A stretch of DNA of 64,000 bases from positions 8,198 to 72,197 of the forward strand of contig JAGLQO010000005.1 of NCBI GenBank assembly GCA_023136775.1, in the 5' to 3' direction. The stretch is from Candidatus Pacearchaeota archaeon. Lineage in GTDB: Archaea; Nanobdellota; Nanobdellia; Pacearchaeales; GW2011-AR1. The notes under the pieces were generated by a model, which searched no databases, was not told the origin of the DNA, and saw only the letters and a list, made by a program, of their open reading frames with translations. Position numbers and translations under genes: made by a program. Below are positions 1 through 64,000 of this stretch, one piece after another (within the stretch, counting starts at the first letter, position 1; each line of letters starts with the position of its first letter).

Positions 1-417
1 TCTAAGCCCAGCTTCTAAATGAATATTTTTATATTTCTTAAACGGATTAAATAATTTAGAAGAAGCTAGGGCCGCAGTAAACGTAGTCATAGTATCTCCA
101 TGATAAATAACATATTTCAAATTAGGAAGTTTGGAAAGTTCCCTTTTTATTTTAAATAATAATCCAAGATTCCAAGTAATAGCCCTCAACTCTTTTGAAT
201 TAAACTTGGAGCTCCCTAAATGTTCTTTTGATAAAGATATATCTGGTTTTTTCACACCAAATGTTTCACACAGATCTTTCAAATTATGTTGCCCGGTATG
301 AATAAAGTAATAAGGAATTTTTTGCTTATCTAGTTCCAACATTACAGGAAAAGTTTTAATTAATTCAGCTCTCGTTCCAAGAATTATAGCAATTTTATAG
401 ATATTTTTATTTTTCAT
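1..417 (-). CDS. wecB: UDP-N-acetylglucosamine 2-epimerase, N-terminal part (gene continues beyond window start)
   Basis: Manual reverse translation from ATG at 417-415 gives MKNKNIYKIAIILGTRAELIKTFPVMLELDKQKIPYYFIHTGQH..., which matches the canonical N-terminus of non-hydrolysing UDP-GlcNAc 2-epimerases. Not in the ORF track because it is truncated by the window edge. Overlaps the stop of the next gene by 11 nt. Confidence 0.6.
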   Translation of the reverse strand, partial: MKNKNIYKIAIILGTRAELIKTFPVMLELDKQKIPYYFIHTGQHNLKDLCETFGVKKPDISLSKEHLGSSKFNSKELRAITWNLGLLFKIKRELSKLPNLKYVIYHGDTMTTFTAALASSKLFNPFKKYKNIHLEAGLR

Positions 418-1378
418 TTTTTTCTAAGTAAAGTATAGTTTCTTTTAGCTTTTTAGAATATTTTTTTAATTTAGGTACACTAGATTCAAGAAAGAGCACG
501 TGGTTTTTTAAGATTATGTAAAAATATTTTTCTTTGATTTTGCATTTCTCCATAATAATATTTTTTAAAGAAATGAAAAGACTTAGATCCAAATTTCCAG
601 ATAATAAATATTCTGCAAGAAAAAATCTTGTAAAATCTCGTAAAATATCTCCATCCTCTACACTTTCTAAATCTATTAAAAATATCTCCCCATCATGTTT
701 TATTAAATTTAATTTACAAAAGTCACCATGACAAGTAACATTATAATATTCTATTTCAGGTATTTTTATATTAGGAATGGGATAAACCTTCTTTCTTGTT
801 ATATAAAGTTCTTTCATGGCATCAAAGTATATTTTATGTTCAACCTTTTTTTTGGTCTTGTTATACATTTCGCATAAAGAACAAAATATTTTTTTTATAT
901 CATTGTTTTTTATCTTTTGTTCAGGAAAAAGGAGTTTTTCTTCTATCAGATCTTTTTCTATTTTTAGTTGAATATTGTAGTTCATATTATTTTTTATATC
1001 CAAATAGTTTTTCTTTATTTTCTCATTTTCTTTTTTGTCGCCGAATGTATACACTTTTTTATTTTCGAAATCCATAAGTTTCAATCTTCTACTCAGAAGG
1101 ATTAGGTCTATATTTTTAAAGGACCTAGTCTGTATCACTTTAAAAAGTTTCAATTTTAACAAAAGTAACAAAATTATTTTTTTTGGAGTTTTATAAATAG
1201 ATAGTCTATGTCTCAAAAATTTGACTGCATTAGGATTGTTTAAATTTACCAGACTTTTTGTTGCGAAACCAAGAGGCACTATAGAATATTTCTTATATAT
1301 TCTCTCCCCAAGATTAACATTTTTTAGCTTTTTTTCAATTTCTTTGAAATGAAAAAAATTATTATAGATATTTTTCAT
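407..1378 (-). CDS. protein-kinase-like phosphotransferase (APH/choline-kinase family)
   Basis: HGDFCKLN (HGDxxxxN catalytic loop), IDLE and DGD motifs in the C-terminal half. Position in a glycosylation locus suggests a sugar or choline kinase (inference). Confidence 0.5.
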   Translation of the reverse strand: MKNIYNNFFHFKEIEKKLKNVNLGERIYKKYSIVPLGFATKSLVNLNNPNAVKFLRHRLSIYKTPKKIILLLLLKLKLFKVIQTRSFKNIDLILLSRRLKLMDFENKKVYTFGDKKENEKIKKNYLDIKNNMNYNIQLKIEKDLIEEKLLFPEQKIKNNDIKKIFCSLCEMYNKTKKKVEHKIYFDAMKELYITRKKVYPIPNIKIPEIEYYNVTCHGDFCKLNLIKHDGEIFLIDLESVEDGDILRDFTRFFLAEYLLSGNLDLSLFISLKNIIMEKCKIKEKYFYIILKNHVLFLESSVPKLKKYSKKLKETILYLEKNEK

Positions 1379-2097
1379 TTTCTCTTTTTTGCTACCGCCA
1401 TAAGATGTGTCCCCAGGAGTATCTTTTTGGAGATTAATTTCTTTTCCACTTTTATCCAGTCATCAAATTTCAATAATTGTCTTTTTCTCCAATGAGGAAT
1501 AAATCCATAGGAATAAATCTCTTCTATTTCAAAATCGCCAATTTTTAAAAGGTTTCTTATATCTTTAACGGAGAGAGTATTTTTCTTCCTTCTAATCAAA
1601 TTTTTAATATACATGATACTATGTTTATTTTGATGAATATTAAATATAAGTCGCCCATCGTTTTTTAGAAGTTTGTTTAATTGTCTTATTACATTTTCTC
1701 TAAGGGGTTTATCTGCATTTAAAAAAAATCTAAAAGCAAGTATCACGTCAAATTTTTCTTTAATTCTGTTTCTATTCTTTTCTTTAGTGATGTCACAACA
1801 TAGTATTTTAGTACTTTTCAATTTATTCTGCGCCATAGAAAGCATTTCTTGAGAGGAATCAACAGCAGTAATATTTTTAAATTTTATTTCTTCAAGATAT
1901 TTTGACACCCTTCCAGTTCCGGCCGCAAAATCCATAATACTGGAAGGTTTTATTTTTGAAAGTATTCTTTTCAATAAGAATTTTTCAATTTCCCAAATTC
2001 GACTACTCCACCCGTCAACCGAATATAATTTCTCATCATAATCTTTACCTATATTTTTAGTTTTATGATATTCAGTGTAGTTATATTTATTTTCCAT
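1375..2097 (-). CDS. class I SAM-dependent methyltransferase
   Basis: Motif I DFAAGTGR and the overall Rossmann MTase pattern. 4-nt overlap with the downstream kinase gene. Directly abuts aglB. Confidence 0.6.
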   Translation of the reverse strand: MENKYNYTEYHKTKNIGKDYDEKLYSVDGWSSRIWEIEKFLLKRILSKIKPSSIMDFAAGTGRVSKYLEEIKFKNITAVDSSQEMLSMAQNKLKSTKILCCDITKEKNRNRIKEKFDVILAFRFFLNADKPLRENVIRQLNKLLKNDGRLIFNIHQNKHSIMYIKNLIRRKKNTLSVKDIRNLLKIGDFEIEEIYSYGFIPHWRKRQLLKFDDWIKVEKKLISKKILLGTHLMAVAKKRK

Positions 2098-4743
2098 CTA
2101 TCTAATAAACCTCAAATCATCAAATTCACCATATTCCCCAGAGACAGAAGTAAATTCTTCTCGAGCAATAATATAATCCATTTCATCTAAATTAACTTGA
2201 TAAATTTTAATAGCTCCTCTATATCCACCGTAGTTAAATCCAAATGGATAAGCAGCCTCGGAGTGAACCAGTTCTAATTCTTCATATTGGTTATCAGGAT
2301 CATTCATCAAATATAATTTAGCAACCAAAGAATCTTTCACTTTTTCGGATAAATACATAGCTGCACCATCTTGATCAAATTGTTGATTAACAACATTTGG
2401 ATAAACATACACAGTAGCATTAATTCCAGTTCCGAAATCTCTCAAATTTCCATTTTGATATAAATATCTTATTGGTAATCTATATTGTTGATTGTTATAA
2501 ACATAAATTCCAATAGGTTGCTCTGCAACATTAAATGTTTGATTCCCAACATTAATCTTTGTTGTTTCAATAGTGATAGCCCCCATTCCAGCCTTGCCCT
2601 TAGGTAAGAAAATATTTTTACCATCCATATTATAAATTAAATCTTCGTCTAACATCGCTCCACCTTGATAAATACGAATAGTCCCATTTGCAGTTTCTCT
2701 AATTTCGGATGGATTAGAAGTTAAAGTTGGGAAATAAGAAGCTCTGTCGCTCGAATCGTTATCGTCCCCAATAGAAGAATAAGCAGAATACTTTCCAATA
2801 TCAGTTGGGTCGATTAATAGATATGAAACATTATGAGCTTTCATAAATGATTTTGCAGTTTCTGGATAAGGAGTAGTTAAGACATATCTACCAATTAAAT
2901 GATCCCAATATCCATTAAAATGACCACCGTCAGTTACTGTCGGCCTGTTCCCACCAGTCTGAACCCAATATCCATAATCCCACCAGTGTAAAAACACAGA
3001 ACCTTCGCTAGTATTCTCACGAACAAATTCCATTGCCTTTTGCCAGTCTGAATTATAAGATGGGGTTTGAGCCTTGGCCTGATAATTAACTGAATTATAA
3101 TATCCAAAAGAAGCCACAATTAATAAAATAGACAATATAATAACAATAACAATTGGGACAATTTTTGTTAACTCATCTTTACTTTTCTTTCCCAATTTCC
3201 CAATTTCAAATAATGTAATAGGAATCATCATGGCGATAAAAGGAACAATCGCAAAGAATACACGAATGGCTGAACGAACTGCTAAAAGCATAGGTATCAT
3301 CCAGGCAGCAATAAAAATCCATTTTGTATCAATCTTCCATTCAGACTTTTTATAAATGTAAATTGAAGAAATTGCTAAAGCCAAAAACGAAATAAAGAAT
3401 AACGATTTAGATACAAAATTTTCTCCATTTAAAATTGAAGAAGAAGAAAGCCTAGTAAATAAAATCCCAAAAATAAAGAACGCAAACGATCCACTAAAAA
3501 TTAATTTATATTTTTTATTCTTAATCCCAGTAGAAATTTTCCCACCAACAATTGCACACCCGACCAAGAAAGTGTAAAACACGGTTTTCCCAACCTGCCC
3601 AATTAAGTCAGATAAATACGGTTGTTTGTTTTCAGCTACGGTTAATCCAACTCTTCCAGTTCCGAACGGATTAATAATTTTTAAAATAATATTACTAAAC
3701 ATTGATAAAAAATTTCCAACAAAAATTTGATAAAAAATTCCACCAACTACAACAGTGACAAAGACAGAAATTATATTAACATGTTTTTTAATTTTCTTTG
3801 GCAATATTTTTATCTTAGTAATAATAGCTTCAATAATAATATAAGTCAAAGCAAATATGGTTAAAATTCCAGTAGCTCCAAGCATATATCTTTTTAGAAT
3901 ATAGCTTAATGGCGTTCCGAAAATTAATCCACCAATAAAAATTCCGCCAATCCATAATCCATAAAATAAAATATTATTAATTTGATTTTTATCTTTTTTT
4001 GTAAACCATCTAATTAAAAATGCAAGAGGTAAAATCATAAATAAGAATGCAGCTCCTCCACCCCAAGAAACTGCGGCAAATGTTGTTCCAATTCCAGCAA
4101 ACAGTCCTATTAATACGGCACCAATTTTAGAAACTTTTTTCTTTTCTAGGTAAGACATTCCAACTGCAAAAAATAATAATGCCAAAAAGAAGCCAAACAT
4201 ACCAATGGATTCATGGTCGCTAAATCCAGCCAAAGTACGATATAAATAAGGAGGAATAATTGCCAAAATTCCAGAAGCCACAACAGCTATAGTTTTATTC
4301 TTAGTAATAAGTAATGTTAATAGAAAAAATACAACCAATCCCAATCCAAAAAATATAACTGGATTTAAAACATTTGCAAAATTCAGAGTAACATTAGGAT
4401 TAAAGATTTTCATTACATTATAAATTAGAACAGTTGCCTGAGGAGTAATTTCTGTAGACCATCCTGAGCCCAAGGCCTGATATCTCATATCATCAACCTC
4501 CGGATAAACTCCATTATTCGCTACTAAAGTTTCCGCATGTCTCAAAAAATAATACGGATCTAAAGCCAATGGCGTATAGTCCCCAGTTGTAACATCAATT
4601 AAATTTCCATTAACAATAGGCTGAATCCTAATATTAACACTAATAAACATAACAAACAAAAACAAAGCAATAGTAACTCCCCACTGAACTTTCTTATTAG
4701 AAATAATAGGTATAACATTTTTCTTAATCTCGTCGAACTTCAT
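2098..4743 (-). CDS. aglB: dolichyl-phosphooligosaccharide-protein glycotransferase AglB/STT3
   Basis: 881 aa with a multi-TM N-terminal half and the signature WWDYGYW motif (HWWDYGYWVQTGG) of STT3/AglB. Confidence 0.85.
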   Translation of the reverse strand: MKFDEIKKNVIPIISNKKVQWGVTIALFLFVMFISVNIRIQPIVNGNLIDVTTGDYTPLALDPYYFLRHAETLVANNGVYPEVDDMRYQALGSGWSTEITPQATVLIYNVMKIFNPNVTLNFANVLNPVIFFGLGLVVFFLLTLLITKNKTIAVVASGILAIIPPYLYRTLAGFSDHESIGMFGFFLALLFFAVGMSYLEKKKVSKIGAVLIGLFAGIGTTFAAVSWGGGAAFLFMILPLAFLIRWFTKKDKNQINNILFYGLWIGGIFIGGLIFGTPLSYILKRYMLGATGILTIFALTYIIIEAIITKIKILPKKIKKHVNIISVFVTVVVGGIFYQIFVGNFLSMFSNIILKIINPFGTGRVGLTVAENKQPYLSDLIGQVGKTVFYTFLVGCAIVGGKISTGIKNKKYKLIFSGSFAFFIFGILFTRLSSSSILNGENFVSKSLFFISFLALAISSIYIYKKSEWKIDTKWIFIAAWMIPMLLAVRSAIRVFFAIVPFIAMMIPITLFEIGKLGKKSKDELTKIVPIVIVIILSILLIVASFGYYNSVNYQAKAQTPSYNSDWQKAMEFVRENTSEGSVFLHWWDYGYWVQTGGNRPTVTDGGHFNGYWDHLIGRYVLTTPYPETAKSFMKAHNVSYLLIDPTDIGKYSAYSSIGDDNDSSDRASYFPTLTSNPSEIRETANGTIRIYQGGAMLDEDLIYNMDGKNIFLPKGKAGMGAITIETTKINVGNQTFNVAEQPIGIYVYNNQQYRLPIRYLYQNGNLRDFGTGINATVYVYPNVVNQQFDQDGAAMYLSEKVKDSLVAKLYLMNDPDNQYEELELVHSEAAYPFGFNYGGYRGAIKIYQVNLDEMDYIIAREEFTSVSGEYGEFDDLRFIR

Positions 4744-5084
4744 TCATTTTCAAACAACTTTCCATTTAAAAAACTTATCACAAATATTTATCACCACTCA
4801 AGGGTATTTCATTTAGATAAGCTTCGCTTATCATATTATATAAGTCTCCCTCATTCCGCTTCGCTACATTCACTCAGGCAAACCACTACATTCTCTCCAC
4901 TTCGTTCCATTCATTCCGCTGCCCACAACTTGTTAAACTAAATCCATAAAGAGTTACGACAATTTTCTAAAGAAAATCATCACACCTCCTCATGGAGCAA
5001 AATAACAATAAAACCACTCCACAAAAAGCAAACTTCTGTGGAAAAATAAGATATCAATTGTTCATTACATTTACCTCAAAAATT

Positions 5085-5330
5085 ACAGCTTCCATAAGAA
5101 CATCGTGGCGTCCGCAGATGCCACGATTTTTTATGGAAGAAAGCAGCCAAGCATGCGAAATTCAATTCTAGGTGCAGGTTGTCCACCTTTATGAAGGACG
5201 GCACCGTCAAGAAATTTAATTTGACCCCAGAAATCCGCAATTCGTGGGTCTGCCGAGGGGCCGCCTTACATTTTTTATTAGAATTTTAATTTTTTATTAG
5301 AAAATTAAAATTCTAATAAAACTAACCAAA
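5085..5330 (+). ncRNA. candidate structured ncRNA inside R1 copy i (identity unknown; weak SRP-RNA-like GGAAGAAAGCAGCCAAG motif)
   Basis: Segment noticeably GC-richer than surrounding DNA. Nested perfect stems cttccata/tatggaag, cgtggc/gccacg, ggtgc/gcacc, gtcc/ggac, gtcaa/ttgac. No ORF. Confidence 0.2.
5277..5317. terminator. perfect 17-bp inverted repeat attagaattttaatttt / aaaattaaaattctaat (AT hairpin)
   Basis: Seen directly. Lies between the structured region and the 3' end of the aglH-like gene, so it may be a bidirectional terminator. Confidence 0.3.
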
Positions 5331-5352
5331 TTTCTTCCCCGGGGTTCTTTGT

Positions 5353-6354
5353 TTAAAGAAGGCCGAACGCAATCAAAATAAACAAAATCTGAAAAGCAAA
5401 AATCAAATAAGTAACCTTCTTCTCAGTAGCCCGCTTACCCAAAATCTTAATCGCCAAATGCTCAAGCCCATAAATTTTATCATAAGGCATTTTCAAAGTT
5501 CCATCCTTCCGCGGAATTCCAAAAGAATGTTTATGAAGTCCCCCACGAAGTTTTAAAATCATCTCTATAATATAAGGGATAAAAACAATCAAAGCAATCT
5601 TTTCAAAATTCCCAAGAATCGCCATACCAGCAATCAAAGCCCCAATAGAATAAGTCATAATATCCCCAGGAAAAACTTTTGCCGGAACTTTATTAAAAAT
5701 ATAAAACGCAACGAGAGCAGCAACCATACAAAGTCCAATAATCGCAAGCCAAGGACTTCCACTTTGATAAGAAACAAACGACAAGAATCCCAAAATTAAA
5801 ATTCCCTGCCCAGCCTCAAGCCCATTAAATCCAGCCAAAAAATTATAAGTTGTAGTTACCCCAGCAACCGCGAAAGGAATAATCAAAAGAGGATACAAAA
5901 TTCCAAAATTAACTGACCCAAAAAAAGGCAAATTCATAGAATGAACTCCAGCATTAACAACCACCAAAGGAATAGACGCAATAAAAGCAAGAGCAACCCG
6001 AACATGACTAGGCAAACCTCCACTCTTCCATCCAAGCAAATCATCAACCAACCCAATAACACCAAGTATCAAAACCATACTAAGCAAAGAAAATATCTCG
6101 ACAACATGTGGAGTTCCGTCAAACAAGAAAGTCTTCAAAGCAAGATAAGATAAAACAGATAAAACAAAAGCCATAACGACGATAACTCCACCTGAAGAAG
6201 CAACATTTTTCGGATGCCCATATTTATTCATATCTTCCCAAGTAAGCCCAATTTTTCGACAATTACGAATCCATTTAGGAAGCGCGAACGAAGCTAACAT
6301 AAAGCTAATCACAAATGAAATCATTAACAGATATTCCATAAAAAAACTGAACAA
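5353..6354 (-). CDS. aglH: UDP-GlcNAc:dolichyl-phosphate GlcNAc-1-phosphate transferase family (AglH/WecA/MraY-like, GT4)
   Basis: About 10 TM segments, IGLVDDLLG (DDxxD-like) and NFLAGFNGLEAG (NxxNxxDGxxGL) motifs typical of polyprenyl-phosphate HexNAc-1-P transferases. Confidence 0.7.
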   Translation of the reverse strand: MFSFFMEYLLMISFVISFMLASFALPKWIRNCRKIGLTWEDMNKYGHPKNVASSGGVIVVMAFVLSVLSYLALKTFLFDGTPHVVEIFSLLSMVLILGVIGLVDDLLGWKSGGLPSHVRVALAFIASIPLVVVNAGVHSMNLPFFGSVNFGILYPLLIIPFAVAGVTTTYNFLAGFNGLEAGQGILILGFLSFVSYQSGSPWLAIIGLCMVAALVAFYIFNKVPAKVFPGDIMTYSIGALIAGMAILGNFEKIALIVFIPYIIEMILKLRGGLHKHSFGIPRKDGTLKMPYDKIYGLEHLAIKILGKRATEKKVTYLIFAFQILFILIAFGLL

Positions 6355-6477
6355 TTAATACTTAAAACACTTCCGTTTTCATTTATTGAAACTTTGTTTC
6401 AATTATATAATTGCACGTCGCTTCGCAACGCACGGCTGCAAATCGCGAAATTAAATTTCGCTCCAACGCATAAAAAT

Positions 6478-6915
6478 TTAAGCCCTTGTTATTTCCAAAT
6501 AAATTCGCTTAGTAAAATCAACTACATCTTTTGCATATTCCAAGTCAAAAATCATCCCATAATAAATCATCCCATTTCTAAAATATCTGAGCTTATTCAA
6601 AAACTGCACATCATTTTCCCGTTCCAGAATTTTTCTAGAAAAAGCCACTTCTGCCTCATGGGCTCCATGCCCAGTAGAAGAATAGCCCAAAAGAAACATT
6701 TTCGAGCGGATACTTTCTAAAATAATATCATAACAGTCTTTAATTACAGAATTAGAATTTTTCTTATTTATTCCCATTAATTCAACTCTTTCAATTAATC
6801 CATCAAAAGAAAGTTTAGATTCTTTTTCCAAAAATTCAGAACGAGATTTATCCACACCCTGTTTCCTAACGATTCCTTTTTCTAAAAAATAATCAAAATC
6901 CTTAAGCAGTCTCAC
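6478..6915 (-). CDS. HEPN domain protein (toxin-like partner of the upstream nucleotidyltransferase)
   Basis: 4-nt overlap with the NTase gene. Size and helical composition fit HEPN. Motif not cleanly resolved by eye. Confidence 0.45.
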   Translation of the reverse strand: MRLLKDFDYFLEKGIVRKQGVDKSRSEFLEKESKLSFDGLIERVELMGINKKNSNSVIKDCYDIILESIRSKMFLLGYSSTGHGAHEAEVAFSRKILERENDVQFLNKLRYFRNGMIYYGMIFDLEYAKDVVDFTKRIYLEITRA

Positions 6916-7457
6916 AATTCAATTCCTCCAGAATAAACGACCCCATTAAACAAATTCTCTTTCAAATTTTTATGTATCTTAGAAAACGAATCATAAAATT
7001 GTAAAATAATTTCCCTCTCCAAAACCCTCTCATATTTATCTAAATTAATTTCCTTTTCCTTCGCCCCAATAATAGCAATATCTATATCTGACTTCAAAGT
7101 GTCCTCGCCTCTAGAATAACTCCCAAATAGCACAATTGTAGCAGTCGGAAATTTCTCCTCCAAAAATAAATAAAGTCCAGATTCATAAATAGAATTAAAA
7201 TTAAAAATTCTTTTCATGTTAACAATTAAAGAATTATCAAAATTTAAATCAATTTCACTTCTCCCAGATTTATCAATCCCAATATTAACTAATTTCATTT
7301 TAACCAATCCAGGAAGCGCCTTCCCAATCGCAGTAGGGGAAACTCCTATTATTTTTGACAAATCTCGCTGACTCAAAACACTTCCAACCTTAACAAATAA
7401 AACATCCAAAATATTTCGTTGTAAAATTGTAAACTTTAATTTATCACTATAAACCAT
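6912..7457 (-). CDS. wHTH-fused minimal nucleotidyltransferase (MNT)
   Basis: LFGSYSRGEDTLKSDIDIAIIG (GSx9-13DxD NTase motif) after an N-terminal HTH-like segment. Confidence 0.6.
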   Translation of the reverse strand: MVYSDKLKFTILQRNILDVLFVKVGSVLSQRDLSKIIGVSPTAIGKALPGLVKMKLVNIGIDKSGRSEIDLNFDNSLIVNMKRIFNFNSIYESGLYLFLEEKFPTATIVLFGSYSRGEDTLKSDIDIAIIGAKEKEINLDKYERVLEREIILQFYDSFSKIHKNLKENLFNGVVYSGGIEL

Positions 7458-7519
7458 AGTTTACACAAGTAAACTTTAGTTTATATACGTTTTGAATAAT
7501 ATAATCAATAAAATTTTCA

Positions 7520-7741
7520 TAAAAAAGCGTGGCGTTTTTCCGAAGGAAAAATTGCTCTTTTATGAAAAAGTACTCCGAACAACGGGAATTTCGCCTCGAA
7601 GATTCGAAACTAGGCGCGTCAAATGACGAAAGAAATTCCCTCAATATATCAGACCGTCTGCGACGTTAGTCGGTAAGCGGTTCGGAAATTGAGGTCCTGT
7701 GTGGACCCCCAAAACCTGAGATTTTTTTCACCAGAAAAAAC
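7520..7741 (+). repeat. R1 repeat, partial copy A
   Basis: Carries ccgaacaacgggaatttcgcc, gcgcgtcaaatgacgaaa, aatatatcagaccgtctgcgac, gtcggtaagcggt, hairpin ggtcc-tgtgt-ggacc and ttttcaccagaaaaaa. Confidence 0.6.
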
Positions 7742-7743
7742 TC

Positions 7744-8598
7744 TCAAAAGAGTAACGGCGTCAAATATACTTCCATTAAAGCCGCAACAATCAAAACACC
7801 AATAGCAATAATTATCAACAATAAGGAATCTTGCAAAATCTTCCAAGTCCCTTCACCTCGAAGATCTTTCCTGATAACTGCAACAGAAACTATTCCACCC
7901 GCCAAAGCCCCAATAAAATAAGCCCCAATCTCAGGAATCCCATGAATCATATATCTTCCCAAAGCCAACGGCAAATTAATCAAACGACCCTTAGTAAAAA
8001 TCCCAATCGCAGCAGCAATAACCGAAGCATTCCAAACCAAAATAAATATAGCTCCCGCCCCAAAGACCAGCGAAAACAAAATCGTAAATATCAAAACATA
8101 AATATTATTAGCAAATATTGCCAGAAGAGCATTAGCTCCAGTAACTGAACCAGTCATCGACGGAACGCCATGTTGCTCAATACAATAGCTGTAATGCGAA
8201 GGAGAATTAATAGCACAAAAAGTTTTTATCTGAAAATTAAAATTCTGTCCAGCACTGTTTGGAAGAACTAAATACCAAATAGAAAGTGCAACAACAAATC
8301 CCAAAAACATCCACATCATAGCTCGAATTGCTTTTGAATGTTCTTTAATCAGCTTCCCAGAATTACTTATCTCAATATCTTTTTCTTCTTCCAACTTAAT
8401 AACATAATACATAAATGGCATACATGCAATAACTGTAAAAGTAACCACAAGGAGTCCACTACCGTCTTTCAAAACAGAATCATTCCCAAAAACAAAAGTA
8501 ACGAGAAGCAACGCAACCGACGCCCAAAACGCCCCAACAAAAAACATTTCCCATGGTCTCCTTTCCGCATGCTTCGGCTTCATTAAAAGTTCTATCAT
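7744..8598 (-). CDS. DUF95/SpoIIM-like polytopic membrane protein
   Basis: 284 aa with multiple TM segments. Weak resemblance to the COG1300 family. GGAGG 7 nt upstream of the ATG. Confidence 0.35.
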   Translation of the reverse strand: MIELLMKPKHAERRPWEMFFVGAFWASVALLLVTFVFGNDSVLKDGSGLLVVTFTVIACMPFMYYVIKLEEEKDIEISNSGKLIKEHSKAIRAMMWMFLGFVVALSIWYLVLPNSAGQNFNFQIKTFCAINSPSHYSYCIEQHGVPSMTGSVTGANALLAIFANNIYVLIFTILFSLVFGAGAIFILVWNASVIAAAIGIFTKGRLINLPLALGRYMIHGIPEIGAYFIGALAGGIVSVAVIRKDLRGEGTWKILQDSLLLIIIAIGVLIVAALMEVYLTPLLF

Positions 8599-8666
8599 TG
8601 TATTTCCTCCAATAGAACTTTTTCTAACTCAAAGGTTTTCATTTGGTGACGTAGTAGTTCTATCAT
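8595..8666 (-). CDS. leader uORF 1 (23 codons, MIELLRHQMKTFELEKVLLEEIQ), stop overlaps main ATG as ATGA
   Basis: Hand translation. Own GGAG 8 nt upstream. First five residues identical to the main gene start MIELL. Confidence 0.3.
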   Translation of the reverse strand: MIELLRHQMKTFELEKVLLEEIQ

Positions 8667-8734
8667 TGTTTCCACTCCATAGAATCTACTCCAAGTACAA
8701 AACCGCAGTTTTTACGCCGTAAAAATTCTATCAT
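8663..8734 (-). CDS. leader uORF 2 (23 codons, MIEFLRRKNCGFVLGVDSMEWKQ), stop overlaps uORF1 ATG as ATGA
   Basis: Hand translation. AGGAG just upstream. Derived from duplication of the gene 5' end. Confidence 0.3.
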   Translation of the reverse strand: MIEFLRRKNCGFVLGVDSMEWKQ

Positions 8735-8822
8735 AATCTCCTTTCCCTCATATCTATATTATATTTAGAACTTATTTAAATGTTCGCCGAAAAGTTAACT
8801 TTTTATATTCGATAAGTTTTGT

Positions 8823-9659
8823 ATGGCCATGAAGGGTGATAATTCAAAAAAATTCTACAAAATTCTCTCAGATATAAAATCCGTAAAAGTTCAAGGTGCC
8901 GAAAATGTTTGCAAAGCAGGAATCCAAGCTTTTCTTTTGCAGCCGAATAAAATTTCCGCAAAAAAAATTCTGGAAACTAGAGTTACCGAGCCATTATTAC
9001 AAAATGCAATTAAGATTTTATTAAAATCAGAAAATAAAGAAAAGACAGCAAAAAAATTTATATCTAATTTGGAAAAATCCCACGACGCAATAGCCAAGAA
9101 AGGTTCAAAATTAATTAAGAATAATATGAAAATTTATTCACATTGTCATTCTTCAACCGTAATGGATATTTTAAAATATGCAAAAAAGAAAGGCAAGAAA
9201 AATTTCACAGTTTACACAACAGAAGTCGAGCCATTACTTCAAGGAAGAAAGACAGCAAAAGATTTGGCACATTCAAGAATAAAAGTTGTAATAGCATCAG
9301 ACTTTGCAGCCGATCAATTAATGGAAGACTGCGACCTATTTTTATTCGGAGCCGACGCATATACAAAGTCAAGTGCAGTGAATAAAATCGGAACTAGTAC
9401 CTTGGTCTCCCTAGCAAAATCTCATCAAATACCCTCATACTCCTGCGGGGTTTCTTTAAAATTCACAAGCAAAGTAAAAATAGAAAAGAGGTCTCCAAAA
9501 GAAGTTTGGAACGAAAAAATAAAAAATATAAAAGTAGAAAATCCAGCATTCGACAAAACAAAAATAGATAGACTTACAGGAGTAATCTCGGAATTTGGAA
9601 TCCTAACTCCAAAACAATTCGTAAAAAAAGCAAAGCAAAATCTAAAGACTTTAAATTAG
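8823..9659 (+). CDS. eIF-2B alpha/beta/delta family protein (aIF-2B subunit or ribose-1,5-bisphosphate isomerase-like)
   Basis: LFGADAYTKSSAVNKIGT motif and overall family pattern. Confidence 0.6.
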   Translation: MAMKGDNSKKFYKILSDIKSVKVQGAENVCKAGIQAFLLQPNKISAKKILETRVTEPLLQNAIKILLKSENKEKTAKKFISNLEKSHDAIAKKGSKLIKNNMKIYSHCHSSTVMDILKYAKKKGKKNFTVYTTEVEPLLQGRKTAKDLAHSRIKVVIASDFAADQLMEDCDLFLFGADAYTKSSAVNKIGTSTLVSLAKSHQIPSYSCGVSLKFTSKVKIEKRSPKEVWNEKIKNIKVENPAFDKTKIDRLTGVISEFGILTPKQFVKKAKQNLKTLN

Positions 9660-9753
9660 TGGCATATTATCCAATTACATAAGGCATTTTAGAATAATTA
9701 TTTATGACGATTTATTTGAGAACTTTTATAAACAATAAATTCATTTACAATGT

Positions 9754-11598
9754 ATGAAAAAAGTGGGTGTATTAATTGTATTATTATTAATTGTGTTCAC
9801 TCTAGCTCCGCTGACCTTAGCCGCAGATAACGAGACAGAAGAGAAAAGCGAAATTGAAAAAGCATTCGATTGTCTAGAAGAAAAAGTTGATGATTGCAGC
9901 AAGATAACGACTCAAGAAATCGCTTTAACAATTATGGCCACACCAGACAATGTATTTAATGATTGCGTCGAAGAATTAGAAAACCGAGAAAAATCCAACA
10001 ATTGGAATGGAAATGTTAGAGATACCGCTCTAGCTGCTCTAGCATTAAAACATGCAGGCAAGGACACATCCGCTATAGAAGAATGGCTATTCCAACAAGA
10101 ACAAATTCCAAGAGAATTAGATTGGTTTATGCAACTAGATGCCAACGAAGCAATGAAATGTACAATCAGCTATGACTCCGAATCATATGAAAGTATTGAA
10201 ATAGGGGAAAATAAAAAAATACAAACTGCTGCAGGTAGTTGTCTAAGTTTAGCCAGACAAGGTTTTTGGTTCAGAGTCGGAGACAACTGTTACGAAAAGG
10301 AATTTTCTATTAAATGTGACAAAAATTTTATTTCTAGTTTGTTGTATGAGAATGGAGAATCCATTCCCAGAACTACCTATGTTTTAGAAGGAACAAAATC
10401 TGCTCCCGCCTACGAAGAAATTACATTAGATGTCAGATCAAAATGCTTCGGAAAGAGTGGCTGTGATTATGAGGGAACGGTTTGGGCAGCCTTGGCATTA
10501 AAGAAATCCGGACACGACATTGATGATTTTATTCCTTATATTGTTGCCATGACAGATACAAACAAAAAATACTTGCCTGACGCTTTTGTATATATGTTGA
10601 CAAATTATGAAGATTATGCAACTAAATTAGTAGCAAATCAAAAGCTCGGAGACTTTTGGGAAGCAGACCTTTCTCTTTACAAAAAATACTATGACACATC
10701 TTTGGCATTACTAGCTTTAGGAAGTTCCTCATCCGAAAGAGTAAACGCCGCTGAAGGTTGGATGTTATTTACTCAAGGAAGCAATGGATGTTGGCAAAAT
10801 TCTGTTAGGGATACAGCAATTGCTCTTTGGGCCATAGAAGGAAGACCAGGAAAAGCACCAAGTAGCGAAGGTGGAAATAGTCATACACTTTGTAGCGAGG
10901 CTAATTATTTTTGTATTCCAAATAGTGAATGTCCAGCAAATGAAGTTATGGGGAATTTTTATTGTTCTTCTTTGTCGACCACATGTTGTGCCACTGAAAA
11001 TTTAAAGACCTGCTCTGAATATATCGGACAAGCTTGTTTAGGGGATACATTTTGTGTTGGAAATGAACGTAGAAGTAGCGATGTTGATAAGTGTTGTACA
11101 GGAACTTGTGAAGAAAGACCTCAAGAAAGCGAATGCGAGGCTAATTTTTATACTTGTGCAGATTTTTGTAGTGAAACTCAAGAAAATGCATACTTAGATT
11201 GTGATGGTGGTCAAGTTTGCTGTAGAAACAAAGTAGCTGCAAAAGAGAAGAAATCTTTGTGGTGGATATGGTTAATTCTTTTTATTTTATTAGCTGTCCT
11301 TGGAGCTTTAGCTTATGTTTACAGAGAGCAATTAAAAGAAAAGCTAGAAGAAATCAAAAAGAAAATGGGCAAAGGAAAAAGTGGTGCGCCTACTGGTGGG
11401 CCTAAAGGACCACCAAGAAGACCAGGTATGCCTCAACGACCAGGTATGCCACCAAGAAGACCAGGTATGCCTCCTCGTCCAGGATCTCCTCCAGTAACTA
11501 GGCCGCAAATTCCAGGAAGAAGACCGATGCCGGGGTACAGAGAAGATCCAGCAATGAGAGAAACTTTTAGGAAGCTCAGAAAAATTGCAGCAAGATAA
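9754..11598 (+). CDS. secreted surface protein with alpha/alpha-toroid (prenyltransferase/squalene-cyclase-like) repeats, C-terminal Cys-rich domain, TM anchor and Pro-rich tail
   Basis: Signal peptide ...PLTLA|ADN. Repeats NVRDTALAALAL, GTVWAALAL, VRDTAIALWA. About 30 Cys in the last 200 extracellular residues. TM LWWIWLILFILLAVLGALAYVY. Tail of PRRPGMP repeats. Confidence 0.6.
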   Translation: MKKVGVLIVLLLIVFTLAPLTLAADNETEEKSEIEKAFDCLEEKVDDCSKITTQEIALTIMATPDNVFNDCVEELENREKSNNWNGNVRDTALAALALKHAGKDTSAIEEWLFQQEQIPRELDWFMQLDANEAMKCTISYDSESYESIEIGENKKIQTAAGSCLSLARQGFWFRVGDNCYEKEFSIKCDKNFISSLLYENGESIPRTTYVLEGTKSAPAYEEITLDVRSKCFGKSGCDYEGTVWAALALKKSGHDIDDFIPYIVAMTDTNKKYLPDAFVYMLTNYEDYATKLVANQKLGDFWEADLSLYKKYYDTSLALLALGSSSSERVNAAEGWMLFTQGSNGCWQNSVRDTAIALWAIEGRPGKAPSSEGGNSHTLCSEANYFCIPNSECPANEVMGNFYCSSLSTTCCATENLKTCSEYIGQACLGDTFCVGNERRSSDVDKCCTGTCEERPQESECEANFYTCADFCSETQENAYLDCDGGQVCCRNKVAAKEKKSLWWIWLILFILLAVLGALAYVYREQLKEKLEEIKKKMGKGKSGAPTGGPKGPPRRPGMPQRPGMPPRRPGMPPRPGSPPVTRPQIPGRRPMPGYREDPAMRETFRKLRKIAAR

Positions 11599-11652
11599 TT
11601 TTATTATTTTTAGTCCAGTTAAATTTATTAATTAATTGATATTCTATTAACT

Positions 11653-12975
11653 ATGAAAAAGTGTGTGATATTATTATTCTTAATTGTAATTTCTTTTGCT
11701 AATGCTGAGCCTATTTTAAAATTCCAAAATGAAGATATTCAATCTGGAGAAACTATTTTAGCCACAATAAATACCACGGGCAAATTTACAAAACAAATTG
11801 AGAGCAGCAATTTAGTGTTTTACAAAGGTCGAAAGAAAACAATATTCGAACACGATGTTATATATTACGACGGAATACATTATGTTTTTATTTATGCTAA
11901 TAGGGATGGAGAATTTGAAATAAGAATAGAAAATATCCTATACAAAGAAAATGACACCTTAAAATCATCTAACATAATAAAACCATTTAATATAACTACC
12001 AATATAAAAATCGATGAAGAGACTAACGAAACAATAACAGAAATTTTAGAAATTCGTCCAGGAGCAGTTTATTTTCCAAAAGATACATATATAAAATTAT
12101 TCAACAAAGGGACTATCCCCTTAGAATTAAAATATGGCAAAGAAAAAATTATAATAGAGCCTCTTACAACAAAAAAAATTGAACTCGAACCTCAAGAAAA
12201 ATTTTCGCTATTTGAAGTTGAGGGATATAAAGATTTTTCAATTCCAATTATTTATCCAACACTTGAAGATGAATTTGTCTCACCAATAATAAAGTCTGAT
12301 TTGAAAGCTGACCCAGATTTTTTTGTTTCCGAACTTTTTGTAGATGTCAAAGAAACCGAATTTATTCAAATATTTAACCTTGGAGATAGTGACATCACAG
12401 ATTTAGAAATTATGACAGATATAGAATACATAAGGACTGGAAAGTTAGAGAACATGGTGGGCAGACAGATTCAAAATTTAAGCGTAAAAATAGATGCGGA
12501 AGCTGCTGGACATTTTGAAGGAGTAATAAATATTACTTATTTTTCTAATAACGAATCAAATTACCTAAAAATTCCAGTGAGTATATATGCCCTACCAAAG
12601 GGAACCAATGAGACTGAATTCGAAGTGTTAGATGATTCCTGTGATAATTTAAACGGGCAAGTTTGTAAAAAAGGAAGTATTTGCGAAGAAGATGCAGATC
12701 AGCGTTTCACCAGTGACGGAAAATATTGCTGTTTTGGAGAATGTATCGAAACAAAAACAGGTTCAAGTGCGGATTCAGATTATGGTTGGATAATAGCAGT
12801 AGTAATTCTTGCAGCACTCGGGGGCTATGGATATTATATGTATAAAAAACAAAAAAACCTCACTCCAAAAAAACCAAGTGAGAGATTAAAAGAATCAGTA
12901 GCTGGATATAAAAAGAGAATGGCAGTAAAGCCAAAATCAACTTTGAGAGTCAAAGGAAATTTACAAAAATCCTAA
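11653..12975 (+). CDS. secreted, C-terminally membrane-anchored protein (Cys-rich stalk)
   Basis: Signal peptide ...SFANA|EP. C-terminal TM WIIAVVILAALGGYGYYMY followed by a basic tail. Confidence 0.5.
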   Translation: MKKCVILLFLIVISFANAEPILKFQNEDIQSGETILATINTTGKFTKQIESSNLVFYKGRKKTIFEHDVIYYDGIHYVFIYANRDGEFEIRIENILYKENDTLKSSNIIKPFNITTNIKIDEETNETITEILEIRPGAVYFPKDTYIKLFNKGTIPLELKYGKEKIIIEPLTTKKIELEPQEKFSLFEVEGYKDFSIPIIYPTLEDEFVSPIIKSDLKADPDFFVSELFVDVKETEFIQIFNLGDSDITDLEIMTDIEYIRTGKLENMVGRQIQNLSVKIDAEAAGHFEGVINITYFSNNESNYLKIPVSIYALPKGTNETEFEVLDDSCDNLNGQVCKKGSICEEDADQRFTSDGKYCCFGECIETKTGSSADSDYGWIIAVVILAALGGYGYYMYKKQKNLTPKKPSERLKESVAGYKKRMAVKPKSTLRVKGNLQKS

Positions 12976-13248
12976 TTATTTATTTTGAATAAACCAATCT
13001 ATTTTATCATATTTATACAAAGTTTTTACGTAGCATTCATGTTTTTGAGCAACAGACCGATTCTCACATTCTTTAAAATGAAGCAAACATTTAAACCTTT
13101 TACTTTTAACATACTTTGCACCCTTACCCTCAGCATGCGCCTTCATTCGTTTATCCAAATCATTAGTGACGCCACAATAAAACGAACCATCTTGACATTC
13201 CAACAAATATACAAACCAAGATTTTTCTTTAGAAATAGTAGCGTCCAT
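12976..13248 (-). CDS. GIY-YIG nuclease family protein (UPF0213-like)
   Basis: WFVYLLECQDGSFYCGVTNDLDKRMKAHAEGKGAKY matches the GIY-YIG fold motifs. Confidence 0.6.
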   Translation of the reverse strand: MDATISKEKSWFVYLLECQDGSFYCGVTNDLDKRMKAHAEGKGAKYVKSKRFKCLLHFKECENRSVAQKHECYVKTLYKYDKIDWFIQNK

Positions 13249-13958
13249 CAGTATTGCAAATCAAGATTTTTTTTCTTAGCACAAGCCGAACATAAAAGTG
13301 CAGTCTCTTCTAAACTCATATAATACCGATTTCCTTCCTCAAGAATGTCGTTAAACTTATCCCAACCTTCTTCGATGGTAAGCTTTCCAGAAACAACTTC
13401 CTCAGGAACTTTAGCAGCTTTTTCTAAAAGGTCAGTCCTTTTCTTAAACATATTATAATGAAATAAATTTGGCTTAGCAGCCTTAGAAATTTTCTTACTA
13501 CAAAGATAACATTTTGCTTGAGTCATCAGAAGTTCTTGTTCTCGAATGGCCCACTGAAGTTGAAAGTCGCTGTCTTGGATAAGATGCTTGTAATTTCCAA
13601 TTCCCCCAAGCCTATTAAATGTCAAAGTAATTTCTTCATCTTCAGTATTTCTATCCCTAATAACGATTTCACCAATTTTTCTAGAATATCTCCATATTGG
13701 ATATTTCCTCTCACCCTTAGGAGTAGTCGTCGGTCTGCCAATTCTATAAGCTTTATATCCAGTCTTAATATGACCAATAGACATTTCCTTTTTGAGAGCA
13801 GTAGTCTTAATTATTTTCTCCTTAACTTTTTTAGCAGCAGTCTTTTCCTTCCTAGAAACATAACCCTTTTCACCCGGAAGAATATTTGGAGTAACGATAA
13901 CCATAATAAAGAAACGCAAATTTGTTTTATAAATCTTAGCGTCGATAATCAGACACAC
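13248..13958 (-). CDS. hypothetical protein with C-terminal CxxC...CxxC zinc ribbon
   Basis: ORF only. CYLCSKK...CSACAKK. Start may be the internal MVIVT. Confidence 0.35.
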   Translation of the reverse strand: MCLIIDAKIYKTNLRFFIMVIVTPNILPGEKGYVSRKEKTAAKKVKEKIIKTTALKKEMSIGHIKTGYKAYRIGRPTTTPKGERKYPIWRYSRKIGEIVIRDRNTEDEEITLTFNRLGGIGNYKHLIQDSDFQLQWAIREQELLMTQAKCYLCSKKISKAAKPNLFHYNMFKKRTDLLEKAAKVPEEVVSGKLTIEEGWDKFNDILEEGNRYYMSLEETALLCSACAKKKNLDLQY

Positions 13959-13984
13959 AACATATTAGATTTGGAGAACGTTCC

Positions 13985-14530
13985 GTTCTCATATCACACA
14001 AGTCTCCCTCACTTCGCTTCGCTACATTCGCTCGACCGACTACTACATTCACATATGTTCATTCCGTTGCAACGCGTAAAAAACAAATCACTCCCTCTCT
14101 CCACTAAAGCTCCATTCACTCGTCCCAAAAAAATAAAATACCATTCCATAAGAAGTTGTGACTTCTTATGGAATAATTCATCTTAACCATTTCTACTTGA
14201 AATCATAACGACTTCCTAAAGAAAATCGTCACGCTCTCAAGTAGAGAGTAACAAGAAACCAATCGCGAATTAACATTCACTCCAATAGTTACAACTCCAT
14301 GAAAAATCATAGCGATTTTTCCTTCGGAAAAAACGCCAGTGATTTCTCATGGAAGAACATTCCGAATAACGGGAATTTCGCCCCGAAGATTCGTAACTGG
14401 GCGCGTCAAATGACGAAATTCCCTTCTTGTATCAAACCATCTGCGACAATAGTCGGTAAGGGGTTTGGAATCTAGGGCTCGCCTCTCGAAGACCAACCTG
14501 GCATTTTTTCACCAGAAAAAAAGCCAACCC
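13985..14530 (+). repeat. R1 mosaic repeat, full copy ii, ending 200 bp upstream of rpl3
   Basis: Contains all R1 blocks including tcaaaccatctgcgac...agtcggtaaggggt...ttttttcaccagaaaaaaagccaaccc. Confidence 0.6.
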
Positions 14531-14729
14531 AAATCTTTATATACCCAAATTTCTCAGTCTAATTATTGATTCCATTCAAAACTTAAATGTTTGGATGATG
14601 AGAATTTTGTGATAGGTTGGTCACGATAAATCCAAGGGTGCTACCGAGGAATTATCAAGTAGCGAAAACTACTGCAGAAAAGAAAAAGGAAACGAAAGTT
14701 TTCAATGTTCTTTTCAGGAAACAAAACAA

Positions 14730-15674
14730 ATGACAGATAATAATGGAATACACGCAGGAAGCTTACAGTTCTACCCGAGGGTAAGAGCTAAAAAAGTAAT
14801 ACCTAGCGTAAACTGGAAACCAGTAGAAAGAGAAGGTACTAATTTTATGGGATTCATCGGATACAAAGTAGGAATGATCTCAGTTTGGGCAAAAGACGAT
14901 ACTGAAAACTCTTTAACAAAAGGTAAAAGAATATCAATCCCAGCAACTGTTATCGAATGCCCAGTTATGAAAGTTTATTCTGTAAGATTTTACAAAGACA
15001 AAAAAGTTCTAAAAGATATTATTGTATCTAATGATAAAGATTTAAAAAAATCTGTTAAAGTTCCAAAGAAGCTTTCAGAATTTAAAGACGTTGAAGAATA
15101 CGACGATGTTCGAGCAATTTTATACACAGATGTAAAGAACACTTGCGTAGACAAAAACAAATCAGATTTAATCGAAATAGCTGTTTCAGGCTCTGTTGAC
15201 GAAAAATTAGCTTTCATTAAGGAAAGAATCGGAAAAGATATTTCTATTTCTGAAGTGTTTACTGAAGGATTAGTAGACGTTAGAGGAGTTACAAAAGGTT
15301 TCGGAACTTGCGGACCAGTAAAGCGATTTGGAATTTCATTAAAATCTCACAAGTCTGAAAAGGGACAAAGAAGACCAGGATCATTAGCTCCATGGCATCC
15401 TGCAAGAGTTACTTTTAGAGCTCCACAAGCTGGGCAAACAGGATATCACAGCAGAATTACATATAATAATTTAATCCTAAAAGTAGGAAAAACTTCCGAA
15501 GAAGACATCAATCGAAAGGGTGGATTTGAACATTACGGAGTTATAAAAAACGATTACATGATTTTAAAAGGCTCTATCCCAGGACCACAAAAGAGAGGAT
15601 TAATGATTACAACAGCAATTAGACCAACCGAGTTTCAATTAAAGAAAAAGTTTGAGGTATTAGAATTACAATGA
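14730..15674 (+). CDS. rpl3: 50S ribosomal protein L3
   Basis: FMGFIGYKVGM...KGFGTCG pattern. First gene of the operon. Confidence 0.9.
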   Translation: MTDNNGIHAGSLQFYPRVRAKKVIPSVNWKPVEREGTNFMGFIGYKVGMISVWAKDDTENSLTKGKRISIPATVIECPVMKVYSVRFYKDKKVLKDIIVSNDKDLKKSVKVPKKLSEFKDVEEYDDVRAILYTDVKNTCVDKNKSDLIEIAVSGSVDEKLAFIKERIGKDISISEVFTEGLVDVRGVTKGFGTCGPVKRFGISLKSHKSEKGQRRPGSLAPWHPARVTFRAPQAGQTGYHSRITYNNLILKVGKTSEEDINRKGGFEHYGVIKNDYMILKGSIPGPQKRGLMITTAIRPTEFQLKKKFEVLELQ

Positions 15675-16456
15675 AAGCAAAATTATTCGATAAAGCAGGA
15701 AAAGAAAAAGGAACAGTAGATTTACCTAAAAGTTTTACAGCTAGAATCAGAGAAGACATTTTATCTAAAGTTTTCCAAGCACAATTAGGATTATATAGAC
15801 AAGCTTACGGAGCTATGGAAGGAGCAGGTGCTCAATATTCAGCTTCTGGTATCTCTAAGAAAAAGAGACACGACTGGAAAGCAACTTACGGTAAAGGAAT
15901 TTCAAGAGTACCAAGAAAAGTTATGTCTAGACACGGAGCTAGTTTCAATTGGATTGGAGCTACAGTTTCTAACACTAGAGGTGGTAGAAGACCACACGCA
16001 CCAAGAAGTGCTAAAGTTTTATTAAAGAAAACAAATAAAAAAGAATTAGCAATGGCTTTTAATTCTGCAATCGCAGGAACTGTTGATGCTAAATCTTTAG
16101 CAAAGAAATACAATAAGAAAGTTGAATCTGGATTAGTATTTGAGAGTGATATTTTAGAAGTAAAGACAAAAGACTTTATCGCAACTATGAAAGTAGTTTT
16201 CGGTGACGCATTTTCTACTGTTTTAAAGAATAAGCAAATTAGAGCTGGAATCGGAAAGATGCGAGGACGAAAATACAAATCTAACGCTGGATTATTATTT
16301 GTCTTAGGAAACGAAGAATCAATGAAGAGAAAAGGAATTACAGTTGTGAATGTTTGCGACTTGACAATTAAAGACTTATCTCCAAACGGAGAACCAGGAA
16401 GATTAGTTTGTTATACTGAGAATGCAATTAAAGACATGGGAGAGCGATTTAAATAA
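15671..16456 (+). CDS. rpl4: 50S ribosomal protein L4 (L1e)
   Basis: Position and archaeal L4 pattern. 4-nt overlap with rpl3. Confidence 0.85.
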   Translation: MKAKLFDKAGKEKGTVDLPKSFTARIREDILSKVFQAQLGLYRQAYGAMEGAGAQYSASGISKKKRHDWKATYGKGISRVPRKVMSRHGASFNWIGATVSNTRGGRRPHAPRSAKVLLKKTNKKELAMAFNSAIAGTVDAKSLAKKYNKKVESGLVFESDILEVKTKDFIATMKVVFGDAFSTVLKNKQIRAGIGKMRGRKYKSNAGLLFVLGNEESMKRKGITVVNVCDLTIKDLSPNGEPGRLVCYTENAIKDMGERFK

Positions 16457-16457
16457 A

Positions 16458-16715
16458 ATGGCAGGAACAATTGTTTTAGAAAAGATTAAGTCTACGGAAA
16501 AGATAGTTAGACAAATCGAAATTGATAACGTTTTAGTATTTGTAGTTGATAGAAGTGTTACAAAACAAGATGTTAAAGAAGAAATACAAAATTTATTTGA
16601 TGTTAAAGTTGCAAAAGTTAGAACACACACTTTAAAGAATAAAAAAATTGCTTACGTTAAATTAAAACAGGAGTTCCCAGCAGTAGATTTAGCTACTAAG
16701 TTGGGTATGATGTAA
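16458..16715 (+). CDS. rpl23: 50S ribosomal protein L23
   Basis: MAGTIVLEKIKSTEK...AYVKL. ATG one nt after the L4 stop. Confidence 0.8.
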   Translation: MAGTIVLEKIKSTEKIVRQIEIDNVLVFVVDRSVTKQDVKEEIQNLFDVKVAKVRTHTLKNKKIAYVKLKQEFPAVDLATKLGMM

Positions 16716-16760
16716 TGGTAACAGTAAGACCTTTAAATACATTTGAGGAACGAAAATAAT

Positions 16761-17459
16761 ATGGGAAAGAGAATTATACAACAGCGTAGAGGGGCCGGCG
16801 GACCAACTTATAGAGCTAGTCCTAAATCAAGAAGTTTAAGACCAGGATATTCTAGCGATGCGACTGGAGAATATGAATGTGTTAAATTAATAGGTTCACC
16901 AGGTCACACAATTCCATTAGCAAAATTCATGAACAAAGAAGGAAAGATGTTTACAACTTTCGCAGTTAACTTACTTTACATAGGACAAAAAATTACAATC
17001 AATGGAAATAAAAAAGGCGATATCACAAAACTTGGGGACATGAAAAACGGAACAGAAGTTTTTAATCTAGAACATAATCCAAAGGACGGAGGAAAATTCG
17101 TTCGAACTGGTGGAAACTACGCAACGGTTATGGCAAAGGAAGGAGACATAGTAAAAGTTATGATGCCATCTAAAAGAACAAAGAAATTTAATACTAATTG
17201 TAGGGCGACTATTGGAAGAGCAGCTGGCGACGGTAGAATGGATAAACCAATCTTAAAAGCTGGTAACAAGTTTTATATAATGAAATCTAAGTCTAAACTA
17301 TGGCCTATTGTATCAGCTGTAAAGATGAACGCAATTGACCATCCATTCGGTTCTGGACGAGGAAAGAGAATGAAATCCAAGATTGCTAAGAGAAACGCTT
17401 CTCCAGGTAAGAAAGTTGGACATATTAGACCAAGTAGAACAGGGAGGAAGAAAAGATAA
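16761..17459 (+). CDS. rpl2: 50S ribosomal protein L2
   Basis: MGKRIIQQRRGAG...GGNYATV...HPFGSGRGK. GAGGAA 10 nt upstream. Confidence 0.9.
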   Translation: MGKRIIQQRRGAGGPTYRASPKSRSLRPGYSSDATGEYECVKLIGSPGHTIPLAKFMNKEGKMFTTFAVNLLYIGQKITINGNKKGDITKLGDMKNGTEVFNLEHNPKDGGKFVRTGGNYATVMAKEGDIVKVMMPSKRTKKFNTNCRATIGRAAGDGRMDKPILKAGNKFYIMKSKSKLWPIVSAVKMNAIDHPFGSGRGKRMKSKIAKRNASPGKKVGHIRPSRTGRKKR

Positions 17460-17461
17460 AA

Positions 17462-17848
17462 ATGGCAGAAATATTAGTAAAGAAAGATAAAAGTAAATTC
17501 TTCCGAGGAAAGAATACTGAAGAATTAAAAGCAATTGACACTAGAGAATTCGCCAAATTAGTTAAGTCTAGAGCTAGGAGAACTATTCTTCGAAACTACG
17601 ACGTAATCGATGCTTTCGTTGCAAAATGCGAGAGAAACGAATCTAGAAACAAGCCAATCAGAACGCATGACAGAACTATTGTTATTGTCCCTAGAATGTT
17701 AGGAAAGACAATTTTCGTTTACAACGGTAAAGAATTCCTAAAGGTTATTATTATCGAAGAAATGCTCGGACACAGGCTCGGAGAATTCGCTATGACAAGA
17801 AAAATTGCAAAACATACATCTATTGGTGGAGGAGCTAAGAAGAAATAA
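17462..17848 (+). CDS. rps19: 30S ribosomal protein S19
   Basis: GHRLGEFAMTRK motif. Confidence 0.9.
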   Translation: MAEILVKKDKSKFFRGKNTEELKAIDTREFAKLVKSRARRTILRNYDVIDAFVAKCERNESRNKPIRTHDRTIVIVPRMLGKTIFVYNGKEFLKVIIIEEMLGHRLGEFAMTRKIAKHTSIGGGAKKK

Positions 17849-17849
17849 A

Positions 17850-18461
17850 ATGGAAGAAGAAAAAATGACTAAGGATACAATTGAAAAAATCGACGCTAAA
17901 GTAGAAAAAGCTAAAGCTAAAGAAGTTAAAACTGAAGCTAAAGTTGAAACTCCAAAGACTGAAGAGAAAACTGAAGCTAAAGAAGAAAAGAAGACTGAGG
18001 AAGCAAAATCTGAAACTAAGAAAGCTAAAGTAGAAACTAAAGTCGCTAAAAAAGAAATGGCAATGGCTAACGGGTTTTCTTTAAAGATCTCACCTAAACA
18101 ATCTAAGTTTGTTTGTAGGGTAATCAAAGGCAAATCTCCTCAAGCAGCAGTTCAAAGATTAGAAGATGTAATCACAGAGAAAAGAGTAATTCCTATGGCA
18201 AGTTTAGAAATTGGGCACCGAAAAGGAAAAGGACTAGCTGGTGGAAGATATCCAAAGAACGCATGTAAAGCTATCATTGAAATTATTAAGCAAGCAGGAG
18301 CTAACGCTGTTGTTGCAGGAATTGATAATCCAGTTATCACAATCGCTAAGGCTGACAAGGCATCTGAACCGTTCAGAAGATCTGGAACAAGAGGAAGAAG
18401 GGCACATATTCATATTGAAATAAAAGATAAAAAAAGCCTAATTAAGGCAAAGAAAAAATAA
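17850..18461 (+). CDS. rpl22: 50S ribosomal protein L22 with ~65-aa Lys/Glu/Ala-rich N-terminal extension
   Basis: L22 core ANGFSLKISPKQSKFVCRVIKGKS preceded by a KE-rich low-complexity tract. Confidence 0.8.
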   Translation: MEEEKMTKDTIEKIDAKVEKAKAKEVKTEAKVETPKTEEKTEAKEEKKTEEAKSETKKAKVETKVAKKEMAMANGFSLKISPKQSKFVCRVIKGKSPQAAVQRLEDVITEKRVIPMASLEIGHRKGKGLAGGRYPKNACKAIIEIIKQAGANAVVAGIDNPVITIAKADKASEPFRRSGTRGRRAHIHIEIKDKKSLIKAKKK

Positions 18462-18462
18462 A

Positions 18463-19146
18463 ATGGAAGAAAAGAAATTTGTACAAATTAGAAAGGACGA
18501 ATATAACATTAAGTTATTTGTTATGAAAATGTTTGGGAAAGGAAAAGTATCAAAGGTTTCAATCGAATATACACCAGTTGGGGAAAGAGTTATTGTTTCT
18601 ACTCACAAGCCTGGTTGGATTATCGGTAAGCGAGGAGAAAAAATCTCTGAATTAACTGAAGTATTAAAGAGAAGATTTAAGATGGAAAACCCTCATGTTG
18701 ACATTGACGAAATAATGCATCCAGAATTCGACGCTCAATTAGTAGCTGACGATATTGCAGTAACTTTAGAAAGATTTGGAGCTATGAAATACAAGTCTGC
18801 AAGTTACAGAGTGCTTGGAAGAATTAAAAACTCAGGAGCCTTAGGGGCTGAATTAAGAGTTTCTGGAAAGCTACCAAGTGATAGAGCTCGGAGCTGGAGA
18901 TTCGCATTCGGATATTTAAAGAAAACTGGAGACGCTGCGAAAGTAGTTGACAGAGCTGAAGCGGTTGCGCAAACAAAGCAAGGAATTGTGGGAATCAAAG
19001 TGGCTATTCTAGCACCTGGAATTAAGATGTGTGACCAAATAACAGTTGATAAAGAATTTATGGAAGCAGTAAAAAAGAACGTAACTTTCGAAGAAGTTGA
19101 AGAAACATTCAAAAAAGTAAAGAAAAAAAGGGCGGCTAAAAAATAA
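18463..19146 (+). CDS. rps3: 30S ribosomal protein S3
   Basis: KH domain pattern IGKRGEKISELTEVLKRRF. Confidence 0.9.
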   Translation: MEEKKFVQIRKDEYNIKLFVMKMFGKGKVSKVSIEYTPVGERVIVSTHKPGWIIGKRGEKISELTEVLKRRFKMENPHVDIDEIMHPEFDAQLVADDIAVTLERFGAMKYKSASYRVLGRIKNSGALGAELRVSGKLPSDRARSWRFAFGYLKKTGDAAKVVDRAEAVAQTKQGIVGIKVAILAPGIKMCDQITVDKEFMEAVKKNVTFEEVEETFKKVKKKRAAKK

Positions 19147-19307
19147 TGGCAGAAAAAAAACAATTAACAGCGAAGGAATTCAATAAGAAAATCACAGATT
19201 TAAAAATTGAATTATTGAAAAATCCAACAAAAAGGAAAAGCATTAAAAGGGAAATTGCTCGATTGTTAACAGTCAACAAACAAGCTAAACAGGAGGACAA
19301 ACAATAA
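19146..19307 (+). CDS. rpl29: 50S ribosomal protein L29 (53 aa, below ORF-track cutoff)
   Basis: Hand translation MAEKKQLTAKEFNKKITDLKIELLKNPTKRKSIKREIARLL... Start overlaps the S3 stop by 1 nt. Confidence 0.7.
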   Translation: MAEKKQLTAKEFNKKITDLKIELLKNPTKRKSIKREIARLLTVNKQAKQEDKQ

Positions 19308-19308
19308 A

Positions 19309-19608
19309 GTGGAAATTTGTCCGAAATGTGGATTGCCTATGCCGGCTTGTGTTTGTGGAGAAATCGCAAAGACTCAAGCCTCAATTTCTGTAACAACAGA
19401 AAAAAGGCGTTTCGGAAAAGTTAACACAATAATCAGTGGATTCGACGACGGAGTTAATATCAAAGATATCGCAAAAAAGCTTAAGATGAAAAGAGCTTGT
19501 GGTGGTACTGTGAAAAATAAAGTTATCGAATTACAAGGAAATCACAAAGGCTTCATAAAATCAATCTTGGTTAAAGAAGGATTTAGTGAAGATCAAATTG
19601 AAGAATAA
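19309..19608 (+). CDS. sui1: translation initiation factor SUI1/aIF1 with N-terminal zinc ribbon, GTG start
   Basis: CPKCGLPMPACVCG...RRFGKVNTIISGFDD...ACGGTV. AGGAGG 12 nt upstream of the GTG. Confidence 0.75.
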   Translation: MEICPKCGLPMPACVCGEIAKTQASISVTTEKRRFGKVNTIISGFDDGVNIKDIAKKLKMKRACGGTVKNKVIELQGNHKGFIKSILVKEGFSEDQIEE

Positions 19609-19618
19609 AACAAATAAA

Positions 19619-19963
19619 ATGGCAAAAGAAAAAATAACAAAGAAAATAGAAGTAGAATGTAAGGATAGACTTTGTCCTATTCACGGAGATAAAAAGCTTA
19701 AGATGAGAGGTAGAACTTTCGAAGGAGTTGTTGTCAAGAAATTACACGGAAGAACTACAATTGAATTTGAAAGAATGCTTAAATTACCTAAATACGAAAG
19801 ATACGAAAAGAGAAAAACAAAGATTCACGCTAGGGTGCCAGAATGCATGAAGAATGATTTTGCAGTTGGAGATTTAATTCAAGTTGCAGAAACTAGACCA
19901 ATCAGTAAAATGATCCACTGTGTTGTAAGTAAAGTTATTAAAGTTAAGGAGAAAAAAGCATGA
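19619..19963 (+). CDS. rps17: 30S ribosomal protein S17
   Basis: MAKEKITKKIEVECKDRLCPIHGD...GRTTIEFERM. Confidence 0.85.
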   Translation: MAKEKITKKIEVECKDRLCPIHGDKKLKMRGRTFEGVVVKKLHGRTTIEFERMLKLPKYERYEKRKTKIHARVPECMKNDFAVGDLIQVAETRPISKMIHCVVSKVIKVKEKKA

Positions 19964-20361
19964 AAGCAGTAAGTAGTAGACCAACAAAATCTTTGAACAT
20001 AGGAAGTTTAGTAGAAGCTTGTGATAACTCTGGAGCTAGAATTTGTAGAATTGTTGGAGTTAAACTTTGTAAAACAAGTAAAGGACGAATGGTTTATGCA
20101 AAAATTGGAGACCAAGTTAAAGTTACTGTTAGGAAAGGAGATCCTAAAATGAAAGGAGAACTTTTCGATGCTGTTTTGGTAAGACAAAGAAAACCTTGGA
20201 AAAGAATAACTGGAGAAAGAATTTGTTTCTCTGATAATGCAGTAGCTCTTTTGAAAGATGAAAAAGGTAATCCTAAGGGAACTCAAATTAAAGGAGCAGT
20301 AGCTCGAGAAGTACAGGAAAGATGGAAGGAGGTTGCGAGAATCGCAAGTACAGTATATTAA
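19960..20361 (+). CDS. rpl14: 50S ribosomal protein L14
   Basis: LVEACDNSGARICRIVGV pattern. Confidence 0.9.
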   Translation: MKAVSSRPTKSLNIGSLVEACDNSGARICRIVGVKLCKTSKGRMVYAKIGDQVKVTVRKGDPKMKGELFDAVLVRQRKPWKRITGERICFSDNAVALLKDEKGNPKGTQIKGAVAREVQERWKEVARIASTVY

Positions 20362-20362
20362 G

Positions 20363-20869
20363 ATGAAAGCAAAATTTAACAAATCATGGAATTCAAGTAA
20401 GCAACCAAGGAAGCAGGTTAAATTCAGGGCCAATGCCCCGAATCATATTAAGAGAACATTAATGGGTTCAACTTTAGATAAGAAGCTTCGAGAGAAATAT
20501 GGAAGAAGGTCAATCGAAGTTAAGAAAGGCGACGAAGTAAAGATTATGAGAGGAAAGTTTAAAGGTAAACAAGGTAAAGTTGGAAGTGTTGATATTAAGA
20601 ATACTAGACTAACTGTCGACGGAGTTCAAAGAACTAAGAAGGGCGGAGAAAAATTAATAACATGGTTTAACCCATCAAAAGTTAAAATTATTGTTTTAGA
20701 TGAAAAAGATTCTAAGCGATTAAATAAGTCTAAAAGGACAGAGAAGAAAGAAGTAAAGGAAGAAAAGACTGAAGCAAAAAAAGCTCCAGCAAAGGAAATT
20801 AAAAAAACAGCACCAAGCGGCGTACCTTCTGCGAAAGGCAAAGAAATAAAAAAGGAAACTAAAAAATAA
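20363..20869 (+). CDS. rpl24: 50S ribosomal protein L24 (KOW) with Lys/Glu-rich C-terminal extension
   Basis: VKKGDEVKIMRGKFKGKQGKV KOW motif. About 60-aa KE-rich tail. Confidence 0.85.
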   Translation: MKAKFNKSWNSSKQPRKQVKFRANAPNHIKRTLMGSTLDKKLREKYGRRSIEVKKGDEVKIMRGKFKGKQGKVGSVDIKNTRLTVDGVQRTKKGGEKLITWFNPSKVKIIVLDEKDSKRLNKSKRTEKKEVKEEKTEAKKAPAKEIKKTAPSGVPSAKGKEIKKETKK

Positions 20870-20870
20870 A

Positions 20871-21530
20871 ATGGCACATATTAAGAAAACAAAAATGGCA
20901 AAAACTTGGCCAGTACCAAGAAAAGGAAAGGGTAAAAGATTCGTGGCAGTACCAAGTCACGCTGCAGGAAAAGGAATCTCAATTTTATTCTTACTTAGAG
21001 ATGTACTAAAGATTGCTGATACAAGAAAGGAAGTAAGATACATGACACTGAATGGAATGGTTAAAGTAAACAATTCAACGAGAAAAGACGAAAATTTTCC
21101 AGTTCAAGTTTTTGATACTTTAAGTCTAGAAAAGGCAAAACTTAACTATAGATTGGAAATTGTAAGTAAGAAATTTAACTTAGTAGAAATTACAGCAAAA
21201 GAAGCAGAAACTAAGATTGTTAAAATTGCTGGAAAGAAAATTATTGGAGCAAAAAAAATTCAAATGAATTTGGATGATGGACAAAATCTTTTAACTACAG
21301 CAAAATTCTCAGTAGGAGATTCTATTTTGCTAAACACAAAAGAGTCTAAGATTGTAAAAGTTTTACCTCTAAAAGAAGGCGCTAAAGTAGAAGTCGTTCT
21401 CGGTAAACACGCTGGTGAGAAAGGAGAATTAATCGGATTCGAAGAATTAGTTCGAGGAAGAAACTATCAAATTAAATTAGAAGATAAGACTGTAAGTTTA
21501 CCTTACAAGACAATCTTAGTAATAGAATAA
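20871..21530 (+). CDS. rps4e: 30S ribosomal protein S4e
   Basis: MAHIKKTKMAKTWPVPRKGKGKRFV typical S4e N-terminus. Archaeal/eukaryal-specific. Confidence 0.9.
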   Translation: MAHIKKTKMAKTWPVPRKGKGKRFVAVPSHAAGKGISILFLLRDVLKIADTRKEVRYMTLNGMVKVNNSTRKDENFPVQVFDTLSLEKAKLNYRLEIVSKKFNLVEITAKEAETKIVKIAGKKIIGAKKIQMNLDDGQNLLTTAKFSVGDSILLNTKESKIVKVLPLKEGAKVEVVLGKHAGEKGELIGFEELVRGRNYQIKLEDKTVSLPYKTILVIE

Positions 21531-21531
21531 A

Positions 21532-22092
21532 ATGGCAGCACCAAGCGACGTATCTTCTACGGAAAACAAAACAAAAATGGAAAATGTAATGAGAAAAATC
21601 AAATTAGAGAAAGTAATCTTAAACATTGGTGGAGTAGATGATAAGTTAGACAAAGGAGTTATTCTTTTAGAAACTATCTCTGGAAAGAAACCAGTTAAAG
21701 TTAAAGCAACAAAGAGAATCCCAACATGGAAAGTTAGACCAGGCATGGAAGTAGGATGTAAGGTTACATTAAGAGGAAGCGAAGCTTTAGGAATGGTTAA
21801 GAAATTACTTCCAGCAATCGATAATACTTTGAAAGAAAAACAAATTCAACCAAATTGTTTTTCATTTGGAATACATGAGTATATTGAAATTCCAGGTGTT
21901 GAATATATTAGAGAAGTTGGAATTATGGGATTCGAAGTAACAGTAGTGTTCTCTCGTCCAGGAAAATCTGTAGAAACGAAAAAGATTAAAAGGGGAAAAG
22001 CACGAAGAATAGTAGTTTCCCGAGAAGAAATTGAAAATTATCTTGTAACTAAATTTAACACAGAAATTCTGCGTAAGCAGAAAAAGAACTAA
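21532..22092 (+). CDS. rpl5: 50S ribosomal protein L5
   Basis: Position and L5 pattern. Confidence 0.85.
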   Translation: MAAPSDVSSTENKTKMENVMRKIKLEKVILNIGGVDDKLDKGVILLETISGKKPVKVKATKRIPTWKVRPGMEVGCKVTLRGSEALGMVKKLLPAIDNTLKEKQIQPNCFSFGIHEYIEIPGVEYIREVGIMGFEVTVVFSRPGKSVETKKIKRGKARRIVVSREEIENYLVTKFNTEILRKQKKN

Positions 22093-22093
22093 G

Positions 22094-22324
22094 ATGACAG
22101 CAAGTGACTGGAGAAAAATCACGCGTCAACTTCGTGGAAAACCTGCGATTTTGAAAAAGTTTTTGAAACACAACAGACCAAAAGCCAGAAAATTTGGAGT
22201 TGCAGCTCAAAAATGCGAAGTATGTGGAAGACACGGAAGTCACATATCATCTTACAATCTAAATTTATGCCGACACTGTTTCAGAGAGTTGGCAGTTGAA
22301 CTAGGTTTCAAGAAATACAGTTAG
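22094..22324 (+). CDS. rps14: 30S ribosomal protein S14 (type Z, zinc-binding)
   Basis: CEVCGRHGSHISSYNLNLCRHCFRE. Confidence 0.85.
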   Translation: MTASDWRKITRQLRGKPAILKKFLKHNRPKARKFGVAAQKCEVCGRHGSHISSYNLNLCRHCFRELAVELGFKKYS

Positions 22325-22336
22325 GAGAAAAATAAT

Positions 22337-22714
22337 ATGAGTCAAGATATAGTAGCAGACGGATTAAACCAAATAATGAACGCAAAGCGTATTGGAAAGA
22401 CTAGCCTTACAATTAGGCGATATTCCAAAGTTTTGTTAAACTTATTTGAGATAATGAAGTCTAAAGGTCACATTGAATATGATGTCAATGAGGAAGAAAA
22501 GACAGTTACAGTAACAATTGTTAAAGTAAATGCTTGTAAAGCAGTTAAACCAAGATACCCTGTAAGTGTTGATACAATCGATAAATACCTTAGAAGATTT
22601 TTACCATCTAGAAATTTAGGTAGCTTAGTTGTTTCAACTAATTTAGGATTATTAGATCACAAGGAAGCAGTTAAGAATAATGTTGGAGGATGCGTAGTTG
22701 CATATTTCTATTAA
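22337..22714 (+). CDS. rps8: 30S ribosomal protein S8
   Basis: Position, size and S8 C-terminal GGCVVAYFY-like end. Confidence 0.85.
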   Translation: MSQDIVADGLNQIMNAKRIGKTSLTIRRYSKVLLNLFEIMKSKGHIEYDVNEEEKTVTVTIVKVNACKAVKPRYPVSVDTIDKYLRRFLPSRNLGSLVVSTNLGLLDHKEAVKNNVGGCVVAYFY

Positions 22715-22715
22715 A

Positions 22716-23258
22716 ATGAACAAAGATTTAGAAAGAACAGTAGAAATTCCTTCAGGAATTGAAATATCAGTTAACGGTAAAGAATTTAAAGTTAAGGGCG
22801 CAGGAAAAGAATTTGTTAGAACATTCGATACTGGTAAAATTAAAACAGAAGTTAAAGGAGATGTTTTGACATTAACAGCTATTGGCGCAACAAAGCGAGA
22901 AGCTAAGATGATGGGAACTGTTTGGGCACATTTAAAGAATATGATTAAAGGAACTTCTGAAGAATTTGTTTATGAGTTGGAAGTTTGCAATGTACATTTC
23001 CCAATGAATGTAAAAAAAGTTGGAAATGAAGTTGTTATCAAATCTTTCCTTGGAGAAACTACTATTAGAAAATCTAGAATAATGCCTGAGACAGATGTAA
23101 ATATTTCTGGAAGTAAAATTACTGTTAAATCTAATAACATTGAATATGCAGGACAAACAGCGGCTAACTTAGAAAAAGCAACTAGATTAACTGGACGAGA
23201 CCGAAGAATCTTCCAAGATGGAATCTTTATTACAAGTAAATGTGGGAGAGCTATCTAA
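22716..23258 (+). CDS. rpl6: 50S ribosomal protein L6
   Basis: Two-domain L6 pattern. ATG one nt after the S8 stop. Confidence 0.85.
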   Translation: MNKDLERTVEIPSGIEISVNGKEFKVKGAGKEFVRTFDTGKIKTEVKGDVLTLTAIGATKREAKMMGTVWAHLKNMIKGTSEEFVYELEVCNVHFPMNVKKVGNEVVIKSFLGETTIRKSRIMPETDVNISGSKITVKSNNIEYAGQTAANLEKATRLTGRDRRIFQDGIFITSKCGRAI

Positions 23259-23695
23259 TGGCAGAAGTAAAGACAGTTACCTCGCACAAAGGCGTACCCT
23301 CTAAAAAGGGAGCTAGCGCTCCAGCTTCATCGGTCAAGAGAAGTAAGCCAAAATTTTTGAGAACAGATTGGCATAAAAAGATTCGTCTAGGGAAAGGCGT
23401 TAAAAAGAATCAGAAATGGCACGGAGCTAAAGGTAGACAAAATAAATTAAGATTAAATCGAAAGGGAAGAATGCAAAGACCAAAGGTTGGTTGGGGAGCA
23501 GATAATTCCGAAAAAGGATTCATTGCTGGAGTAGATTTTGTTAGAGTAGAAAATGTTAAGGATATTGAAGCTGTAAAGAAAGGACAAGGAATTTTAATAG
23601 CTAATGTAGGAAAGAAAAAAAGAGCAGAAATTATTGCTAAAGCAGAAGAAAAGAAAATTACAATTGTAAATAAATATTTGGAAAATAAAAAATGA
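23258..23695 (+). CDS. rpl32e: 50S ribosomal protein L32e
   Basis: KFLRTDWHKKIRLGKGVKKNQKWHGAKGRQNK pattern. Archaeal/eukaryal-specific. Confidence 0.85.
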   Translation: MAEVKTVTSHKGVPSKKGASAPASSVKRSKPKFLRTDWHKKIRLGKGVKKNQKWHGAKGRQNKLRLNRKGRMQRPKVGWGADNSEKGFIAGVDFVRVENVKDIEAVKKGQGILIANVGKKKRAEIIAKAEEKKITIVNKYLENKK

Positions 23696-24096
23696 ATTTA
23701 AGCCGGAAAAAAGAATTGGCATCTAAAGTTTTAGGCGTAGGAAAGAAAAGAATTTTATTCGTTGAAGAAAACTTGTCAGAAATTAAAGAAGCAATTACGA
23801 GAATGGATATTCAAGACCTTCATAAGAGTGGAGCTATTAAGATTAGAGAAGTAGCAGGCCGAAAGAAAATAGTTAGAAGAAAAAACAGAAGAAGAACTGG
23901 AAAGATTAAGTGTAGAGTTAATAACAGGAAAGCTGAATATGTGATAATTACAAGAAAACTTCGAGCATTTACTCGTGGAATGGTTCGAACAGGAAAGATT
24001 GGTAAAGAGCAAAACAGAGAAATTCGAAAACAAATTCGGTCTCGAAAATTCAGAAGCAAAAGACAGTTAAAGGAACATTTGGAGAATAAACTATGA
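23692..24096 (+). CDS. rpl19e: 50S ribosomal protein L19e
   Basis: Basic RKKNRRRTGK pattern. Archaeal/eukaryal-specific. Confidence 0.85.
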   Translation: MNLSRKKELASKVLGVGKKRILFVEENLSEIKEAITRMDIQDLHKSGAIKIREVAGRKKIVRRKNRRRTGKIKCRVNNRKAEYVIITRKLRAFTRGMVRTGKIGKEQNREIRKQIRSRKFRSKRQLKEHLENKL

Positions 24097-24581
24097 AAGG
24101 ATTAAGAACATTAAAGAGAAGAAGAAGAGAAAATAAAACAGATTACAAGGCTAGGAGAATCTTGTTAACTTCTGGTATTCCAAGAATAGTAGTTAGAAAG
24201 ACAAATAAGTATTTTATTATTCAAGCGGTAGAAAGCACAGGGGCTCAAGACAAAGTTATTGCGACAATTACTTCAAAGGATCTTTTGAAGAATGGATGGG
24301 ATGCAAATGCCAAAGGAAGTTTGAAGTCTGTTCCAGCAGGATATCTATCAGGAATATTAATGGCAAAGAAATTAGGTTCAGGAAAATTCATTATGGATTT
24401 AGGAATGCTTAGAACTTTTAGGGGCGGAAGAGTATTTGCAGTCGTTAAGGGACTAATTGATGGCGGATTAGACATTGCAGCAAATGAAGTTGTTTTTCCG
24501 AGTGAAGAGAGAATTTCTGGAGAGCATTTAGCTGAAGACGTAAAAATCATGATTAAAAAAGTAAAGGAGAAATTAATATAA
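24093..24581 (+). CDS. rpl18: 50S ribosomal protein L18
   Basis: LRTLKRRRRENKTDYKARRIL typical archaeal L18 N-terminus. Confidence 0.85.
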   Translation: MKGLRTLKRRRRENKTDYKARRILLTSGIPRIVVRKTNKYFIIQAVESTGAQDKVIATITSKDLLKNGWDANAKGSLKSVPAGYLSGILMAKKLGSGKFIMDLGMLRTFRGGRVFAVVKGLIDGGLDIAANEVVFPSEERISGEHLAEDVKIMIKKVKEKLI

Positions 24582-24582
24582 A

Positions 24583-25461
24583 ATGGTAATTGAAGAAAAA
24601 ACAAGTGTTGAAAAAGAAGAAAAAATTGAAACTATGAAAAACGAAGCAGAGGTAGCAAAAGAACAATTGCAAGAAATGGAAGCAATAGTAGAGGCTAAAG
24701 AAGAAAAAGCTGACGCTGAAGTTTCTAAAAAAGCTGCTGAAGATTTTAAAAAAACCGAAGGAAGAACTCCTTATGTTAGAGAATCTAGAGAAGTTAGATT
24801 TGCTAGAGAAGCTAAAGAAAAATTAGATGCCTGGATTCCAAAAACAGAACTTGGAAGAGCAGTTAGAGCTGGCAAGTATAATAATATCGATGAAGTTTTG
24901 GCTGAAGGTAGAAAAATTATGGAGCCACAAGTTGTTGATTTACTTATTCCGAGTTTAACTACTGATACATTATTTATTGGACAATCTAAAGGAAAGTTCG
25001 GTGGCGGAAAAAGACGAGCATTTAGACAAACTCAAAAAGCAACTAGAGAAGGTTCAGTTATGACTTTCGGAGTAATGGCTGTTGTGGGCGACGGAGTCGG
25101 ACATGTAGGAATTGGTTATGGTAAAGCTGCAGAAACTCTTCCGGCAAAAGAAAAAGCAATTAGAAAAGCAAAGTTAGCAATATTCAAAGTAAGAAGAGGA
25201 TGCGCTTCATTTGATTGTTCATGTGATGAAGAACACTCAATCCCTGTAACTACTCAAGGTAAATGTTCTTCAGTAGTTGTTAAATTAATTCCAGCACCAC
25301 AAGGAACTGGATTAGTGGTTAATGATGAATTGAAGAAAATTTTGAGAGCTGTTGGTATCAAGGATGTTTATTCTAAATGTTCTGGAAAATTACAAACAAC
25401 ATTTAATACAGGTAAAGCTTGCATCCAAGCACTAGAAAAGATCGGGGAGGTACAACTATGA
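24583..25461 (+). CDS. rps5: 30S ribosomal protein S5 with ~70-aa Glu/Lys/Ala-rich N-terminal extension
   Basis: S5 dsRBD and C-terminal domain (GHVGIGYGKA...) after an acidic low-complexity tract. Confidence 0.85.
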   Translation: MVIEEKTSVEKEEKIETMKNEAEVAKEQLQEMEAIVEAKEEKADAEVSKKAAEDFKKTEGRTPYVRESREVRFAREAKEKLDAWIPKTELGRAVRAGKYNNIDEVLAEGRKIMEPQVVDLLIPSLTTDTLFIGQSKGKFGGGKRRAFRQTQKATREGSVMTFGVMAVVGDGVGHVGIGYGKAAETLPAKEKAIRKAKLAIFKVRRGCASFDCSCDEEHSIPVTTQGKCSSVVVKLIPAPQGTGLVVNDELKKILRAVGIKDVYSKCSGKLQTTFNTGKACIQALEKIGEVQL

Positions 25462-25799
25462 TATTTGTAATAAGAATCGCTGGTCAAGTTAAGAATAAGA
25501 TTAAGGATAATGAAACAATGAAGAGACTTAAACTTAATAGAAAATTCACAGCGAGATTAATAGAAGAAGACGACGCTGTTGTTATGGGAATGGTTAAAGC
25601 CGTTGCTCATAAAGTAGCATTCGGGACTGTAACTGATGATTTTGTAAAGAAATTGAATAAAGCTAGAGAAGCTAAAGAAGGAATTTATTTCATGCATCCA
25701 CCAAGAGGCGGATTCAAGAAAAGTTCTAAAGTAGCAGCACCTAAAGGAATTTTAGGGAAGCACGAAGACATCACTAAATTAGCGGAGAGGATGTTTTAA
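25458..25799 (+). CDS. rpl30: 50S ribosomal protein L30
   Basis: MIFVIRIAGQVK. ATGA overlap with the S5 stop. Confidence 0.8.
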   Translation: MIFVIRIAGQVKNKIKDNETMKRLKLNRKFTARLIEEDDAVVMGMVKAVAHKVAFGTVTDDFVKKLNKAREAKEGIYFMHPPRGGFKKSSKVAAPKGILGKHEDITKLAERMF

Positions 25800-26287
25800 T
25801 GGTAAAAATTCACAAAAGAACAAAGAACTCTAGAATTAGAGGAGCAAGAACTGTTGGCTGGGGATTTAGACAAAAACATAAAGGTCACGGTAACAAAGGT
25901 GGTTTTGGTAAAGCCGGAACTGGTAAGAGAGCCGACCATAAGAAGCAAGTATTTTTAGAAGCTGATCCAAAGAAAAAATATTTCGGTAAACAAGGTGGAA
26001 CTTCAAGAGGAACTGCTTTGGCAAAATACGAAAAAATTAACTTATATGCTGTAAAAGATAATATGTATACAAAAGAAGGTTGTAAAATTGATTTGAGTAA
26101 ACATAAAATTTTAGGACACGGTGACGGATTCAAAGCAGAAATCACAGCTTTATTCGCAACTGCCTCAGCAATCGAAAAAATGGAAGCCGCAGGCGGAAAA
26201 ATTATTCTACCAGCCGCAAAAGACGACGTAAAACAATATGTTGTTAAAGAAAAAGCAGTTGAAGAGAAATCTGAAGACAAAGAATAA
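25799..26287 (+). CDS. rpl15: 50S ribosomal protein L15
   Basis: RGARTVGWGFRQKHKGHGNKGGFGKAGTGKRADHK. Confidence 0.9.
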   Translation: MVKIHKRTKNSRIRGARTVGWGFRQKHKGHGNKGGFGKAGTGKRADHKKQVFLEADPKKKYFGKQGGTSRGTALAKYEKINLYAVKDNMYTKEGCKIDLSKHKILGHGDGFKAEITALFATASAIEKMEAAGGKIILPAAKDDVKQYVVKEKAVEEKSEDKE

Positions 26288-26366
26288 TTTTTATTTTTTT
26301 ATTGAATAATTTTTGAGAAGTTTTATAAATGATTAAGCACTTGCTAATTTAAGAGATTAAAGTATT

Positions 26367-26600
26367 ATGGAAGACATTATTATTACATTTGACGACGCAT
26401 CCAGAGACAAGACGATGGAGATGTTGGGATTAAAAAAAGACAAAGAGGGCATTCAAGATTCCGAAGGGATGACTGTCACGGATCAAGATTTTGAAGAGAT
26501 GGAATTAAAAAATTTTGGAGGGGCGCTTATTGGCTCTAAAGTTTTTATCAATAAAGATTCTAACGATTTGATAGATTATTTTTCATCTAAGCGAATTTAA
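26367..26600 (+). CDS. hypothetical small acidic protein (non-canonical insert between rpl15 and secY)
   Basis: ORF only. Confidence 0.35.
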   Translation: MEDIIITFDDASRDKTMEMLGLKKDKEGIQDSEGMTVTDQDFEEMELKNFGGALIGSKVFINKDSNDLIDYFSSKRI

Positions 26601-26606
26601 TCGTAC

Positions 26607-27416
26607 ATGACGCTTCTTGATATACTTGGTAAACTTCCAAATTTTAATATTAATATAGGAAACAAAACTATAACAAATAATACATTACACCTTAATTCTG
26701 ATGGTAATTTTTCTGTGGATGGGAAACCGTTATCTCCCGAGATAAGCGAAGAGATAACCAAAGAAATAAGTGCACAACAAAAATCTCCATCATATCCGTG
26801 TCAAGTTATACATAAGGACTTGAAAAAGGATTATGATGCATATGAGGAAATATCTTCAAATAACAAATGTTCTTTTAGGACCTTAAAAGATATATTGCCT
26901 GACAATAAATTTAAAATGATTTTAATGGCGAAAAGAGTTTCATTGGAAATAGAAGACCCTTCCAGTAGTGGAAAGGAGATTAGTCAACTTATGTTTAAAT
27001 TAGATAGAAGATATCCAAAAGATGGTAAGAAGGTATTAAATTTAATTACTGCAAAATATTTTGATAATCTAGTTCTACCTATGATAGATATGATAAAGGA
27101 AGACTATCCACTTAAGTATAGGAAAAAATTTGAAGAATTTTTTGATTCAATCTTGAAATTCTTTCCAGTAGCTGTTTTTGTTAGCGACATTACAAGCCAA
27201 GAAGATATAATTCGTGAAACCAAAAAAAGAATGAGACTAAGTGTTCCATTTATAAGAATCCACACAATTGGAGAGTCTAATATTAGAAAAGTAGACATAG
27301 CTACTAGTGGAATAGATTTTGAAGAACTAGGGTTTTATGTTGATAACAATAAACATACTACTGCAAAGGGTTCTAGATTTCAAGAATTTACAATAAGGCC
27401 AGCAAAAGAAAGTTAG
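26607..27416 (+). CDS. hypothetical protein (non-canonical insert between rpl15 and secY)
   Basis: ORF only, 269 aa, no recognisable motif. Confidence 0.4.
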   Translation: MTLLDILGKLPNFNINIGNKTITNNTLHLNSDGNFSVDGKPLSPEISEEITKEISAQQKSPSYPCQVIHKDLKKDYDAYEEISSNNKCSFRTLKDILPDNKFKMILMAKRVSLEIEDPSSSGKEISQLMFKLDRRYPKDGKKVLNLITAKYFDNLVLPMIDMIKEDYPLKYRKKFEEFFDSILKFFPVAVFVSDITSQEDIIRETKKRMRLSVPFIRIHTIGESNIRKVDIATSGIDFEELGFYVDNNKHTTAKGSRFQEFTIRPAKES

Positions 27417-27444
27417 GTCACAAAGAGATTCTAGTATCAGTAGC

Positions 27445-27590
27445 CAATCCTCAATATATCAAACCATCTGCGACAAAGTCGGTAAGTGGTTTGGTATCTG
27501 AAATCCTGTGCGGATTTCTTCCCAACGATTTTTCGCCGCTTCGCAAAGTGGTGTACTGGGTGAGTATGAACCAGAAAAAAAGCCAACAAT
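27445..27590 (+). repeat. R1 repeat, partial copy C, immediately upstream of secY
   Basis: cctcaatatatcaaaccatctgcgac...gtcggtaagtggt...hairpin gaaatcc-tgtgc-ggatttc...aaccagaaaaaaagccaac. Confidence 0.6.
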
Positions 27591-27625
27591 ATATTTATAA
27601 AACAAATTTAGCTACTCTTCTTAGA

Positions 27626-28993
27626 ATGGGATTAAGAAATTTATTGCATAATTTGCCAGAAGTTAAGGCTCCAGCAGAAAAGAAAGTTAGCTTTAATGTT
27701 AAACTTAAATGGACTTTAGTTATCTTAGTCGGATTTTTTATCCTTTCAAATATTCCTTTATTCGGAATTACAGAAGGCAGTCTTTCCAGATTCGAATATT
27801 TAGCAATTCTTTTGGGTACATCTTTTGGTTCGATTATCTCGCTTGGTATTGGTCCAATAGTTATGTCGTCTATTATTTTACAGTTACTCAGTGGAGCTCA
27901 AATTATCCATATTGACCAATCAACCGACGAAGGAAAGAAATTTTATCAAGGTATGCAAAAATTATTAGCATTCGCATTCGTAATTTTCGAAGCAATGGTT
28001 TATGTTTTAATGAAAGGAATAGCCCCCGAGCCAGGATTTACAGGATTAGTTATTTTGCAATTATGTATTGGTGGTTTCTTAATTATATTTATGGATGAAG
28101 TTATACAAAAATGGGGATTCGGGAGCGGTGTTTCTCTGTTCATCGCTGGTGGAATCGGTTGGAGACTTTTTGCACAACTCTTCCAATTCATCGGACCAAC
28201 AGGCGGATTCGAAGCAACAGGTAAAATATTAGCTATAGTAGCTTCGGTAATCTCTGGAGACGGAACAGGAGTAATGAGAGCATTTTTTCCAATAGCGGTT
28301 ACAGCAGGTTTATTTTTAGCTGTAGTATTTGCCCAAAGCCTGAAAGTTGAAATTCCTTTAGCATTCGACAGAGTAAGAGGACATTCGACCAAGTGGCCAT
28401 TGCAGTTCTTCTATGCTGGTGTAATCCCAGTTATTTTAGTTTCAGCCCTAGCTGCAAATGTTCAATTATTAGCATCTTTATTACAAAACTGGGTTGGACA
28501 TCCAACTTTCCTCGGAGGATTCTCAAGTAGCGGACAAGCAATTTCTGGTTTCTCATTTTGGATTACTTCAGTACCAATTTTAGAAACAATTGTCACAGGA
28601 AGTTTTAGATGGGTATACGCAGCACAAGCCTTTTTCCATGTATTATTTTACACGGTATTATCAGTTCTATTTGCATTCTTCTGGGTCGGAACTTCTGGAC
28701 AAGACGCTAGAAGTCAAGCAAAGAGAATTGTAAGTTCAGGAATGAGTATGCCAGGATTTAGAAAAGACGAAAGAGTATTAGAATCAATCCTAAAAAGATA
28801 CGTAGGACCTCTAACAATTATGGGTGGAGCAGCAATTGGAATTTTAGCCTCTGTCGCAAATTTACTTGGAGCATTAGTTGGTGGAACAGCAATCTTATTA
28901 GTAATCATGATTCTATACCAGCTATACCAAAACATCGCCCAACAACACGCAGTAGACATGAATCCAGCATTGAAGGGATTCTTTGGCGCATAA
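27626..28993 (+). CDS. secY: preprotein translocase subunit SecY
   Basis: MGLRNLLHNLPEVKAP...KLKWTLVIL typical archaeal SecY N-terminus and 10 TM segments. Chosen start excludes the repeat-derived upstream ATGs at 27491 and 27566. Confidence 0.85.
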   Translation: MGLRNLLHNLPEVKAPAEKKVSFNVKLKWTLVILVGFFILSNIPLFGITEGSLSRFEYLAILLGTSFGSIISLGIGPIVMSSIILQLLSGAQIIHIDQSTDEGKKFYQGMQKLLAFAFVIFEAMVYVLMKGIAPEPGFTGLVILQLCIGGFLIIFMDEVIQKWGFGSGVSLFIAGGIGWRLFAQLFQFIGPTGGFEATGKILAIVASVISGDGTGVMRAFFPIAVTAGLFLAVVFAQSLKVEIPLAFDRVRGHSTKWPLQFFYAGVIPVILVSALAANVQLLASLLQNWVGHPTFLGGFSSSGQAISGFSFWITSVPILETIVTGSFRWVYAAQAFFHVLFYTVLSVLFAFFWVGTSGQDARSQAKRIVSSGMSMPGFRKDERVLESILKRYVGPLTIMGGAAIGILASVANLLGALVGGTAILLVIMILYQLYQNIAQQHAVDMNPALKGFFGA

Positions 28994-29129
28994 TTATAAT
29001 TCTTGCTAGCGATTTCGTCGCAAAAAATTTCTCATGTGCGCTTGTACACTACTAAATTTTTTACTTAGAAATCGTGTCGCAATAATTATAATTTCTTATG
29101 GAAGAAAACTTTTCTAATCAAAAATAACA

Positions 29130-29266
29130 TCCATTCCGAACAACGGGAATTTGAAACAAATTCCCTTTATATATCAGACCGTCTGCGACCTGTGCGGTAA
29201 GCGGTCTGGATTTAAAATCCTGTGTGGATTTCCCTGGCATTTTTTTCACCAGAAAAAAAGCCAACA
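29130..29266 (+). repeat. R1 repeat, partial copy D, upstream of the DUF106 gene
   Basis: cattccgaacaacgggaat...tttatatatcagaccgtctgcgac...gcggtaagcggt...hairpin aaatcc-tgtgt-ggattt...ttttttcaccagaaaaaaagccaac. Confidence 0.6.
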
Positions 29267-29297
29267 TCTTTATATAGGATAATTTACAATATTAAAT

Positions 29298-29708
29298 ATG
29301 ATAACTGGCGCTATGATTACAGAGATGCTTTCTGTCCAACCTAAATATTCCATTGCAATGTTTTCCGTTTTAGTGACGCTAGTCTCAACTATGGTTCAAA
29401 AATGGCTAACGAATCAAGAACATTTGAAGACACTAAAAGCTAGGCAAAAAGAACTTCAAAAAGAAATCAAAAAGACAAAAGACCCAACACTTTTACAAGG
29501 AATTAACAAAGAAATGATGGACATTACAATGGTTATGTTTAAGTCTTCAATGAAACCAATGTTTGTTACAATAATTCCATTCCTACTTTTGTTTAGTCGG
29601 CTTAAAGGCGTATATGTTCCAGTTCTTGGAAGTTCCTGGATTTGGTATTACTTAGGGTATTCTATAGTAGCCTCAATGATAATCAGAAAAGTATTCAAAG
29701 TCGCATAG
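29298..29708 (+). CDS. YidC/Oxa1-like DUF106 membrane insertase homologue
   Basis: TM, then the K-rich coiled coil KELQKEIKKTKDPTLLQGINKEMMDITMVMFKSSMKPMF, then TM. This matches the Oxa1/DUF106 hairpin-region signature. Expected synteny next to secY. Confidence 0.5.
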   Translation: MITGAMITEMLSVQPKYSIAMFSVLVTLVSTMVQKWLTNQEHLKTLKARQKELQKEIKKTKDPTLLQGINKEMMDITMVMFKSSMKPMFVTIIPFLLLFSRLKGVYVPVLGSSWIWYYLGYSIVASMIIRKVFKVA

Positions 29709-29984
29709 ACCCCTTTTTTAAAAAAAGCCTCTTGGAGAAAAATCAAATTGGTTTATTTTATTTTTCAATTCGCTAATAACAAATTGAAAATAAAATAAAC
29801 GATATAAGGCGAAATTAAATTTCTTTACGCGCCTGTCCAGAGGACAACCTGTCGCTAAAATTTGATTTCGCATACTTGGCTGCTCAATTGCGAAATTAAA
29901 TTTCGATCGGGGTCACCAGAGCCATGCCCGTTGAGGCCCGTAACTTGGAAACTAATCGCTCAATTCTTTCACTTCAACAATCAA

Positions 29985-30045
29985 ACTCCATGAGAAATGC
30001 AGCGTCGAAGATGCTGCAATTTTTTATGGAAGAAATTAAACAAGG
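29985..30045 (+). repeat. R1 repeat, fragment (ctccatgagaaatgcagcgtcgaagatgctgcaattttttatggaagaa)
   Basis: Identical block in the copy at 62790. Confidence 0.5.
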
Positions 30046-30079
30046 CAAAAAACAACCCCCCCAACAAGTTATTGTCTTG

Positions 30080-30180
30080 AATCCGTGAATGGGCAAGCCC
30101 ATCCGTGCAAATCCGTGAGCTATTAAAATAACCAAAAACTCCCAAAGCAAAAAATCCGTGTAATCCGCGAGCAAAAAATT
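30080..30180 (+). repeat. R2 module (AATCCGTGAA-hairpin tgggcaagccca-TCCGTGCAAATCCGTGAGC ... AATCCGCGAGCAAAA)
   Basis: Near-identical to 59048-59150. Confidence 0.65.
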
Positions 30181-30197
30181 AGCCCAATTCCCAAACT

Positions 30198-31781
30198 TTA
30201 AATCGCAAACTTCTTCCCAGAATTAGTCATCTCATTACTCTTCCACTCCTTCCGAGAAGCCCTACCCTTAGCCCTCATAGCTTTTCGCAAAGTATAATTA
30301 ATCGGATTCTTCATCCCAGGCTCAGGCGGAGAAGTAATCCCAAACTCCTTGTAAATCGGCTTATCATAATTAGGCGGCAACCGCTTATTCTTCAAAGCCC
30401 ACATAATTTGCGCCCGAATATAACCCTCCTTAATCGGCTGATAATTTTTCTTATTCCATTCCCTAATCCTCTCCTCAATATAATCCTGCGGAAATTCCAA
30501 ACTAGTAAAAAAAGAAAGCAACAACCCAAGCGCCCTCTTTCGACCATCAGTCGGAATCCCTTTAAGCAACTTTTTAATAATCGGCGGAAACATATCGTCA
30601 GTAATCGCAAGACCCGCGACATCAATAGACCCACCCTCATATTTCCGAGGCATTTCCTTCGGAGCTTCTTCATAATATTTTTCAATAGAATGAAGCAAAA
30701 GATTCTCAGCCTCATTTGGCTCCACCTTAGGCATAAAATCCCGAACCTTAACAATTTTTATAGGTTCAGCATCACTAGGTTTAAAATTTTCAATCTCATC
30801 TTTACGAAGAGGAATCGAAGCGAACGCAGTTTTTTCATGAAGCGAATAAGGAGCTCTAAACAAATGACGAGAAGCCACCAAAACAAAATCAACAGAATCC
30901 TCTTGAGATTTGATAGTTTGCTCTTCTTTAAATTGCATTTTTGATTTTTTTATTTCCAAACCAACAGTCGAAATTTTACACTTTTTACAAAAATCAGTTT
31001 TTCTCTCACTCACCCTTTCCATCTTTGCATTACAGCTTGGACAAATCATAGTAGACTTCTTTTTTATCGGGCTTTCAATTTCTGTTTTGCATTTAATGTC
31101 TGGACATTTATATTTATAGAATATTTTTTCATCAATTGATTCTTGACATTTTGGACAAACTTTTTCTATTGTCAATTCTCCAACCTCAATTAATTTTTCA
31201 CGACTAGACATCCCCAAAATCTCAGAATTCATAGGATCTTTAATTTCATCAAACAAATATTTGGCAATATACCGAGCCCATTCAGGAAAATGATCTTTTG
31301 TTAATTTCCCCCTAACCTCAATTGGAAACGCCGCAAAAGGAACAATTAAATGAAATCCTTTTGACCCACTAAATTTTATTCCATAATTTTTAACCCCATG
31401 TTTCTCCAAAGTCTCAAGCAAAAGCCGAAGAGCAATTTTCCCATAATCAAGATAAGGCGAATCAATATCAATCAATAAATCCCACCCAGCCTTAATTTCA
31501 TTATATTGTGCAGGCGTCATATTCGTATCAATATCCATCGGATTCTTCCAAATCTCCTCACTGCAATGAAATGAAGTCGCACCAGTCCGAGCTATACTTA
31601 ACACATCGGAAGGATAATCAAACGTGTCAGGTCTCTTAGAAAAATACTTATTATTAAAATTAGCAACAGTTTCCCTGCCTTTACAAAACTCAAACATAGC
31701 AGCCTGAACATCTTTCCGAGCATAATGCGAAAGCGCCGCAATCTGCACTTTACTCATCGGCTCAGTCTGATAATTCCCCAT
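30198..31781 (-). CDS. priS: DNA primase small subunit PriS (AEP) with inserted zinc ribbons and a ~150-aa C-terminal extension
   Basis: LLIDIDSPYLDY and IKFSGSKGFHLIVPF (AEP motifs I and II). Several CxxC pairs. Extension with GIPTDGRKRALGLLLSFF. Confidence 0.65.
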   Translation of the reverse strand: MGNYQTEPMSKVQIAALSHYARKDVQAAMFEFCKGRETVANFNNKYFSKRPDTFDYPSDVLSIARTGATSFHCSEEIWKNPMDIDTNMTPAQYNEIKAGWDLLIDIDSPYLDYGKIALRLLLETLEKHGVKNYGIKFSGSKGFHLIVPFAAFPIEVRGKLTKDHFPEWARYIAKYLFDEIKDPMNSEILGMSSREKLIEVGELTIEKVCPKCQESIDEKIFYKYKCPDIKCKTEIESPIKKKSTMICPSCNAKMERVSERKTDFCKKCKISTVGLEIKKSKMQFKEEQTIKSQEDSVDFVLVASRHLFRAPYSLHEKTAFASIPLRKDEIENFKPSDAEPIKIVKVRDFMPKVEPNEAENLLLHSIEKYYEEAPKEMPRKYEGGSIDVAGLAITDDMFPPIIKKLLKGIPTDGRKRALGLLLSFFTSLEFPQDYIEERIREWNKKNYQPIKEGYIRAQIMWALKNKRLPPNYDKPIYKEFGITSPPEPGMKNPINYTLRKAMRAKGRASRKEWKSNEMTNSGKKFAI

Positions 31782-31864
31782 ACAATTATATAGGGTTTTG
31801 TTTAATAAAGAGTTTGCGTTTTAACCATAATAATCCTTATAAATAGAATACGACTTTTCATTAT

Positions 31865-32587
31865 ATGATATTAAAGCTAGACGACCCAAAATTAATGAGC
31901 GACGCTATAGCTATCGTTTCTGAAATTGTTTCTGAAGTAAGAATAAAACTTTTACCTGACGGAATGAGCATCGTGGCAGTAGACCCAGCAAATGTTGCAC
32001 TAGTAATTTTCAAACTACCAAAAGAATCTTTCTCAGAATATGACGCAGGAAGTGAAGTTTGGGGAGTAAATCTAGACGATCTAAAAAAGATTTTAAAAAG
32101 AGCAGGAGCTTCAAGTAGCATTGTTCTAGAAGAATGCGAAGGGAAATTAAAAATAACAATTTTCGATAAAATCAAAAGAACATTTAATCTTTCACTAATC
32201 GAAGTTTCTTCCGAGGATAAAGACATCCCAGAATTAAACTTCGCAACCAGAATAGAAATGAACTCAGTTGATTTCGCCCAAGCAATCGAAGACACAAATG
32301 TAGTAGCAGACTCTTGCGCATTAATAAAAACAGGAGATGTTTTTTCGGTTGAAGGATCAGGAAATTTAAATTCAGCTAAAGCAGAATTTTCAGGAGAAGA
32401 CTTAGAAATGTTTGGAATCGGAAGATCAAAATATTCATTAGAATATATGATGAAATTTATCAAAGCATTAAAGATTTCTTCAAGAGTCGTAGTAAATTTC
32501 TCCGACGATTATCCACTAAGACTAGATTTTCCAGGCGAAAAAATGGGAATAGGTTTCGTTCTAGCTCCAAGAGTAGAAAACGATTAA
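31865..32587 (+). CDS. pcn: DNA polymerase sliding clamp PCNA
   Basis: 240 aa with MILKLDDPKLMSDAIAIVSEIVSEVRIKLLPDGMSIVAVDPANVALV, typical of archaeal PCNA. Confidence 0.8.
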   Translation: MILKLDDPKLMSDAIAIVSEIVSEVRIKLLPDGMSIVAVDPANVALVIFKLPKESFSEYDAGSEVWGVNLDDLKKILKRAGASSSIVLEECEGKLKITIFDKIKRTFNLSLIEVSSEDKDIPELNFATRIEMNSVDFAQAIEDTNVVADSCALIKTGDVFSVEGSGNLNSAKAEFSGEDLEMFGIGRSKYSLEYMMKFIKALKISSRVVVNFSDDYPLRLDFPGEKMGIGFVLAPRVEND

Positions 32588-32648
32588 ATTAGTTTTGATT
32601 TTTCAATTACAACCATAATTTTAAATAAATTGAAAGATATATTATAAA

Positions 32649-33692
32649 ATGACAAGAGAATTAACAATAAAAGATGAAGTGACCGATTTTTTACTTTATA
32701 ATTCACCAGATGGGAAAATTAAAGTAGATGTATTTTTGCACAATGAAGATGTTTGGCTTAATCAGAAGAATATGTCTGAACTTTTTGGAGTGGGTATCCC
32801 CGCAATTTCCAAGCATTTAGAAAATATATATACAGAGCGAGAACTGAATAAGGATTCAACTATTTCCATTTTGGAAATAGTTCAAAGGGAGGGGTTGAGA
32901 GATGTAAGGAGAGAACAGTTATTCTATAATCTTGACGCTATAATCTCAGTGGGATATCGTGTCAATTCTTCAAAGGCAACTCAATTCAGGATATGGTCAA
33001 CCAAGATTTTAAAAGAATATATTATCAAAGGATTTGCTCTTGATGATGAGCGACTAAAAAACGGAAAATATTTCGGCAAAGATTATTTTAAAGAACTTCT
33101 TGAGAGAGTTAGGTCAATTAGGGCAAGCGAAAGAAGGATTTATCAACAGATTACTGATATTTTTGCAGAATGCAGTATTGACTACGATAAGGATTCAAAT
33201 ACAACAAAGGAGTTTTATTCTACAGTTCAGAATAAATTCCATTACGCAATATCGGGACAAACAGCAGCAGAAATAATTTACAACAAAGCGGATTCTAATA
33301 AAAGGAGTATGGGGCTAGTTGCCTAGAAGAATTCCCCGGAAGGCAAAGTATTAAAATCAGATACAATAGTCGCCAAAAATTATCTTTCTGAAAATAAAAT
33401 TAAAAGATTAGAAAGAGTAATTTTTAGCTTCTTTGACTATCTTGAAAATTTAATTGAGAATAGGACAACTATGAAAATGAAAGATCTATCAGAAAGTGTA
33501 AATAAATTTTTAGATTTTAATGAATATAAAATATTGGAAAATAAAGGAGAGATATCCTTTAATGATGCAAAAACAAAAGCCTTCATAGAATATGATTTAT
33601 TTAACAAGACTCAAAAGTTTACTTCTGATTTTGACAAGCTAATAAAAGAACAAAACTTAATTCAATCTTCACACTTAAGAAACGATTAGTCA
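32649..33692 (+). pseudogene. RhuM-family virulence-associated protein interrupted by a single in-frame TAG (33324-33326) at a conserved Trp position
   Basis: The two ORFs 32649-33326 and 33471-33689 are in the same frame with no other stop. Sequence across the stop reads MGLVA*KNSPEGKVLKSD where RhuM homologues have a Trp (recalled). Confidence 0.55.
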
Positions 33693-33832
33693 AGTTTGTT
33701 CCAAACTTGTTAATATCTGGTTCGCCTCCAGCGAACACTTGTCCATTCAATCGCGAAAATTCTTTTCGCTTCAACATCCCATCACCCCATCGCCCAAACA
33801 ACTCCTCACTCCCAAAATCATTGCCCCCCCCC

Positions 33833-33925
33833 AATTCGTGAGAAGTCCTGAGTTAATCCGTGGATAAAATTGTTTTTCTTCCCCTGCTTTAAATCCACTG
33901 AATCCTTATAATCCGCGAGCAAAAT
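33833..33925 (+). repeat. R2 module, degenerate copy
   Basis: aattcgtgag...taatccgtgg...aaatccactgaatccttataatccgcgagcaaaa. Confidence 0.5.
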
Positions 33926-33939
33926 TGTTTCCAATCTTA

Positions 33940-34250
33940 GTTTCTCACCACCCCTTTCCCCGTCATAAAACTATGAACATTCATAATAATATACACAATA
34001 ATATATATCATCATATTCATACTATTTTACACTATAGAATAAATAATAAATTACATCTCTATATCCATAATAAACTTAATAATAAAACTAGCAATAATAT
34101 TAACAATAAATAACATTATAATATCAATAAGTAAATAACTACTAAATTTATTTCTATTCTAAATAATAATCTTAATAATAAAATACTAGTGCCTTATCAA
34201 AAGCAAATTAATAACAAACTTTATAAGTAAACTATTTCTATAATTCTTAT
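33940..34250. repeat. extreme AT-rich low-complexity tract (about 85-90% AT)
   Basis: Seen directly. The ORF 33925-34113 (MFPILVSHHPF...NIHNNIHNN) is a low-complexity artefact. Confidence 0.6.
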
Positions 34251-34434
34251 GAATGTCCATAATAAGAAGATAATTGACCTCATTAAAAAAGAAAGAATAG
34301 TAACATCGTCCGAAGTCGCAGGGCATCTAGGAGTCTCTTGGAACACCGCTGAAAAATATTTATTAGAACTAATTATAGACGGAAAAGTTGAAAGAATTAA
34401 AAAAGTGGGGGTAAACTTATGGCTTCTAAAGTAA
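34249..34434 (+). CDS. small winged-HTH DNA-binding protein
   Basis: 61 aa. VTSSEVAGHLGVSWNTAEKYLLELIIDGKVERIKK. Confidence 0.5.
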   Translation: MNVHNKKIIDLIKKERIVTSSEVAGHLGVSWNTAEKYLLELIIDGKVERIKKVGVNLWLLK

Positions 34435-35111
34435 CAGTAATTCTAATCACTTTGGTTTACATTTTTGCATTCGCATTCTTAGTTAGAGCAGACCCAACGG
34501 GACCAGACAGTATAGTTCGTGGTACAAATGAAACTTGGTCAGGTTCTACTTCTGGAGAAATGGTAAACATATCAGGCGGATACATAGCAAAAATGAACAT
34601 TACATCAACTCAGCAAAATAGTCGTTGGAAAGCTTTCCTCGGAAACGTAGTAGGAAAATTCACACTTAACGACGGCTCAGGCGCAACAATTTACGATTGG
34701 TCTTCAGCTTCAGTTGCTGGTGAAGTCTTGGCATCAAGAAATTCCACATCAATTGATTGGTCCTCTATAGGTTGCGCATCTACTGCGAACATGGAAGCAG
34801 AAAATACAGCCCTAGGTCATTTCGGCTCAGACAATATCACAGCAACATTCAATAAAACTGGAGGAAATTATCAGATTGCTGGACAAGCAGCCAATAATTG
34901 CCCAGCAACAAACCCCTATGTAAATAATAATACTCAAGATACAGCTTTCCAAGAAATTGTTTTGAGCGTCGGAGGTGACATTGTTTATGCAGCAAATATT
35001 AACGCAACAGCAACAGGTTACGACGGGAACACTTACGATTTCCAAATGATAGTGCCAGAAGGAACAGCTGCAGGAAATACTCCATATTACCTTTACGTCG
35101 AACTCGACTAA
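34419..35111 (+). CDS. secreted protein rich in N-glycosylation sequons
   Basis: Signal peptide ...FLVRA|DPT. At least 10 N-x-S/T sequons (NET, NIS, NIT, NST, NIT, NKT, NNT, NAT ...). Confidence 0.5.
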   Translation: MASKVTVILITLVYIFAFAFLVRADPTGPDSIVRGTNETWSGSTSGEMVNISGGYIAKMNITSTQQNSRWKAFLGNVVGKFTLNDGSGATIYDWSSASVAGEVLASRNSTSIDWSSIGCASTANMEAENTALGHFGSDNITATFNKTGGNYQIAGQAANNCPATNPYVNNNTQDTAFQEIVLSVGGDIVYAANINATATGYDGNTYDFQMIVPEGTAAGNTPYYLYVELD

Positions 35112-35202
35112 CTATCACATATCATAATCGCGTGCGTCAGATTGAACAATCCCAACTGTTCAATCTGGCACCCCGATAAATAAATTATTTTATAAAGAAC
35201 AA

Positions 35203-35985
35203 ATGCTAAAAATAATAATGGAAAGAGGGGGAAAGAGAGGACAAGTAACTTTGTTTATAATTTTAGGAATAATATTAGTAGCTGGGATTATAGCAACATC
35301 AGTTCTTTTGTTAAATGTAGAACCAGAAACAAATACCCCAGAAATTCTAGGACCAAGAGCGTTTATAGATAAATGTGTAAGAGATGCAGTAGAAGTCTCA
35401 GTTGAAAAAATAATATTAGGAGGGGGAGAAATAGAACCAAGTTTAACTATAATGCATAATAGTACAAATTATACATATCTTTGTCATCAGCCAGATCTGT
35501 ATAAAACTTGCTACAATCTACATCCAACATTAGAAAGTGATATAGAGAAAGTGATAAAATCAGATACAAATAACGCAGTATCAGAGTGTTTTAATGCTAT
35601 GAGAGAAGATTTTGAAAATAGAGGGTATGATGTCATAGGTAATGACACATATTATTCAATAAGTATTCTATCAGGAGAAATAAAAATCAATTTAGAAAAA
35701 TCAATTACAATATCTAAAGATGATACATCTCAAAATTTTAATAGTTTTAATACAAAAATAATACATCCGTTACATGAAATACTTAGAACAGTTCATAGAA
35801 TTACAACATCAGAATCTCAACATTGCTATTTTGACGCAACAGGGCACATGTTGCTATATCCACAAGAAAAAATTAGAATAATAAATTATCAAAGCAGCAA
35901 GCTTTATAGAATAATAAATCGTAAAACTAATATAGAATTTAAATTTGCAGTAAGAGGATGTGTTCGTCCAGCAGGATTAATTTAA
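35203..35985 (+). CDS. type IV pilin-like protein, class III signal peptide with Gln at +1 (EppA-type), paralogue A
   Basis: MERGGKRG|QVTLFIILGIILVAGIIATSVLLL. Four conserved Cys shared with the paralogue at 39765. Confidence 0.6.
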   Translation: MLKIIMERGGKRGQVTLFIILGIILVAGIIATSVLLLNVEPETNTPEILGPRAFIDKCVRDAVEVSVEKIILGGGEIEPSLTIMHNSTNYTYLCHQPDLYKTCYNLHPTLESDIEKVIKSDTNNAVSECFNAMREDFENRGYDVIGNDTYYSISILSGEIKINLEKSITISKDDTSQNFNSFNTKIIHPLHEILRTVHRITTSESQHCYFDATGHMLLYPQEKIRIINYQSSKLYRIINRKTNIEFKFAVRGCVRPAGLI

Positions 35986-38900
35986 TGGGAGAAAATAAAA
36001 ATAAAAAAATAATAGCAAGTTTTGAATTAACATTAATAATAATGTCAATGTTCGCATTTTCATATATGATTTCAGATTACAATGAATTGTCGATAATTAC
36101 TCCAAAAGAAATATCATTATTAGAAAAAATAAAAATTATTAGCCATATAGGATTAAACAAATTAAAATCACCAATTATTCCAGTTGTATCTGCGCTAGAA
36201 CAAGACGGATGTTGCGAATTGACAATAAAAGGAGAAGAATGTAAGTCATCAGTAGTTGCATCAGACTGCACAGTTCCAATAATAGAGGGAAGGGTATGTA
36301 GTGACGATGATGTTCAAGTTTGTGTAAGAGGTTGTTGTTATGAGGAATCTACAGGAAGATACATCCCAGATAGCCTTCAATCAAGTTGTGTTGATTGGAT
36401 TCCAAATCCTAGTTGTAGTATTCCAGAAGCTAGACTTGGATGCTGTGTAACGGGAGAAAGTGTAATTCCTGATATTACCGAAGCAGCGTGTCAAATAGAA
36501 TCAGAAAATAGAGGATATGATTCAGTAGATTGGAACTTAGGAATGGACGCAGCAAGTTGTACATGGATTGCAGGAGCAACAGATAAGGGAGCATGCGTTT
36601 TTCCTAGTGGAATTTGTTCTTTTGGGGCTAGATCTGAATGTTCGCCAGAAAATGAATTCCGAAAAGATTATTTGTGCACAGCTCCAATTTTAGAAACATC
36701 TTGTAAAATGACAGGCGAAACAACTTGTGTTGAAGGTAGGGATGAAGTGTATTTTATAGATGATTGTGGAAATTTGGCAAACGTATATGATTCTAGTAAA
36801 ATAGATGATGTTGCTTATTGGACTACTGTTCAAGACCCTACTTGCGGAGTAAATTCTCAAGATGGCAATGCGAATTCCAAAGATTGTGGAAATTGTAATT
36901 TAAATACAGGTGGAAGCTGTGCGTCTGCTTTGCAAGATGATTTTAAAGCAGATTCTGGAGATAATTACTGTAGGTCAACAGGATGTTATTTTGATGTTAC
37001 GGGTGAAGGAGAAGAATTTTTAATGACTGGAGAATCTTGGTGTATGTATGACGGAAAAATAGGAGATGGTAAAGATATTCCAGGTTCGTCACATTGGAGA
37101 TATGAATGTGATCAAGGAGAAATAATTTCAATCAGATGCGGGGATCAATATAGAAATAGTATATGCATAGGAGGTTCAGAGGCAGAAATAGATGGAGTTA
37201 ATACTGGCTTTAGAGTTGCTACATGTGCTCCAAATAATTGGGTACAATGTCTAAATGTTAATACCGAAGAAAATATGGAAAATGGAATTGTAGAAGAAGA
37301 ATGTAATAAACTCTTGAATTGTAGAACAGAAAAATTATCTATAAGTGAAAAATATTTTGAATTTGATATATGTGTTCCAGAATATCCAGCAGGGTTTAAT
37401 ACAAAAACACAAATCCAAGAAGTTAATAAAAATTTATGTGGAATAGCAAGTATGACATGTGTAATTCCAAGAGATCCAGAATTCTGGGATGGGTGTGGAT
37501 GGTCAAAAGATGAAGATGATATTAAAATTAATAAAGGATGTACATCTGAAGAATTTACCAAACAAATGAATGATTTCTGCATAGGACTTGGGGACTGTGG
37601 AGCTAACGTAAATATTGTAGGGGTTCGTTCTGATAGCTATGATGTAAGATATACACTTTCTGATATGTCTGATGGAGTAATATCGAGAAGTAAATTGAAA
37701 TCCAATACTGAAAAATTATCTACAAATTATCTACAAAATATTATGTCTATGAACATTCCAACTATACCGCATCAAATAGCAAAAGATGAAGATTATACAA
37801 AAATGTTAGAATCTCTAGGGATGATTGAAATACAAACGGAAGGTATCCCAGATGAGAGACAGGGTGACGACTTTTATGATTTTTCAATGTGGGGTTCAGC
37901 AGGAATAGCAACGGCTATTTATGGTGGAGTAGCATTATTTGGACTAGAAGCTGGCGTATCATTTTCAGCAACTAAAATATTATCTGGATTAGGGCAGTTA
38001 ACAGGAGGTGCGGCATGGCTAGGTCCAGTAATGGGAGCTTTCGCAGGAGTAGCTGCAGGACTATATGTTTCAGAAGCATTAGGAGCTTCAGGTGTTTCAA
38101 CAGTTATAATAACAGGAGGGCTAGCAGCTGCAGGAGCATTAGCAGGAGTAGCAATGACGTCTCTTGCATTTCCAGGGATAGGTTGGGCAATTGCAGGATC
38201 AATAGCATTAGCAGCATTAGGAGCTTCTATAGCAAAATTTATTGAAGACGATTGCGAACCAATAGAAGTTAAATTTGAATGTAAGCCATGGAGACAGCCA
38301 CAAGGAGGAGAAAATTGTGATCAATGCAATAATGACCCATTAAGACCCTGTAATAAATATCGTTGTCATAGTCTGGGGGCAGCATGTGAATTAGAAAATG
38401 TAGGAACAGTTGATGAAAGTTGTATAGCATCTCCAGATGATGGAGCTCCATTATTTATAACGACAGGAGCAACTTCAGACAATGCTATATATTCAGATTT
38501 TGATGATACTCTTGGGAGTAGTTGGGCATCTGCATCAATACCTTCAGGCGGATGTTTTAATGCTTACGAAACAATAGTTTTGGGAATAAATATAAGTAAA
38601 ATAGCATATTGTAGATATGCTACAACAGAAAGTGATTTTGAAGATATGGAAGATTTCGGATCAAATACATATCTAAAACAACAATATCTAACTTTGCATG
38701 TACCAGATCCAAGTAGAGGAATAAGCCAAGGAATAGATTGGTCAGAAGATATAGATTTATTTATTAAATGTGAAGGAGCATATGAAAACATTGAAAACAT
38801 TGGATTTTATAAAATAGATTTATGCATAAATCAAGGTGAAGACATAGGAGCACCTATAATAGAAGCGAAATCTCCTGAAGATGATTCGTTAGTAGGATTT

Positions 38901-39737
38901 GATATAACTCAAAAAAACATTTCCATCTCTACACACGAGCCAGCCACATGTAGATGGAGCTTAGATGATATTACTTATGATGATATGGAAAATAATATGA
39001 GTTGTATTTCGGATATAGCTATAAAGTTTCCAAATACAAATGTTCCAATTCCATATACATGCAAAGCAACTCTCCCAACTCCATTAGCAGAGAACAATTA
39101 TTACATTAATTGCAAAGATCAACCGTGGTTGGAAATATCAAATCCAGACAAGAGAAATTCTAAATTAAGAAATGAACTATATACACTAAAAAGACCAAAT
39201 GAAAAAATAAAAATAAATTATATTAATCCAGAAAATGATATTGAAACGGGAACTCCAAAAAAAGTGTTAGATTTAGAAATAAAAACTTCCTCAGGGGGAT
39301 TAAATCATAAATGTTATTATTCTTTCTTAGATTTTGAAATAATGTATGAAATAATTGATATATCAAGTAATATACATACGGTTCCATTTAATCTTATTCC
39401 AGGCAAAAAGACAATTTATGTAGAATGTCGCGATGAAACAGGAGACACAGTTCAGAGCTCGACAAGTTTTGAAATAATATATGATAATAAAATTCCATTA
39501 ATTGCAAGGGTCTGGCAAGATGCAGGACAACTTCACATTACAACAAATGAAGATTCAGAATGTAAATATTCAACAGAAACCTGTGCATTTGATTGGGAAG
39601 AAGGGAAATTGATGAATGGGAATATTGAACACATAACTTCGGTAACTAAAGGAGAAACTTATTATGTTAAATGTGCGGATGATTTTGACAATGGTAAATC
39701 AAGCAACACATGTTCGATACAAGTGATGGCAGTTTAA
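35985..39737 (+). CDS. giant Cys-rich envelope protein, paralogue 1 (N-terminal signal anchor, ~600-aa Cys-rich ectodomain, ~120-aa Gly/Ala-rich hydrophobic bundle, ~500-aa C-terminal domain)
   Basis: 1250 aa from the ATG overlapping the upstream stop by 1 nt. Roughly 60 Cys. Hydrophobic GSAGIATAIYGGVALFGLEAGVSF...AIAGSIALAALGASIA. C-terminal blocks conserved with 41195. Confidence 0.6.
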   Translation: MGENKNKKIIASFELTLIIMSMFAFSYMISDYNELSIITPKEISLLEKIKIISHIGLNKLKSPIIPVVSALEQDGCCELTIKGEECKSSVVASDCTVPIIEGRVCSDDDVQVCVRGCCYEESTGRYIPDSLQSSCVDWIPNPSCSIPEARLGCCVTGESVIPDITEAACQIESENRGYDSVDWNLGMDAASCTWIAGATDKGACVFPSGICSFGARSECSPENEFRKDYLCTAPILETSCKMTGETTCVEGRDEVYFIDDCGNLANVYDSSKIDDVAYWTTVQDPTCGVNSQDGNANSKDCGNCNLNTGGSCASALQDDFKADSGDNYCRSTGCYFDVTGEGEEFLMTGESWCMYDGKIGDGKDIPGSSHWRYECDQGEIISIRCGDQYRNSICIGGSEAEIDGVNTGFRVATCAPNNWVQCLNVNTEENMENGIVEEECNKLLNCRTEKLSISEKYFEFDICVPEYPAGFNTKTQIQEVNKNLCGIASMTCVIPRDPEFWDGCGWSKDEDDIKINKGCTSEEFTKQMNDFCIGLGDCGANVNIVGVRSDSYDVRYTLSDMSDGVISRSKLKSNTEKLSTNYLQNIMSMNIPTIPHQIAKDEDYTKMLESLGMIEIQTEGIPDERQGDDFYDFSMWGSAGIATAIYGGVALFGLEAGVSFSATKILSGLGQLTGGAAWLGPVMGAFAGVAAGLYVSEALGASGVSTVIITGGLAAAGALAGVAMTSLAFPGIGWAIAGSIALAALGASIAKFIEDDCEPIEVKFECKPWRQPQGGENCDQCNNDPLRPCNKYRCHSLGAACELENVGTVDESCIASPDDGAPLFITTGATSDNAIYSDFDDTLGSSWASASIPSGGCFNAYETIVLGINISKIAYCRYATTESDFEDMEDFGSNTYLKQQYLTLHVPDPSRGISQGIDWSEDIDLFIKCEGAYENIENIGFYKIDLCINQGEDIGAPIIEAKSPEDDSLVGFDITQKNISISTHEPATCRWSLDDITYDDMENNMSCISDIAIKFPNTNVPIPYTCKATLPTPLAENNYYINCKDQPWLEISNPDKRNSKLRNELYTLKRPNEKIKINYINPENDIETGTPKKVLDLEIKTSSGGLNHKCYYSFLDFEIMYEIIDISSNIHTVPFNLIPGKKTIYVECRDETGDTVQSSTSFEIIYDNKIPLIARVWQDAGQLHITTNEDSECKYSTETCAFDWEEGKLMNGNIEHITSVTKGETYYVKCADDFDNGKSSNTCSIQVMAV

Positions 39738-39764
39738 TAATACAACAGAATTTATAAAGATAAG

Positions 39765-40523
39765 ATGGCTATAAAAAATATGAGAGAGGGGAAAAGGGGA
39801 CAAGTTACAATATTTATTATATTAGCAATAATAATAGTAGCGAGCGTTCTAACATTTTTCCTTTACGCAAAACCAACTTTTCTTTCCAAAGAAGGGACAA
39901 GGATAGGTTTTGATGGTTGTGTTCAAGATTCATTAGAACTAGCAATTTACGAATTAGAAAAAAATGGTGGATTTGTAGAGCCAGAATTTTCTTATACGCA
40001 CGAAGGAGAGGAAATATCTTATCTTTGTTATACAAATGAATATTATAAAACATGTACAGTCCAAGTTCCATTCTTATCAAGTCAAATTGACAACCAATTA
40101 GAAATAATAATGAGAGATAAAGTCGACAAATGTTATTCTGATTCAATAGAGGAATTAAAATCTCAAGGTTACGAAGTGACTGCAGGACGAGTTGATTACG
40201 ATGTGCTTTTAGAAACAGGAATTGTAAGAATGGAAATAAAAGCACCAACAGTTGTGGGTTCACAATCTTTCACAAAGTTTGATGTTAAATTAACTAGTCC
40301 AGTATATGACATGGCAATGATGGCAACTTCTCTTTTACAATTCGAAGCAACTTTTGGCGATACTGATTTAAATACAATGTCACAATATTATCCAGAGTAT
40401 AAGATTACAAAAATGAAAATGGGAGATGGAACAACTATTTATTCAATAGAAAGCAAAATTTTTGGCGACAAATTACAGTTTGCTAGTCGAAGCCTAGTTT
40501 TCCCAGCGGGGTATGATTTATAA
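39765..40523 (+). CDS. type IV pilin-like protein, class III signal peptide with Gln at +1, paralogue B
   Basis: MREGKRG|QVTIFIILAIIIVASV. CVQD...LCY...KTC...KCY pattern as in 35203. Confidence 0.6.
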   Translation: MAIKNMREGKRGQVTIFIILAIIIVASVLTFFLYAKPTFLSKEGTRIGFDGCVQDSLELAIYELEKNGGFVEPEFSYTHEGEEISYLCYTNEYYKTCTVQVPFLSSQIDNQLEIIMRDKVDKCYSDSIEELKSQGYEVTAGRVDYDVLLETGIVRMEIKAPTVVGSQSFTKFDVKLTSPVYDMAMMATSLLQFEATFGDTDLNTMSQYYPEYKITKMKMGDGTTIYSIESKIFGDKLQFASRSLVFPAGYDL

Positions 40524-40902
40524 AATGGATAAAGAAAAAACAAATACTAGCTTTATAGAGTGGATGGAAAAAGCAAAACAAGATTTAGACGTATCTAGGG
40601 ATAGTTTGAAATCCAATAATTTAGGTTGGGCAACTTTTCAAATACAACAATCAGCCGAAAAAGCACTTAAGTCGGTTTTAATAAAAAGAGAAAGTAGGTT
40701 GGTTAAAAATCATGATTTGGTTTATTTAGGAAACATGTTAAATTTACCTAAAAATTATCTAGATCATTGTAAAGAAATTAGTCAATTTTATGTGGTAAAT
40801 CGCTATCCAGACATTCCAGAAATAAATTTAACAAAAGAAAGAGTGGAAGAATATCTTTCTTGGGCTAAGGAGGTGCTAGAATGGTGCGAGAAACAGATTT
40901 GA
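40513..40902 (+). CDS. HEPN domain protein
   Basis: QQSAEKALKSVLIKRESRLVKNHDLVYL and a C-terminal NRYPD motif. Confidence 0.6.
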   Translation: MIYKMDKEKTNTSFIEWMEKAKQDLDVSRDSLKSNNLGWATFQIQQSAEKALKSVLIKRESRLVKNHDLVYLGNMLNLPKNYLDHCKEISQFYVVNRYPDIPEINLTKERVEEYLSWAKEVLEWCEKQI

Positions 40903-41198
40903 AGGTAGTCGAAAAATTCAAAGAAAAACTAACAAAAAGATTCCAAAATTCTAAAGTAATTTTATTCGGTTCCAGAGCAACGGGAAATTCCACAGAACAA
41001 AGTGATTTTGATTTAATTGTAGTAAGTGAAGCGTTTGAGGATAAAGATATAATAAAAAGAGGTTCTCTCATGTATGATGATTGGGATTATAATTTTGCAG
41101 TAGATTTTATTTGTTATACTCCCGAGGAATTTAAAGAAAAGGAATCCCGAGTGAGCATAGTTAGTGAAGCATTAAAAACAGGAGTAGTTATAAAATGA
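40881..41198 (+). CDS. minimal nucleotidyltransferase (MNT)
   Basis: LFGSRATGNSTEQSDFDLIVV. Confidence 0.65.
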   Translation: MVRETDLKVVEKFKEKLTKRFQNSKVILFGSRATGNSTEQSDFDLIVVSEAFEDKDIIKRGSLMYDDWDYNFAVDFICYTPEEFKEKESRVSIVSEALKTGVVIK

Positions 41199-44100
41199 GA
41201 TTCAATAAAAAAGGTTCAGCAGTATTACAGTTAACTTTAATGTTATTTTCAATGTTTGCGTTTGCATTCATTATGTCAGATAAGGCAATTGTAACTGCGA
41301 TAACTTCAGAGGCTAGTTATTGTTGTGAAAGAACAAGAGATGGTGCTTCTTGTCAAAATGCTCCAGAATCTGAATGTTCTCCAAGTGCCAAAGCCGCCCC
41401 AACTTCTTGTGAGTCAACCTCATATTGTAAAACAGGGACTTGTTATAATTCCAAAGAAGGACTTTGTATGTCAAATACTCCTCAGGTAACTTGCGAAGCA
41501 GATGGTGACAATACTTGGGATGCTAGACCAATGAATCAAGTTCCACAATGTCAACTAGGATGTTGCATAATTGCAGATCAAGCAGCATTTGTAACATTAA
41601 CAAAATGTAAAAAAATGTCTACAGAATTTGGAGTTGCAAATAATTATAGAAGCGATATTGCCGACGAGTTAAGCTGTATAGCAATGGCTCAATCTCAAGA
41701 TATGGGAGCTTGTGTCTACGAAAGAGATTATGAAAGAGTTTGTGATTTTACGACAAGAAATGAGTGTGGAGCAGCAGACGGAATAGAAACAAGTGAAGGT
41801 GCAGAAATAATTACTTCATCAGAAAAAAAATTCTATAAAGATTTCTTATGTTCAAATGATGATTTAGCGACCACGTGTGCAAGACAGGCAACAACTGAAT
41901 GTTATCAAGGTGATGTTTATTGGGTTGACTCTTGTGGGAATAAAGAAAATGTTTATGCGGGAGACAGTGATGCTGAAAAAGCAGACAGTTGGGCAAATGG
42001 TAAAGTTGCGAGTCCAAGTGTAAATGCAGAAGGTGATTGTAATTATTTAGCGGGAACTCGTTGTGCAGCAAAAGAAGGAATTTTTAATTCGGGGGTAGAA
42101 CACGAATGTAGATTAACAGTATGTAGAGATAGGGATGATAATCCAAGAAAAAATGGTGAATCATGGTGTGTTAGTCCAGGATTAGAGGGGGTTAATGAAT
42201 ATGATTACGATTATAAAAATCCAGGTGAATCCGATTACACAGGTTCAAGTGCAGATAAGGTAGGCTCAAGATATTTTAGAGAAATTTGTATAGATGGAGA
42301 AGTTGTTGTAGAACCATGTTCAGATTATAGAAATGAAATTTGTATACAAGATGAAATTATAACTCAAGATGTTTCGGAAGGTTTTGGAACAGCAGCATGT
42401 AGAGTGAACAGATGGCAAGATTGTGCAGCTCAAGTATGGCAAGATGATTGTGAAAGTGGAGCAAGAGATTGTCAATGGAGAATCCCAGTTAAGGGAATGA
42501 ATGTAGAAGAAAGTGTTCTTGGAAATTATGGAGTTTGTGTCCCAAATTTCCCACCAGGATTAAAATTTTGGGAAGACAGTAGTTCTGAAGAAGTTTGCAA
42601 GCAAGGGAATGTAGAATGTACTGTTGAGTTTGAAAGAGGTATCTTTGATAAAATTGGAGATTGGAAAGGAGGAGAAGGAGCTGGATTTGAAGCTAAGACT
42701 AATGAGGAATGTTTGGAAGAAGATTGGGCATTATCAGCAAATGGAATTTGTGCATCACTCGGTGACTGTGGAGGTTATGTAAATTATAACGAAGATTTAG
42801 GAGCAGGTGGATACAGATGGGTTTCAGCAACAAACGAAGATGGTCCATGGGAATCAGAAGTATTAAAATTTACATCATTAAAAAGTGAAATAAGATCATA
42901 TGTAACAGCGAACGTAGCGACATTAATAACAGGAAGAGCAATCGCAGGACTTGGAACTATAACTGGAATGGTAAGTCTGGGAGAGGCTTACGAACGAGAA
43001 TTATTAACTGCCTCAACATTTATTTATGGAGATCCAGATAGAGAAACATATACAATAGATAATCAAGGCACAGTTAGAAATACAAAAGGAACAAAATTTT
43101 ATCAAAATTCTGCAAATGAATGGGGCTATGGTCCAGCTGATAATTTCATTATATTGGATAAAAATAATCAGAATAAATTTACTCAGGATTATTTTAATAC
43201 TGCACATGCAAAATGGACTGTAGCAAAAAAGAATGTTGATAGTATACCTAAAACAGCACCAGGAACTATTCCAATGGGTGATGGAACAGGTACTGGAACA
43301 AGTGCCATACCAGTTTTGACTGACGCAGCAATGTTAGAACTAGCTAAATATGAATGTAATGTAGATGAATCAAGGGTTTGGAATAAAGCTACTAATACAT
43401 GTGATAGTATTTATAACCCAGAATATTGCAAAGGGATTAATAAGATTTATGTAGAGGGTGGATGTATAGACCCCATGCGATGTGCAGAATGTACATCCCA
43501 AGAATGTAATCCTGCCACAGGTAATTGTGATCTAAAAGATAGTGGAAAAGAATGTGGTTATCTAGATGGAATTGGAGATAATATTGTTACAGCAAAATAT
43601 ACATATTGTACAGATGAAACTAAAACTTGTCATGTAGATAAATGTATTCCAAAAGATGAAGCAAAAAAAATAACGAATGAAACTATAACAGGTCTTCTGG
43701 GGTTTGGAAAAGCTCTAATAATAGGCGGAGGAGCAGCATGGGCATCTTATCAGGGAGCTGCAATGTTTGGAGGAATATTGGGATTTGATGAAGGTGAAAC
43801 AAAAACCTTGCAAGAGTCAGCGGCTATAGCAGCTGGAATATATGCATTCACTACAAAATGGAGTGCAACTTCTAAAACTAAATGGGCATCACCATGGACT
43901 GCAGGAGCAATAGCTGTAGCTTATTTTGCATTGACATATAGAGACACAGAAAGTATAACAGTAGAATTTCAATGTTTACCTTGGGAAGCACCAGATGGAA
44001 CTGATTATGATTGTGAAGTATGTAATGACGACACCCTCCCATGTTCAGAATATAGGTGTAGAAGTTTGGGACTTAATTGCGAGATAGTAAACAAAGGAAC

Positions 44101-45502
44101 TACGGAAGAAAAATGTGTAAATGTAAATCCAAACGATGTGAATCAACCAATAGTAATACCAAGTTATAGTGCATTGGCAGATGATTATTCATATTCAAAT
44201 GTAGTAACGTCACCTCCAAGTCCAGGATTTACAATAACTAACGATGCTAGTGATAATGGATGCATTCCAGCATTTACTCCAGTACAATTTGGGATATATA
44301 CAACAGATGGAGAGGATGGACGAGGAGAACCAGCCCAATGTAAAATAGATTTCGAACATACAACAAGTTATGAAGAAATGAGATCTTATATGGGTTCAAG
44401 TAATCTTTACAAATATAATCACTCAGAATATATCACCCTACCTACAGCAAGAGAGATTGAAAATTCATCACTAAGTATAGAAAATGGAAAAGATCTAACA
44501 TTCTTCATAAGATGTAAAGATAAAACAGGAAACATAAATGAGGCAGAATATTCAGTTAACTTCTGCGTAGATCCAACGCCAGATACGACAGCTCCAAAAA
44601 TAATTGCGACCTCAATTAAAGATGGATCATGTGTCGGAGAAGGTCAAAAGACAGCTCCTGTAAAATTCTATACAGACGAACCATCTTATTGTAAATGGAG
44701 TAATCAAGATCAAGATTATGATAGTATGGCAAATGAGATGGTTTGTTCTAGAAGGGCTGATAATAATTTACTATATCCTTGCAGTGCAGAACTCTCAGGG
44801 ATACCAATGGACGGAGCTGATTTCTACATAAGATGTGAAGATGATGGAGAAACGCATAACAATCCAAGAGGAAGCGAATTTAACAACAAGATGAAAGAAA
44901 GCCTTAAGTTTTCTTTGAGAGGAAGCACTGGACTTCTAATGAGAAATTTGCAACCTAATGGAAGTGAGATAATTTACGGAGCAATAAGCCCAATGCCAGT
45001 AGAACTCTATGCAGAAACATCAATGGGTTGTGACAACGGTTTAGCAACTTGTGCATATTCAGATGAATATTCTGAAACGGGCTCAGGATATATTGATTTC
45101 TTTGATACAAATAATGAAGACGGAATTCATACACAATTATTGAATCTAGAAGAAGATACTCACGAGTATTTCATTCGATGCATCGATGCTGGGGGAAATA
45201 TTATAGAAGATAGTATAGAATTCAAATTAGATATTGACGAAGACGCCCCAATTGTTGCAAGAGTATACGAAGAAGCGGGAATGTTAAAGATAGTAACAGT
45301 GCGAGATAGTGAATGTTCTTATAGTTTCGAAAGTTGTGCTTTCGAGTTTGATGAAGGAACGGTGATGCCATATCCAAATTCAACAATCCACGTAGCAGAA
45401 TGGAGTCCAGATAAAACATTCTTTATAAAATGTAGGGACGAATTTAGAAACGTAGAAGATGGCTGTTCTATAACAGTTCGTCCAACGAAAGATTTCCTTT
45501 GA
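41195..45502 (+). CDS. giant Cys-rich envelope protein, paralogue 2
   Basis: 1435 aa. N-terminal anchor LTLMLFSMFAFAFIMSD similar to paralogue 1. Internal hydrophobic ITGLLGFGKALIIGGGAAWASYQGAAMFGGILGF...AGAIAVAYFALTY. Conserved C-terminal blocks CLPWEAPDG...CNDDTLPCSEYRCRSLGLNCE and ...ARVYEEAGMLKIV...SECSYSFESCAFEFDEG. Confidence 0.6.
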   Translation: MRFNKKGSAVLQLTLMLFSMFAFAFIMSDKAIVTAITSEASYCCERTRDGASCQNAPESECSPSAKAAPTSCESTSYCKTGTCYNSKEGLCMSNTPQVTCEADGDNTWDARPMNQVPQCQLGCCIIADQAAFVTLTKCKKMSTEFGVANNYRSDIADELSCIAMAQSQDMGACVYERDYERVCDFTTRNECGAADGIETSEGAEIITSSEKKFYKDFLCSNDDLATTCARQATTECYQGDVYWVDSCGNKENVYAGDSDAEKADSWANGKVASPSVNAEGDCNYLAGTRCAAKEGIFNSGVEHECRLTVCRDRDDNPRKNGESWCVSPGLEGVNEYDYDYKNPGESDYTGSSADKVGSRYFREICIDGEVVVEPCSDYRNEICIQDEIITQDVSEGFGTAACRVNRWQDCAAQVWQDDCESGARDCQWRIPVKGMNVEESVLGNYGVCVPNFPPGLKFWEDSSSEEVCKQGNVECTVEFERGIFDKIGDWKGGEGAGFEAKTNEECLEEDWALSANGICASLGDCGGYVNYNEDLGAGGYRWVSATNEDGPWESEVLKFTSLKSEIRSYVTANVATLITGRAIAGLGTITGMVSLGEAYERELLTASTFIYGDPDRETYTIDNQGTVRNTKGTKFYQNSANEWGYGPADNFIILDKNNQNKFTQDYFNTAHAKWTVAKKNVDSIPKTAPGTIPMGDGTGTGTSAIPVLTDAAMLELAKYECNVDESRVWNKATNTCDSIYNPEYCKGINKIYVEGGCIDPMRCAECTSQECNPATGNCDLKDSGKECGYLDGIGDNIVTAKYTYCTDETKTCHVDKCIPKDEAKKITNETITGLLGFGKALIIGGGAAWASYQGAAMFGGILGFDEGETKTLQESAAIAAGIYAFTTKWSATSKTKWASPWTAGAIAVAYFALTYRDTESITVEFQCLPWEAPDGTDYDCEVCNDDTLPCSEYRCRSLGLNCEIVNKGTTEEKCVNVNPNDVNQPIVIPSYSALADDYSYSNVVTSPPSPGFTITNDASDNGCIPAFTPVQFGIYTTDGEDGRGEPAQCKIDFEHTTSYEEMRSYMGSSNLYKYNHSEYITLPTAREIENSSLSIENGKDLTFFIRCKDKTGNINEAEYSVNFCVDPTPDTTAPKIIATSIKDGSCVGEGQKTAPVKFYTDEPSYCKWSNQDQDYDSMANEMVCSRRADNNLLYPCSAELSGIPMDGADFYIRCEDDGETHNNPRGSEFNNKMKESLKFSLRGSTGLLMRNLQPNGSEIIYGAISPMPVELYAETSMGCDNGLATCAYSDEYSETGSGYIDFFDTNNEDGIHTQLLNLEEDTHEYFIRCIDAGGNIIEDSIEFKLDIDEDAPIVARVYEEAGMLKIVTVRDSECSYSFESCAFEFDEGTVMPYPNSTIHVAEWSPDKTFFIKCRDEFRNVEDGCSITVRPTKDFL

Positions 45503-45506
45503 TAAA

Positions 45507-45797
45507 ATGAATAAGAAAATGATAATCAATGAAATTGAAAAAAGACGTGAAAAACTAAAAGATAAAGGTGTTAAAAAAATTGGATTATTCGGATCATATT
45601 TGAAAGGAACGCAGAAAAAAGGAAGTGATATAGATTTTTTAGTTACTTTTGAAAAAGAAAATTTAGGGAAGAATTATTTTAAAGTCTTGTTTTATTTAGA
45701 AAATCTATTTAAGAGGAAAATTGATTTAGTTGCAGTTCAGTCATTAAGACCAGAATTAAATTATGTAAAAAAGGAAGCTGTATATGCCAAAATATGA
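45507..45797 (+). CDS. nucleotidyltransferase antitoxin-like (MntA-type)
   Basis: GLFGSYLKGTQKKGSDIDFLV. Confidence 0.6.
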   Translation: MNKKMIINEIEKRREKLKDKGVKKIGLFGSYLKGTQKKGSDIDFLVTFEKENLGKNYFKVLFYLENLFKRKIDLVAVQSLRPELNYVKKEAVYAKI

Positions 45798-46104
45798 TTT
45801 AAATTTAAATTTAATCAAGGAAATGATTGAAAGAATTGAAGTAGATTTAAATAAATCTCTAGAAGATAAAACTGTTTGGGATGCCACTCTTATGAGGTTT
45901 CAAGTTATGGGAGAAAATATTGACAAACTACCAAGAGAAGTTCTTAAAAAACATAATGAAATAAATTGGAGAAAATATTACGCTTTTAGAAATTCAATAA
46001 GTCACACTTATAATGATATTCTAATAGAAGTTATTGCCGATTTAATTAGCGAATTACCAGTTTTAAAAAGAGCAATTGTAAAAATTAAGAGAGAGATAAA
46101 ATGA
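45784..46104 (+). CDS. HepT/DUF86-like HEPN toxin
   Basis: FRNSISHTY (R-x4-6-H HEPN motif). Overlaps the upstream NTase gene. Confidence 0.55.
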   Translation: MPKYDLNLNLIKEMIERIEVDLNKSLEDKTVWDATLMRFQVMGENIDKLPREVLKKHNEINWRKYYAFRNSISHTYNDILIEVIADLISELPVLKRAIVKIKREIK

Positions 46105-46162
46105 AATATAAAAAAGCACAGCAAACAAGAGGTTTAATAATAATTAAGACGGAGTATATACT

Positions 46163-46540
46163 ATGAAAATAGAAATCTCAGATTGGATAAAGCAAGCACA
46201 AGTAGATTTAGGTACGGCAAGATATAATCTCCAAGGAAAAATTTATTACGCAAGTGCTTTTTTTTCACAACAATCGGTAGAAAAAGCTCTAAAAGCATAT
46301 TATATTCAGGAAAAAAATACTATAAAGAAAACTCATAGTGTGAGCTCTCTAGCTAAAGAACTTAAGCTTCCAAAAGAACTTTTATCTAAAATAATAGAAC
46401 TTGAAGAAATACATAGAACTGCAAGATATCCAGGCATAAGTCAAAAAATTCCCTCAGAAGAAATAGAGGAAGAAGATGCTATAAATTTTTGTAATATTGC
46501 ACAGGAGGTCTTAAAATGGATAGAAATCAAAGTGAAGTAA
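46163..46540 (+). CDS. HEPN domain protein
   Basis: QQSVEKALKAYYIQ...KTHSVSSL...HRTARYPG. Confidence 0.6.
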   Translation: MKIEISDWIKQAQVDLGTARYNLQGKIYYASAFFSQQSVEKALKAYYIQEKNTIKKTHSVSSLAKELKLPKELLSKIIELEEIHRTARYPGISQKIPSEEIEEEDAINFCNIAQEVLKWIEIKVK

Positions 46541-46836
46541 TAAAGTTAATTAAAAACTTTAAAAATAAAATAAAAAATATTAAATTAGATAAAGTAATAT
46601 TATTTGGTTCATACTCAAAAGGGACACAAAAAAGAGGAAGCGATATTGATTTATTAGTTATTTCAAATGATTTTGAAAATATTAAATCATTCAAACGAGC
46701 AAACGATTTATATCTAAATTGGGATATAGACATAGACATAGATTTTATTTGCCTAACAAATGAAGAATTAAGAATTAAGAAAAATCAAATTGGCATAGTT
46801 AGTGAAGCACTAAAAACAGGAGTGGTTATAAAATGA
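46516..46836 (+). CDS. minimal nucleotidyltransferase (MNT)
   Basis: LFGSYSKGTQKRGSDIDLLVIS. C-terminal SEALKTGVVIK identical to the MNT at 40881. Confidence 0.65.
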   Translation: MDRNQSEVIKLIKNFKNKIKNIKLDKVILFGSYSKGTQKRGSDIDLLVISNDFENIKSFKRANDLYLNWDIDIDIDFICLTNEELRIKKNQIGIVSEALKTGVVIK

Positions 46837-47324
46837 AATATAAAAAAGCACAACAAACAATGAGTATGCCATTTGGTATGATATTCGCAATTTTTCTAAT
46901 TATAGTTTTTGTAGTTTTTGCATTTATGGCGGTCGGTGGATTTTTAGATATTGGGAAAAGTGCAGATGTTGGAATGTTCTATGACGAATTACAAGAAGAA
47001 GTAAATGACGCTATGCGTGGACAATCAAGTGAATCCACTTTTAGAATAAATTTACCAAAAAAGATTAAGCAAGTTTGTTTTGCTAATCTGTCAGCAACAA
47101 TTACAAACCCAGGTTCAGAGTACGATGCAATTAGAAATTATGAAGTTTATGAAGCCAATACATTTTTGCTTCCACCAGAATTTGCGTCAAATATGCAATG
47201 GAAAATGATTGACCATATTGATGTAGCAAAAATAACAGCTACAAAAAATCCCTATTGTGTAAATGTCAAAGACGACCTAAAAATAAAGAAGAGTTTTTAT
47301 GATAGAAAAGTTACAATAGCATAG
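46833..47324 (+). CDS. type IV pilin-like protein (class III signal, KKA|QQ)
   Basis: MKYKKA|QQTMSMPFGMIFAIFLIIVFVVFAF. Confidence 0.5.
   Translation: MKYKKAQQTMSMPFGMIFAIFLIIVFVVFAFMAVGGFLDIGKSADVGMFYDELQEEVNDAMRGQSSESTFRINLPKKIKQVCFANLSATITNPGSEYDAIRNYEVYEANTFLLPPEFASNMQWKMIDHIDVAKITATKNPYCVNVKDDLKIKKSFYDRKVTIA
47216..47324 (+). repeat. direct repeat copy 1 (3' end of pilin gene 46833-47324)
   Basis: About 90% identical to 47981-48090. Confidence 0.7.
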
Positions 47325-47361
47325 GAGATTAATTTTTATAAATTAGGAAGGGAACAATTTT

Positions 47362-47502
47362 GCTCTCAGGACTTCTAGAGATTGTTTGGATTAAGACAGG
47401 GGCAGGAAATTGAGATATAAAAAGACAATTAACATGAATATTAGATATTATAATTAAGCATATTTGCATTGAATCTTCTAAATCTATTAAAGTCCTGAGA
47501 GC
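47362..47502. mobile_element. MITE-like element bounded by 12-bp inverted repeats gctctcaggact / agtcctgagagc
   Basis: IRs at 47362-47373 and 47491-47502. The same 12-mer recurs at 56397 and as agtcctgag at 33847, both at other insertion junctions. Confidence 0.35.
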
Positions 47503-47556
47503 TGTTTGTCTTGAGGAATTAGTTAATTATTTAAATTCCAATTTATTAAATAATAT

Positions 47557-47757
47557 ATGGATTTTAATATAATAATTGAAAAAGGAGAAGATGGGTATTT
47601 ATTATCTGAAGTAATTGAGCTTCCTGGTTGTAGAACTCAAGCTAAAGATATGAATGAACTTCTTAAAAGAACAAAAGAGGTTATTACTCTTTATTTGCAA
47701 GTAGAGGAAATGTCAACAAGAAACAGTTTTTTAGGAGTACAAAAAATAGCAGTTTAA
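47557..47757 (+). CDS. hicB: HicB-family antitoxin
   Basis: EDGYLLSEVIELPGCRTQAKDMNELLKRTKEVI. Confidence 0.65.
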   Translation: MDFNIIIEKGEDGYLLSEVIELPGCRTQAKDMNELLKRTKEVITLYLQVEEMSTRNSFLGVQKIAV

Positions 47758-47758
47758 T

Positions 47759-47986
47759 ATGCAAAAATTACCTCAGTTAACTGCCAATCAATTTATCAAA
47801 ATTTTATTTAAATTAGGTTTCAAAGCTATAAGGCAATCTGGAAGTCATGTATTCTTAAGGCATGAAGATGGTAGAACGACAGTAATCCCAAATCATCCTG
47901 GAGAGAAATTGGATAGGGGACTATTAAATAAAATATTAAAAAAGGATGTACAAATTTCTAGAGATGAACTTTTAGAATTAATTTAG
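47759..47986 (+). CDS. hicA: HicA-family mRNA interferase toxin
   Basis: GFKAIRQSGSHVFLRHEDGRTTVIPNHPGEKLDRGLL. Confidence 0.65.
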   Translation: MQKLPQLTANQFIKILFKLGFKAIRQSGSHVFLRHEDGRTTVIPNHPGEKLDRGLLNKILKKDVQISRDELLELI

Positions 47987-48090
47987 ATATAGCAAAAATA
48001 ACAGCTACAAAAAATCCCTATTGTGTAAATGTTAAAGACGACCTAAAAATAAAGAAGGGTTTTCATAATAGAAAAGTTACAATAGAATAA
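47981..48090 (+). repeat. direct repeat copy 2 (orphan duplicate of the pilin gene 3' end, including a stop)
   Basis: atttagatatagcaaaaataacagctacaaaaaatccctattgtgtaaatgttaaagacgacctaaaaataaagaag... Confidence 0.7.
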
Positions 48091-48135
48091 TATAAGAAAT
48101 TTAACCGCTTCCTTTAAAAAAACTATTTACATTAT

Positions 48136-49098
48136 ATGACAATGAGAAAGATAGTGAAAAAAGGACAATTTAATTTTGCATGGCTCTTTGCAATTTTAGC
48201 AGGAGCTGCAATTTTATTCTTAGCAATTTTTGGAGCAATGAAAACAGGAGACACCGCAAGATTCCAAACAGATACTCAAGTTGCAAAACAAATCTCAATT
48301 TTAACAGACCCTCTGCAAGCAGGATTTAGCGAAGGTTCATTTGGAAGCATCTCATTTAAAAAAGAAACCCGTGTAAATAATATTTGTTTTTCAGATGAAT
48401 TTGGTAAAAACGACATATCAGTCTCGACGAAAAGTGAAGTAGGAGAAGAGTGGAACTTACCAGGAGCAACGATATCAATTCATAATAAATATATATTTTC
48501 TAAAGAGAGAAGTTCGGGATTAGATTATTATGTCTTATCAAAACCATTTAACCTCCCATATAAAGTAGCAGATTTAATATTTATGATTTCAGAAAATTAT
48601 TGTTTTACAGGTGCCCCCGAAGAAATAGAAACAGAAATATTAGGACTCGGAATTCCGAACATAGAAATAAATAACTGCACAGTCTCAGACTCAATAAAAG
48701 TATGTTTCTCGTCCACTTCTAATTGTGACATAGTAGTTTCAGGATCATGCTATACAAACTGTGATTCACTCTACGACAAGGGAACGGTGATAAAAAAAGA
48801 CTCTAATGAGGACGTAAATTTCGTAGGGAATTTAATGTATGCAGCAATATTTTCAGATAAAAGAAACTACGACTGTAATGTAAAAAGATTGCTTTACAGA
48901 ACTAAAAAAATCGCAAGAGAATTGTCAGAAAAAACTGCGATAATGAGTACAAGAGGTTGTACGAGTTCACTTAATAGCGATTTAGTAATTTGGGAATCCA
49001 TGCTAAATAGCACGACCCCAGATACCATAGATAATCTTTTAGGGGATTTAGAAGAACTTGAAAATAAAAATTATAGGGAACAGTGTAATTTATGGTAA
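48136..49098 (+). CDS. type IV pilin-like protein (class III signal, KKG|QF), Cys-containing 320-aa
   Basis: MTMRKIVKKG|QFNFAWLFAILAGAAILFLAIF. Confidence 0.5.
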   Translation: MTMRKIVKKGQFNFAWLFAILAGAAILFLAIFGAMKTGDTARFQTDTQVAKQISILTDPLQAGFSEGSFGSISFKKETRVNNICFSDEFGKNDISVSTKSEVGEEWNLPGATISIHNKYIFSKERSSGLDYYVLSKPFNLPYKVADLIFMISENYCFTGAPEEIETEILGLGIPNIEINNCTVSDSIKVCFSSTSNCDIVVSGSCYTNCDSLYDKGTVIKKDSNEDVNFVGNLMYAAIFSDKRNYDCNVKRLLYRTKKIARELSEKTAIMSTRGCTSSLNSDLVIWESMLNSTTPDTIDNLLGDLEELENKNYREQCNLW

Positions 49099-49595
49099 AA
49101 AAAGCACAAATGCAGATTCAACAAATGTCATTTATGTTAATAGCAGTGTTTATATTCTTCGCATTAGTCGGGATGTTTTTTCTAAGAGTTCAAGTTGGAG
49201 GAATAAAGGGGAGTGCCGCACAATTACAAAAAGAACAAGCGATTTCTTCATTGCAAGTTATAGCAGATATGCCAGAATTGAACTTTGACTGCAAAGAATC
49301 CATGACATTAGATAAAGATAAATTACTAATAATGTCAGGAGATTTTGGACAAGATTATGATTTATTTTGGCCGGTAGCCTCAGTTGAAGTTTTCAAAGCA
49401 TATCCAGCATTTGACTCCCAAATAGAATGCCCAGCTCCGAATTGTAATTATTACAATGTCTATAATAACAGCCAATTAAATAGCAAGAAATTCGCGACAT
49501 TCGTATCAATATGTAGCAAGGAACGAGAATCTGGTTCAGTTTACACCAGATGTAACATAGGTAAATTAGTGGTAGGAATAATAAACAATGAATAA
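49092..49595 (+). CDS. type IV pilin-like protein (class III signal, KKA|QM)
   Basis: MVKKA|QMQIQQMSFMLIAVFIFFALVGMF. Confidence 0.5.
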   Translation: MVKKAQMQIQQMSFMLIAVFIFFALVGMFFLRVQVGGIKGSAAQLQKEQAISSLQVIADMPELNFDCKESMTLDKDKLLIMSGDFGQDYDLFWPVASVEVFKAYPAFDSQIECPAPNCNYYNVYNNSQLNSKKFATFVSICSKERESGSVYTRCNIGKLVVGIINNE

Positions 49596-50082
49596 AAAAG
49601 CTCAACAAGAAATCGTAGGATTTGTTTTAATTGTAGTGGTCGTAATGGTGGGATTAATGATATATTTAACAATGTCGCTTAGAAGCTCCCCAGAAAACGA
49701 AGGGAGTTTAGAGGTCGCGAACGCACTAGACGCATTAATGAAACAAACAACAGAATGCGCAGTAGTATATGTTCCAAATTATGACACCTTCGAAGATTTA
49801 TTCAAAAGTGCATATAAAGGAGAAAGTTGTACTAATTTAAACAAACCAGCAAGAGAATACCTAGAAGAAGCTTCTAGGGAAGTTTTAACAGACATGATGG
49901 CAAGTGAGTCCTCGGTTATGGCATATGAATTACAGTTTGCAGAAAAAAATTCCGAAGGAGCGATACAAGGATTACTCATGTTCACTGAGGGAAACTGCAC
50001 AGGAAATGTAAATTCAGCAATGAGAACATTATCATCAGGCTCAGAAAGGTTACTAATAACATTAAAAACTTGTACTTTCTAA
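49588..50082 (+). CDS. type IV pilin-like protein (class III signal, KKA|QQ)
   Basis: MNKKA|QQEIVGFVLIVVVVMVGLMIYL. Confidence 0.5.
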   Translation: MNKKAQQEIVGFVLIVVVVMVGLMIYLTMSLRSSPENEGSLEVANALDALMKQTTECAVVYVPNYDTFEDLFKSAYKGESCTNLNKPAREYLEEASREVLTDMMASESSVMAYELQFAEKNSEGAIQGLLMFTEGNCTGNVNSAMRTLSSGSERLLITLKTCTF

Positions 50083-50441
50083 ATATTTATAATTATCTCA
50101 AGCTTATCAATCGCCAAAACAGGTCGAAGAGATTCCCTTTTTCCAGTTCTTTCCGCATGAAATTCAATAAATCCAAACCTTTCCAAAACCTTAATATCTT
50201 CTCGAACAGACTTAAAATCTCTCTTGAGACTTTTAGCCAAAGCATAAATCGACCGAGGTTCTTCAGTCTTCAAAATATGAAGTATCCGAGCTTTTTCATT
50301 ACTCAAAAGAGATCTCAAGAGCTTAACATCACTAAAGTCATGAGATTTTTTAGCTCCAGTTAACTTAGAGACAAAACTGTCTTTACTAACATTAACATCG
50401 ACATATCTTATTTTAGTTTTTAGTTTTTTCTTTGTTACCAT
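50079..50441 (-). CDS. HTH transcriptional regulator (ArsR-like fold)
   Basis: KARILHILKTEEPRSIYALAKSLKRDFKSVREDIKVLERFGFIEF. Confidence 0.45.
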   Translation of the reverse strand: MVTKKKLKTKIRYVDVNVSKDSFVSKLTGAKKSHDFSDVKLLRSLLSNEKARILHILKTEEPRSIYALAKSLKRDFKSVREDIKVLERFGFIEFHAERTGKRESLRPVLAIDKLEIIINI

Positions 50442-50468
50442 TTTATTTTATAAATTCCAAGACAATTT

Positions 50469-50583
50469 TAGCTCACGGATTTATAGCCGTATTATCATTA
50501 ATTTATATAATTGCTTTGGAAAGTTTGGTTATTTTTTTAGCTCACGGATCCACACGGATGTCTTCGACATTCACGGATTTTTT
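50469..50583 (-). repeat. R2 modules, inverse orientation (ttagctcacggatccacacggatgtcttcgacattcacggattt)
   Basis: Reverse complement is aaatccgtgaa-tgtcgaagaca-tccgtgtggatccgtgagctaa. Confidence 0.6.
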
Positions 50584-50973
50584 TAGCTCATTATTATATA
50601 TTTTACGCTTAACCTCAGGCTGTTTTCCATAATTTAAAAGTAATCCCACTTCTTTATCCGTTGAAGTTAAATAATTTAGTAATTGATTTATATTTTGGTC
50701 CAAAAGTTCCCTTATAGCTTTTATCTCAATTATTATTACATCTTCTATAATAAAATCGGCAATATAATCACCGATGATATTCCCCTCATAATAAACTTTT
50801 ATAGGATATTGATTTTCATATTTTAAATCCATTTTGTTAAATTCAATTATCATAGCTTTCTCATATACTTTTTCTAAAAATCCATAACCAAGAGTATTGT
50901 AAACCTTATAAAATATCTTTATTACTTTATCAGTAATTTCCTCATGTTTCATATTTTCTATCATTTTATTCAC
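50542..50973 (-). CDS. GxxExxY family protein (PD-(D/E)xK-like)
   Basis: GYGFLEKVYEKA contains G-x-x-E-x-x-Y. About 140 aa as is typical. Confidence 0.55.
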   Translation of the reverse strand: MNKMIENMKHEEITDKVIKIFYKVYNTLGYGFLEKVYEKAMIIEFNKMDLKYENQYPIKVYYEGNIIGDYIADFIIEDVIIIEIKAIRELLDQNINQLLNYLTSTDKEVGLLLNYGKQPEVKRKIYNNELKKSVNVEDIRVDP

Positions 50974-51004
50974 TCAAGTTTTGCCTTGGAAGTTTAGTTG
51001 TATT

Positions 51005-51232
51005 TATTGCTCACGGATTTGCACAGATACTCATCGAGTATTCACGGATTTCTGTTTTTGAGAGTGTTTTCTCATTTTTGAATATGTTTTTAAGCCAGTG
51101 CCTTGAATCCGTGAACGCGATAGCGTCCGTGTAAATCCGTGAGCCATTTTGCATTGATTATATTTTTCCATATTTTTAATCTATCTGTCCCCTGTCTTGA
51201 ATCCCATAAATCCCCAGAATCCGCGAGCCAAT
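51005..51232. repeat. R2 modules: inverse partial (51005-51052) and direct full copy (51100-51232, hairpin cgc-gata-gcg)
   Basis: ttgctcacggattt...ttcacggattt; then cttgaatccgtgaacgcgatagcgtccgtgtaaatccgtgagcca...cttgaatcc...atccgcgagccaa. Confidence 0.6.
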
Positions 51233-51473
51233 TTGCTTTCCTGCATTGAATCTTCCCAATCCCCGAACCAAGTTGCATCCCCCGACGCTGATTAACCATT
51301 AACCCAAATCCCTCGTCGACAAATCTTAATAGTACTACCATTTCTTTATATATCCGGTAAGTCAACCCAGATATATAAAGATTGTGTTTTTGTATATTAA
51401 TAATTTTTTATTAATTCCTCGTCGATAATAATAAAGTCATAAAAAATCAGCGTCGAAGAACGACGCAACAAGT

Positions 51474-51504
51474 CCCGTCACCCGTCACCCGTCACCCGTC
51501 ACCC
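51474..51504. repeat. heptanucleotide microsatellite (cccgtca)x4
   Basis: Seen directly in the long leader of the S-layer-like gene. Confidence 0.7.
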
Positions 51505-51894
51505 CAGACCATCTGCATCAGCAGATATAGGGGGCATTTTATACCATATATATAAATTTAACCAATATCGTTAACAACCCCAAAACAAGAAATGTGTTGT
51601 CTCCAAATGTAATAACGAAAGCTTTATAAATAAACTAGCAAAAACAGCCATTTTAACCCATTTTGTCGAGGACGCTTAACCATTAGCTTTATATATAGAA
51701 AACGGCTAAAGTGATTAAGTGTTATTGTTATCAATAATGCTGACTAGTCAGTGTTCAAATGGGAACCCTAGTGATGACGCTTATAACGCTCCCTAGTTAT
51801 AAGAACCTGCCAGACTATTTTGTTGAATGTGGATTAACCACAGCCAAATCATTGGCGGCTAACAAAAATAGTACTGAAAGGAGGTTTAATAATA

Positions 51895-54288
51895 ATGAAA
51901 AAAATATTTAGAAAAGCTATAACAGTTTTAGGAAGTGCTGCTTTAATTGGTGCTACTGTAGGTGCGGCTGCTGCTGCTGCTTACCCTGCTCAATTTACAG
52001 CAAGTAACACAGTTATCGTTTACGGATCCGACTCTGGAGCCGCTGATAACATTGCTACTACAGCCCTAAATGCTGATTTATTATCTTTAGCTGCTGGTTC
52101 TACAACTACAACAACTGTTGAAGGTGGAGAAGTTTTTTCTTTAGGTAAAGATTCTGACGAGTTTGAATTTGGTTACAATTTATCTAGTGTTTTCACAAGC
52201 TTAGATGATGGTGAAATGGAAAGTTTCTTAGCTGATGGAGAATATGACGATGGAGTTATTGATTCTGAATTTTCTCAAGAGATTACTTTAGGTACTCAGG
52301 CATTAAGTTTATTCGCTGATACTGATTACGACGACGATAAGACTCCAACAATTGGATTCCATTTCGATGATACTGAAGTTTTATCTTACGAGATGACTTT
52401 GGATGATTCTGATGAAGTTTATGTAAACATGATAGATACTGAAATCCCATTAATGGGAAGAGAGTATTATGTTCTGGATGCAACAGCTGACGAGGTAACT
52501 CTATTGGATTCTGCTGAAAAGGTAGTTGTTACTGAAGGAGAAACAATAACTGTTGATGGTAAAACAATTTCTATATCTGTTGCTGCTGAAACATATGTAA
52601 GGTTTGTAGTTAATGGAGAAATGACTGATAAGTTACACGATTCTGGTACTGATTACGACTTGTATCAAGAATTAGATGATGGTTCTTATATAGTAGTATC
52701 TTCAAATGATTACAATGCTAAAGATAGTGGAATTAGTAGTGCTGAAATTTCTATTGGTAAAGGTAAGTTAACTTTATCTAATGATGGTGGAGAAGTTGAA
52801 ATAAACGATGAAACCGTTACTGGATTAACATCTTACGTATATTCTACTGGAACTACTCCAGTTAATGCTGTAGGCACAGAAGTAATCAAGTCTATTAAAT
52901 TGACTTGGACTACTGATGATGAAGAATTTTTAGTTGAAGGAGGAGCTATGGTTATGCCAGGCTTTGAAACAATCAAGGTTCTATTTGGTGGAATGAACTT
53001 TCCAGAAGACTCTGAAAAGATATCAATTGACAATGGAGAAACTGTTACATTAAACATGGAAAATTTCGATGTTGATTTAATGTATGCTACTACTGAAGCA
53101 AATGGTGTTCAAGGTGACGATGGTAATTTATTACACATTGATGCAACTCCGAGTTCCACAAAAACATATTTCCTAAAAGATGGAGATAGATTCTTGGCTA
53201 CTGATTTAGATGAAACTTTAAGTGAGGTTGAACAACTTTACTATGAAGTTACTACATTGAGGAATGATTCTAACGGATTTGACTTAGTGCTAAATGATTT
53301 AACAGATGCTGATAAAGACATACCATTTGATGATGATGAAGCTGACGAAACTGATACCTCTCGAGGTGACGTAGAGGTTAAGCTAAATTTAGTTTATGAA
53401 GATGGTGTTAATGTTACTGATGCTGATGCCGCATTAATTGATGCAGCAGGTTTATCTACCGCTCTATTGACTAGTTATCCTAGTGATAACTCTACATTAG
53501 TAGAGATTGCAAAGGTTACTGTTACTCAAGACGATAGTATTGATTTACATTTCGACAAGGTAGTTTCTGATACTGGTATGATTGTAGAGATCCCTGTAGC
53601 TGCTGATGTAGCAGATAACGACGATCTTTTAATCTTCTACGAAGCTAAAGATGATGGTGATTTAGAAACAACATTTTCATCTGCTACTGCTGATATCTAT
53701 GCCGATTTAGATTGGGATACTTCTGATGAATATGTATATGCAAATGAGAATTCTACTGCTATTACTTTCAAGGAAGAATCTGATAACAATTACATAGGTT
53801 ATGTTGAATCTGATTTAACATCTATGGTTAGTTATGATACAGACGCACACTCTTACGAAATAACATATTTCGGAGAAGAGGTTGTTGCTGACGTTTCAAT
53901 TGCATCTGCTGATGCTGTACTTTCTACTTCTACAGAATCTGGAAACTTAATTGTTTTAGATACTGATGCTGATAAGCTCGTTGGTAAAAACTTGATTGTT
54001 GTTGGTGGTTCTGCTATCAACCGTGTTGCTGCTGATTTACTTAGTTTAAATTACCCATCTTATGGTGCTGATTTCACTGAGAAGACTGGTATTGCTGACG
54101 GACAAGCTCTAATTGAAGTTTTCCCTTACAGTGGGAATACTGCTATATTAGTTGCTGGTTACACGGCTGCTGACACTGCAAAGGCTACAACTTACTTACT
54201 TCACGAATCCGAAGATTTCGATTTGGTTGAAGGAGCTAAGTTAAAAGTTACATCTGCTACTGAAGCTACTGTTGTTACTACTGCTTAA
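51895..54288 (+). CDS. S-layer-like acidic, Thr/Asp-rich secreted protein
   Basis: Signal peptide ...GAAAAAA|YPAQ. 797 aa with no Cys. GGAGG SD 8 nt upstream. Strong hairpin terminator downstream. Confidence 0.5.
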   Translation: MKKIFRKAITVLGSAALIGATVGAAAAAAYPAQFTASNTVIVYGSDSGAADNIATTALNADLLSLAAGSTTTTTVEGGEVFSLGKDSDEFEFGYNLSSVFTSLDDGEMESFLADGEYDDGVIDSEFSQEITLGTQALSLFADTDYDDDKTPTIGFHFDDTEVLSYEMTLDDSDEVYVNMIDTEIPLMGREYYVLDATADEVTLLDSAEKVVVTEGETITVDGKTISISVAAETYVRFVVNGEMTDKLHDSGTDYDLYQELDDGSYIVVSSNDYNAKDSGISSAEISIGKGKLTLSNDGGEVEINDETVTGLTSYVYSTGTTPVNAVGTEVIKSIKLTWTTDDEEFLVEGGAMVMPGFETIKVLFGGMNFPEDSEKISIDNGETVTLNMENFDVDLMYATTEANGVQGDDGNLLHIDATPSSTKTYFLKDGDRFLATDLDETLSEVEQLYYEVTTLRNDSNGFDLVLNDLTDADKDIPFDDDEADETDTSRGDVEVKLNLVYEDGVNVTDADAALIDAAGLSTALLTSYPSDNSTLVEIAKVTVTQDDSIDLHFDKVVSDTGMIVEIPVAADVADNDDLLIFYEAKDDGDLETTFSSATADIYADLDWDTSDEYVYANENSTAITFKEESDNNYIGYVESDLTSMVSYDTDAHSYEITYFGEEVVADVSIASADAVLSTSTESGNLIVLDTDADKLVGKNLIVVGGSAINRVAADLLSLNYPSYGADFTEKTGIADGQALIEVFPYSGNTAILVAGYTAADTAKATTYLLHESEDFDLVEGAKLKVTSATEATVVTTA

Positions 54289-54650
54289 ATCTTAAGTTAA
54301 AAACAAATTTTTTATTTTTTTATTTTTACTTTTGATTCGCCCTTCGGGGCGAATCAATATCTATTCTTGATTAATTTCGAGAAGGATTTTCCTTTCTTTT
54401 GCTTATGTCGAGAAACTAAATTTTTATCTAAACTCCAAGGCAATTTTAGCCACGGATTACTCAAGACTTTAACGGATTCAAGACAAAAGCAGAAAGACAA
54501 ATTGGCTCACGGATTACACGGACGTCTTCGACGTTCACAGATTCAAGACAATAACTTGGATAACAATTTTTATTTAATCTACCAGCTAGTACCTTAATCC
54601 GTGAATACCGAAGGTATCCGTGAAATCCGTGAGCAAATTGTATTCCTGCC
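54088..54650 (+). repeat. direct repeat copy 1 (S-layer gene 3' end, terminator and downstream, carrying an extra inverse R2 module)
   Basis: Matches 56044-56510. Downstream 200 bp near-identical, coding part diverged. Confidence 0.7.
54334..54355 (+). terminator. hairpin gattcgccc-ttcg-gggcgaatc (9-bp perfect stem) after T-rich run
   Basis: Seen directly, 46 nt after the S-layer gene stop. Duplicated at 56282. Confidence 0.5.
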
Positions 54651-54671
54651 TTGAAGTAGTCCATAATTATT

Positions 54672-55973
54672 CTAACCCCCTTTTACAATTTTCCAAGACC
54701 CTTCCTTCCTTCCCCCAACACGTTTCAAATAGCCATCTTTCTTTAAGTTATCAAGATGATATTTAACCCCATCTGCCGAAATATTGAGAACTTTAGCCAA
54801 CTCATTTCTCGTAATTTTAGAATTATTTAGGACTAATGAAAGAATCTTTTGGGTAGTCTTTTGGGTAGGAGCTGGGAAGTAGTTCTTACGCCTGAATGTT
54901 GTGATAAATATTTCTGCAACTTCTTTAAAATTAGCTGTTGGTTCTTCCGATAAAATTAAACTTATACCTCTTCCCCATTTTTCAACAAAATGTACATCAT
55001 GAAATAGATTTGCAATTATTTCATTTCTTCTTTTAGAAACCTTTTCCTTTCTAATTTGTTTAATTGTAAGTCCTCCATACAAACTTCCCGGATTTCTAAT
55101 TTCTAATCTATCTTTGAAAATAGCTATATTAACAGAATCATCGTCGTAATAATTTCTATGACAAAAAGCATTAATGATCGCCTCTCTAAAGGCATCTTTA
55201 TCTATTTCAGGGATATCAACCCTATACATTCCCTCAATTTTCATACCTATATGAATATTTTTCAAAATATATTCTTCTGCTTTTTCAATTAATTCAAATA
55301 AATCCCCTTCAAATTCTTGTCGATCAATAATCATTGATGTTTCAGTGGTTCCAAATACAGCACACCTTAACTTTGCATTCAAAAATCTTTTTTGGGGATT
55401 TTCCCCAAAGAGAATAATCGCAGCGTTAAGTAACTTCTTATTTTTTACTAGTCCTAATTTATTAAGAGAACTTTCGACAGATTCATATTCTTTACCGGAT
55501 TTTTTCAAAAACCACTTCAATCTCTTAATACTTATATCTTCTAACGTTGCATCTTCACAAATTTCTGTATCCCATCTTAATTTATCCTTATTCTTTTCTA
55601 AAATTATTTTTTCAAGTTCTTTGGCAGAAATCAATTTATCCTCGTCGGCAACCCGCATATAAGCCCGACCATTTGCATAATATGGAATATTGCCTCCCTG
55701 AAATTCTACCAAAATACATTTCCTCCCCTCTACCTCTTCTTCACGAATTTTTGGAAAAATCTTTGGCTCGATATTAGAAGAAATTTTTTGAGAAATATCT
55801 CTCAAAGTTTTTTCATTGATACTCTGTCCGATAACTTTACCATCAGAATTAATCCCAAAATAAATTTCTCCTTTTTGATGTTTGTTTAAAATACTCGAAA
55901 TTGAAATTATAGCCTCCTTTAATTCAGATGTAGATTTTTTGAATTCCAGCGTTTCGCTTTCTTTTTTATCCAT
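54672..55973 (-). CDS. AlbA_2 (divergent AAA/Schlafen-like DNA-binding) + HATPase_c_4 + C-terminal wHTH protein
   Basis: N-terminal ETLEFKKS...EIYFGINSDGKVIG. Middle AINAFCHRNYYDD. C-terminal wHTH ITRNELAKVLNISADGVKYHLDNLKKDGYLKR. Confidence 0.55.
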   Translation of the reverse strand: MDKKESETLEFKKSTSELKEAIISISSILNKHQKGEIYFGINSDGKVIGQSINEKTLRDISQKISSNIEPKIFPKIREEEVEGRKCILVEFQGGNIPYYANGRAYMRVADEDKLISAKELEKIILEKNKDKLRWDTEICEDATLEDISIKRLKWFLKKSGKEYESVESSLNKLGLVKNKKLLNAAIILFGENPQKRFLNAKLRCAVFGTTETSMIIDRQEFEGDLFELIEKAEEYILKNIHIGMKIEGMYRVDIPEIDKDAFREAIINAFCHRNYYDDDSVNIAIFKDRLEIRNPGSLYGGLTIKQIRKEKVSKRRNEIIANLFHDVHFVEKWGRGISLILSEEPTANFKEVAEIFITTFRRKNYFPAPTQKTTQKILSLVLNNSKITRNELAKVLNISADGVKYHLDNLKKDGYLKRVGGRKEGSWKIVKGG

Positions 55974-56041
55974 ATAATCGCCAAGTATCCTAATCTTTTA
56001 AATCTATTTTATGCAATGTAGCGAAGCTTTTACTTCTACCA

Positions 56042-56236
56042 TTGGTGTTGCTGACGGAGAATTCTCGAATCCAATCTTTCGATAGATCTGGAAAGACTGC
56101 TCTATTAGTTGCTGGTTACAGTGCAGCCGATACAACTAAAGCCGCTACTTATTTACTAAACGAAGACGTTGATACAACTGTCGGAGTTAAGGTAAAAGGT
56201 ACATCTGCTACTGAAGCTACTGTTGTAACTGCTTAG
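56042..56236 (+). pseudogene. orphan C-terminal fragment of an S-layer-like gene (second copy of the direct repeat)
   Basis: TALLVAGYSAADTTKAATYLLNED...GTSATEATVVTA parallels the C-terminus of 51895-54288. No upstream gene body. Confidence 0.55.
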
Positions 56237-56281
56237 ATCTTAAGTTAAAAAACAAATTTTTATTTTTTTATTTTTACTTTT

Positions 56282-56303
56282 GATTCGCCCTTCGGGGCGA
56301 ATC
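56282..56303 (+). terminator. second copy of gattcgcccttcggggcgaatc hairpin
   Basis: Seen directly. Confidence 0.45.
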
Positions 56304-56479
56304 AATATCTATTCTTGATTAATTTCGAGAAGAATTTTATTTTCTTTTGCCTATGTCGAGAGACTAAGTTTTTATCTAAATTCCTAAAACAAATTAGCTC
56401 TCAGGACTTTTGGGGATTTGAAGGATTCAAGGCAATAAATTGAATAATAATTTTTATTTAATCTACTAGCTAGTGTCTT

Positions 56480-56506
56480 AAATCCGTGAGAATCCGTGAG
56501 CAATTT
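56480..56506 (+). repeat. R2 core dimer aaatccgtgagaatccgtgagcaattt
   Basis: Seen directly. Confidence 0.5.
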
Positions 56507-56561
56507 CCCCTCCCTTGTCCCATATTTCAAAATTAGTATATTCCGACTAATTCATCCACGT

Positions 56562-56616
56562 TTGTTACACAAAATCGTAACATTTAAGTAGTATATGTTA
56601 CATTAAAATGTAACAT
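56562..56616. promoter_or_regulatory. operator-like palindromes tgttaca-N7-gtaaca and atgttacat-taaa-atgtaacat overlapping the start codon
   Basis: Perfect 9-bp inverted repeat with 4-bp spacer at 56595-56616. The last three bases are the ATG of the ATPase gene. Confidence 0.4.
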
Positions 56617-57907
56617 GGAAATTGGAAAATTAGTTGAATGGAATCCCTGGTGGGAAAATAAAAATTTACTAACCAATCTAACAGGTAAGCCCAGACCAGC
56701 ATACAATATACTAGTTAATTCTATTAAAATAAAAGAAATAACAATTATAACAGGCGTTAGAAGAGCAGGAAAAAGTACACTGATGTATCAAATGATAGAA
56801 AATTTGTTTGCTAAGAATATTGATCCAAAACAAATATTATTTGTTAATCTAGAAGACAAAACATTGTCTAAAGATTCTCTGGAAGATATTTATTTGACTT
56901 ACAGAAAAGATATTAATCCAGATAAACGAGCATACATTTTCCTTGACGAAATTCATAAAAGAGAAGGATGGGAAAGTTGGGTAAGGAAAAAATATGATCT
57001 TAAAACAAATGATAAATTTATTATTTCTGGATCATGTTCTTATTTGTTAAAGAAGGAATATTCAACATTATTGACTGGCAGAAATCTTACCTTTGAAGTA
57101 TTTCCCTCAAGCTTTGATGAATTTTTATTATTTAAAAAAGTAATTATTAACAAAAAAGATATAAAAAAAGGCATAATTTTGGAAAAAACAAAAAATTCTA
57201 TTCTAAAAAATCTTAATGAATATTTGAATATAGGAGGATTTCCAGAAATAGAGTTCAAACAAAAAGATTATCAGATGAAAATATTGAAACAGTATTTTGA
57301 TGATATTTTATTTAAAGATATAATAGATAGATTCAATTTGAATAGCCAGAAAACTGAAGACTTGGCATTATTTTTTATAACTAACGTTACAAGTTTAGTC
57401 TCCTTAAGAAATATAAGAAATTCGTTAAATTTATCCTATGATACCATTAAAGAATATATGTCACATTTTAAAGATGCCTTTTTGTTTTTTACCCTTGATT
57501 ATTTTTCATATTCTTTAAAGGAACAAAAGACAATGGCGTCTAAAGTATATTGTGTGGACAGTGGTTTAAGAAATGCAGTTTCATTTAAATTCTCTCGAGA
57601 CTTGGGAAAATTAGCAGAGAATTTAGTTTTTGTAGAATTGAAAAGAAGAGAAAATGAATTTTATTATTGGAAAACTCCAAAAGAAGAAGTCGATTTCGTA
57701 ATTAAAGAAAAAAACAATTCTTTGACTGCTATAAATGTCTCGTATACGGACGAAATTGATGATAGAGAAACTAGGGGACTCTTAAATTTTAATAAACAAT
57801 TTGAAAAATGTAAAAAATTGATTTTATTAACGAAGGATTTAGAAAAAAAAGAAAAGGGAATTTTATTTATTCCCTTATGGAAATGGTTAATAATAACTGA
57901 TAAATAA
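56615..57907 (+). CDS. AAA+ ATPase of the AAA_14/DUF4143 family
   Basis: Walker A GVRRAGKST, Walker B IFLDEIH. Family-typical N-terminus WNPWW. Confidence 0.6.
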   Translation: MEIGKLVEWNPWWENKNLLTNLTGKPRPAYNILVNSIKIKEITIITGVRRAGKSTLMYQMIENLFAKNIDPKQILFVNLEDKTLSKDSLEDIYLTYRKDINPDKRAYIFLDEIHKREGWESWVRKKYDLKTNDKFIISGSCSYLLKKEYSTLLTGRNLTFEVFPSSFDEFLLFKKVIINKKDIKKGIILEKTKNSILKNLNEYLNIGGFPEIEFKQKDYQMKILKQYFDDILFKDIIDRFNLNSQKTEDLALFFITNVTSLVSLRNIRNSLNLSYDTIKEYMSHFKDAFLFFTLDYFSYSLKEQKTMASKVYCVDSGLRNAVSFKFSRDLGKLAENLVFVELKRRENEFYYWKTPKEEVDFVIKEKNNSLTAINVSYTDEIDDRETRGLLNFNKQFEKCKKLILLTKDLEKKEKGILFIPLWKWLIITDK

Positions 57908-58131
57908 AAAATTAAATCATATTAACTAATATTGTTGCTCCCAAATCCTCAAAAATCAACAACACCAATTTCTTCAATATTATTTTCCTCATCCTCTTCA
58001 TCAATTAAATTTTTCAAAATCAATTATCCCACTTAATCATTTCAGCCAATCAATTTCACTTCAAAAATTAATTTTTAGAAAACCTAAAAAAGAATATAAC
58101 CTAATTAATCATAGAGTCACAATATTAGAAA

Positions 58132-58893
58132 ATGGAAAAACAAATAGTAACTAAACTAACCAAAAACTTCGAAGAACACGTAAACAAAAAAGATAACCTT
58201 GAATTTTGGTTTGCAAGAGATTTACAAGTATTACTTGGCTATACTGAATGGAGAAATTTCCTAAAAGCTATAGAAAGAGCAAAAGAATCTTGCAAATCAG
58301 CAAATCAGCAAATCAGCTATCATTTTGCTGACGCCAACAAAACGATAGCTATGCCCAAAGGAGCAACTAAGGAGATTAAGGACTATATGCTCACAAGATA
58401 TGCTTGTTATCTTATAGCACAAAATGGTGACCCAAGAAAACAAGAAATAGCATTTGCTCAAAGTTACTTCGCAATCCAAACCAGAAAACAAGAATTAATC
58501 GAAGAGCGAATCGCACTAAAAGAACGTTTTGAAACTAGAGAAAAACTAATTAAATCAGAAACCGAATTATCAAAATTAATCTATGAACGCGGAGTAGACG
58601 AGATGGGCTTTGGAAGAATAAGAAGCAAAGGAGATAATGCATTATTTGGAGGAAACGACACCAAGCAAATAAAACAAAAATTCAACATTCCTAAAAGTAG
58701 ACCTTTGGCAGATTTTTTACCAACAGTAACCATAGCGGCAAAAAATTTTGCAACAGAAATTACAAATTTTAATGTTCAAAAAGATAACTTACAGGGAGAA
58801 AATAAAATCACCGATGAACACATAAGAAATAATACAAGAATAGGAGGAGTTTTGTTAGAAGACAATATTGTACCAGAAAAATTATCCCAGTAG
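58132..58893 (+). CDS. dinD: DNA damage-inducible protein D (DinD) family
   Basis: YACYLIAQNGDPRKQEIAFAQSYFAIQTRKQE closely matches the DinD core (recalled from E. coli DinD). Confidence 0.6.
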   Translation: MEKQIVTKLTKNFEEHVNKKDNLEFWFARDLQVLLGYTEWRNFLKAIERAKESCKSANQQISYHFADANKTIAMPKGATKEIKDYMLTRYACYLIAQNGDPRKQEIAFAQSYFAIQTRKQELIEERIALKERFETREKLIKSETELSKLIYERGVDEMGFGRIRSKGDNALFGGNDTKQIKQKFNIPKSRPLADFLPTVTIAAKNFATEITNFNVQKDNLQGENKITDEHIRNNTRIGGVLLEDNIVPEKLSQ

Positions 58894-58950
58894 AAGATAT
58901 AAAAAAATTAGAAAGAAAAATCAATAGGAAAAAAAGAATTCCCATCAAAC

Positions 58951-58998
58951 AAAGAAACAAAGAAACAAAGAAACAAAGAAACAAAGAAACAAAGAAAC
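58951..58998. repeat. octanucleotide microsatellite (aaagaaac)x6
   Basis: Seen directly. Confidence 0.7.
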
Positions 58999-59047
58999 TA
59001 GAATAAAAAATACAATTACCTATAAATCTCATCCAATACTCCCAAAT

Positions 59048-59150
59048 TCATTGTCCCCAATCCGTGAATGGGCAAGCCCATCCGTGCAATCCGTGAGCAA
59101 AAATTGCCTTCCTTCCCCTTGCCTCGAATCCTCTGAATCCATCAAATCCG
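59048..59150 (+). repeat. R2 module (hairpin tgggcaagccca)
   Basis: aatccgtgaatgggcaagcccatccgtgcaatccgtgagcaaaaa...ctgaatcc...aaatccgcgagcaaaa. Confidence 0.65.
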
Positions 59151-59205
59151 CGAGCAAAACAGCTTTCCCAACAAGTTATTTAAACTAACATCTCAATATT
59201 ATTAA

Positions 59206-59766
59206 ATGAGAAAAATCAAATCCAAAAATCAAATAGAAAAAAAACAAAAAAGAAATCAATTAATTCTAGGAATAATAATGGTCTTTTTATTAGTAGGCTC
59301 AGTCGCAGGATTTTCACTTATGAGTCAAGATAACGACGATTCCTCAAAAGTAGAAGAATACGGATTAGAGTTTTATAGAGAAAACGGAGTTTGGAAAACA
59401 CTAATCGGAGAAGAGGCCTTCGCTTTTCAAAATTTACCTTCAGAAGTTTCAAACATAAAAGTAGATACAAATATAACTCTAGGGCAATATTCAAACCAGC
59501 CAGTATACTTGGTAAATCCAAATCAAGGCATACAAGAAATATCAAACAACATAGGAAAATATATCCAAAGATTTAATGAAGCTTGTCTGCAAGGACAAAA
59601 TTGTACAAAAGATGTCCCAACAAAAGACTGCTCAAGTAACATAATCATATTCGAAGCAGGTAACGAAACAAAAGTTTATTCCAAACAAAACTGCGTGTAC
59701 ATCGTCGGTGATTCGATTAAAGCAGCTGACGCATTTTTATATAAAATTCTAGGTATCACACAATGA
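59206..59766 (+). CDS. N-terminally anchored secreted protein
   Basis: Basic N-terminus then TM LILGIIMVFLLVGSVAGFSLM. Confidence 0.4.
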   Translation: MRKIKSKNQIEKKQKRNQLILGIIMVFLLVGSVAGFSLMSQDNDDSSKVEEYGLEFYRENGVWKTLIGEEAFAFQNLPSEVSNIKVDTNITLGQYSNQPVYLVNPNQGIQEISNNIGKYIQRFNEACLQGQNCTKDVPTKDCSSNIIIFEAGNETKVYSKQNCVYIVGDSIKAADAFLYKILGITQ

Positions 59767-60485
59767 AAGTTGAAAAGTTAACTGAAGAAGAAAAGGAAGA
59801 AAAAATTCAAGAAGGTGAACTTCCAAAAAAGTCAGTCAGACAAAAAGAAAATAGACAATTGATTTGGTTCTTTGTAATTATAGGAATTGTTTTTATGTCA
59901 TTTTTGGGACCATATTTTTACATTCAAGATTCAAAGACTTTTGAATACGCACACATAGATTGGGCGATTGAAGATTACGAAAGTTTGCGAATTTATCACG
60001 GAAGATTCCCAGTTCTTACAAACCCGACAGTAACATTCAATACATATCTAAGAACAGATCCAAGAGAAAACAACATAGAAACTGTTGGAGAATTTGTTGA
60101 TTTCGACTCAAAAGCAATAATTTCAATGAGTCCAGAAGTAGATAGTTGCCGAGGAGAATTAAGTAGAGTAATGTTGGATTTAAGCAGTTTCTTAAAAGAA
60201 GGTCTTGGAGTAAGTGAAATAGTTGTAGGCTCAACCGTACAAGAATCAGCGACGAATTTAGACAGACCATACGCAACTTGTGATTCGGTTCAAGGAAAAA
60301 CTTTAGTAATTGTAGAATTAGGCGACGAGTCAAAAGTGGTCCAAAACGAAAATAATAAAAAATGTTACACAATTTATGCATCTAGTTGTGCGGACTTAAC
60401 GGGTGCAGAAAAGTTCATCGTAAAAACAGTAGACGATATAGAAACTATGCTAGACGAAGCTCGAGCAAAAAAGCAGGAGCAATAA
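59763..60485 (+). CDS. N-terminally anchored membrane protein
   Basis: KE-rich N-terminus, TM LIWFFVIIGIVFMSFLGPYFYI. Confidence 0.4.
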   Translation: MKVEKLTEEEKEEKIQEGELPKKSVRQKENRQLIWFFVIIGIVFMSFLGPYFYIQDSKTFEYAHIDWAIEDYESLRIYHGRFPVLTNPTVTFNTYLRTDPRENNIETVGEFVDFDSKAIISMSPEVDSCRGELSRVMLDLSSFLKEGLGVSEIVVGSTVQESATNLDRPYATCDSVQGKTLVIVELGDESKVVQNENNKKCYTIYASSCADLTGAEKFIVKTVDDIETMLDEARAKKQEQ

Positions 60486-60962
60486 ATGTCAGCTCAAATC
60501 TACCTTGCATATTTATTAACAATTCTTCCAGTTTTTGAACTTCGTGCAGGACTGCCTCTAGTCATTGAATACGCCCTAAAAAACAATCAGCAAATCTGGC
60601 CATACGTTTTGATAGTAATTATCCTAAATATCTTAGCAATATTTTTAGCATTTATGTTCTTGGATTTCTTGCATAATATATTAATGAACTTTAAATTCTA
60701 CAAAAAATTAATCAATAAAGTTCTAATCAAAGCTCAAAAAAAAGCCGCCAAGCTAGAAAAGAAAATGGATAAATGGGGCTACGTTGCATTAATGCTACTT
60801 GTCGCAGTTCCACTCCCAGGAACAGGAGCTTACACAGGAGCTTTAGTCTCATGGATTTTAGGATTAAATAGAAAAAATAGCTTAATCGCAATCGCAGCAG
60901 GAGTAATAATCGCAGGACTACTTGTACTTCTTATTACTCTCGGATTTGCTAGAGTTTTTTAA
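60486..60962 (+). CDS. small multidrug-export-like membrane protein (COG2426/PF06695)
   Basis: LPVFELRAGLPLVIEY and PLPGTGAYTGALVSWILG motifs. Confidence 0.55.
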   Translation: MSAQIYLAYLLTILPVFELRAGLPLVIEYALKNNQQIWPYVLIVIILNILAIFLAFMFLDFLHNILMNFKFYKKLINKVLIKAQKKAAKLEKKMDKWGYVALMLLVAVPLPGTGAYTGALVSWILGLNRKNSLIAIAAGVIIAGLLVLLITLGFARVF

Positions 60963-61067
60963 ATACATAAAATCAATTAGATGAAAAATTTCTACGCAAT
61001 AAAAATTCAAATCGCTCAATTAGAGAAGCTCTGCTTCTCGTATGCAATATAGTTCTTTCATGTCTTA

Positions 61068-61132
61068 AAATCCGTGAATGACGAAGTCATACGTGTAATC
61101 CGTGAGCAAATTGCTTTTTGTCTTGAATCCAA
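61068..61132 (+). repeat. R2 module (hairpin tgac-gaa-gtca)
   Basis: aatccgtgaatgacgaagtcatacgtgtaatccgtgagcaaattgc...cttgaatcc. Confidence 0.6.
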
Positions 61133-61141
61133 AACCCAAGT

Positions 61142-61681
61142 TTATTTCCCCTTCCCCTTAATCCCCTCACCAGACAATTTTCTAATATACATAAAATCAG
61201 TATATCCAGGAACAGCCTTTATCTTAAAATACCTAACAACACCAAACCAAATTCCAACAACAAACAAAGTAGACACCAAATGCCAAAATATCCAATGCAC
61301 TAATTCAAAATTTGAAGTTCCAATTAAGCCAGCCAAAACCAAAAGCCTAAACATATTGACAATAAAAAAAGCCACCAAAGAAGCCCCAACAACCTTAATC
61401 CTAGTCTTCCAATTCATAGCTGTCAACATAACTAAAACGAACAAAAGATAATAAGCAGCCCCTGCAACGCACGCAGGAACTATCTCCACAACAGTCTCAC
61501 CAAAATTAACAATATTTCCATACAAGTTAGCCTCGGTAAAAAGATTAACAATAAAATAAAAAACACGAACAGTCAACGGAGTAAGAACCTTGTAAAACAA
61601 ATATAAATCGCCAAGTCCAAGCAAAAGCACAGCAAAATATCTAGAAAACAATCCAATCAATTTTTTATTCTGTTTGTCCAT
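61142..61681 (-). CDS. small polytopic membrane protein, candidate archaeosortase/exosortase-family
   Basis: 179 aa, about 5 TM. IVPACVAGAAYY (Cys in a TM helix) and NMFRLL (Arg), loosely like the exosortase catalytic Cys/Arg arrangement. Confidence 0.3.
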   Translation of the reverse strand: MDKQNKKLIGLFSRYFAVLLLGLGDLYLFYKVLTPLTVRVFYFIVNLFTEANLYGNIVNFGETVVEIVPACVAGAAYYLLFVLVMLTAMNWKTRIKVVGASLVAFFIVNMFRLLVLAGLIGTSNFELVHWIFWHLVSTLFVVGIWFGVVRYFKIKAVPGYTDFMYIRKLSGEGIKGKGK

Positions 61682-61692
61682 AATTTTTTCTC

Positions 61693-62535
61693 CTATTTTT
61701 CAATTAATTTTTTCTTTTTAATATCTAAATAATTGTTTTTTGACACAACACTTTTCCCAAGCGTATTTTCAAAATCAATTCTTGCATTTCCCGCAACTTT
61801 ACCACCATCTTTAGCATCATCTTTCAATCTTGGAAATCCCTCAGAATCGCGTTCTTTAGTTAATCTTGTAGTGGTCGCCTCTCCAAGCATAGTAAGAATT
61901 AATTCAACATCATCCATATGATCTCTTAGATTTTCCTTGTCCAAATTCTTATGATTTTTGTATTCGTCAACCGTTTTGCCGAATGTAGCTTTAGAAATTT
62001 CGTTAGTTAAAATAGCAAAACCCTTACCATCTTCAACTCCCCTATTTTTCCACTCATCTGTTAAACTTTGTCTAACAGCAATTCCACGAATCCGTTTATC
62101 TACCCAAGATTTGGGATAACCTTTCTGTTCATAAATAGTTTTCATCCTATCTTGGGCAAGTTCAGGATTCTCAATTTCATCAATTCTATCTGAACCAACC
62201 TTCGCCAACCATAATTTAAATGGCTCAGCTTTCTTAGATGGAATTGATTGAATAATTCTGAGAATACCTTGTTTATCGGCACAATCAGTCTTATACGTTT
62301 TCCCATCATTTGACATCATTTTCAGTTGTACCCAAATTGGGGACAACTGAAGTTGCACAAATTCTCTATTTTTAACTTTCCCCCAATATTGTCTTGGATT
62401 GGGACTCTCACTTAAAACTCCGACAACATCAACAATACTAAAAAACCATTCCCCCCTGTACAAGATTCTCCTAATCCTCTTATTATCAAAAACAATCAAT
62501 TTCTTATCTTCCATGATTAATATAAATTCTATCAA
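61693..62535 (-). CDS. Bro-N/KilA-N domain protein
   Basis: LIVFDNKRIRRILYRGEWFFSIVDVVGVLSESPNPRQYW matches the Bro-N signature. Confidence 0.55.
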   Translation of the reverse strand: MIEFILIMEDKKLIVFDNKRIRRILYRGEWFFSIVDVVGVLSESPNPRQYWGKVKNREFVQLQLSPIWVQLKMMSNDGKTYKTDCADKQGILRIIQSIPSKKAEPFKLWLAKVGSDRIDEIENPELAQDRMKTIYEQKGYPKSWVDKRIRGIAVRQSLTDEWKNRGVEDGKGFAILTNEISKATFGKTVDEYKNHKNLDKENLRDHMDDVELILTMLGEATTTRLTKERDSEGFPRLKDDAKDGGKVAGNARIDFENTLGKSVVSKNNYLDIKKKKLIEK

Positions 62536-62624
62536 AGTTTTATACTTTTCTAATCATTTCCATATATCCAAAAACAAACAGAGCTTTAATTAATTATTGA
62601 AACTTAGTGGTAGTGTTTTAGAGA

Positions 62625-63010
62625 AGCTGTGCTTCTCGTATATCATAAGTCTCCCTCATTTCGCTCCGCTACATTCACTCGGGCAAATCACTACGCTAAC
62701 GCTCCGTTGCACAACTTACTCATTTAATCGTTCGGGGAACCCTTGCTCCAAAAAATAAAAGCTGACTTCCACTAAAAATAACAATACTCCATGAGAAATG
62801 CAGCGTCCGAAGATGCTGCAATTTATTATGGAAGAACATTCCGAACAACGGCGAAACAAATGTTTCGCCTCAATATATCAAATCATCTGCGAGGGTCTGC
62901 CCCAACCTAAAAAATATATATCAGTGAGGGTGCGCTAGTCGGTAAGTGATTTGGAATCTAAAATCCTGTGTGGATTTTTACGAAGAAAATTTCACCAGAA
63001 ATTTTTTCGG
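62625..63010 (+). repeat. R1 mosaic repeat, full copy iii (starts with hairpin gagaagctgtgcttctc)
   Basis: agtctccctcatttcgctccgctacattcactc...ctccatgagaaatgcagcgtccgaagatgctgcaatttattatggaagaacattccgaacaacgg...aatatatcaaatcatctgcgag...agtcggtaagtgat...aaaatcctgtgtggatttt...ttcaccagaaa. Confidence 0.6.
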
Positions 63011-63013
63011 CAT

Positions 63014-64000
63014 TTAAAATTGTGCTTTTGCAGGTCTTTTAGAAGAAACCTTTACAATCAAAACAACCAAGATTAAAATTAACATTCCAGAAATTCCAGC
63101 CACCAAATAAAGAGTCATCCCACTAAGTCCAAAGAATTCAGTATCTCCCTTAATGTTTACAGTAACCGGTTGATTGAAAGTTTCTCCATCAACAGTAGCC
63201 CCAATCTTGAAAGATTGCATTCCAGATTCTGTTGGCATAAGAACCACAGTAACCTCAACTTCTTCACCCTCAGCAATAGTTGCAGTTTCAGGCGTAATAC
63301 TTACAAGCGTAGCCCAAGATTCATATCCAGAAACAAATACCTTAAAGTCGTCACTGTCCCCATTATTTGTAATTATAGTTTTAACAACCAATTCAGTTCC
63401 CTCAACAGTAGCCGATTCCAAAGTTGGACTTATAGAAGGGCTAGGAGTTTTATATTGAATTGTAATAGTTTTTGTTTCTTCAGCTTTATCGTTTTCCTTA
63501 TTTTCATAAATATGCTTACTTGCCATTTTTTCATCGTCATAAGCAGTGAATTTAATCTTATAATCTCTATACTCCGCATCTACAGGGATAGTTACTGTTA
63601 TTTCAAAAAGTTCCTTATCAAGAGCATCAATTCCAGAATCAAATTCAATAATTTCATCTATTCTTAGAGCATTATTATAAATTTCTAAAAATATTTCATC
63701 ATCCTTTATGTCTTTGTCTCCAACATTCCAAATTTCTCCAGAAATCTTTACTTTGCTTCCTGTCAAGAATTCATTTTCTCCAACCATTCCAGATAAAGAT
63801 TCAAATTCTATATTATTTAAGATTACAAATTCTTCGTCAGTTCTAATTTCAATATCATCATTGTCTTCAAAACAAGAGTCTTCTCCGTCAATAGCCTCAC
63901 TGGCATCAGAATCGTCAATTGTTCCTTTTGCTCCAACAACAATTTGGTAATCTTTATTTTCGCTTAATTCTTCAGGGTCAACTTGAAATGTAATAATAAT
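63014..64000 (-). CDS. secreted protein with C-terminal (T)EF-hydrophobic-basic anchor, 5' end beyond window
   Basis: Frame stays open upstream of the Met at 63787 to the window edge. C-terminus GDTEFFGLSGMTLYLVAGISGMLILILVVLIVKVSSKRPAKAQF resembles a PEF/PGF-CTERM sorting signal. Confidence 0.5.
   Translation of the reverse strand: MIITFQVDPEELSENKDYQIVVGAKGTIDDSDASEAIDGEDSCFEDNDDIEIRTDEEFVILNNIEFESLSGMVGENEFLTGSKVKISGEIWNVGDKDIKDDEIFLEIYNNALRIDEIIEFDSGIDALDKELFEITVTIPVDAEYRDYKIKFTAYDDEKMASKHIYENKENDKAEETKTITIQYKTPSPSISPTLESATVEGTELVVKTIITNNGDSDDFKVFVSGYESWATLVSITPETATIAEGEEVEVTVVLMPTESGMQSFKIGATVDGETFNQPVTVNIKGDTEFFGLSGMTLYLVAGISGMLILILVVLIVKVSSKRPAKAQF

What the first reader, a model, noticed from the sequence alone, without database searches (positions are those of the whole stretch)
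54088..56510. AlbA_2/HATPase gene inserted between 350-560-bp direct repeats that duplicate the 3' end and terminator of the S-layer-like gene
Seen: 54088-54650 and 56044-56510 are direct repeats. The last ~50 codons of the S-layer-like gene are duplicated as an orphan fragment (56042-56236, diverged at protein level). The terminator hairpin and ~200 bp downstream are near-identical in both copies. Between them lies a single minus-strand gene (54672-55973). Copy 1 additionally carries an inverse R2 module where copy 2 has the 12-mer gctctcaggact. No integrase or transposase is present.
Basis: seen in the sequence. Interest (0 to 1): 0.55.

Follow-up and report, generated by a model that had tools for sequence, protein, structure and literature searches.

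The report
Displaced S-layer gene tail beside cargo
In an uncultured DPANN archaeon, recombination gave the S-layer gene a new, divergent tail together with a defence-type gene and left the old tail behind as a dead fragment; this kind of scar is known in bacteria and marks an insertion hotspot here.

Summary
The repeat is real. Region 54072-54655 matches 56018-56520, and both copies share an identical terminator hairpin and a 76-nt perfect tract. Only the AlbA_2/HATPase_c_4/wHTH gene lies between them.

The window is a Ca. Pacearchaeota MAG. In 84 related loci the S-layer gene is normally followed about 130 nt later by a conserved 186-aa gene. None of these loci has a second S-layer gene or an orphan tail. 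Here 4.9 kb is extra: AlbA_2, the orphan, an AAA_14/DUF4143 gene (PDC-S01) and a Bro-N gene (PDC-S13).

The two copies did not arise from one simple duplication. The coding parts differ at dS about 0.55, while the adjacent UTRs differ by about 7%. The orphan carries the canonical family C-terminus (82-85% aa identity, dN/dS about 0.1, one frameshift). The last ~122 residues of the intact gene are anomalously divergent.

Best reading: an integrase-free, homology-anchored "C-terminal displacement". Incoming DNA carried a divergent 3' end, UTR, R2 element and AlbA_2, and pushed the resident 3' end downstream.

Similar scars flank HicAB and HEPN-MNT cassettes in this window and a MazF cassette in another Pacearchaeota MAG. 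This is a known kind of event in a new host and gene, of moderate to low interest.

The parts
51895..54288 (+). Intact S-layer-like gene (797 aa, PF05124 family)
   Evidence: Homologs carry PF05124. Synteny with relatives is shown.
53920..54288 (+). Anomalously divergent 3' segment of the intact gene (residues ~676-797), inferred to be the incoming allele
   Evidence: identity to the outgroups falls 12-29 points below P0002/P0003 in the overlapping 30-aa windows whose start residues run from 664 to 769; by eye the sequence departs from the family pattern after the conserved GEEVVADVSIASADAV block; no homolog exceeds 63% identity; 38-40 unique changes against 11-12 in the orphan (L003/L004 as outgroup).
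54072..54655 (+). Direct-repeat copy 1: last 72 codons, 148-nt 3' UTR, R-module block, 58-nt spacer and R2(+)
54332..54357 (.). Terminator-like G+C hairpin after a T-rich run, copy 1 (identical in copy 2)
   Evidence: I2. Relatives have a hairpin at the same place with a different sequence.
54309..54384 (+). Longest perfect identity tract between the copies (76 nt; partner 56257-56332). Inferred to be a possible substrate for deletion or pop-out of AlbA_2
54498..54640 (.). Palindromic R2(-)/spacer/R2(+) element between the S-layer UTR and the AlbA_2 3' end
   Evidence: I1; homologous to 51007-51151.
54672..55973 (-). Cargo gene 1: SLFN_AlbA_2 + HATPase_c_4 + wHTH protein (433 aa)
   Evidence: Homologs at 57-74% identity occur across archaeal and bacterial phyla in defence-type contexts. 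It is absent from 84 related S-layer loci.
55974..56017 (.). Junction between the cargo and the orphan. It holds a TATA-like ATTTAAAAG (minus strand, 55995-56003) 22-30 nt upstream of the AlbA_2 ATG. Inferred site of the illegitimate join
   Evidence: Read directly from the sequence. The promoter assignment is by eye.
56018..56236 (+). Orphan S-layer 3' fragment (~72 codons, one +1 frameshift near 56064-56069), inferred to be the displaced resident 3' end
   Evidence: It is 82-85% aa identical to canonical C-termini, with dN/dS 0.10-0.13 against L003/L004.
56018..56520 (+). Direct-repeat copy 2: orphan, UTR, R1-type module (GCTCTCAGGACT at 56397-56408), spacer and truncated R2(+)
56615..57907 (+). 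Cargo gene 2: AAA_14/DUF4143 ATPase (PADLOC candidate PDC-S01). GC is 24-26% against 33-37% in the flanks
58132..58893 (+). Cargo gene 3: Bro-N / DinD-like protein (PADLOC candidate PDC-S13)
59060..59165 (+). R2(+) module plus a partial module at the right edge of the extra 4.9 kb
59206..59766 (+). Conserved 186-aa gene. It is the normal immediate downstream neighbour of the S-layer gene
   Evidence: It is detected in 71 of 84 loci. Among 68 related loci with a measurable S-layer-to-g186 gap, the median gap is about 130 nt.
47220..48089 (+). Second scar of the same type: 104-nt direct repeats (47220-47323 / 47986-48089, 94%) that duplicate the 3' end of the 163-aa gene around a HicB/HicA cassette
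   Evidence: In most relatives g163 and g320 are adjacent.
46096..46860 (+). Third scar: 33-nt direct repeats (46096-46128 / 46828-46860, 97%) that duplicate the start of the 163-aa gene around a HEPN-MNT cassette

Best explanation
The structure is the scar of an integrase-independent, homology-anchored recombination event. It resembles homology-facilitated illegitimate recombination and can be called a 'C-terminal displacement'. It occurred at a hotspot just downstream of the S-layer gene of a Ca. Pacearchaeota archaeon.

Proposed sequence of events:
1. DNA arrived from a related lineage that carries a different S-layer allele.
2. That DNA held roughly the last 120 codons of the donor's S-layer gene, its 3' UTR and terminator, an R2 element, and the AlbA_2/HATPase_c_4/wHTH gene with its promoter.
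3. It paired with the resident S-layer gene on the left, probably at the conserved GEEVVADVSIASADAV block.
4. On the right it was joined illegitimately inside the resident gene, about 72 codons before its stop.

Consequences:
- The gene stayed intact but acquired a divergent C-terminus.
- The resident 3' end, with its own UTR and its own downstream cargo (AAA_14/DUF4143 and Bro-N), was pushed 1.95 kb downstream and has begun to decay (one frameshift).
- The near-identity of the two UTRs means either that donor and recipient shared flanks while carrying old, divergent S-layer alleles, or that the UTRs were later homogenised by gene conversion.
- The 76-nt perfect tract makes the AlbA_2 cassette deletable, or able to pop out as a circle, by ordinary homologous recombination.

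Shown by the data: the repeats, the empty site in relatives, the mosaic divergence, the canonical nature of the orphan, the aberrant tail of the intact gene, and the recurrence of such scars.

Inferred: the direction of transfer, the crossover positions, and the recombination pathway.
For: Empty site. Relatives at 64-69% S-layer identity (L003-L006), and the 68 related loci where the gap could be measured, have S-layer then g186 with a median gap of about 130 nt.

No paralogues. None of the 84 loci has a second S-layer gene or an orphan C-terminal fragment.

Hotspot. 15 of 68 related loci carry different cargo at the same spot: ParDE, VapB/MazF, HicAB in two loci, an NTase, an ABC pair, GT2 glycosyltransferases in three loci, and a radical SAM gene.

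Mosaic. There are 55 mismatches in 217 coding columns against about 10 in 148 UTR columns (Fisher p = 4e-8 on rounded counts of 52/170 vs 10/148). Between the two coding copies dS is 0.55.

The orphan is canonical. It is 82-85% aa identical to many family members, while the intact tail reaches only 59-63%. Its dN/dS against L003/L004 is 0.10-0.13, and it has one frameshift only.

Relative rate. With L003 or L004 as outgroup the intact copy has 38-40 unique changes against 11-12 in the orphan (p about 1e-4); with L005 the counts are 31 against 11 (p = 0.002).

Extent of the anomaly. The C-terminus is normally the best-conserved part of this family, yet the intact gene is anomalous over its last ~122-135 residues, a stretch longer than the orphan.

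No integrase or transposase was found.

The same geometry recurs:
- 104-nt repeats around HicAB and 33-nt repeats around HEPN-MNT in this window.
- Two orphan 3' fragments of the g1435 orthologue interleaved with a MazF pair and other genes in L040.
- 46-nt repeats bracketing the tblastn HEPN-MNT matches in L068.

Foreign cargo. The cargo has lower GC than the flanks and belongs to promiscuous defence-island families.

Known mechanism and outcome. See PMC5361080 (T6SS and Rhs sequential displacement, with HFIR proposed), PMC13626634 (icd/icdC around e14) and PMC4033161 (S-layer cassette exchange by homologous recombination).
Against: - No sister strain carrying either parental arrangement was found. 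The hairpin scan of JGI metagenomes gave only an unrelated hit, and no intact gene with the orphan's allele turned up. The direction of transfer therefore rests on parsimony.
- A donor for the divergent tail is not sampled.
- Near-identical UTRs next to coding sequence at dS 0.55 require an extra assumption: an old balanced S-layer polymorphism with homogenised flanks, or later gene conversion.
- HFIR has been demonstrated in bacteria, not in DPANN archaea.
- No microhomology can be assessed at the right junction, because the donor sequence is unknown.
Confidence: 0.55

Rival explanations
1. Campbell-type integration. A small circular DNA of about 1.9 kb carried AlbA_2 plus a captured canonical S-layer 3' end and UTR. 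It integrated by a single homologous crossover in the UTR. The orphan would then be the incoming copy, and the divergent tail would already have been resident.
For: A single crossover gives exactly this geometry of direct repeats flanking the insert. The 76-nt perfect tract in the UTR would be the crossover zone. The unit between the repeats is a minimal single-gene cassette of about 1.36 kb. The reverse reaction (pop-out) would regenerate such circles.
Against: It needs two events, because the resident gene must already have been a mosaic with an aberrant tail. The body of the gene is congruent with the orphan, not with the current tail. No circular or viral counterpart was found in IMG/VR.
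Confidence: 0.15
2. Remnant of a site-specific integrative element that targets the 3' end of the S-layer gene and carries a replacement 3' end, like e14 or phage 21 in icd. Its integrase would since have been lost.
For: The outcome is the same as icd/icdC: an intact gene with an element-borne tail and an orphan original tail at the far end (PMC13626634). The intact tail is the divergent one.
Against: No integrase was found in the window ORFs tested. The element would be only about 1.9 kb. The identical tract lies in the UTR, in the middle or right part of the repeat, and not at its left edge where an att core would sit. Repeat lengths at the sister scars vary (33, 104 and about 500-580 nt), unlike a fixed att site.
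Confidence: 0.07
3. Local origin. An old tandem duplication, or an S-layer paralogue pair, decayed. AlbA_2 then inserted between the copies, and the UTRs were kept alike by gene conversion.
For: Gene conversion between copies 1.95 kb apart could produce the high-identity block, which is bounded by a terminal coding block that is conserved even in distant relatives.
Against: None of the 84 related loci has two S-layer genes or an orphan. The non-functional copy is the conserved one (dN/dS about 0.1 to relatives, one frameshift), and the functional copy is the fast-evolving one. That is the opposite of what decay of a spare copy predicts.
Confidence: 0.08
4. The R1/R2 repeat modules, possibly together with the R2-flanked PD-(D/E)XK GxxExxY gene, belong to an undescribed cassette-insertion system that generates the duplications.
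For: R2 occurs 20 times against 0.9 expected. There are eight full modules with a hairpin at a fixed position and six different stem sequences. Modules sit at the borders of PDDEXK_3, AlbA_2, AAA_14/Bro-N and HicAB.
Against: Modules also lie between core genes without cargo (61070). The HEPN-MNT scar has none. The right junction of AlbA_2 has none. The L040 scar occurs in a genome where no R2 was found in the fetched locus. R2 is confined to this genome. Co-occurrence may only reflect permissive intergenic DNA.
Confidence: 0.08
5. Assembly artefact: a chimeric contig built from co-occurring strains.
For: The sequence is a MAG. Two independent short assemblies break inside the shared tract: L002 ends at 54402 and L009 starts at 56303.
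Against: The AlbA_2/orphan junction is not repeat-mediated. The copies differ enough to be resolved by an assembler. Two assemblies share the arrangement and differ only by tandem-repeat indels and one SNP. Contig breaks at a true two-copy repeat are expected.
Confidence: 0.03

Closest known systems
C-terminal displacement with orphan 3' fragments in Rhs/CDI loci, and sequential displacement of T6SS effector-immunity modules in Vibrio cholerae (PMC5361080 and the Jackson et al. 2009 paper cited there)
   Same: Incoming DNA brings a new 3' end of a conserved gene plus a linked downstream gene. The old 3' end and its downstream gene are shifted distally and remain as orphans. No integrase is involved. 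The proposed route is homology on one side and an illegitimate join on the other. Arrays can build up, as in L040.
   Different: Here the gene is an S-layer protein, not a toxin. The two tails are homologous alleles (62% aa identity), not unrelated toxin domains. The linked gene is on the opposite strand and is not an immunity gene. The host is a DPANN archaeon.
e14 / phage 21 integration into icd of E. coli, which leaves the icdC pseudogene (PMC13626634 and the Hill et al. 1989 paper cited there)
   Same: The intact gene carries an element-borne, slightly different 3' end. The original 3' end survives as an orphan at the far side of the insert. Recombination between the copies removes the insert and produces a chimeric gene.
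   Different: e14 is a 15-kb prophage that uses a site-specific integrase and a defined att core. Here the insert is a 1.4-kb single gene with no recombinase, and the identity profile is unlike an att site.
Replacement flexible genomic islands and S-layer cassette switching by homologous recombination (C. difficile, Haloquadratum walsbyi; PMC4033161, PMC4535781)
   Same: Deeply divergent surface-protein alleles sit in near-identical flanks. Exchange occurs by homologous recombination in the flanks.
   Different: Those exchanges are clean double crossovers that leave no orphan fragment. Here one end was illegitimate, which left a duplication and stacked cargo. The strain-level comparison that defines such islands could not be done.
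Defence-island cargo: COG2865-like AlbA_2/HATPase_c_4/HTH proteins, AAA_14-DUF4143 (PADLOC PDC-S01) and Bro-N/DinD-like proteins (PDC-S13)
   Same: The domain architectures match. Homologs sit in type I R-M, RhuM/Bro-N/RT and AbiEii neighbourhoods.
   Different: No function has been shown for the AlbA_2 protein. It gives only weak PADLOC hits (pAgo-associated or Csa3-like HTH regions), and the only solved relative is an uncharacterised protein, 3lmm.

Membership tests
Homology-anchored C-terminal displacement (Rhs / T6SS-EI type scar) | An orphan 3' fragment of the upstream conserved gene lies distal to newly acquired DNA | tested here: met
   The orphan at 56018-56236 lies distal to AlbA_2.
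Homology-anchored C-terminal displacement (Rhs / T6SS-EI type scar) | The intact gene carries a 3' end of different ancestry from its body, and the orphan matches the body's ancestry | tested here: met
   The orphan is 82% identical to P0002 and the intact tail 59%. The relative-rate test gives 40 against 12 unique changes.
Homology-anchored C-terminal displacement (Rhs / T6SS-EI type scar) | Related genomes lack the insert (empty site) and no recombinase is present | tested here: met
   for the empty site. for the absence of a recombinase.
Homology-anchored C-terminal displacement (Rhs / T6SS-EI type scar) | Donor and recipient arrangements are observable in sister strains | not testable with these tools
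   No sister strain is present in the collections searched.
Site-specific integrative element with a replacement 3' end (e14/icd type) | An integrase is encoded in the element | tested here: not met
   Only AlbA_2 lies between the repeats. No integrase domain was found in the ORFs tested.
Site-specific integrative element with a replacement 3' end (e14/icd type) | An identical att core sits at the proximal edge of both repeat copies | tested here: not met
   The left edge is the least similar part (66%). The perfect tract lies in the UTR.
Transposon or IS insertion | Short target-site duplication of fixed length, terminal inverted repeats, and a transposase | tested here: not met
   The repeats are about 500-580 nt and diverged. 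Sister scars have repeats of 33 and 104 nt. No transposase was found.
Diversity-generating retroelement (VR/TR pair) | Mismatches confined to template adenines, and a nearby reverse transcriptase | tested here: not met
   Mismatches are spread evenly over the bases (A 14, C 14, G 12, T 15). No RT is present in the locus.
Tandem S-layer paralogues followed by decay | Relatives with two S-layer genes at this locus | tested here: not met
   None of 84 loci has a second N-terminal or C-terminal S-layer hit within the fetched flanks (up to 10 kb each side).
Replacement flexible genomic island (S-layer cassette switching) | Alternative alleles in identical flanks among strains of one species | not testable with these tools
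   Only one strain, in two near-identical assemblies, is available. The mosaic divergence is consistent with this but is not a test.

The most novel reading that the evidence does not exclude
The R1/R2 modules mark the ends of an undescribed, integrase-free cassette system in Pacearchaeota. These are a genome-specific repeat family with a hairpin at a fixed position whose stem sequence varies between copies. The system might use the R2-flanked PD-(D/E)XK GxxExxY protein. It would load defence and toxin-antitoxin genes next to a conserved cell-surface gene cluster and, as a by-product, swap the S-layer anchoring tail. Surface-variant switching would then be coupled to defence-gene gain.
Probability: 0.08. 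Interest if true: 0.75.

Novelty: new member of a known kind. Interest (0 to 1): 0.36.

Why it matters
DPANN archaea have tiny genomes and few recognisable mobile-element enzymes, so it is unclear how they gain defence and toxin-antitoxin genes.

This locus, its two sister scars in the same window and the scar in L040 suggest one route. Cargo appears to be stacked at junctions of a conserved surface-gene cluster by recombination anchored in the conserved genes. The process leaves partial gene duplications as datable scars.

The locus also shows that the C-terminal domain of the S-layer protein, normally its most conserved part, can be replaced by a very divergent allele. That bears on virus or host-cell recognition in these episymbionts.

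The recombination mechanism itself is already known from bacteria.

Tried and rejected
- **DGR VR/TR pair.** Rejected: there is no adenine bias and no RT.
- **Known RNA in the repeat.** No Rfam family reaches the gathering score anywhere in the window, and there are no tRNAs.
- **More copies or strain variants of the UTR.** An exact scan of JGI metagenomes with the hairpin gave one unrelated contig.
- **GTDB scan with the single protein.** It found nothing. The profile scan gave 80 loci, all at 40% identity or less.
- **AlbA_2 in IMG/VR.** None found.
- **R2 in IMG/VR and in about 90 other DPANN loci.** None found.
- **Intact gene carrying the orphan's allele.** Only edge-truncated genes and the orphan itself were found.
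- **Solved structures.** None for the S-layer family. AlbA_2 matches only an uncharacterised protein.
- **L090.** Its 176-nt repeats around HicAB abut a run of N, so I gave them little weight.
- **R2 hairpin energies.** Each hairpin alone is not better than shuffled sequence. Only the conserved position with varying stems argues for structure.
- **Bacterial promoter/terminator scanner.** Not used, because the organism is an archaeon.

Full report
**Observation**

The repeats are real. The repeat finder, MAFFT and blastn agree on two matches. Region 54087-54436 matches 56043-56384 (81%, E 4e-88), and 54540-54604 matches 56424-56489 (88%).

At protein level the homology starts earlier, at about 56018 (frame 0, SEAFTSTIGVADGEF). 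It continues after a single +1 frameshift near 56064-56069 (frame 1, IQSFDRSGKTALLVAGY...TVVTA*). The orphan therefore holds about 72 codons and is otherwise open.

The hairpin TTGATTCGCCCTTCGGGGCGAATCAA is identical in both copies. The longest perfect tract is 76 nt (54309-54384 = 56257-56332).

Only one gene lies between the copies: 54672-55973 on the minus strand, with SLFN_AlbA_2, HATPase_c_4 and a winged HTH.

Copy 1 has a full inverse R2 module at 54506-54542. Copy 2 has GCTCTCAGGACT at 56397-56408.

**Source and reliability**

The S-layer protein is found exactly on contig DAOWHN010000006.1 of GCA_030641395.1, a Candidatus Pacearchaeota MAG. Over 22 kb that contig differs from the window by one SNP and two tandem-repeat copy-number changes. 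One is a 12-nt unit inside AlbA_2 at 54845, and the other is the AAACAAAG run at 58947.

Two short independent assemblies break inside the shared tract. L002 ends at 54402 and L009 starts at 56303. This is expected for a true two-copy repeat. The AlbA_2/orphan junction is not repeat-mediated, so I consider an assembly artefact unlikely.

**Comparison with relatives**

Four contigs with S-layer proteins at 64-69% identity (L003-L006) show the gene order 320aa-167aa-164aa-HVO_A0114(-)-S-layer-186aa-240aa-(Sm_multidrug_ex).

A profile scan of GTDB genomes added 80 Pacearchaeota and Woesearchaeota loci. Across these loci the order g1435-g163-g320-g167-(g164)-HVO-S-layer-g186-g240-(Sm)-g179 is largely conserved; the g186 gene is detected in 71 of 84 loci, usually just downstream of the S-layer gene.

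Among the 68 related loci where the distance from the S-layer stop to g186 could be measured, the median gap is about 130 nt. In the window the gap is 4.9 kb. The extra DNA holds AlbA_2, the orphan fragment, an AAA_14/DUF4143 ATPase and a Bro-N/DinD-like gene.

None of these cargo genes has a homolog at that position in any of the 84 loci. None of the 84 loci has a second S-layer gene or an orphan C-terminal fragment.

The same gap is a recurrent hotspot. Fifteen of 68 related loci carry 0.5-3.9 kb of other cargo there:
- ParDE
- VapB/MazF
- HicAB (two loci)
- a nucleotidyltransferase
- an ABC transporter pair
- GT2 glycosyltransferases (three loci)
- a radical SAM gene

**The repeat copies are a mosaic**

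Identity between the copies changes along the repeat:
- 66% over 54072-54248
- about 95% over 54249-54385
- 88% over 54386-54436

In the coding part dS is 0.55 and dN is 0.30. The adjacent non-coding 148 nt differ at about 7% (Fisher p = 4e-8). One duplication followed by uniform divergence cannot produce this pattern.

The mismatches show no adenine bias and there is no reverse transcriptase, so a DGR template/variable pair is excluded.

**Which copy is the original?**

In this protein family the C-terminal ~100 residues are the best-conserved part. For example, P0002 against P0010 reaches 72-79% there and 21-59% elsewhere.

The orphan fits this pattern. It is 82-85% identical to the C-termini of many family members, with dN/dS of 0.10-0.13 against L003/L004.

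The intact gene's tail does not fit. It is only 59-63% identical to any of 120 homologs. In a relative-rate test it carries 38-40 unique changes against 11-12 in the orphan with L003 or L004 as outgroup (p about 1e-4), and 31 against 11 with L005 (p = 0.002).

The anomaly covers roughly the last 122-135 residues. The window scan places its onset at about residue 664-679, and by eye the sequence departs from the family pattern right after the conserved block GEEVVADVSIASADAV. It is therefore longer than the 72 codons retained in the orphan. Upstream of it the gene is as close to its relatives as expected.

The body of the gene and the orphan are thus congruent with each other, and the present tail is the odd one out. 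The orphan was part of a working gene until recently.

**Mechanism proposed**

The simplest single event is a homology-anchored displacement:
1. Linear DNA came from a lineage with a different S-layer allele.
2. It carried that allele's last ~120 codons, its UTR and terminator, an R2 element, and AlbA_2 with about 44 nt of upstream sequence. That sequence includes a TATA-like ATTTAAAAG 22-30 nt before the ATG (by eye).
3. It recombined homologously in the S-layer gene on the left.
4. It was joined illegitimately at about 56017 on the right.
5. The resident tail, with its UTR and its own cargo (AAA_14 and Bro-N), was pushed downstream.

This is the outcome described as C-terminal displacement for Rhs loci and as sequential displacement for T6SS effector-immunity modules, where homology-facilitated illegitimate recombination was proposed (PMC5361080). 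It also parallels icd/icdC around the e14 prophage (PMC13626634).

The near-identical UTRs need one further assumption. Either old S-layer alleles persist in flanks that are homogenised by recombination, as reported for S-layer and O-antigen islands (PMC4033161), or the UTRs were later homogenised by gene conversion.

The direction of transfer, the crossover sites and the pathway are inferences. No sister strain or donor allele could be found.

**Recurrence**

The same window holds two smaller scars with the same geometry:
- 104-nt repeats (94%) duplicate the 3' end of the 163-aa gene around a HicB/HicA cassette (47220-47323 / 47986-48089).
- 33-nt repeats (97%) duplicate the start of that gene around a HEPN-MNT cassette (46096-46128 / 46828-46860).

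In most relatives these genes are adjacent.

Other genomes show the same thing:
- In another Pacearchaeota MAG (L040), the 3' end of the g1435 orthologue is present twice more downstream. The copies are interleaved with a MazF-type pair, small ORFs and a radical SAM gene, forming an array of orphans.
- L068 has 46-nt repeats that bracket the tblastn HEPN-MNT matches.
- L090 has 176-nt repeats around HicAB, but these abut a run of N.

The variable repeat lengths and the absence of recombinases argue against transposition or att-site integration. They favour homology-driven insertion.

**The cargo**

Homologs of AlbA_2/HATPase_c_4/wHTH at 57-74% identity occur in Pacearchaeota, Woesearchaeota, CPR bacteria, Elusimicrobia and Nitrospirae. 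Their neighbours include hsdM, RhuM/Bro-N/reverse transcriptase and AbiEii. The function of the protein is not known. PADLOC gives only weak partial hits, and the only solved relative is the uncharacterised 3lmm.

AAA_14/DUF4143 matches the PADLOC candidate PDC-S01 (E 9e-105). Both Bro-N proteins match PDC-S13.

The cargo has lower GC than the flanks: AAA_14 24-26%, PDDEXK_3 26% and AlbA_2 30-33%, against 33-37%.

**R modules**

ATCCGTGA occurs 20 times in the window against 0.9 expected. Eight full R2 modules share the form ATCCGTGAA-hairpin-CCGTG-N-ATCCGTGAGC. The hairpin sits at a fixed position and uses six different stem sequences.

The modules are specific to this genome. They lie at several cargo borders, but also between core genes. 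I therefore treat them as intergenic MITE-like repeats and rate a causal role as unlikely (0.08).

**Verdict**

The feature is a recombination scar of a known kind (displacement of a gene's 3' end with stacking of cargo). It is newly seen at an archaeal S-layer gene in a DPANN genome, at a demonstrable hotspot. Interest is moderate to low.

Noticed in passing
window 47220-47323 and 47986-48089: 104-nt direct repeats (94%) duplicate the last 34 codons of the 163-aa gene and flank a HicB/HicA cassette. The HicA stop codon abuts the second copy. The geometry is the same as in the finding.
   Followed up: partly
window 46096-46128 and 46828-46860: 33-nt direct repeats (97%) duplicate the start of the 163-aa gene, including the ATAAAATGA stop/start overlap, and flank a HEPN-MNT pair. 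An MNT-HepT pair lies just upstream. L059 and L077 have MNT-HepT at the same junction.
   Followed up: partly
window 30081-30119, 50541-50578, 51010-51049, 51107-51143, 54506-54542, 54597-54633, 59060-59097, 61070-61106: R2 module family: ATCCGTGAA, a small hairpin, CCGTG, then ATCCGTGAGC. The hairpin position is fixed while six different stem sequences keep pairing. The family is absent from about 90 other DPANN loci and from IMG/VR.
   Followed up: partly
window 47362-47373, 47491-47502 (minus strand), 56397-56408: The 12-mer GCTCTCAGGACT ('R1') occurs three times against 0.07 expected (one mismatch allowed; all three matches are exact). Each copy lies just downstream of a gene's 3' UTR at the proximal edge of cargo. 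It looks like a sequence variant of the R2 end (GCTCACGGATT).
   Followed up: partly
window 50460-51151: A PD-(D/E)XK GxxExxY gene (TIGR04256, 50542-50973, minus strand, GC 26%) is inserted in the divergent promoter region between HVO_A0114 and the S-layer gene. It is bracketed by R2 modules in inverted orientation and is absent from relatives.
   Followed up: partly
window 54845-54868 and 58947-58998: Two tandem repeats vary in copy number between this window and GCA_030641395.1. One is a 12-nt in-frame unit (TCTTTTGGGTAG, 2 vs 3 copies) in the AlbA_2 linker. The other is an AAACAAAG run downstream of Bro-N (two units fewer in the other assembly).
   Followed up: yes
L040 1500-6700: Another Pacearchaeota MAG has two orphan copies of the 3' end of the g1435 orthologue (about 2254-2360 and about 4051-4134). 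They are interleaved with a MazF-type pair, small ORFs, and radical SAM, NTase and amidohydrolase genes, all before g163.
   Followed up: partly
L090 9515-9685 and 10248-10423: 176-nt direct repeats (93%) flank a HicAB cassette in the S-layer/g186 gap of a Woesearchaeota-labelled MAG. The first copy abuts a 100-nt run of N, so the assembly is uncertain.
   Followed up: partly
window 56540-56612: The region just upstream of the AAA_14/DUF4143 gene contains paired GTTACA...TGTAAC inverted motifs that look operator-like. The gene itself has 24-26% GC, well below its surroundings.
   Followed up: no
window 41195-62535 and loci L003-L095: A gene cluster is conserved in order across Pacearchaeota and Woesearchaeota: giant protein, three or four small proteins with pilin-like N-termini, HVO_A0114, the S-layer gene, and the 186-aa, 240-aa and 179-aa genes. 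Its junctions repeatedly hold toxin-antitoxin or defence cargo.
   Followed up: partly
window 32649-33326 and 33808-33924: A RhuM-family ORF covering only the first 153 of 252 profile positions sits next to PCNA. An R-like repeat similar to 59038-59159 lies just downstream.
   Followed up: no
L011-L013, about 3700-11100: The AlbA_2 homolog at 67% identity in other Pacearchaeota MAGs is followed by an RVT_1 reverse transcriptase and a giant NosD/beta-helix protein, and is preceded by RhuM and Bro-N genes.
   Followed up: no
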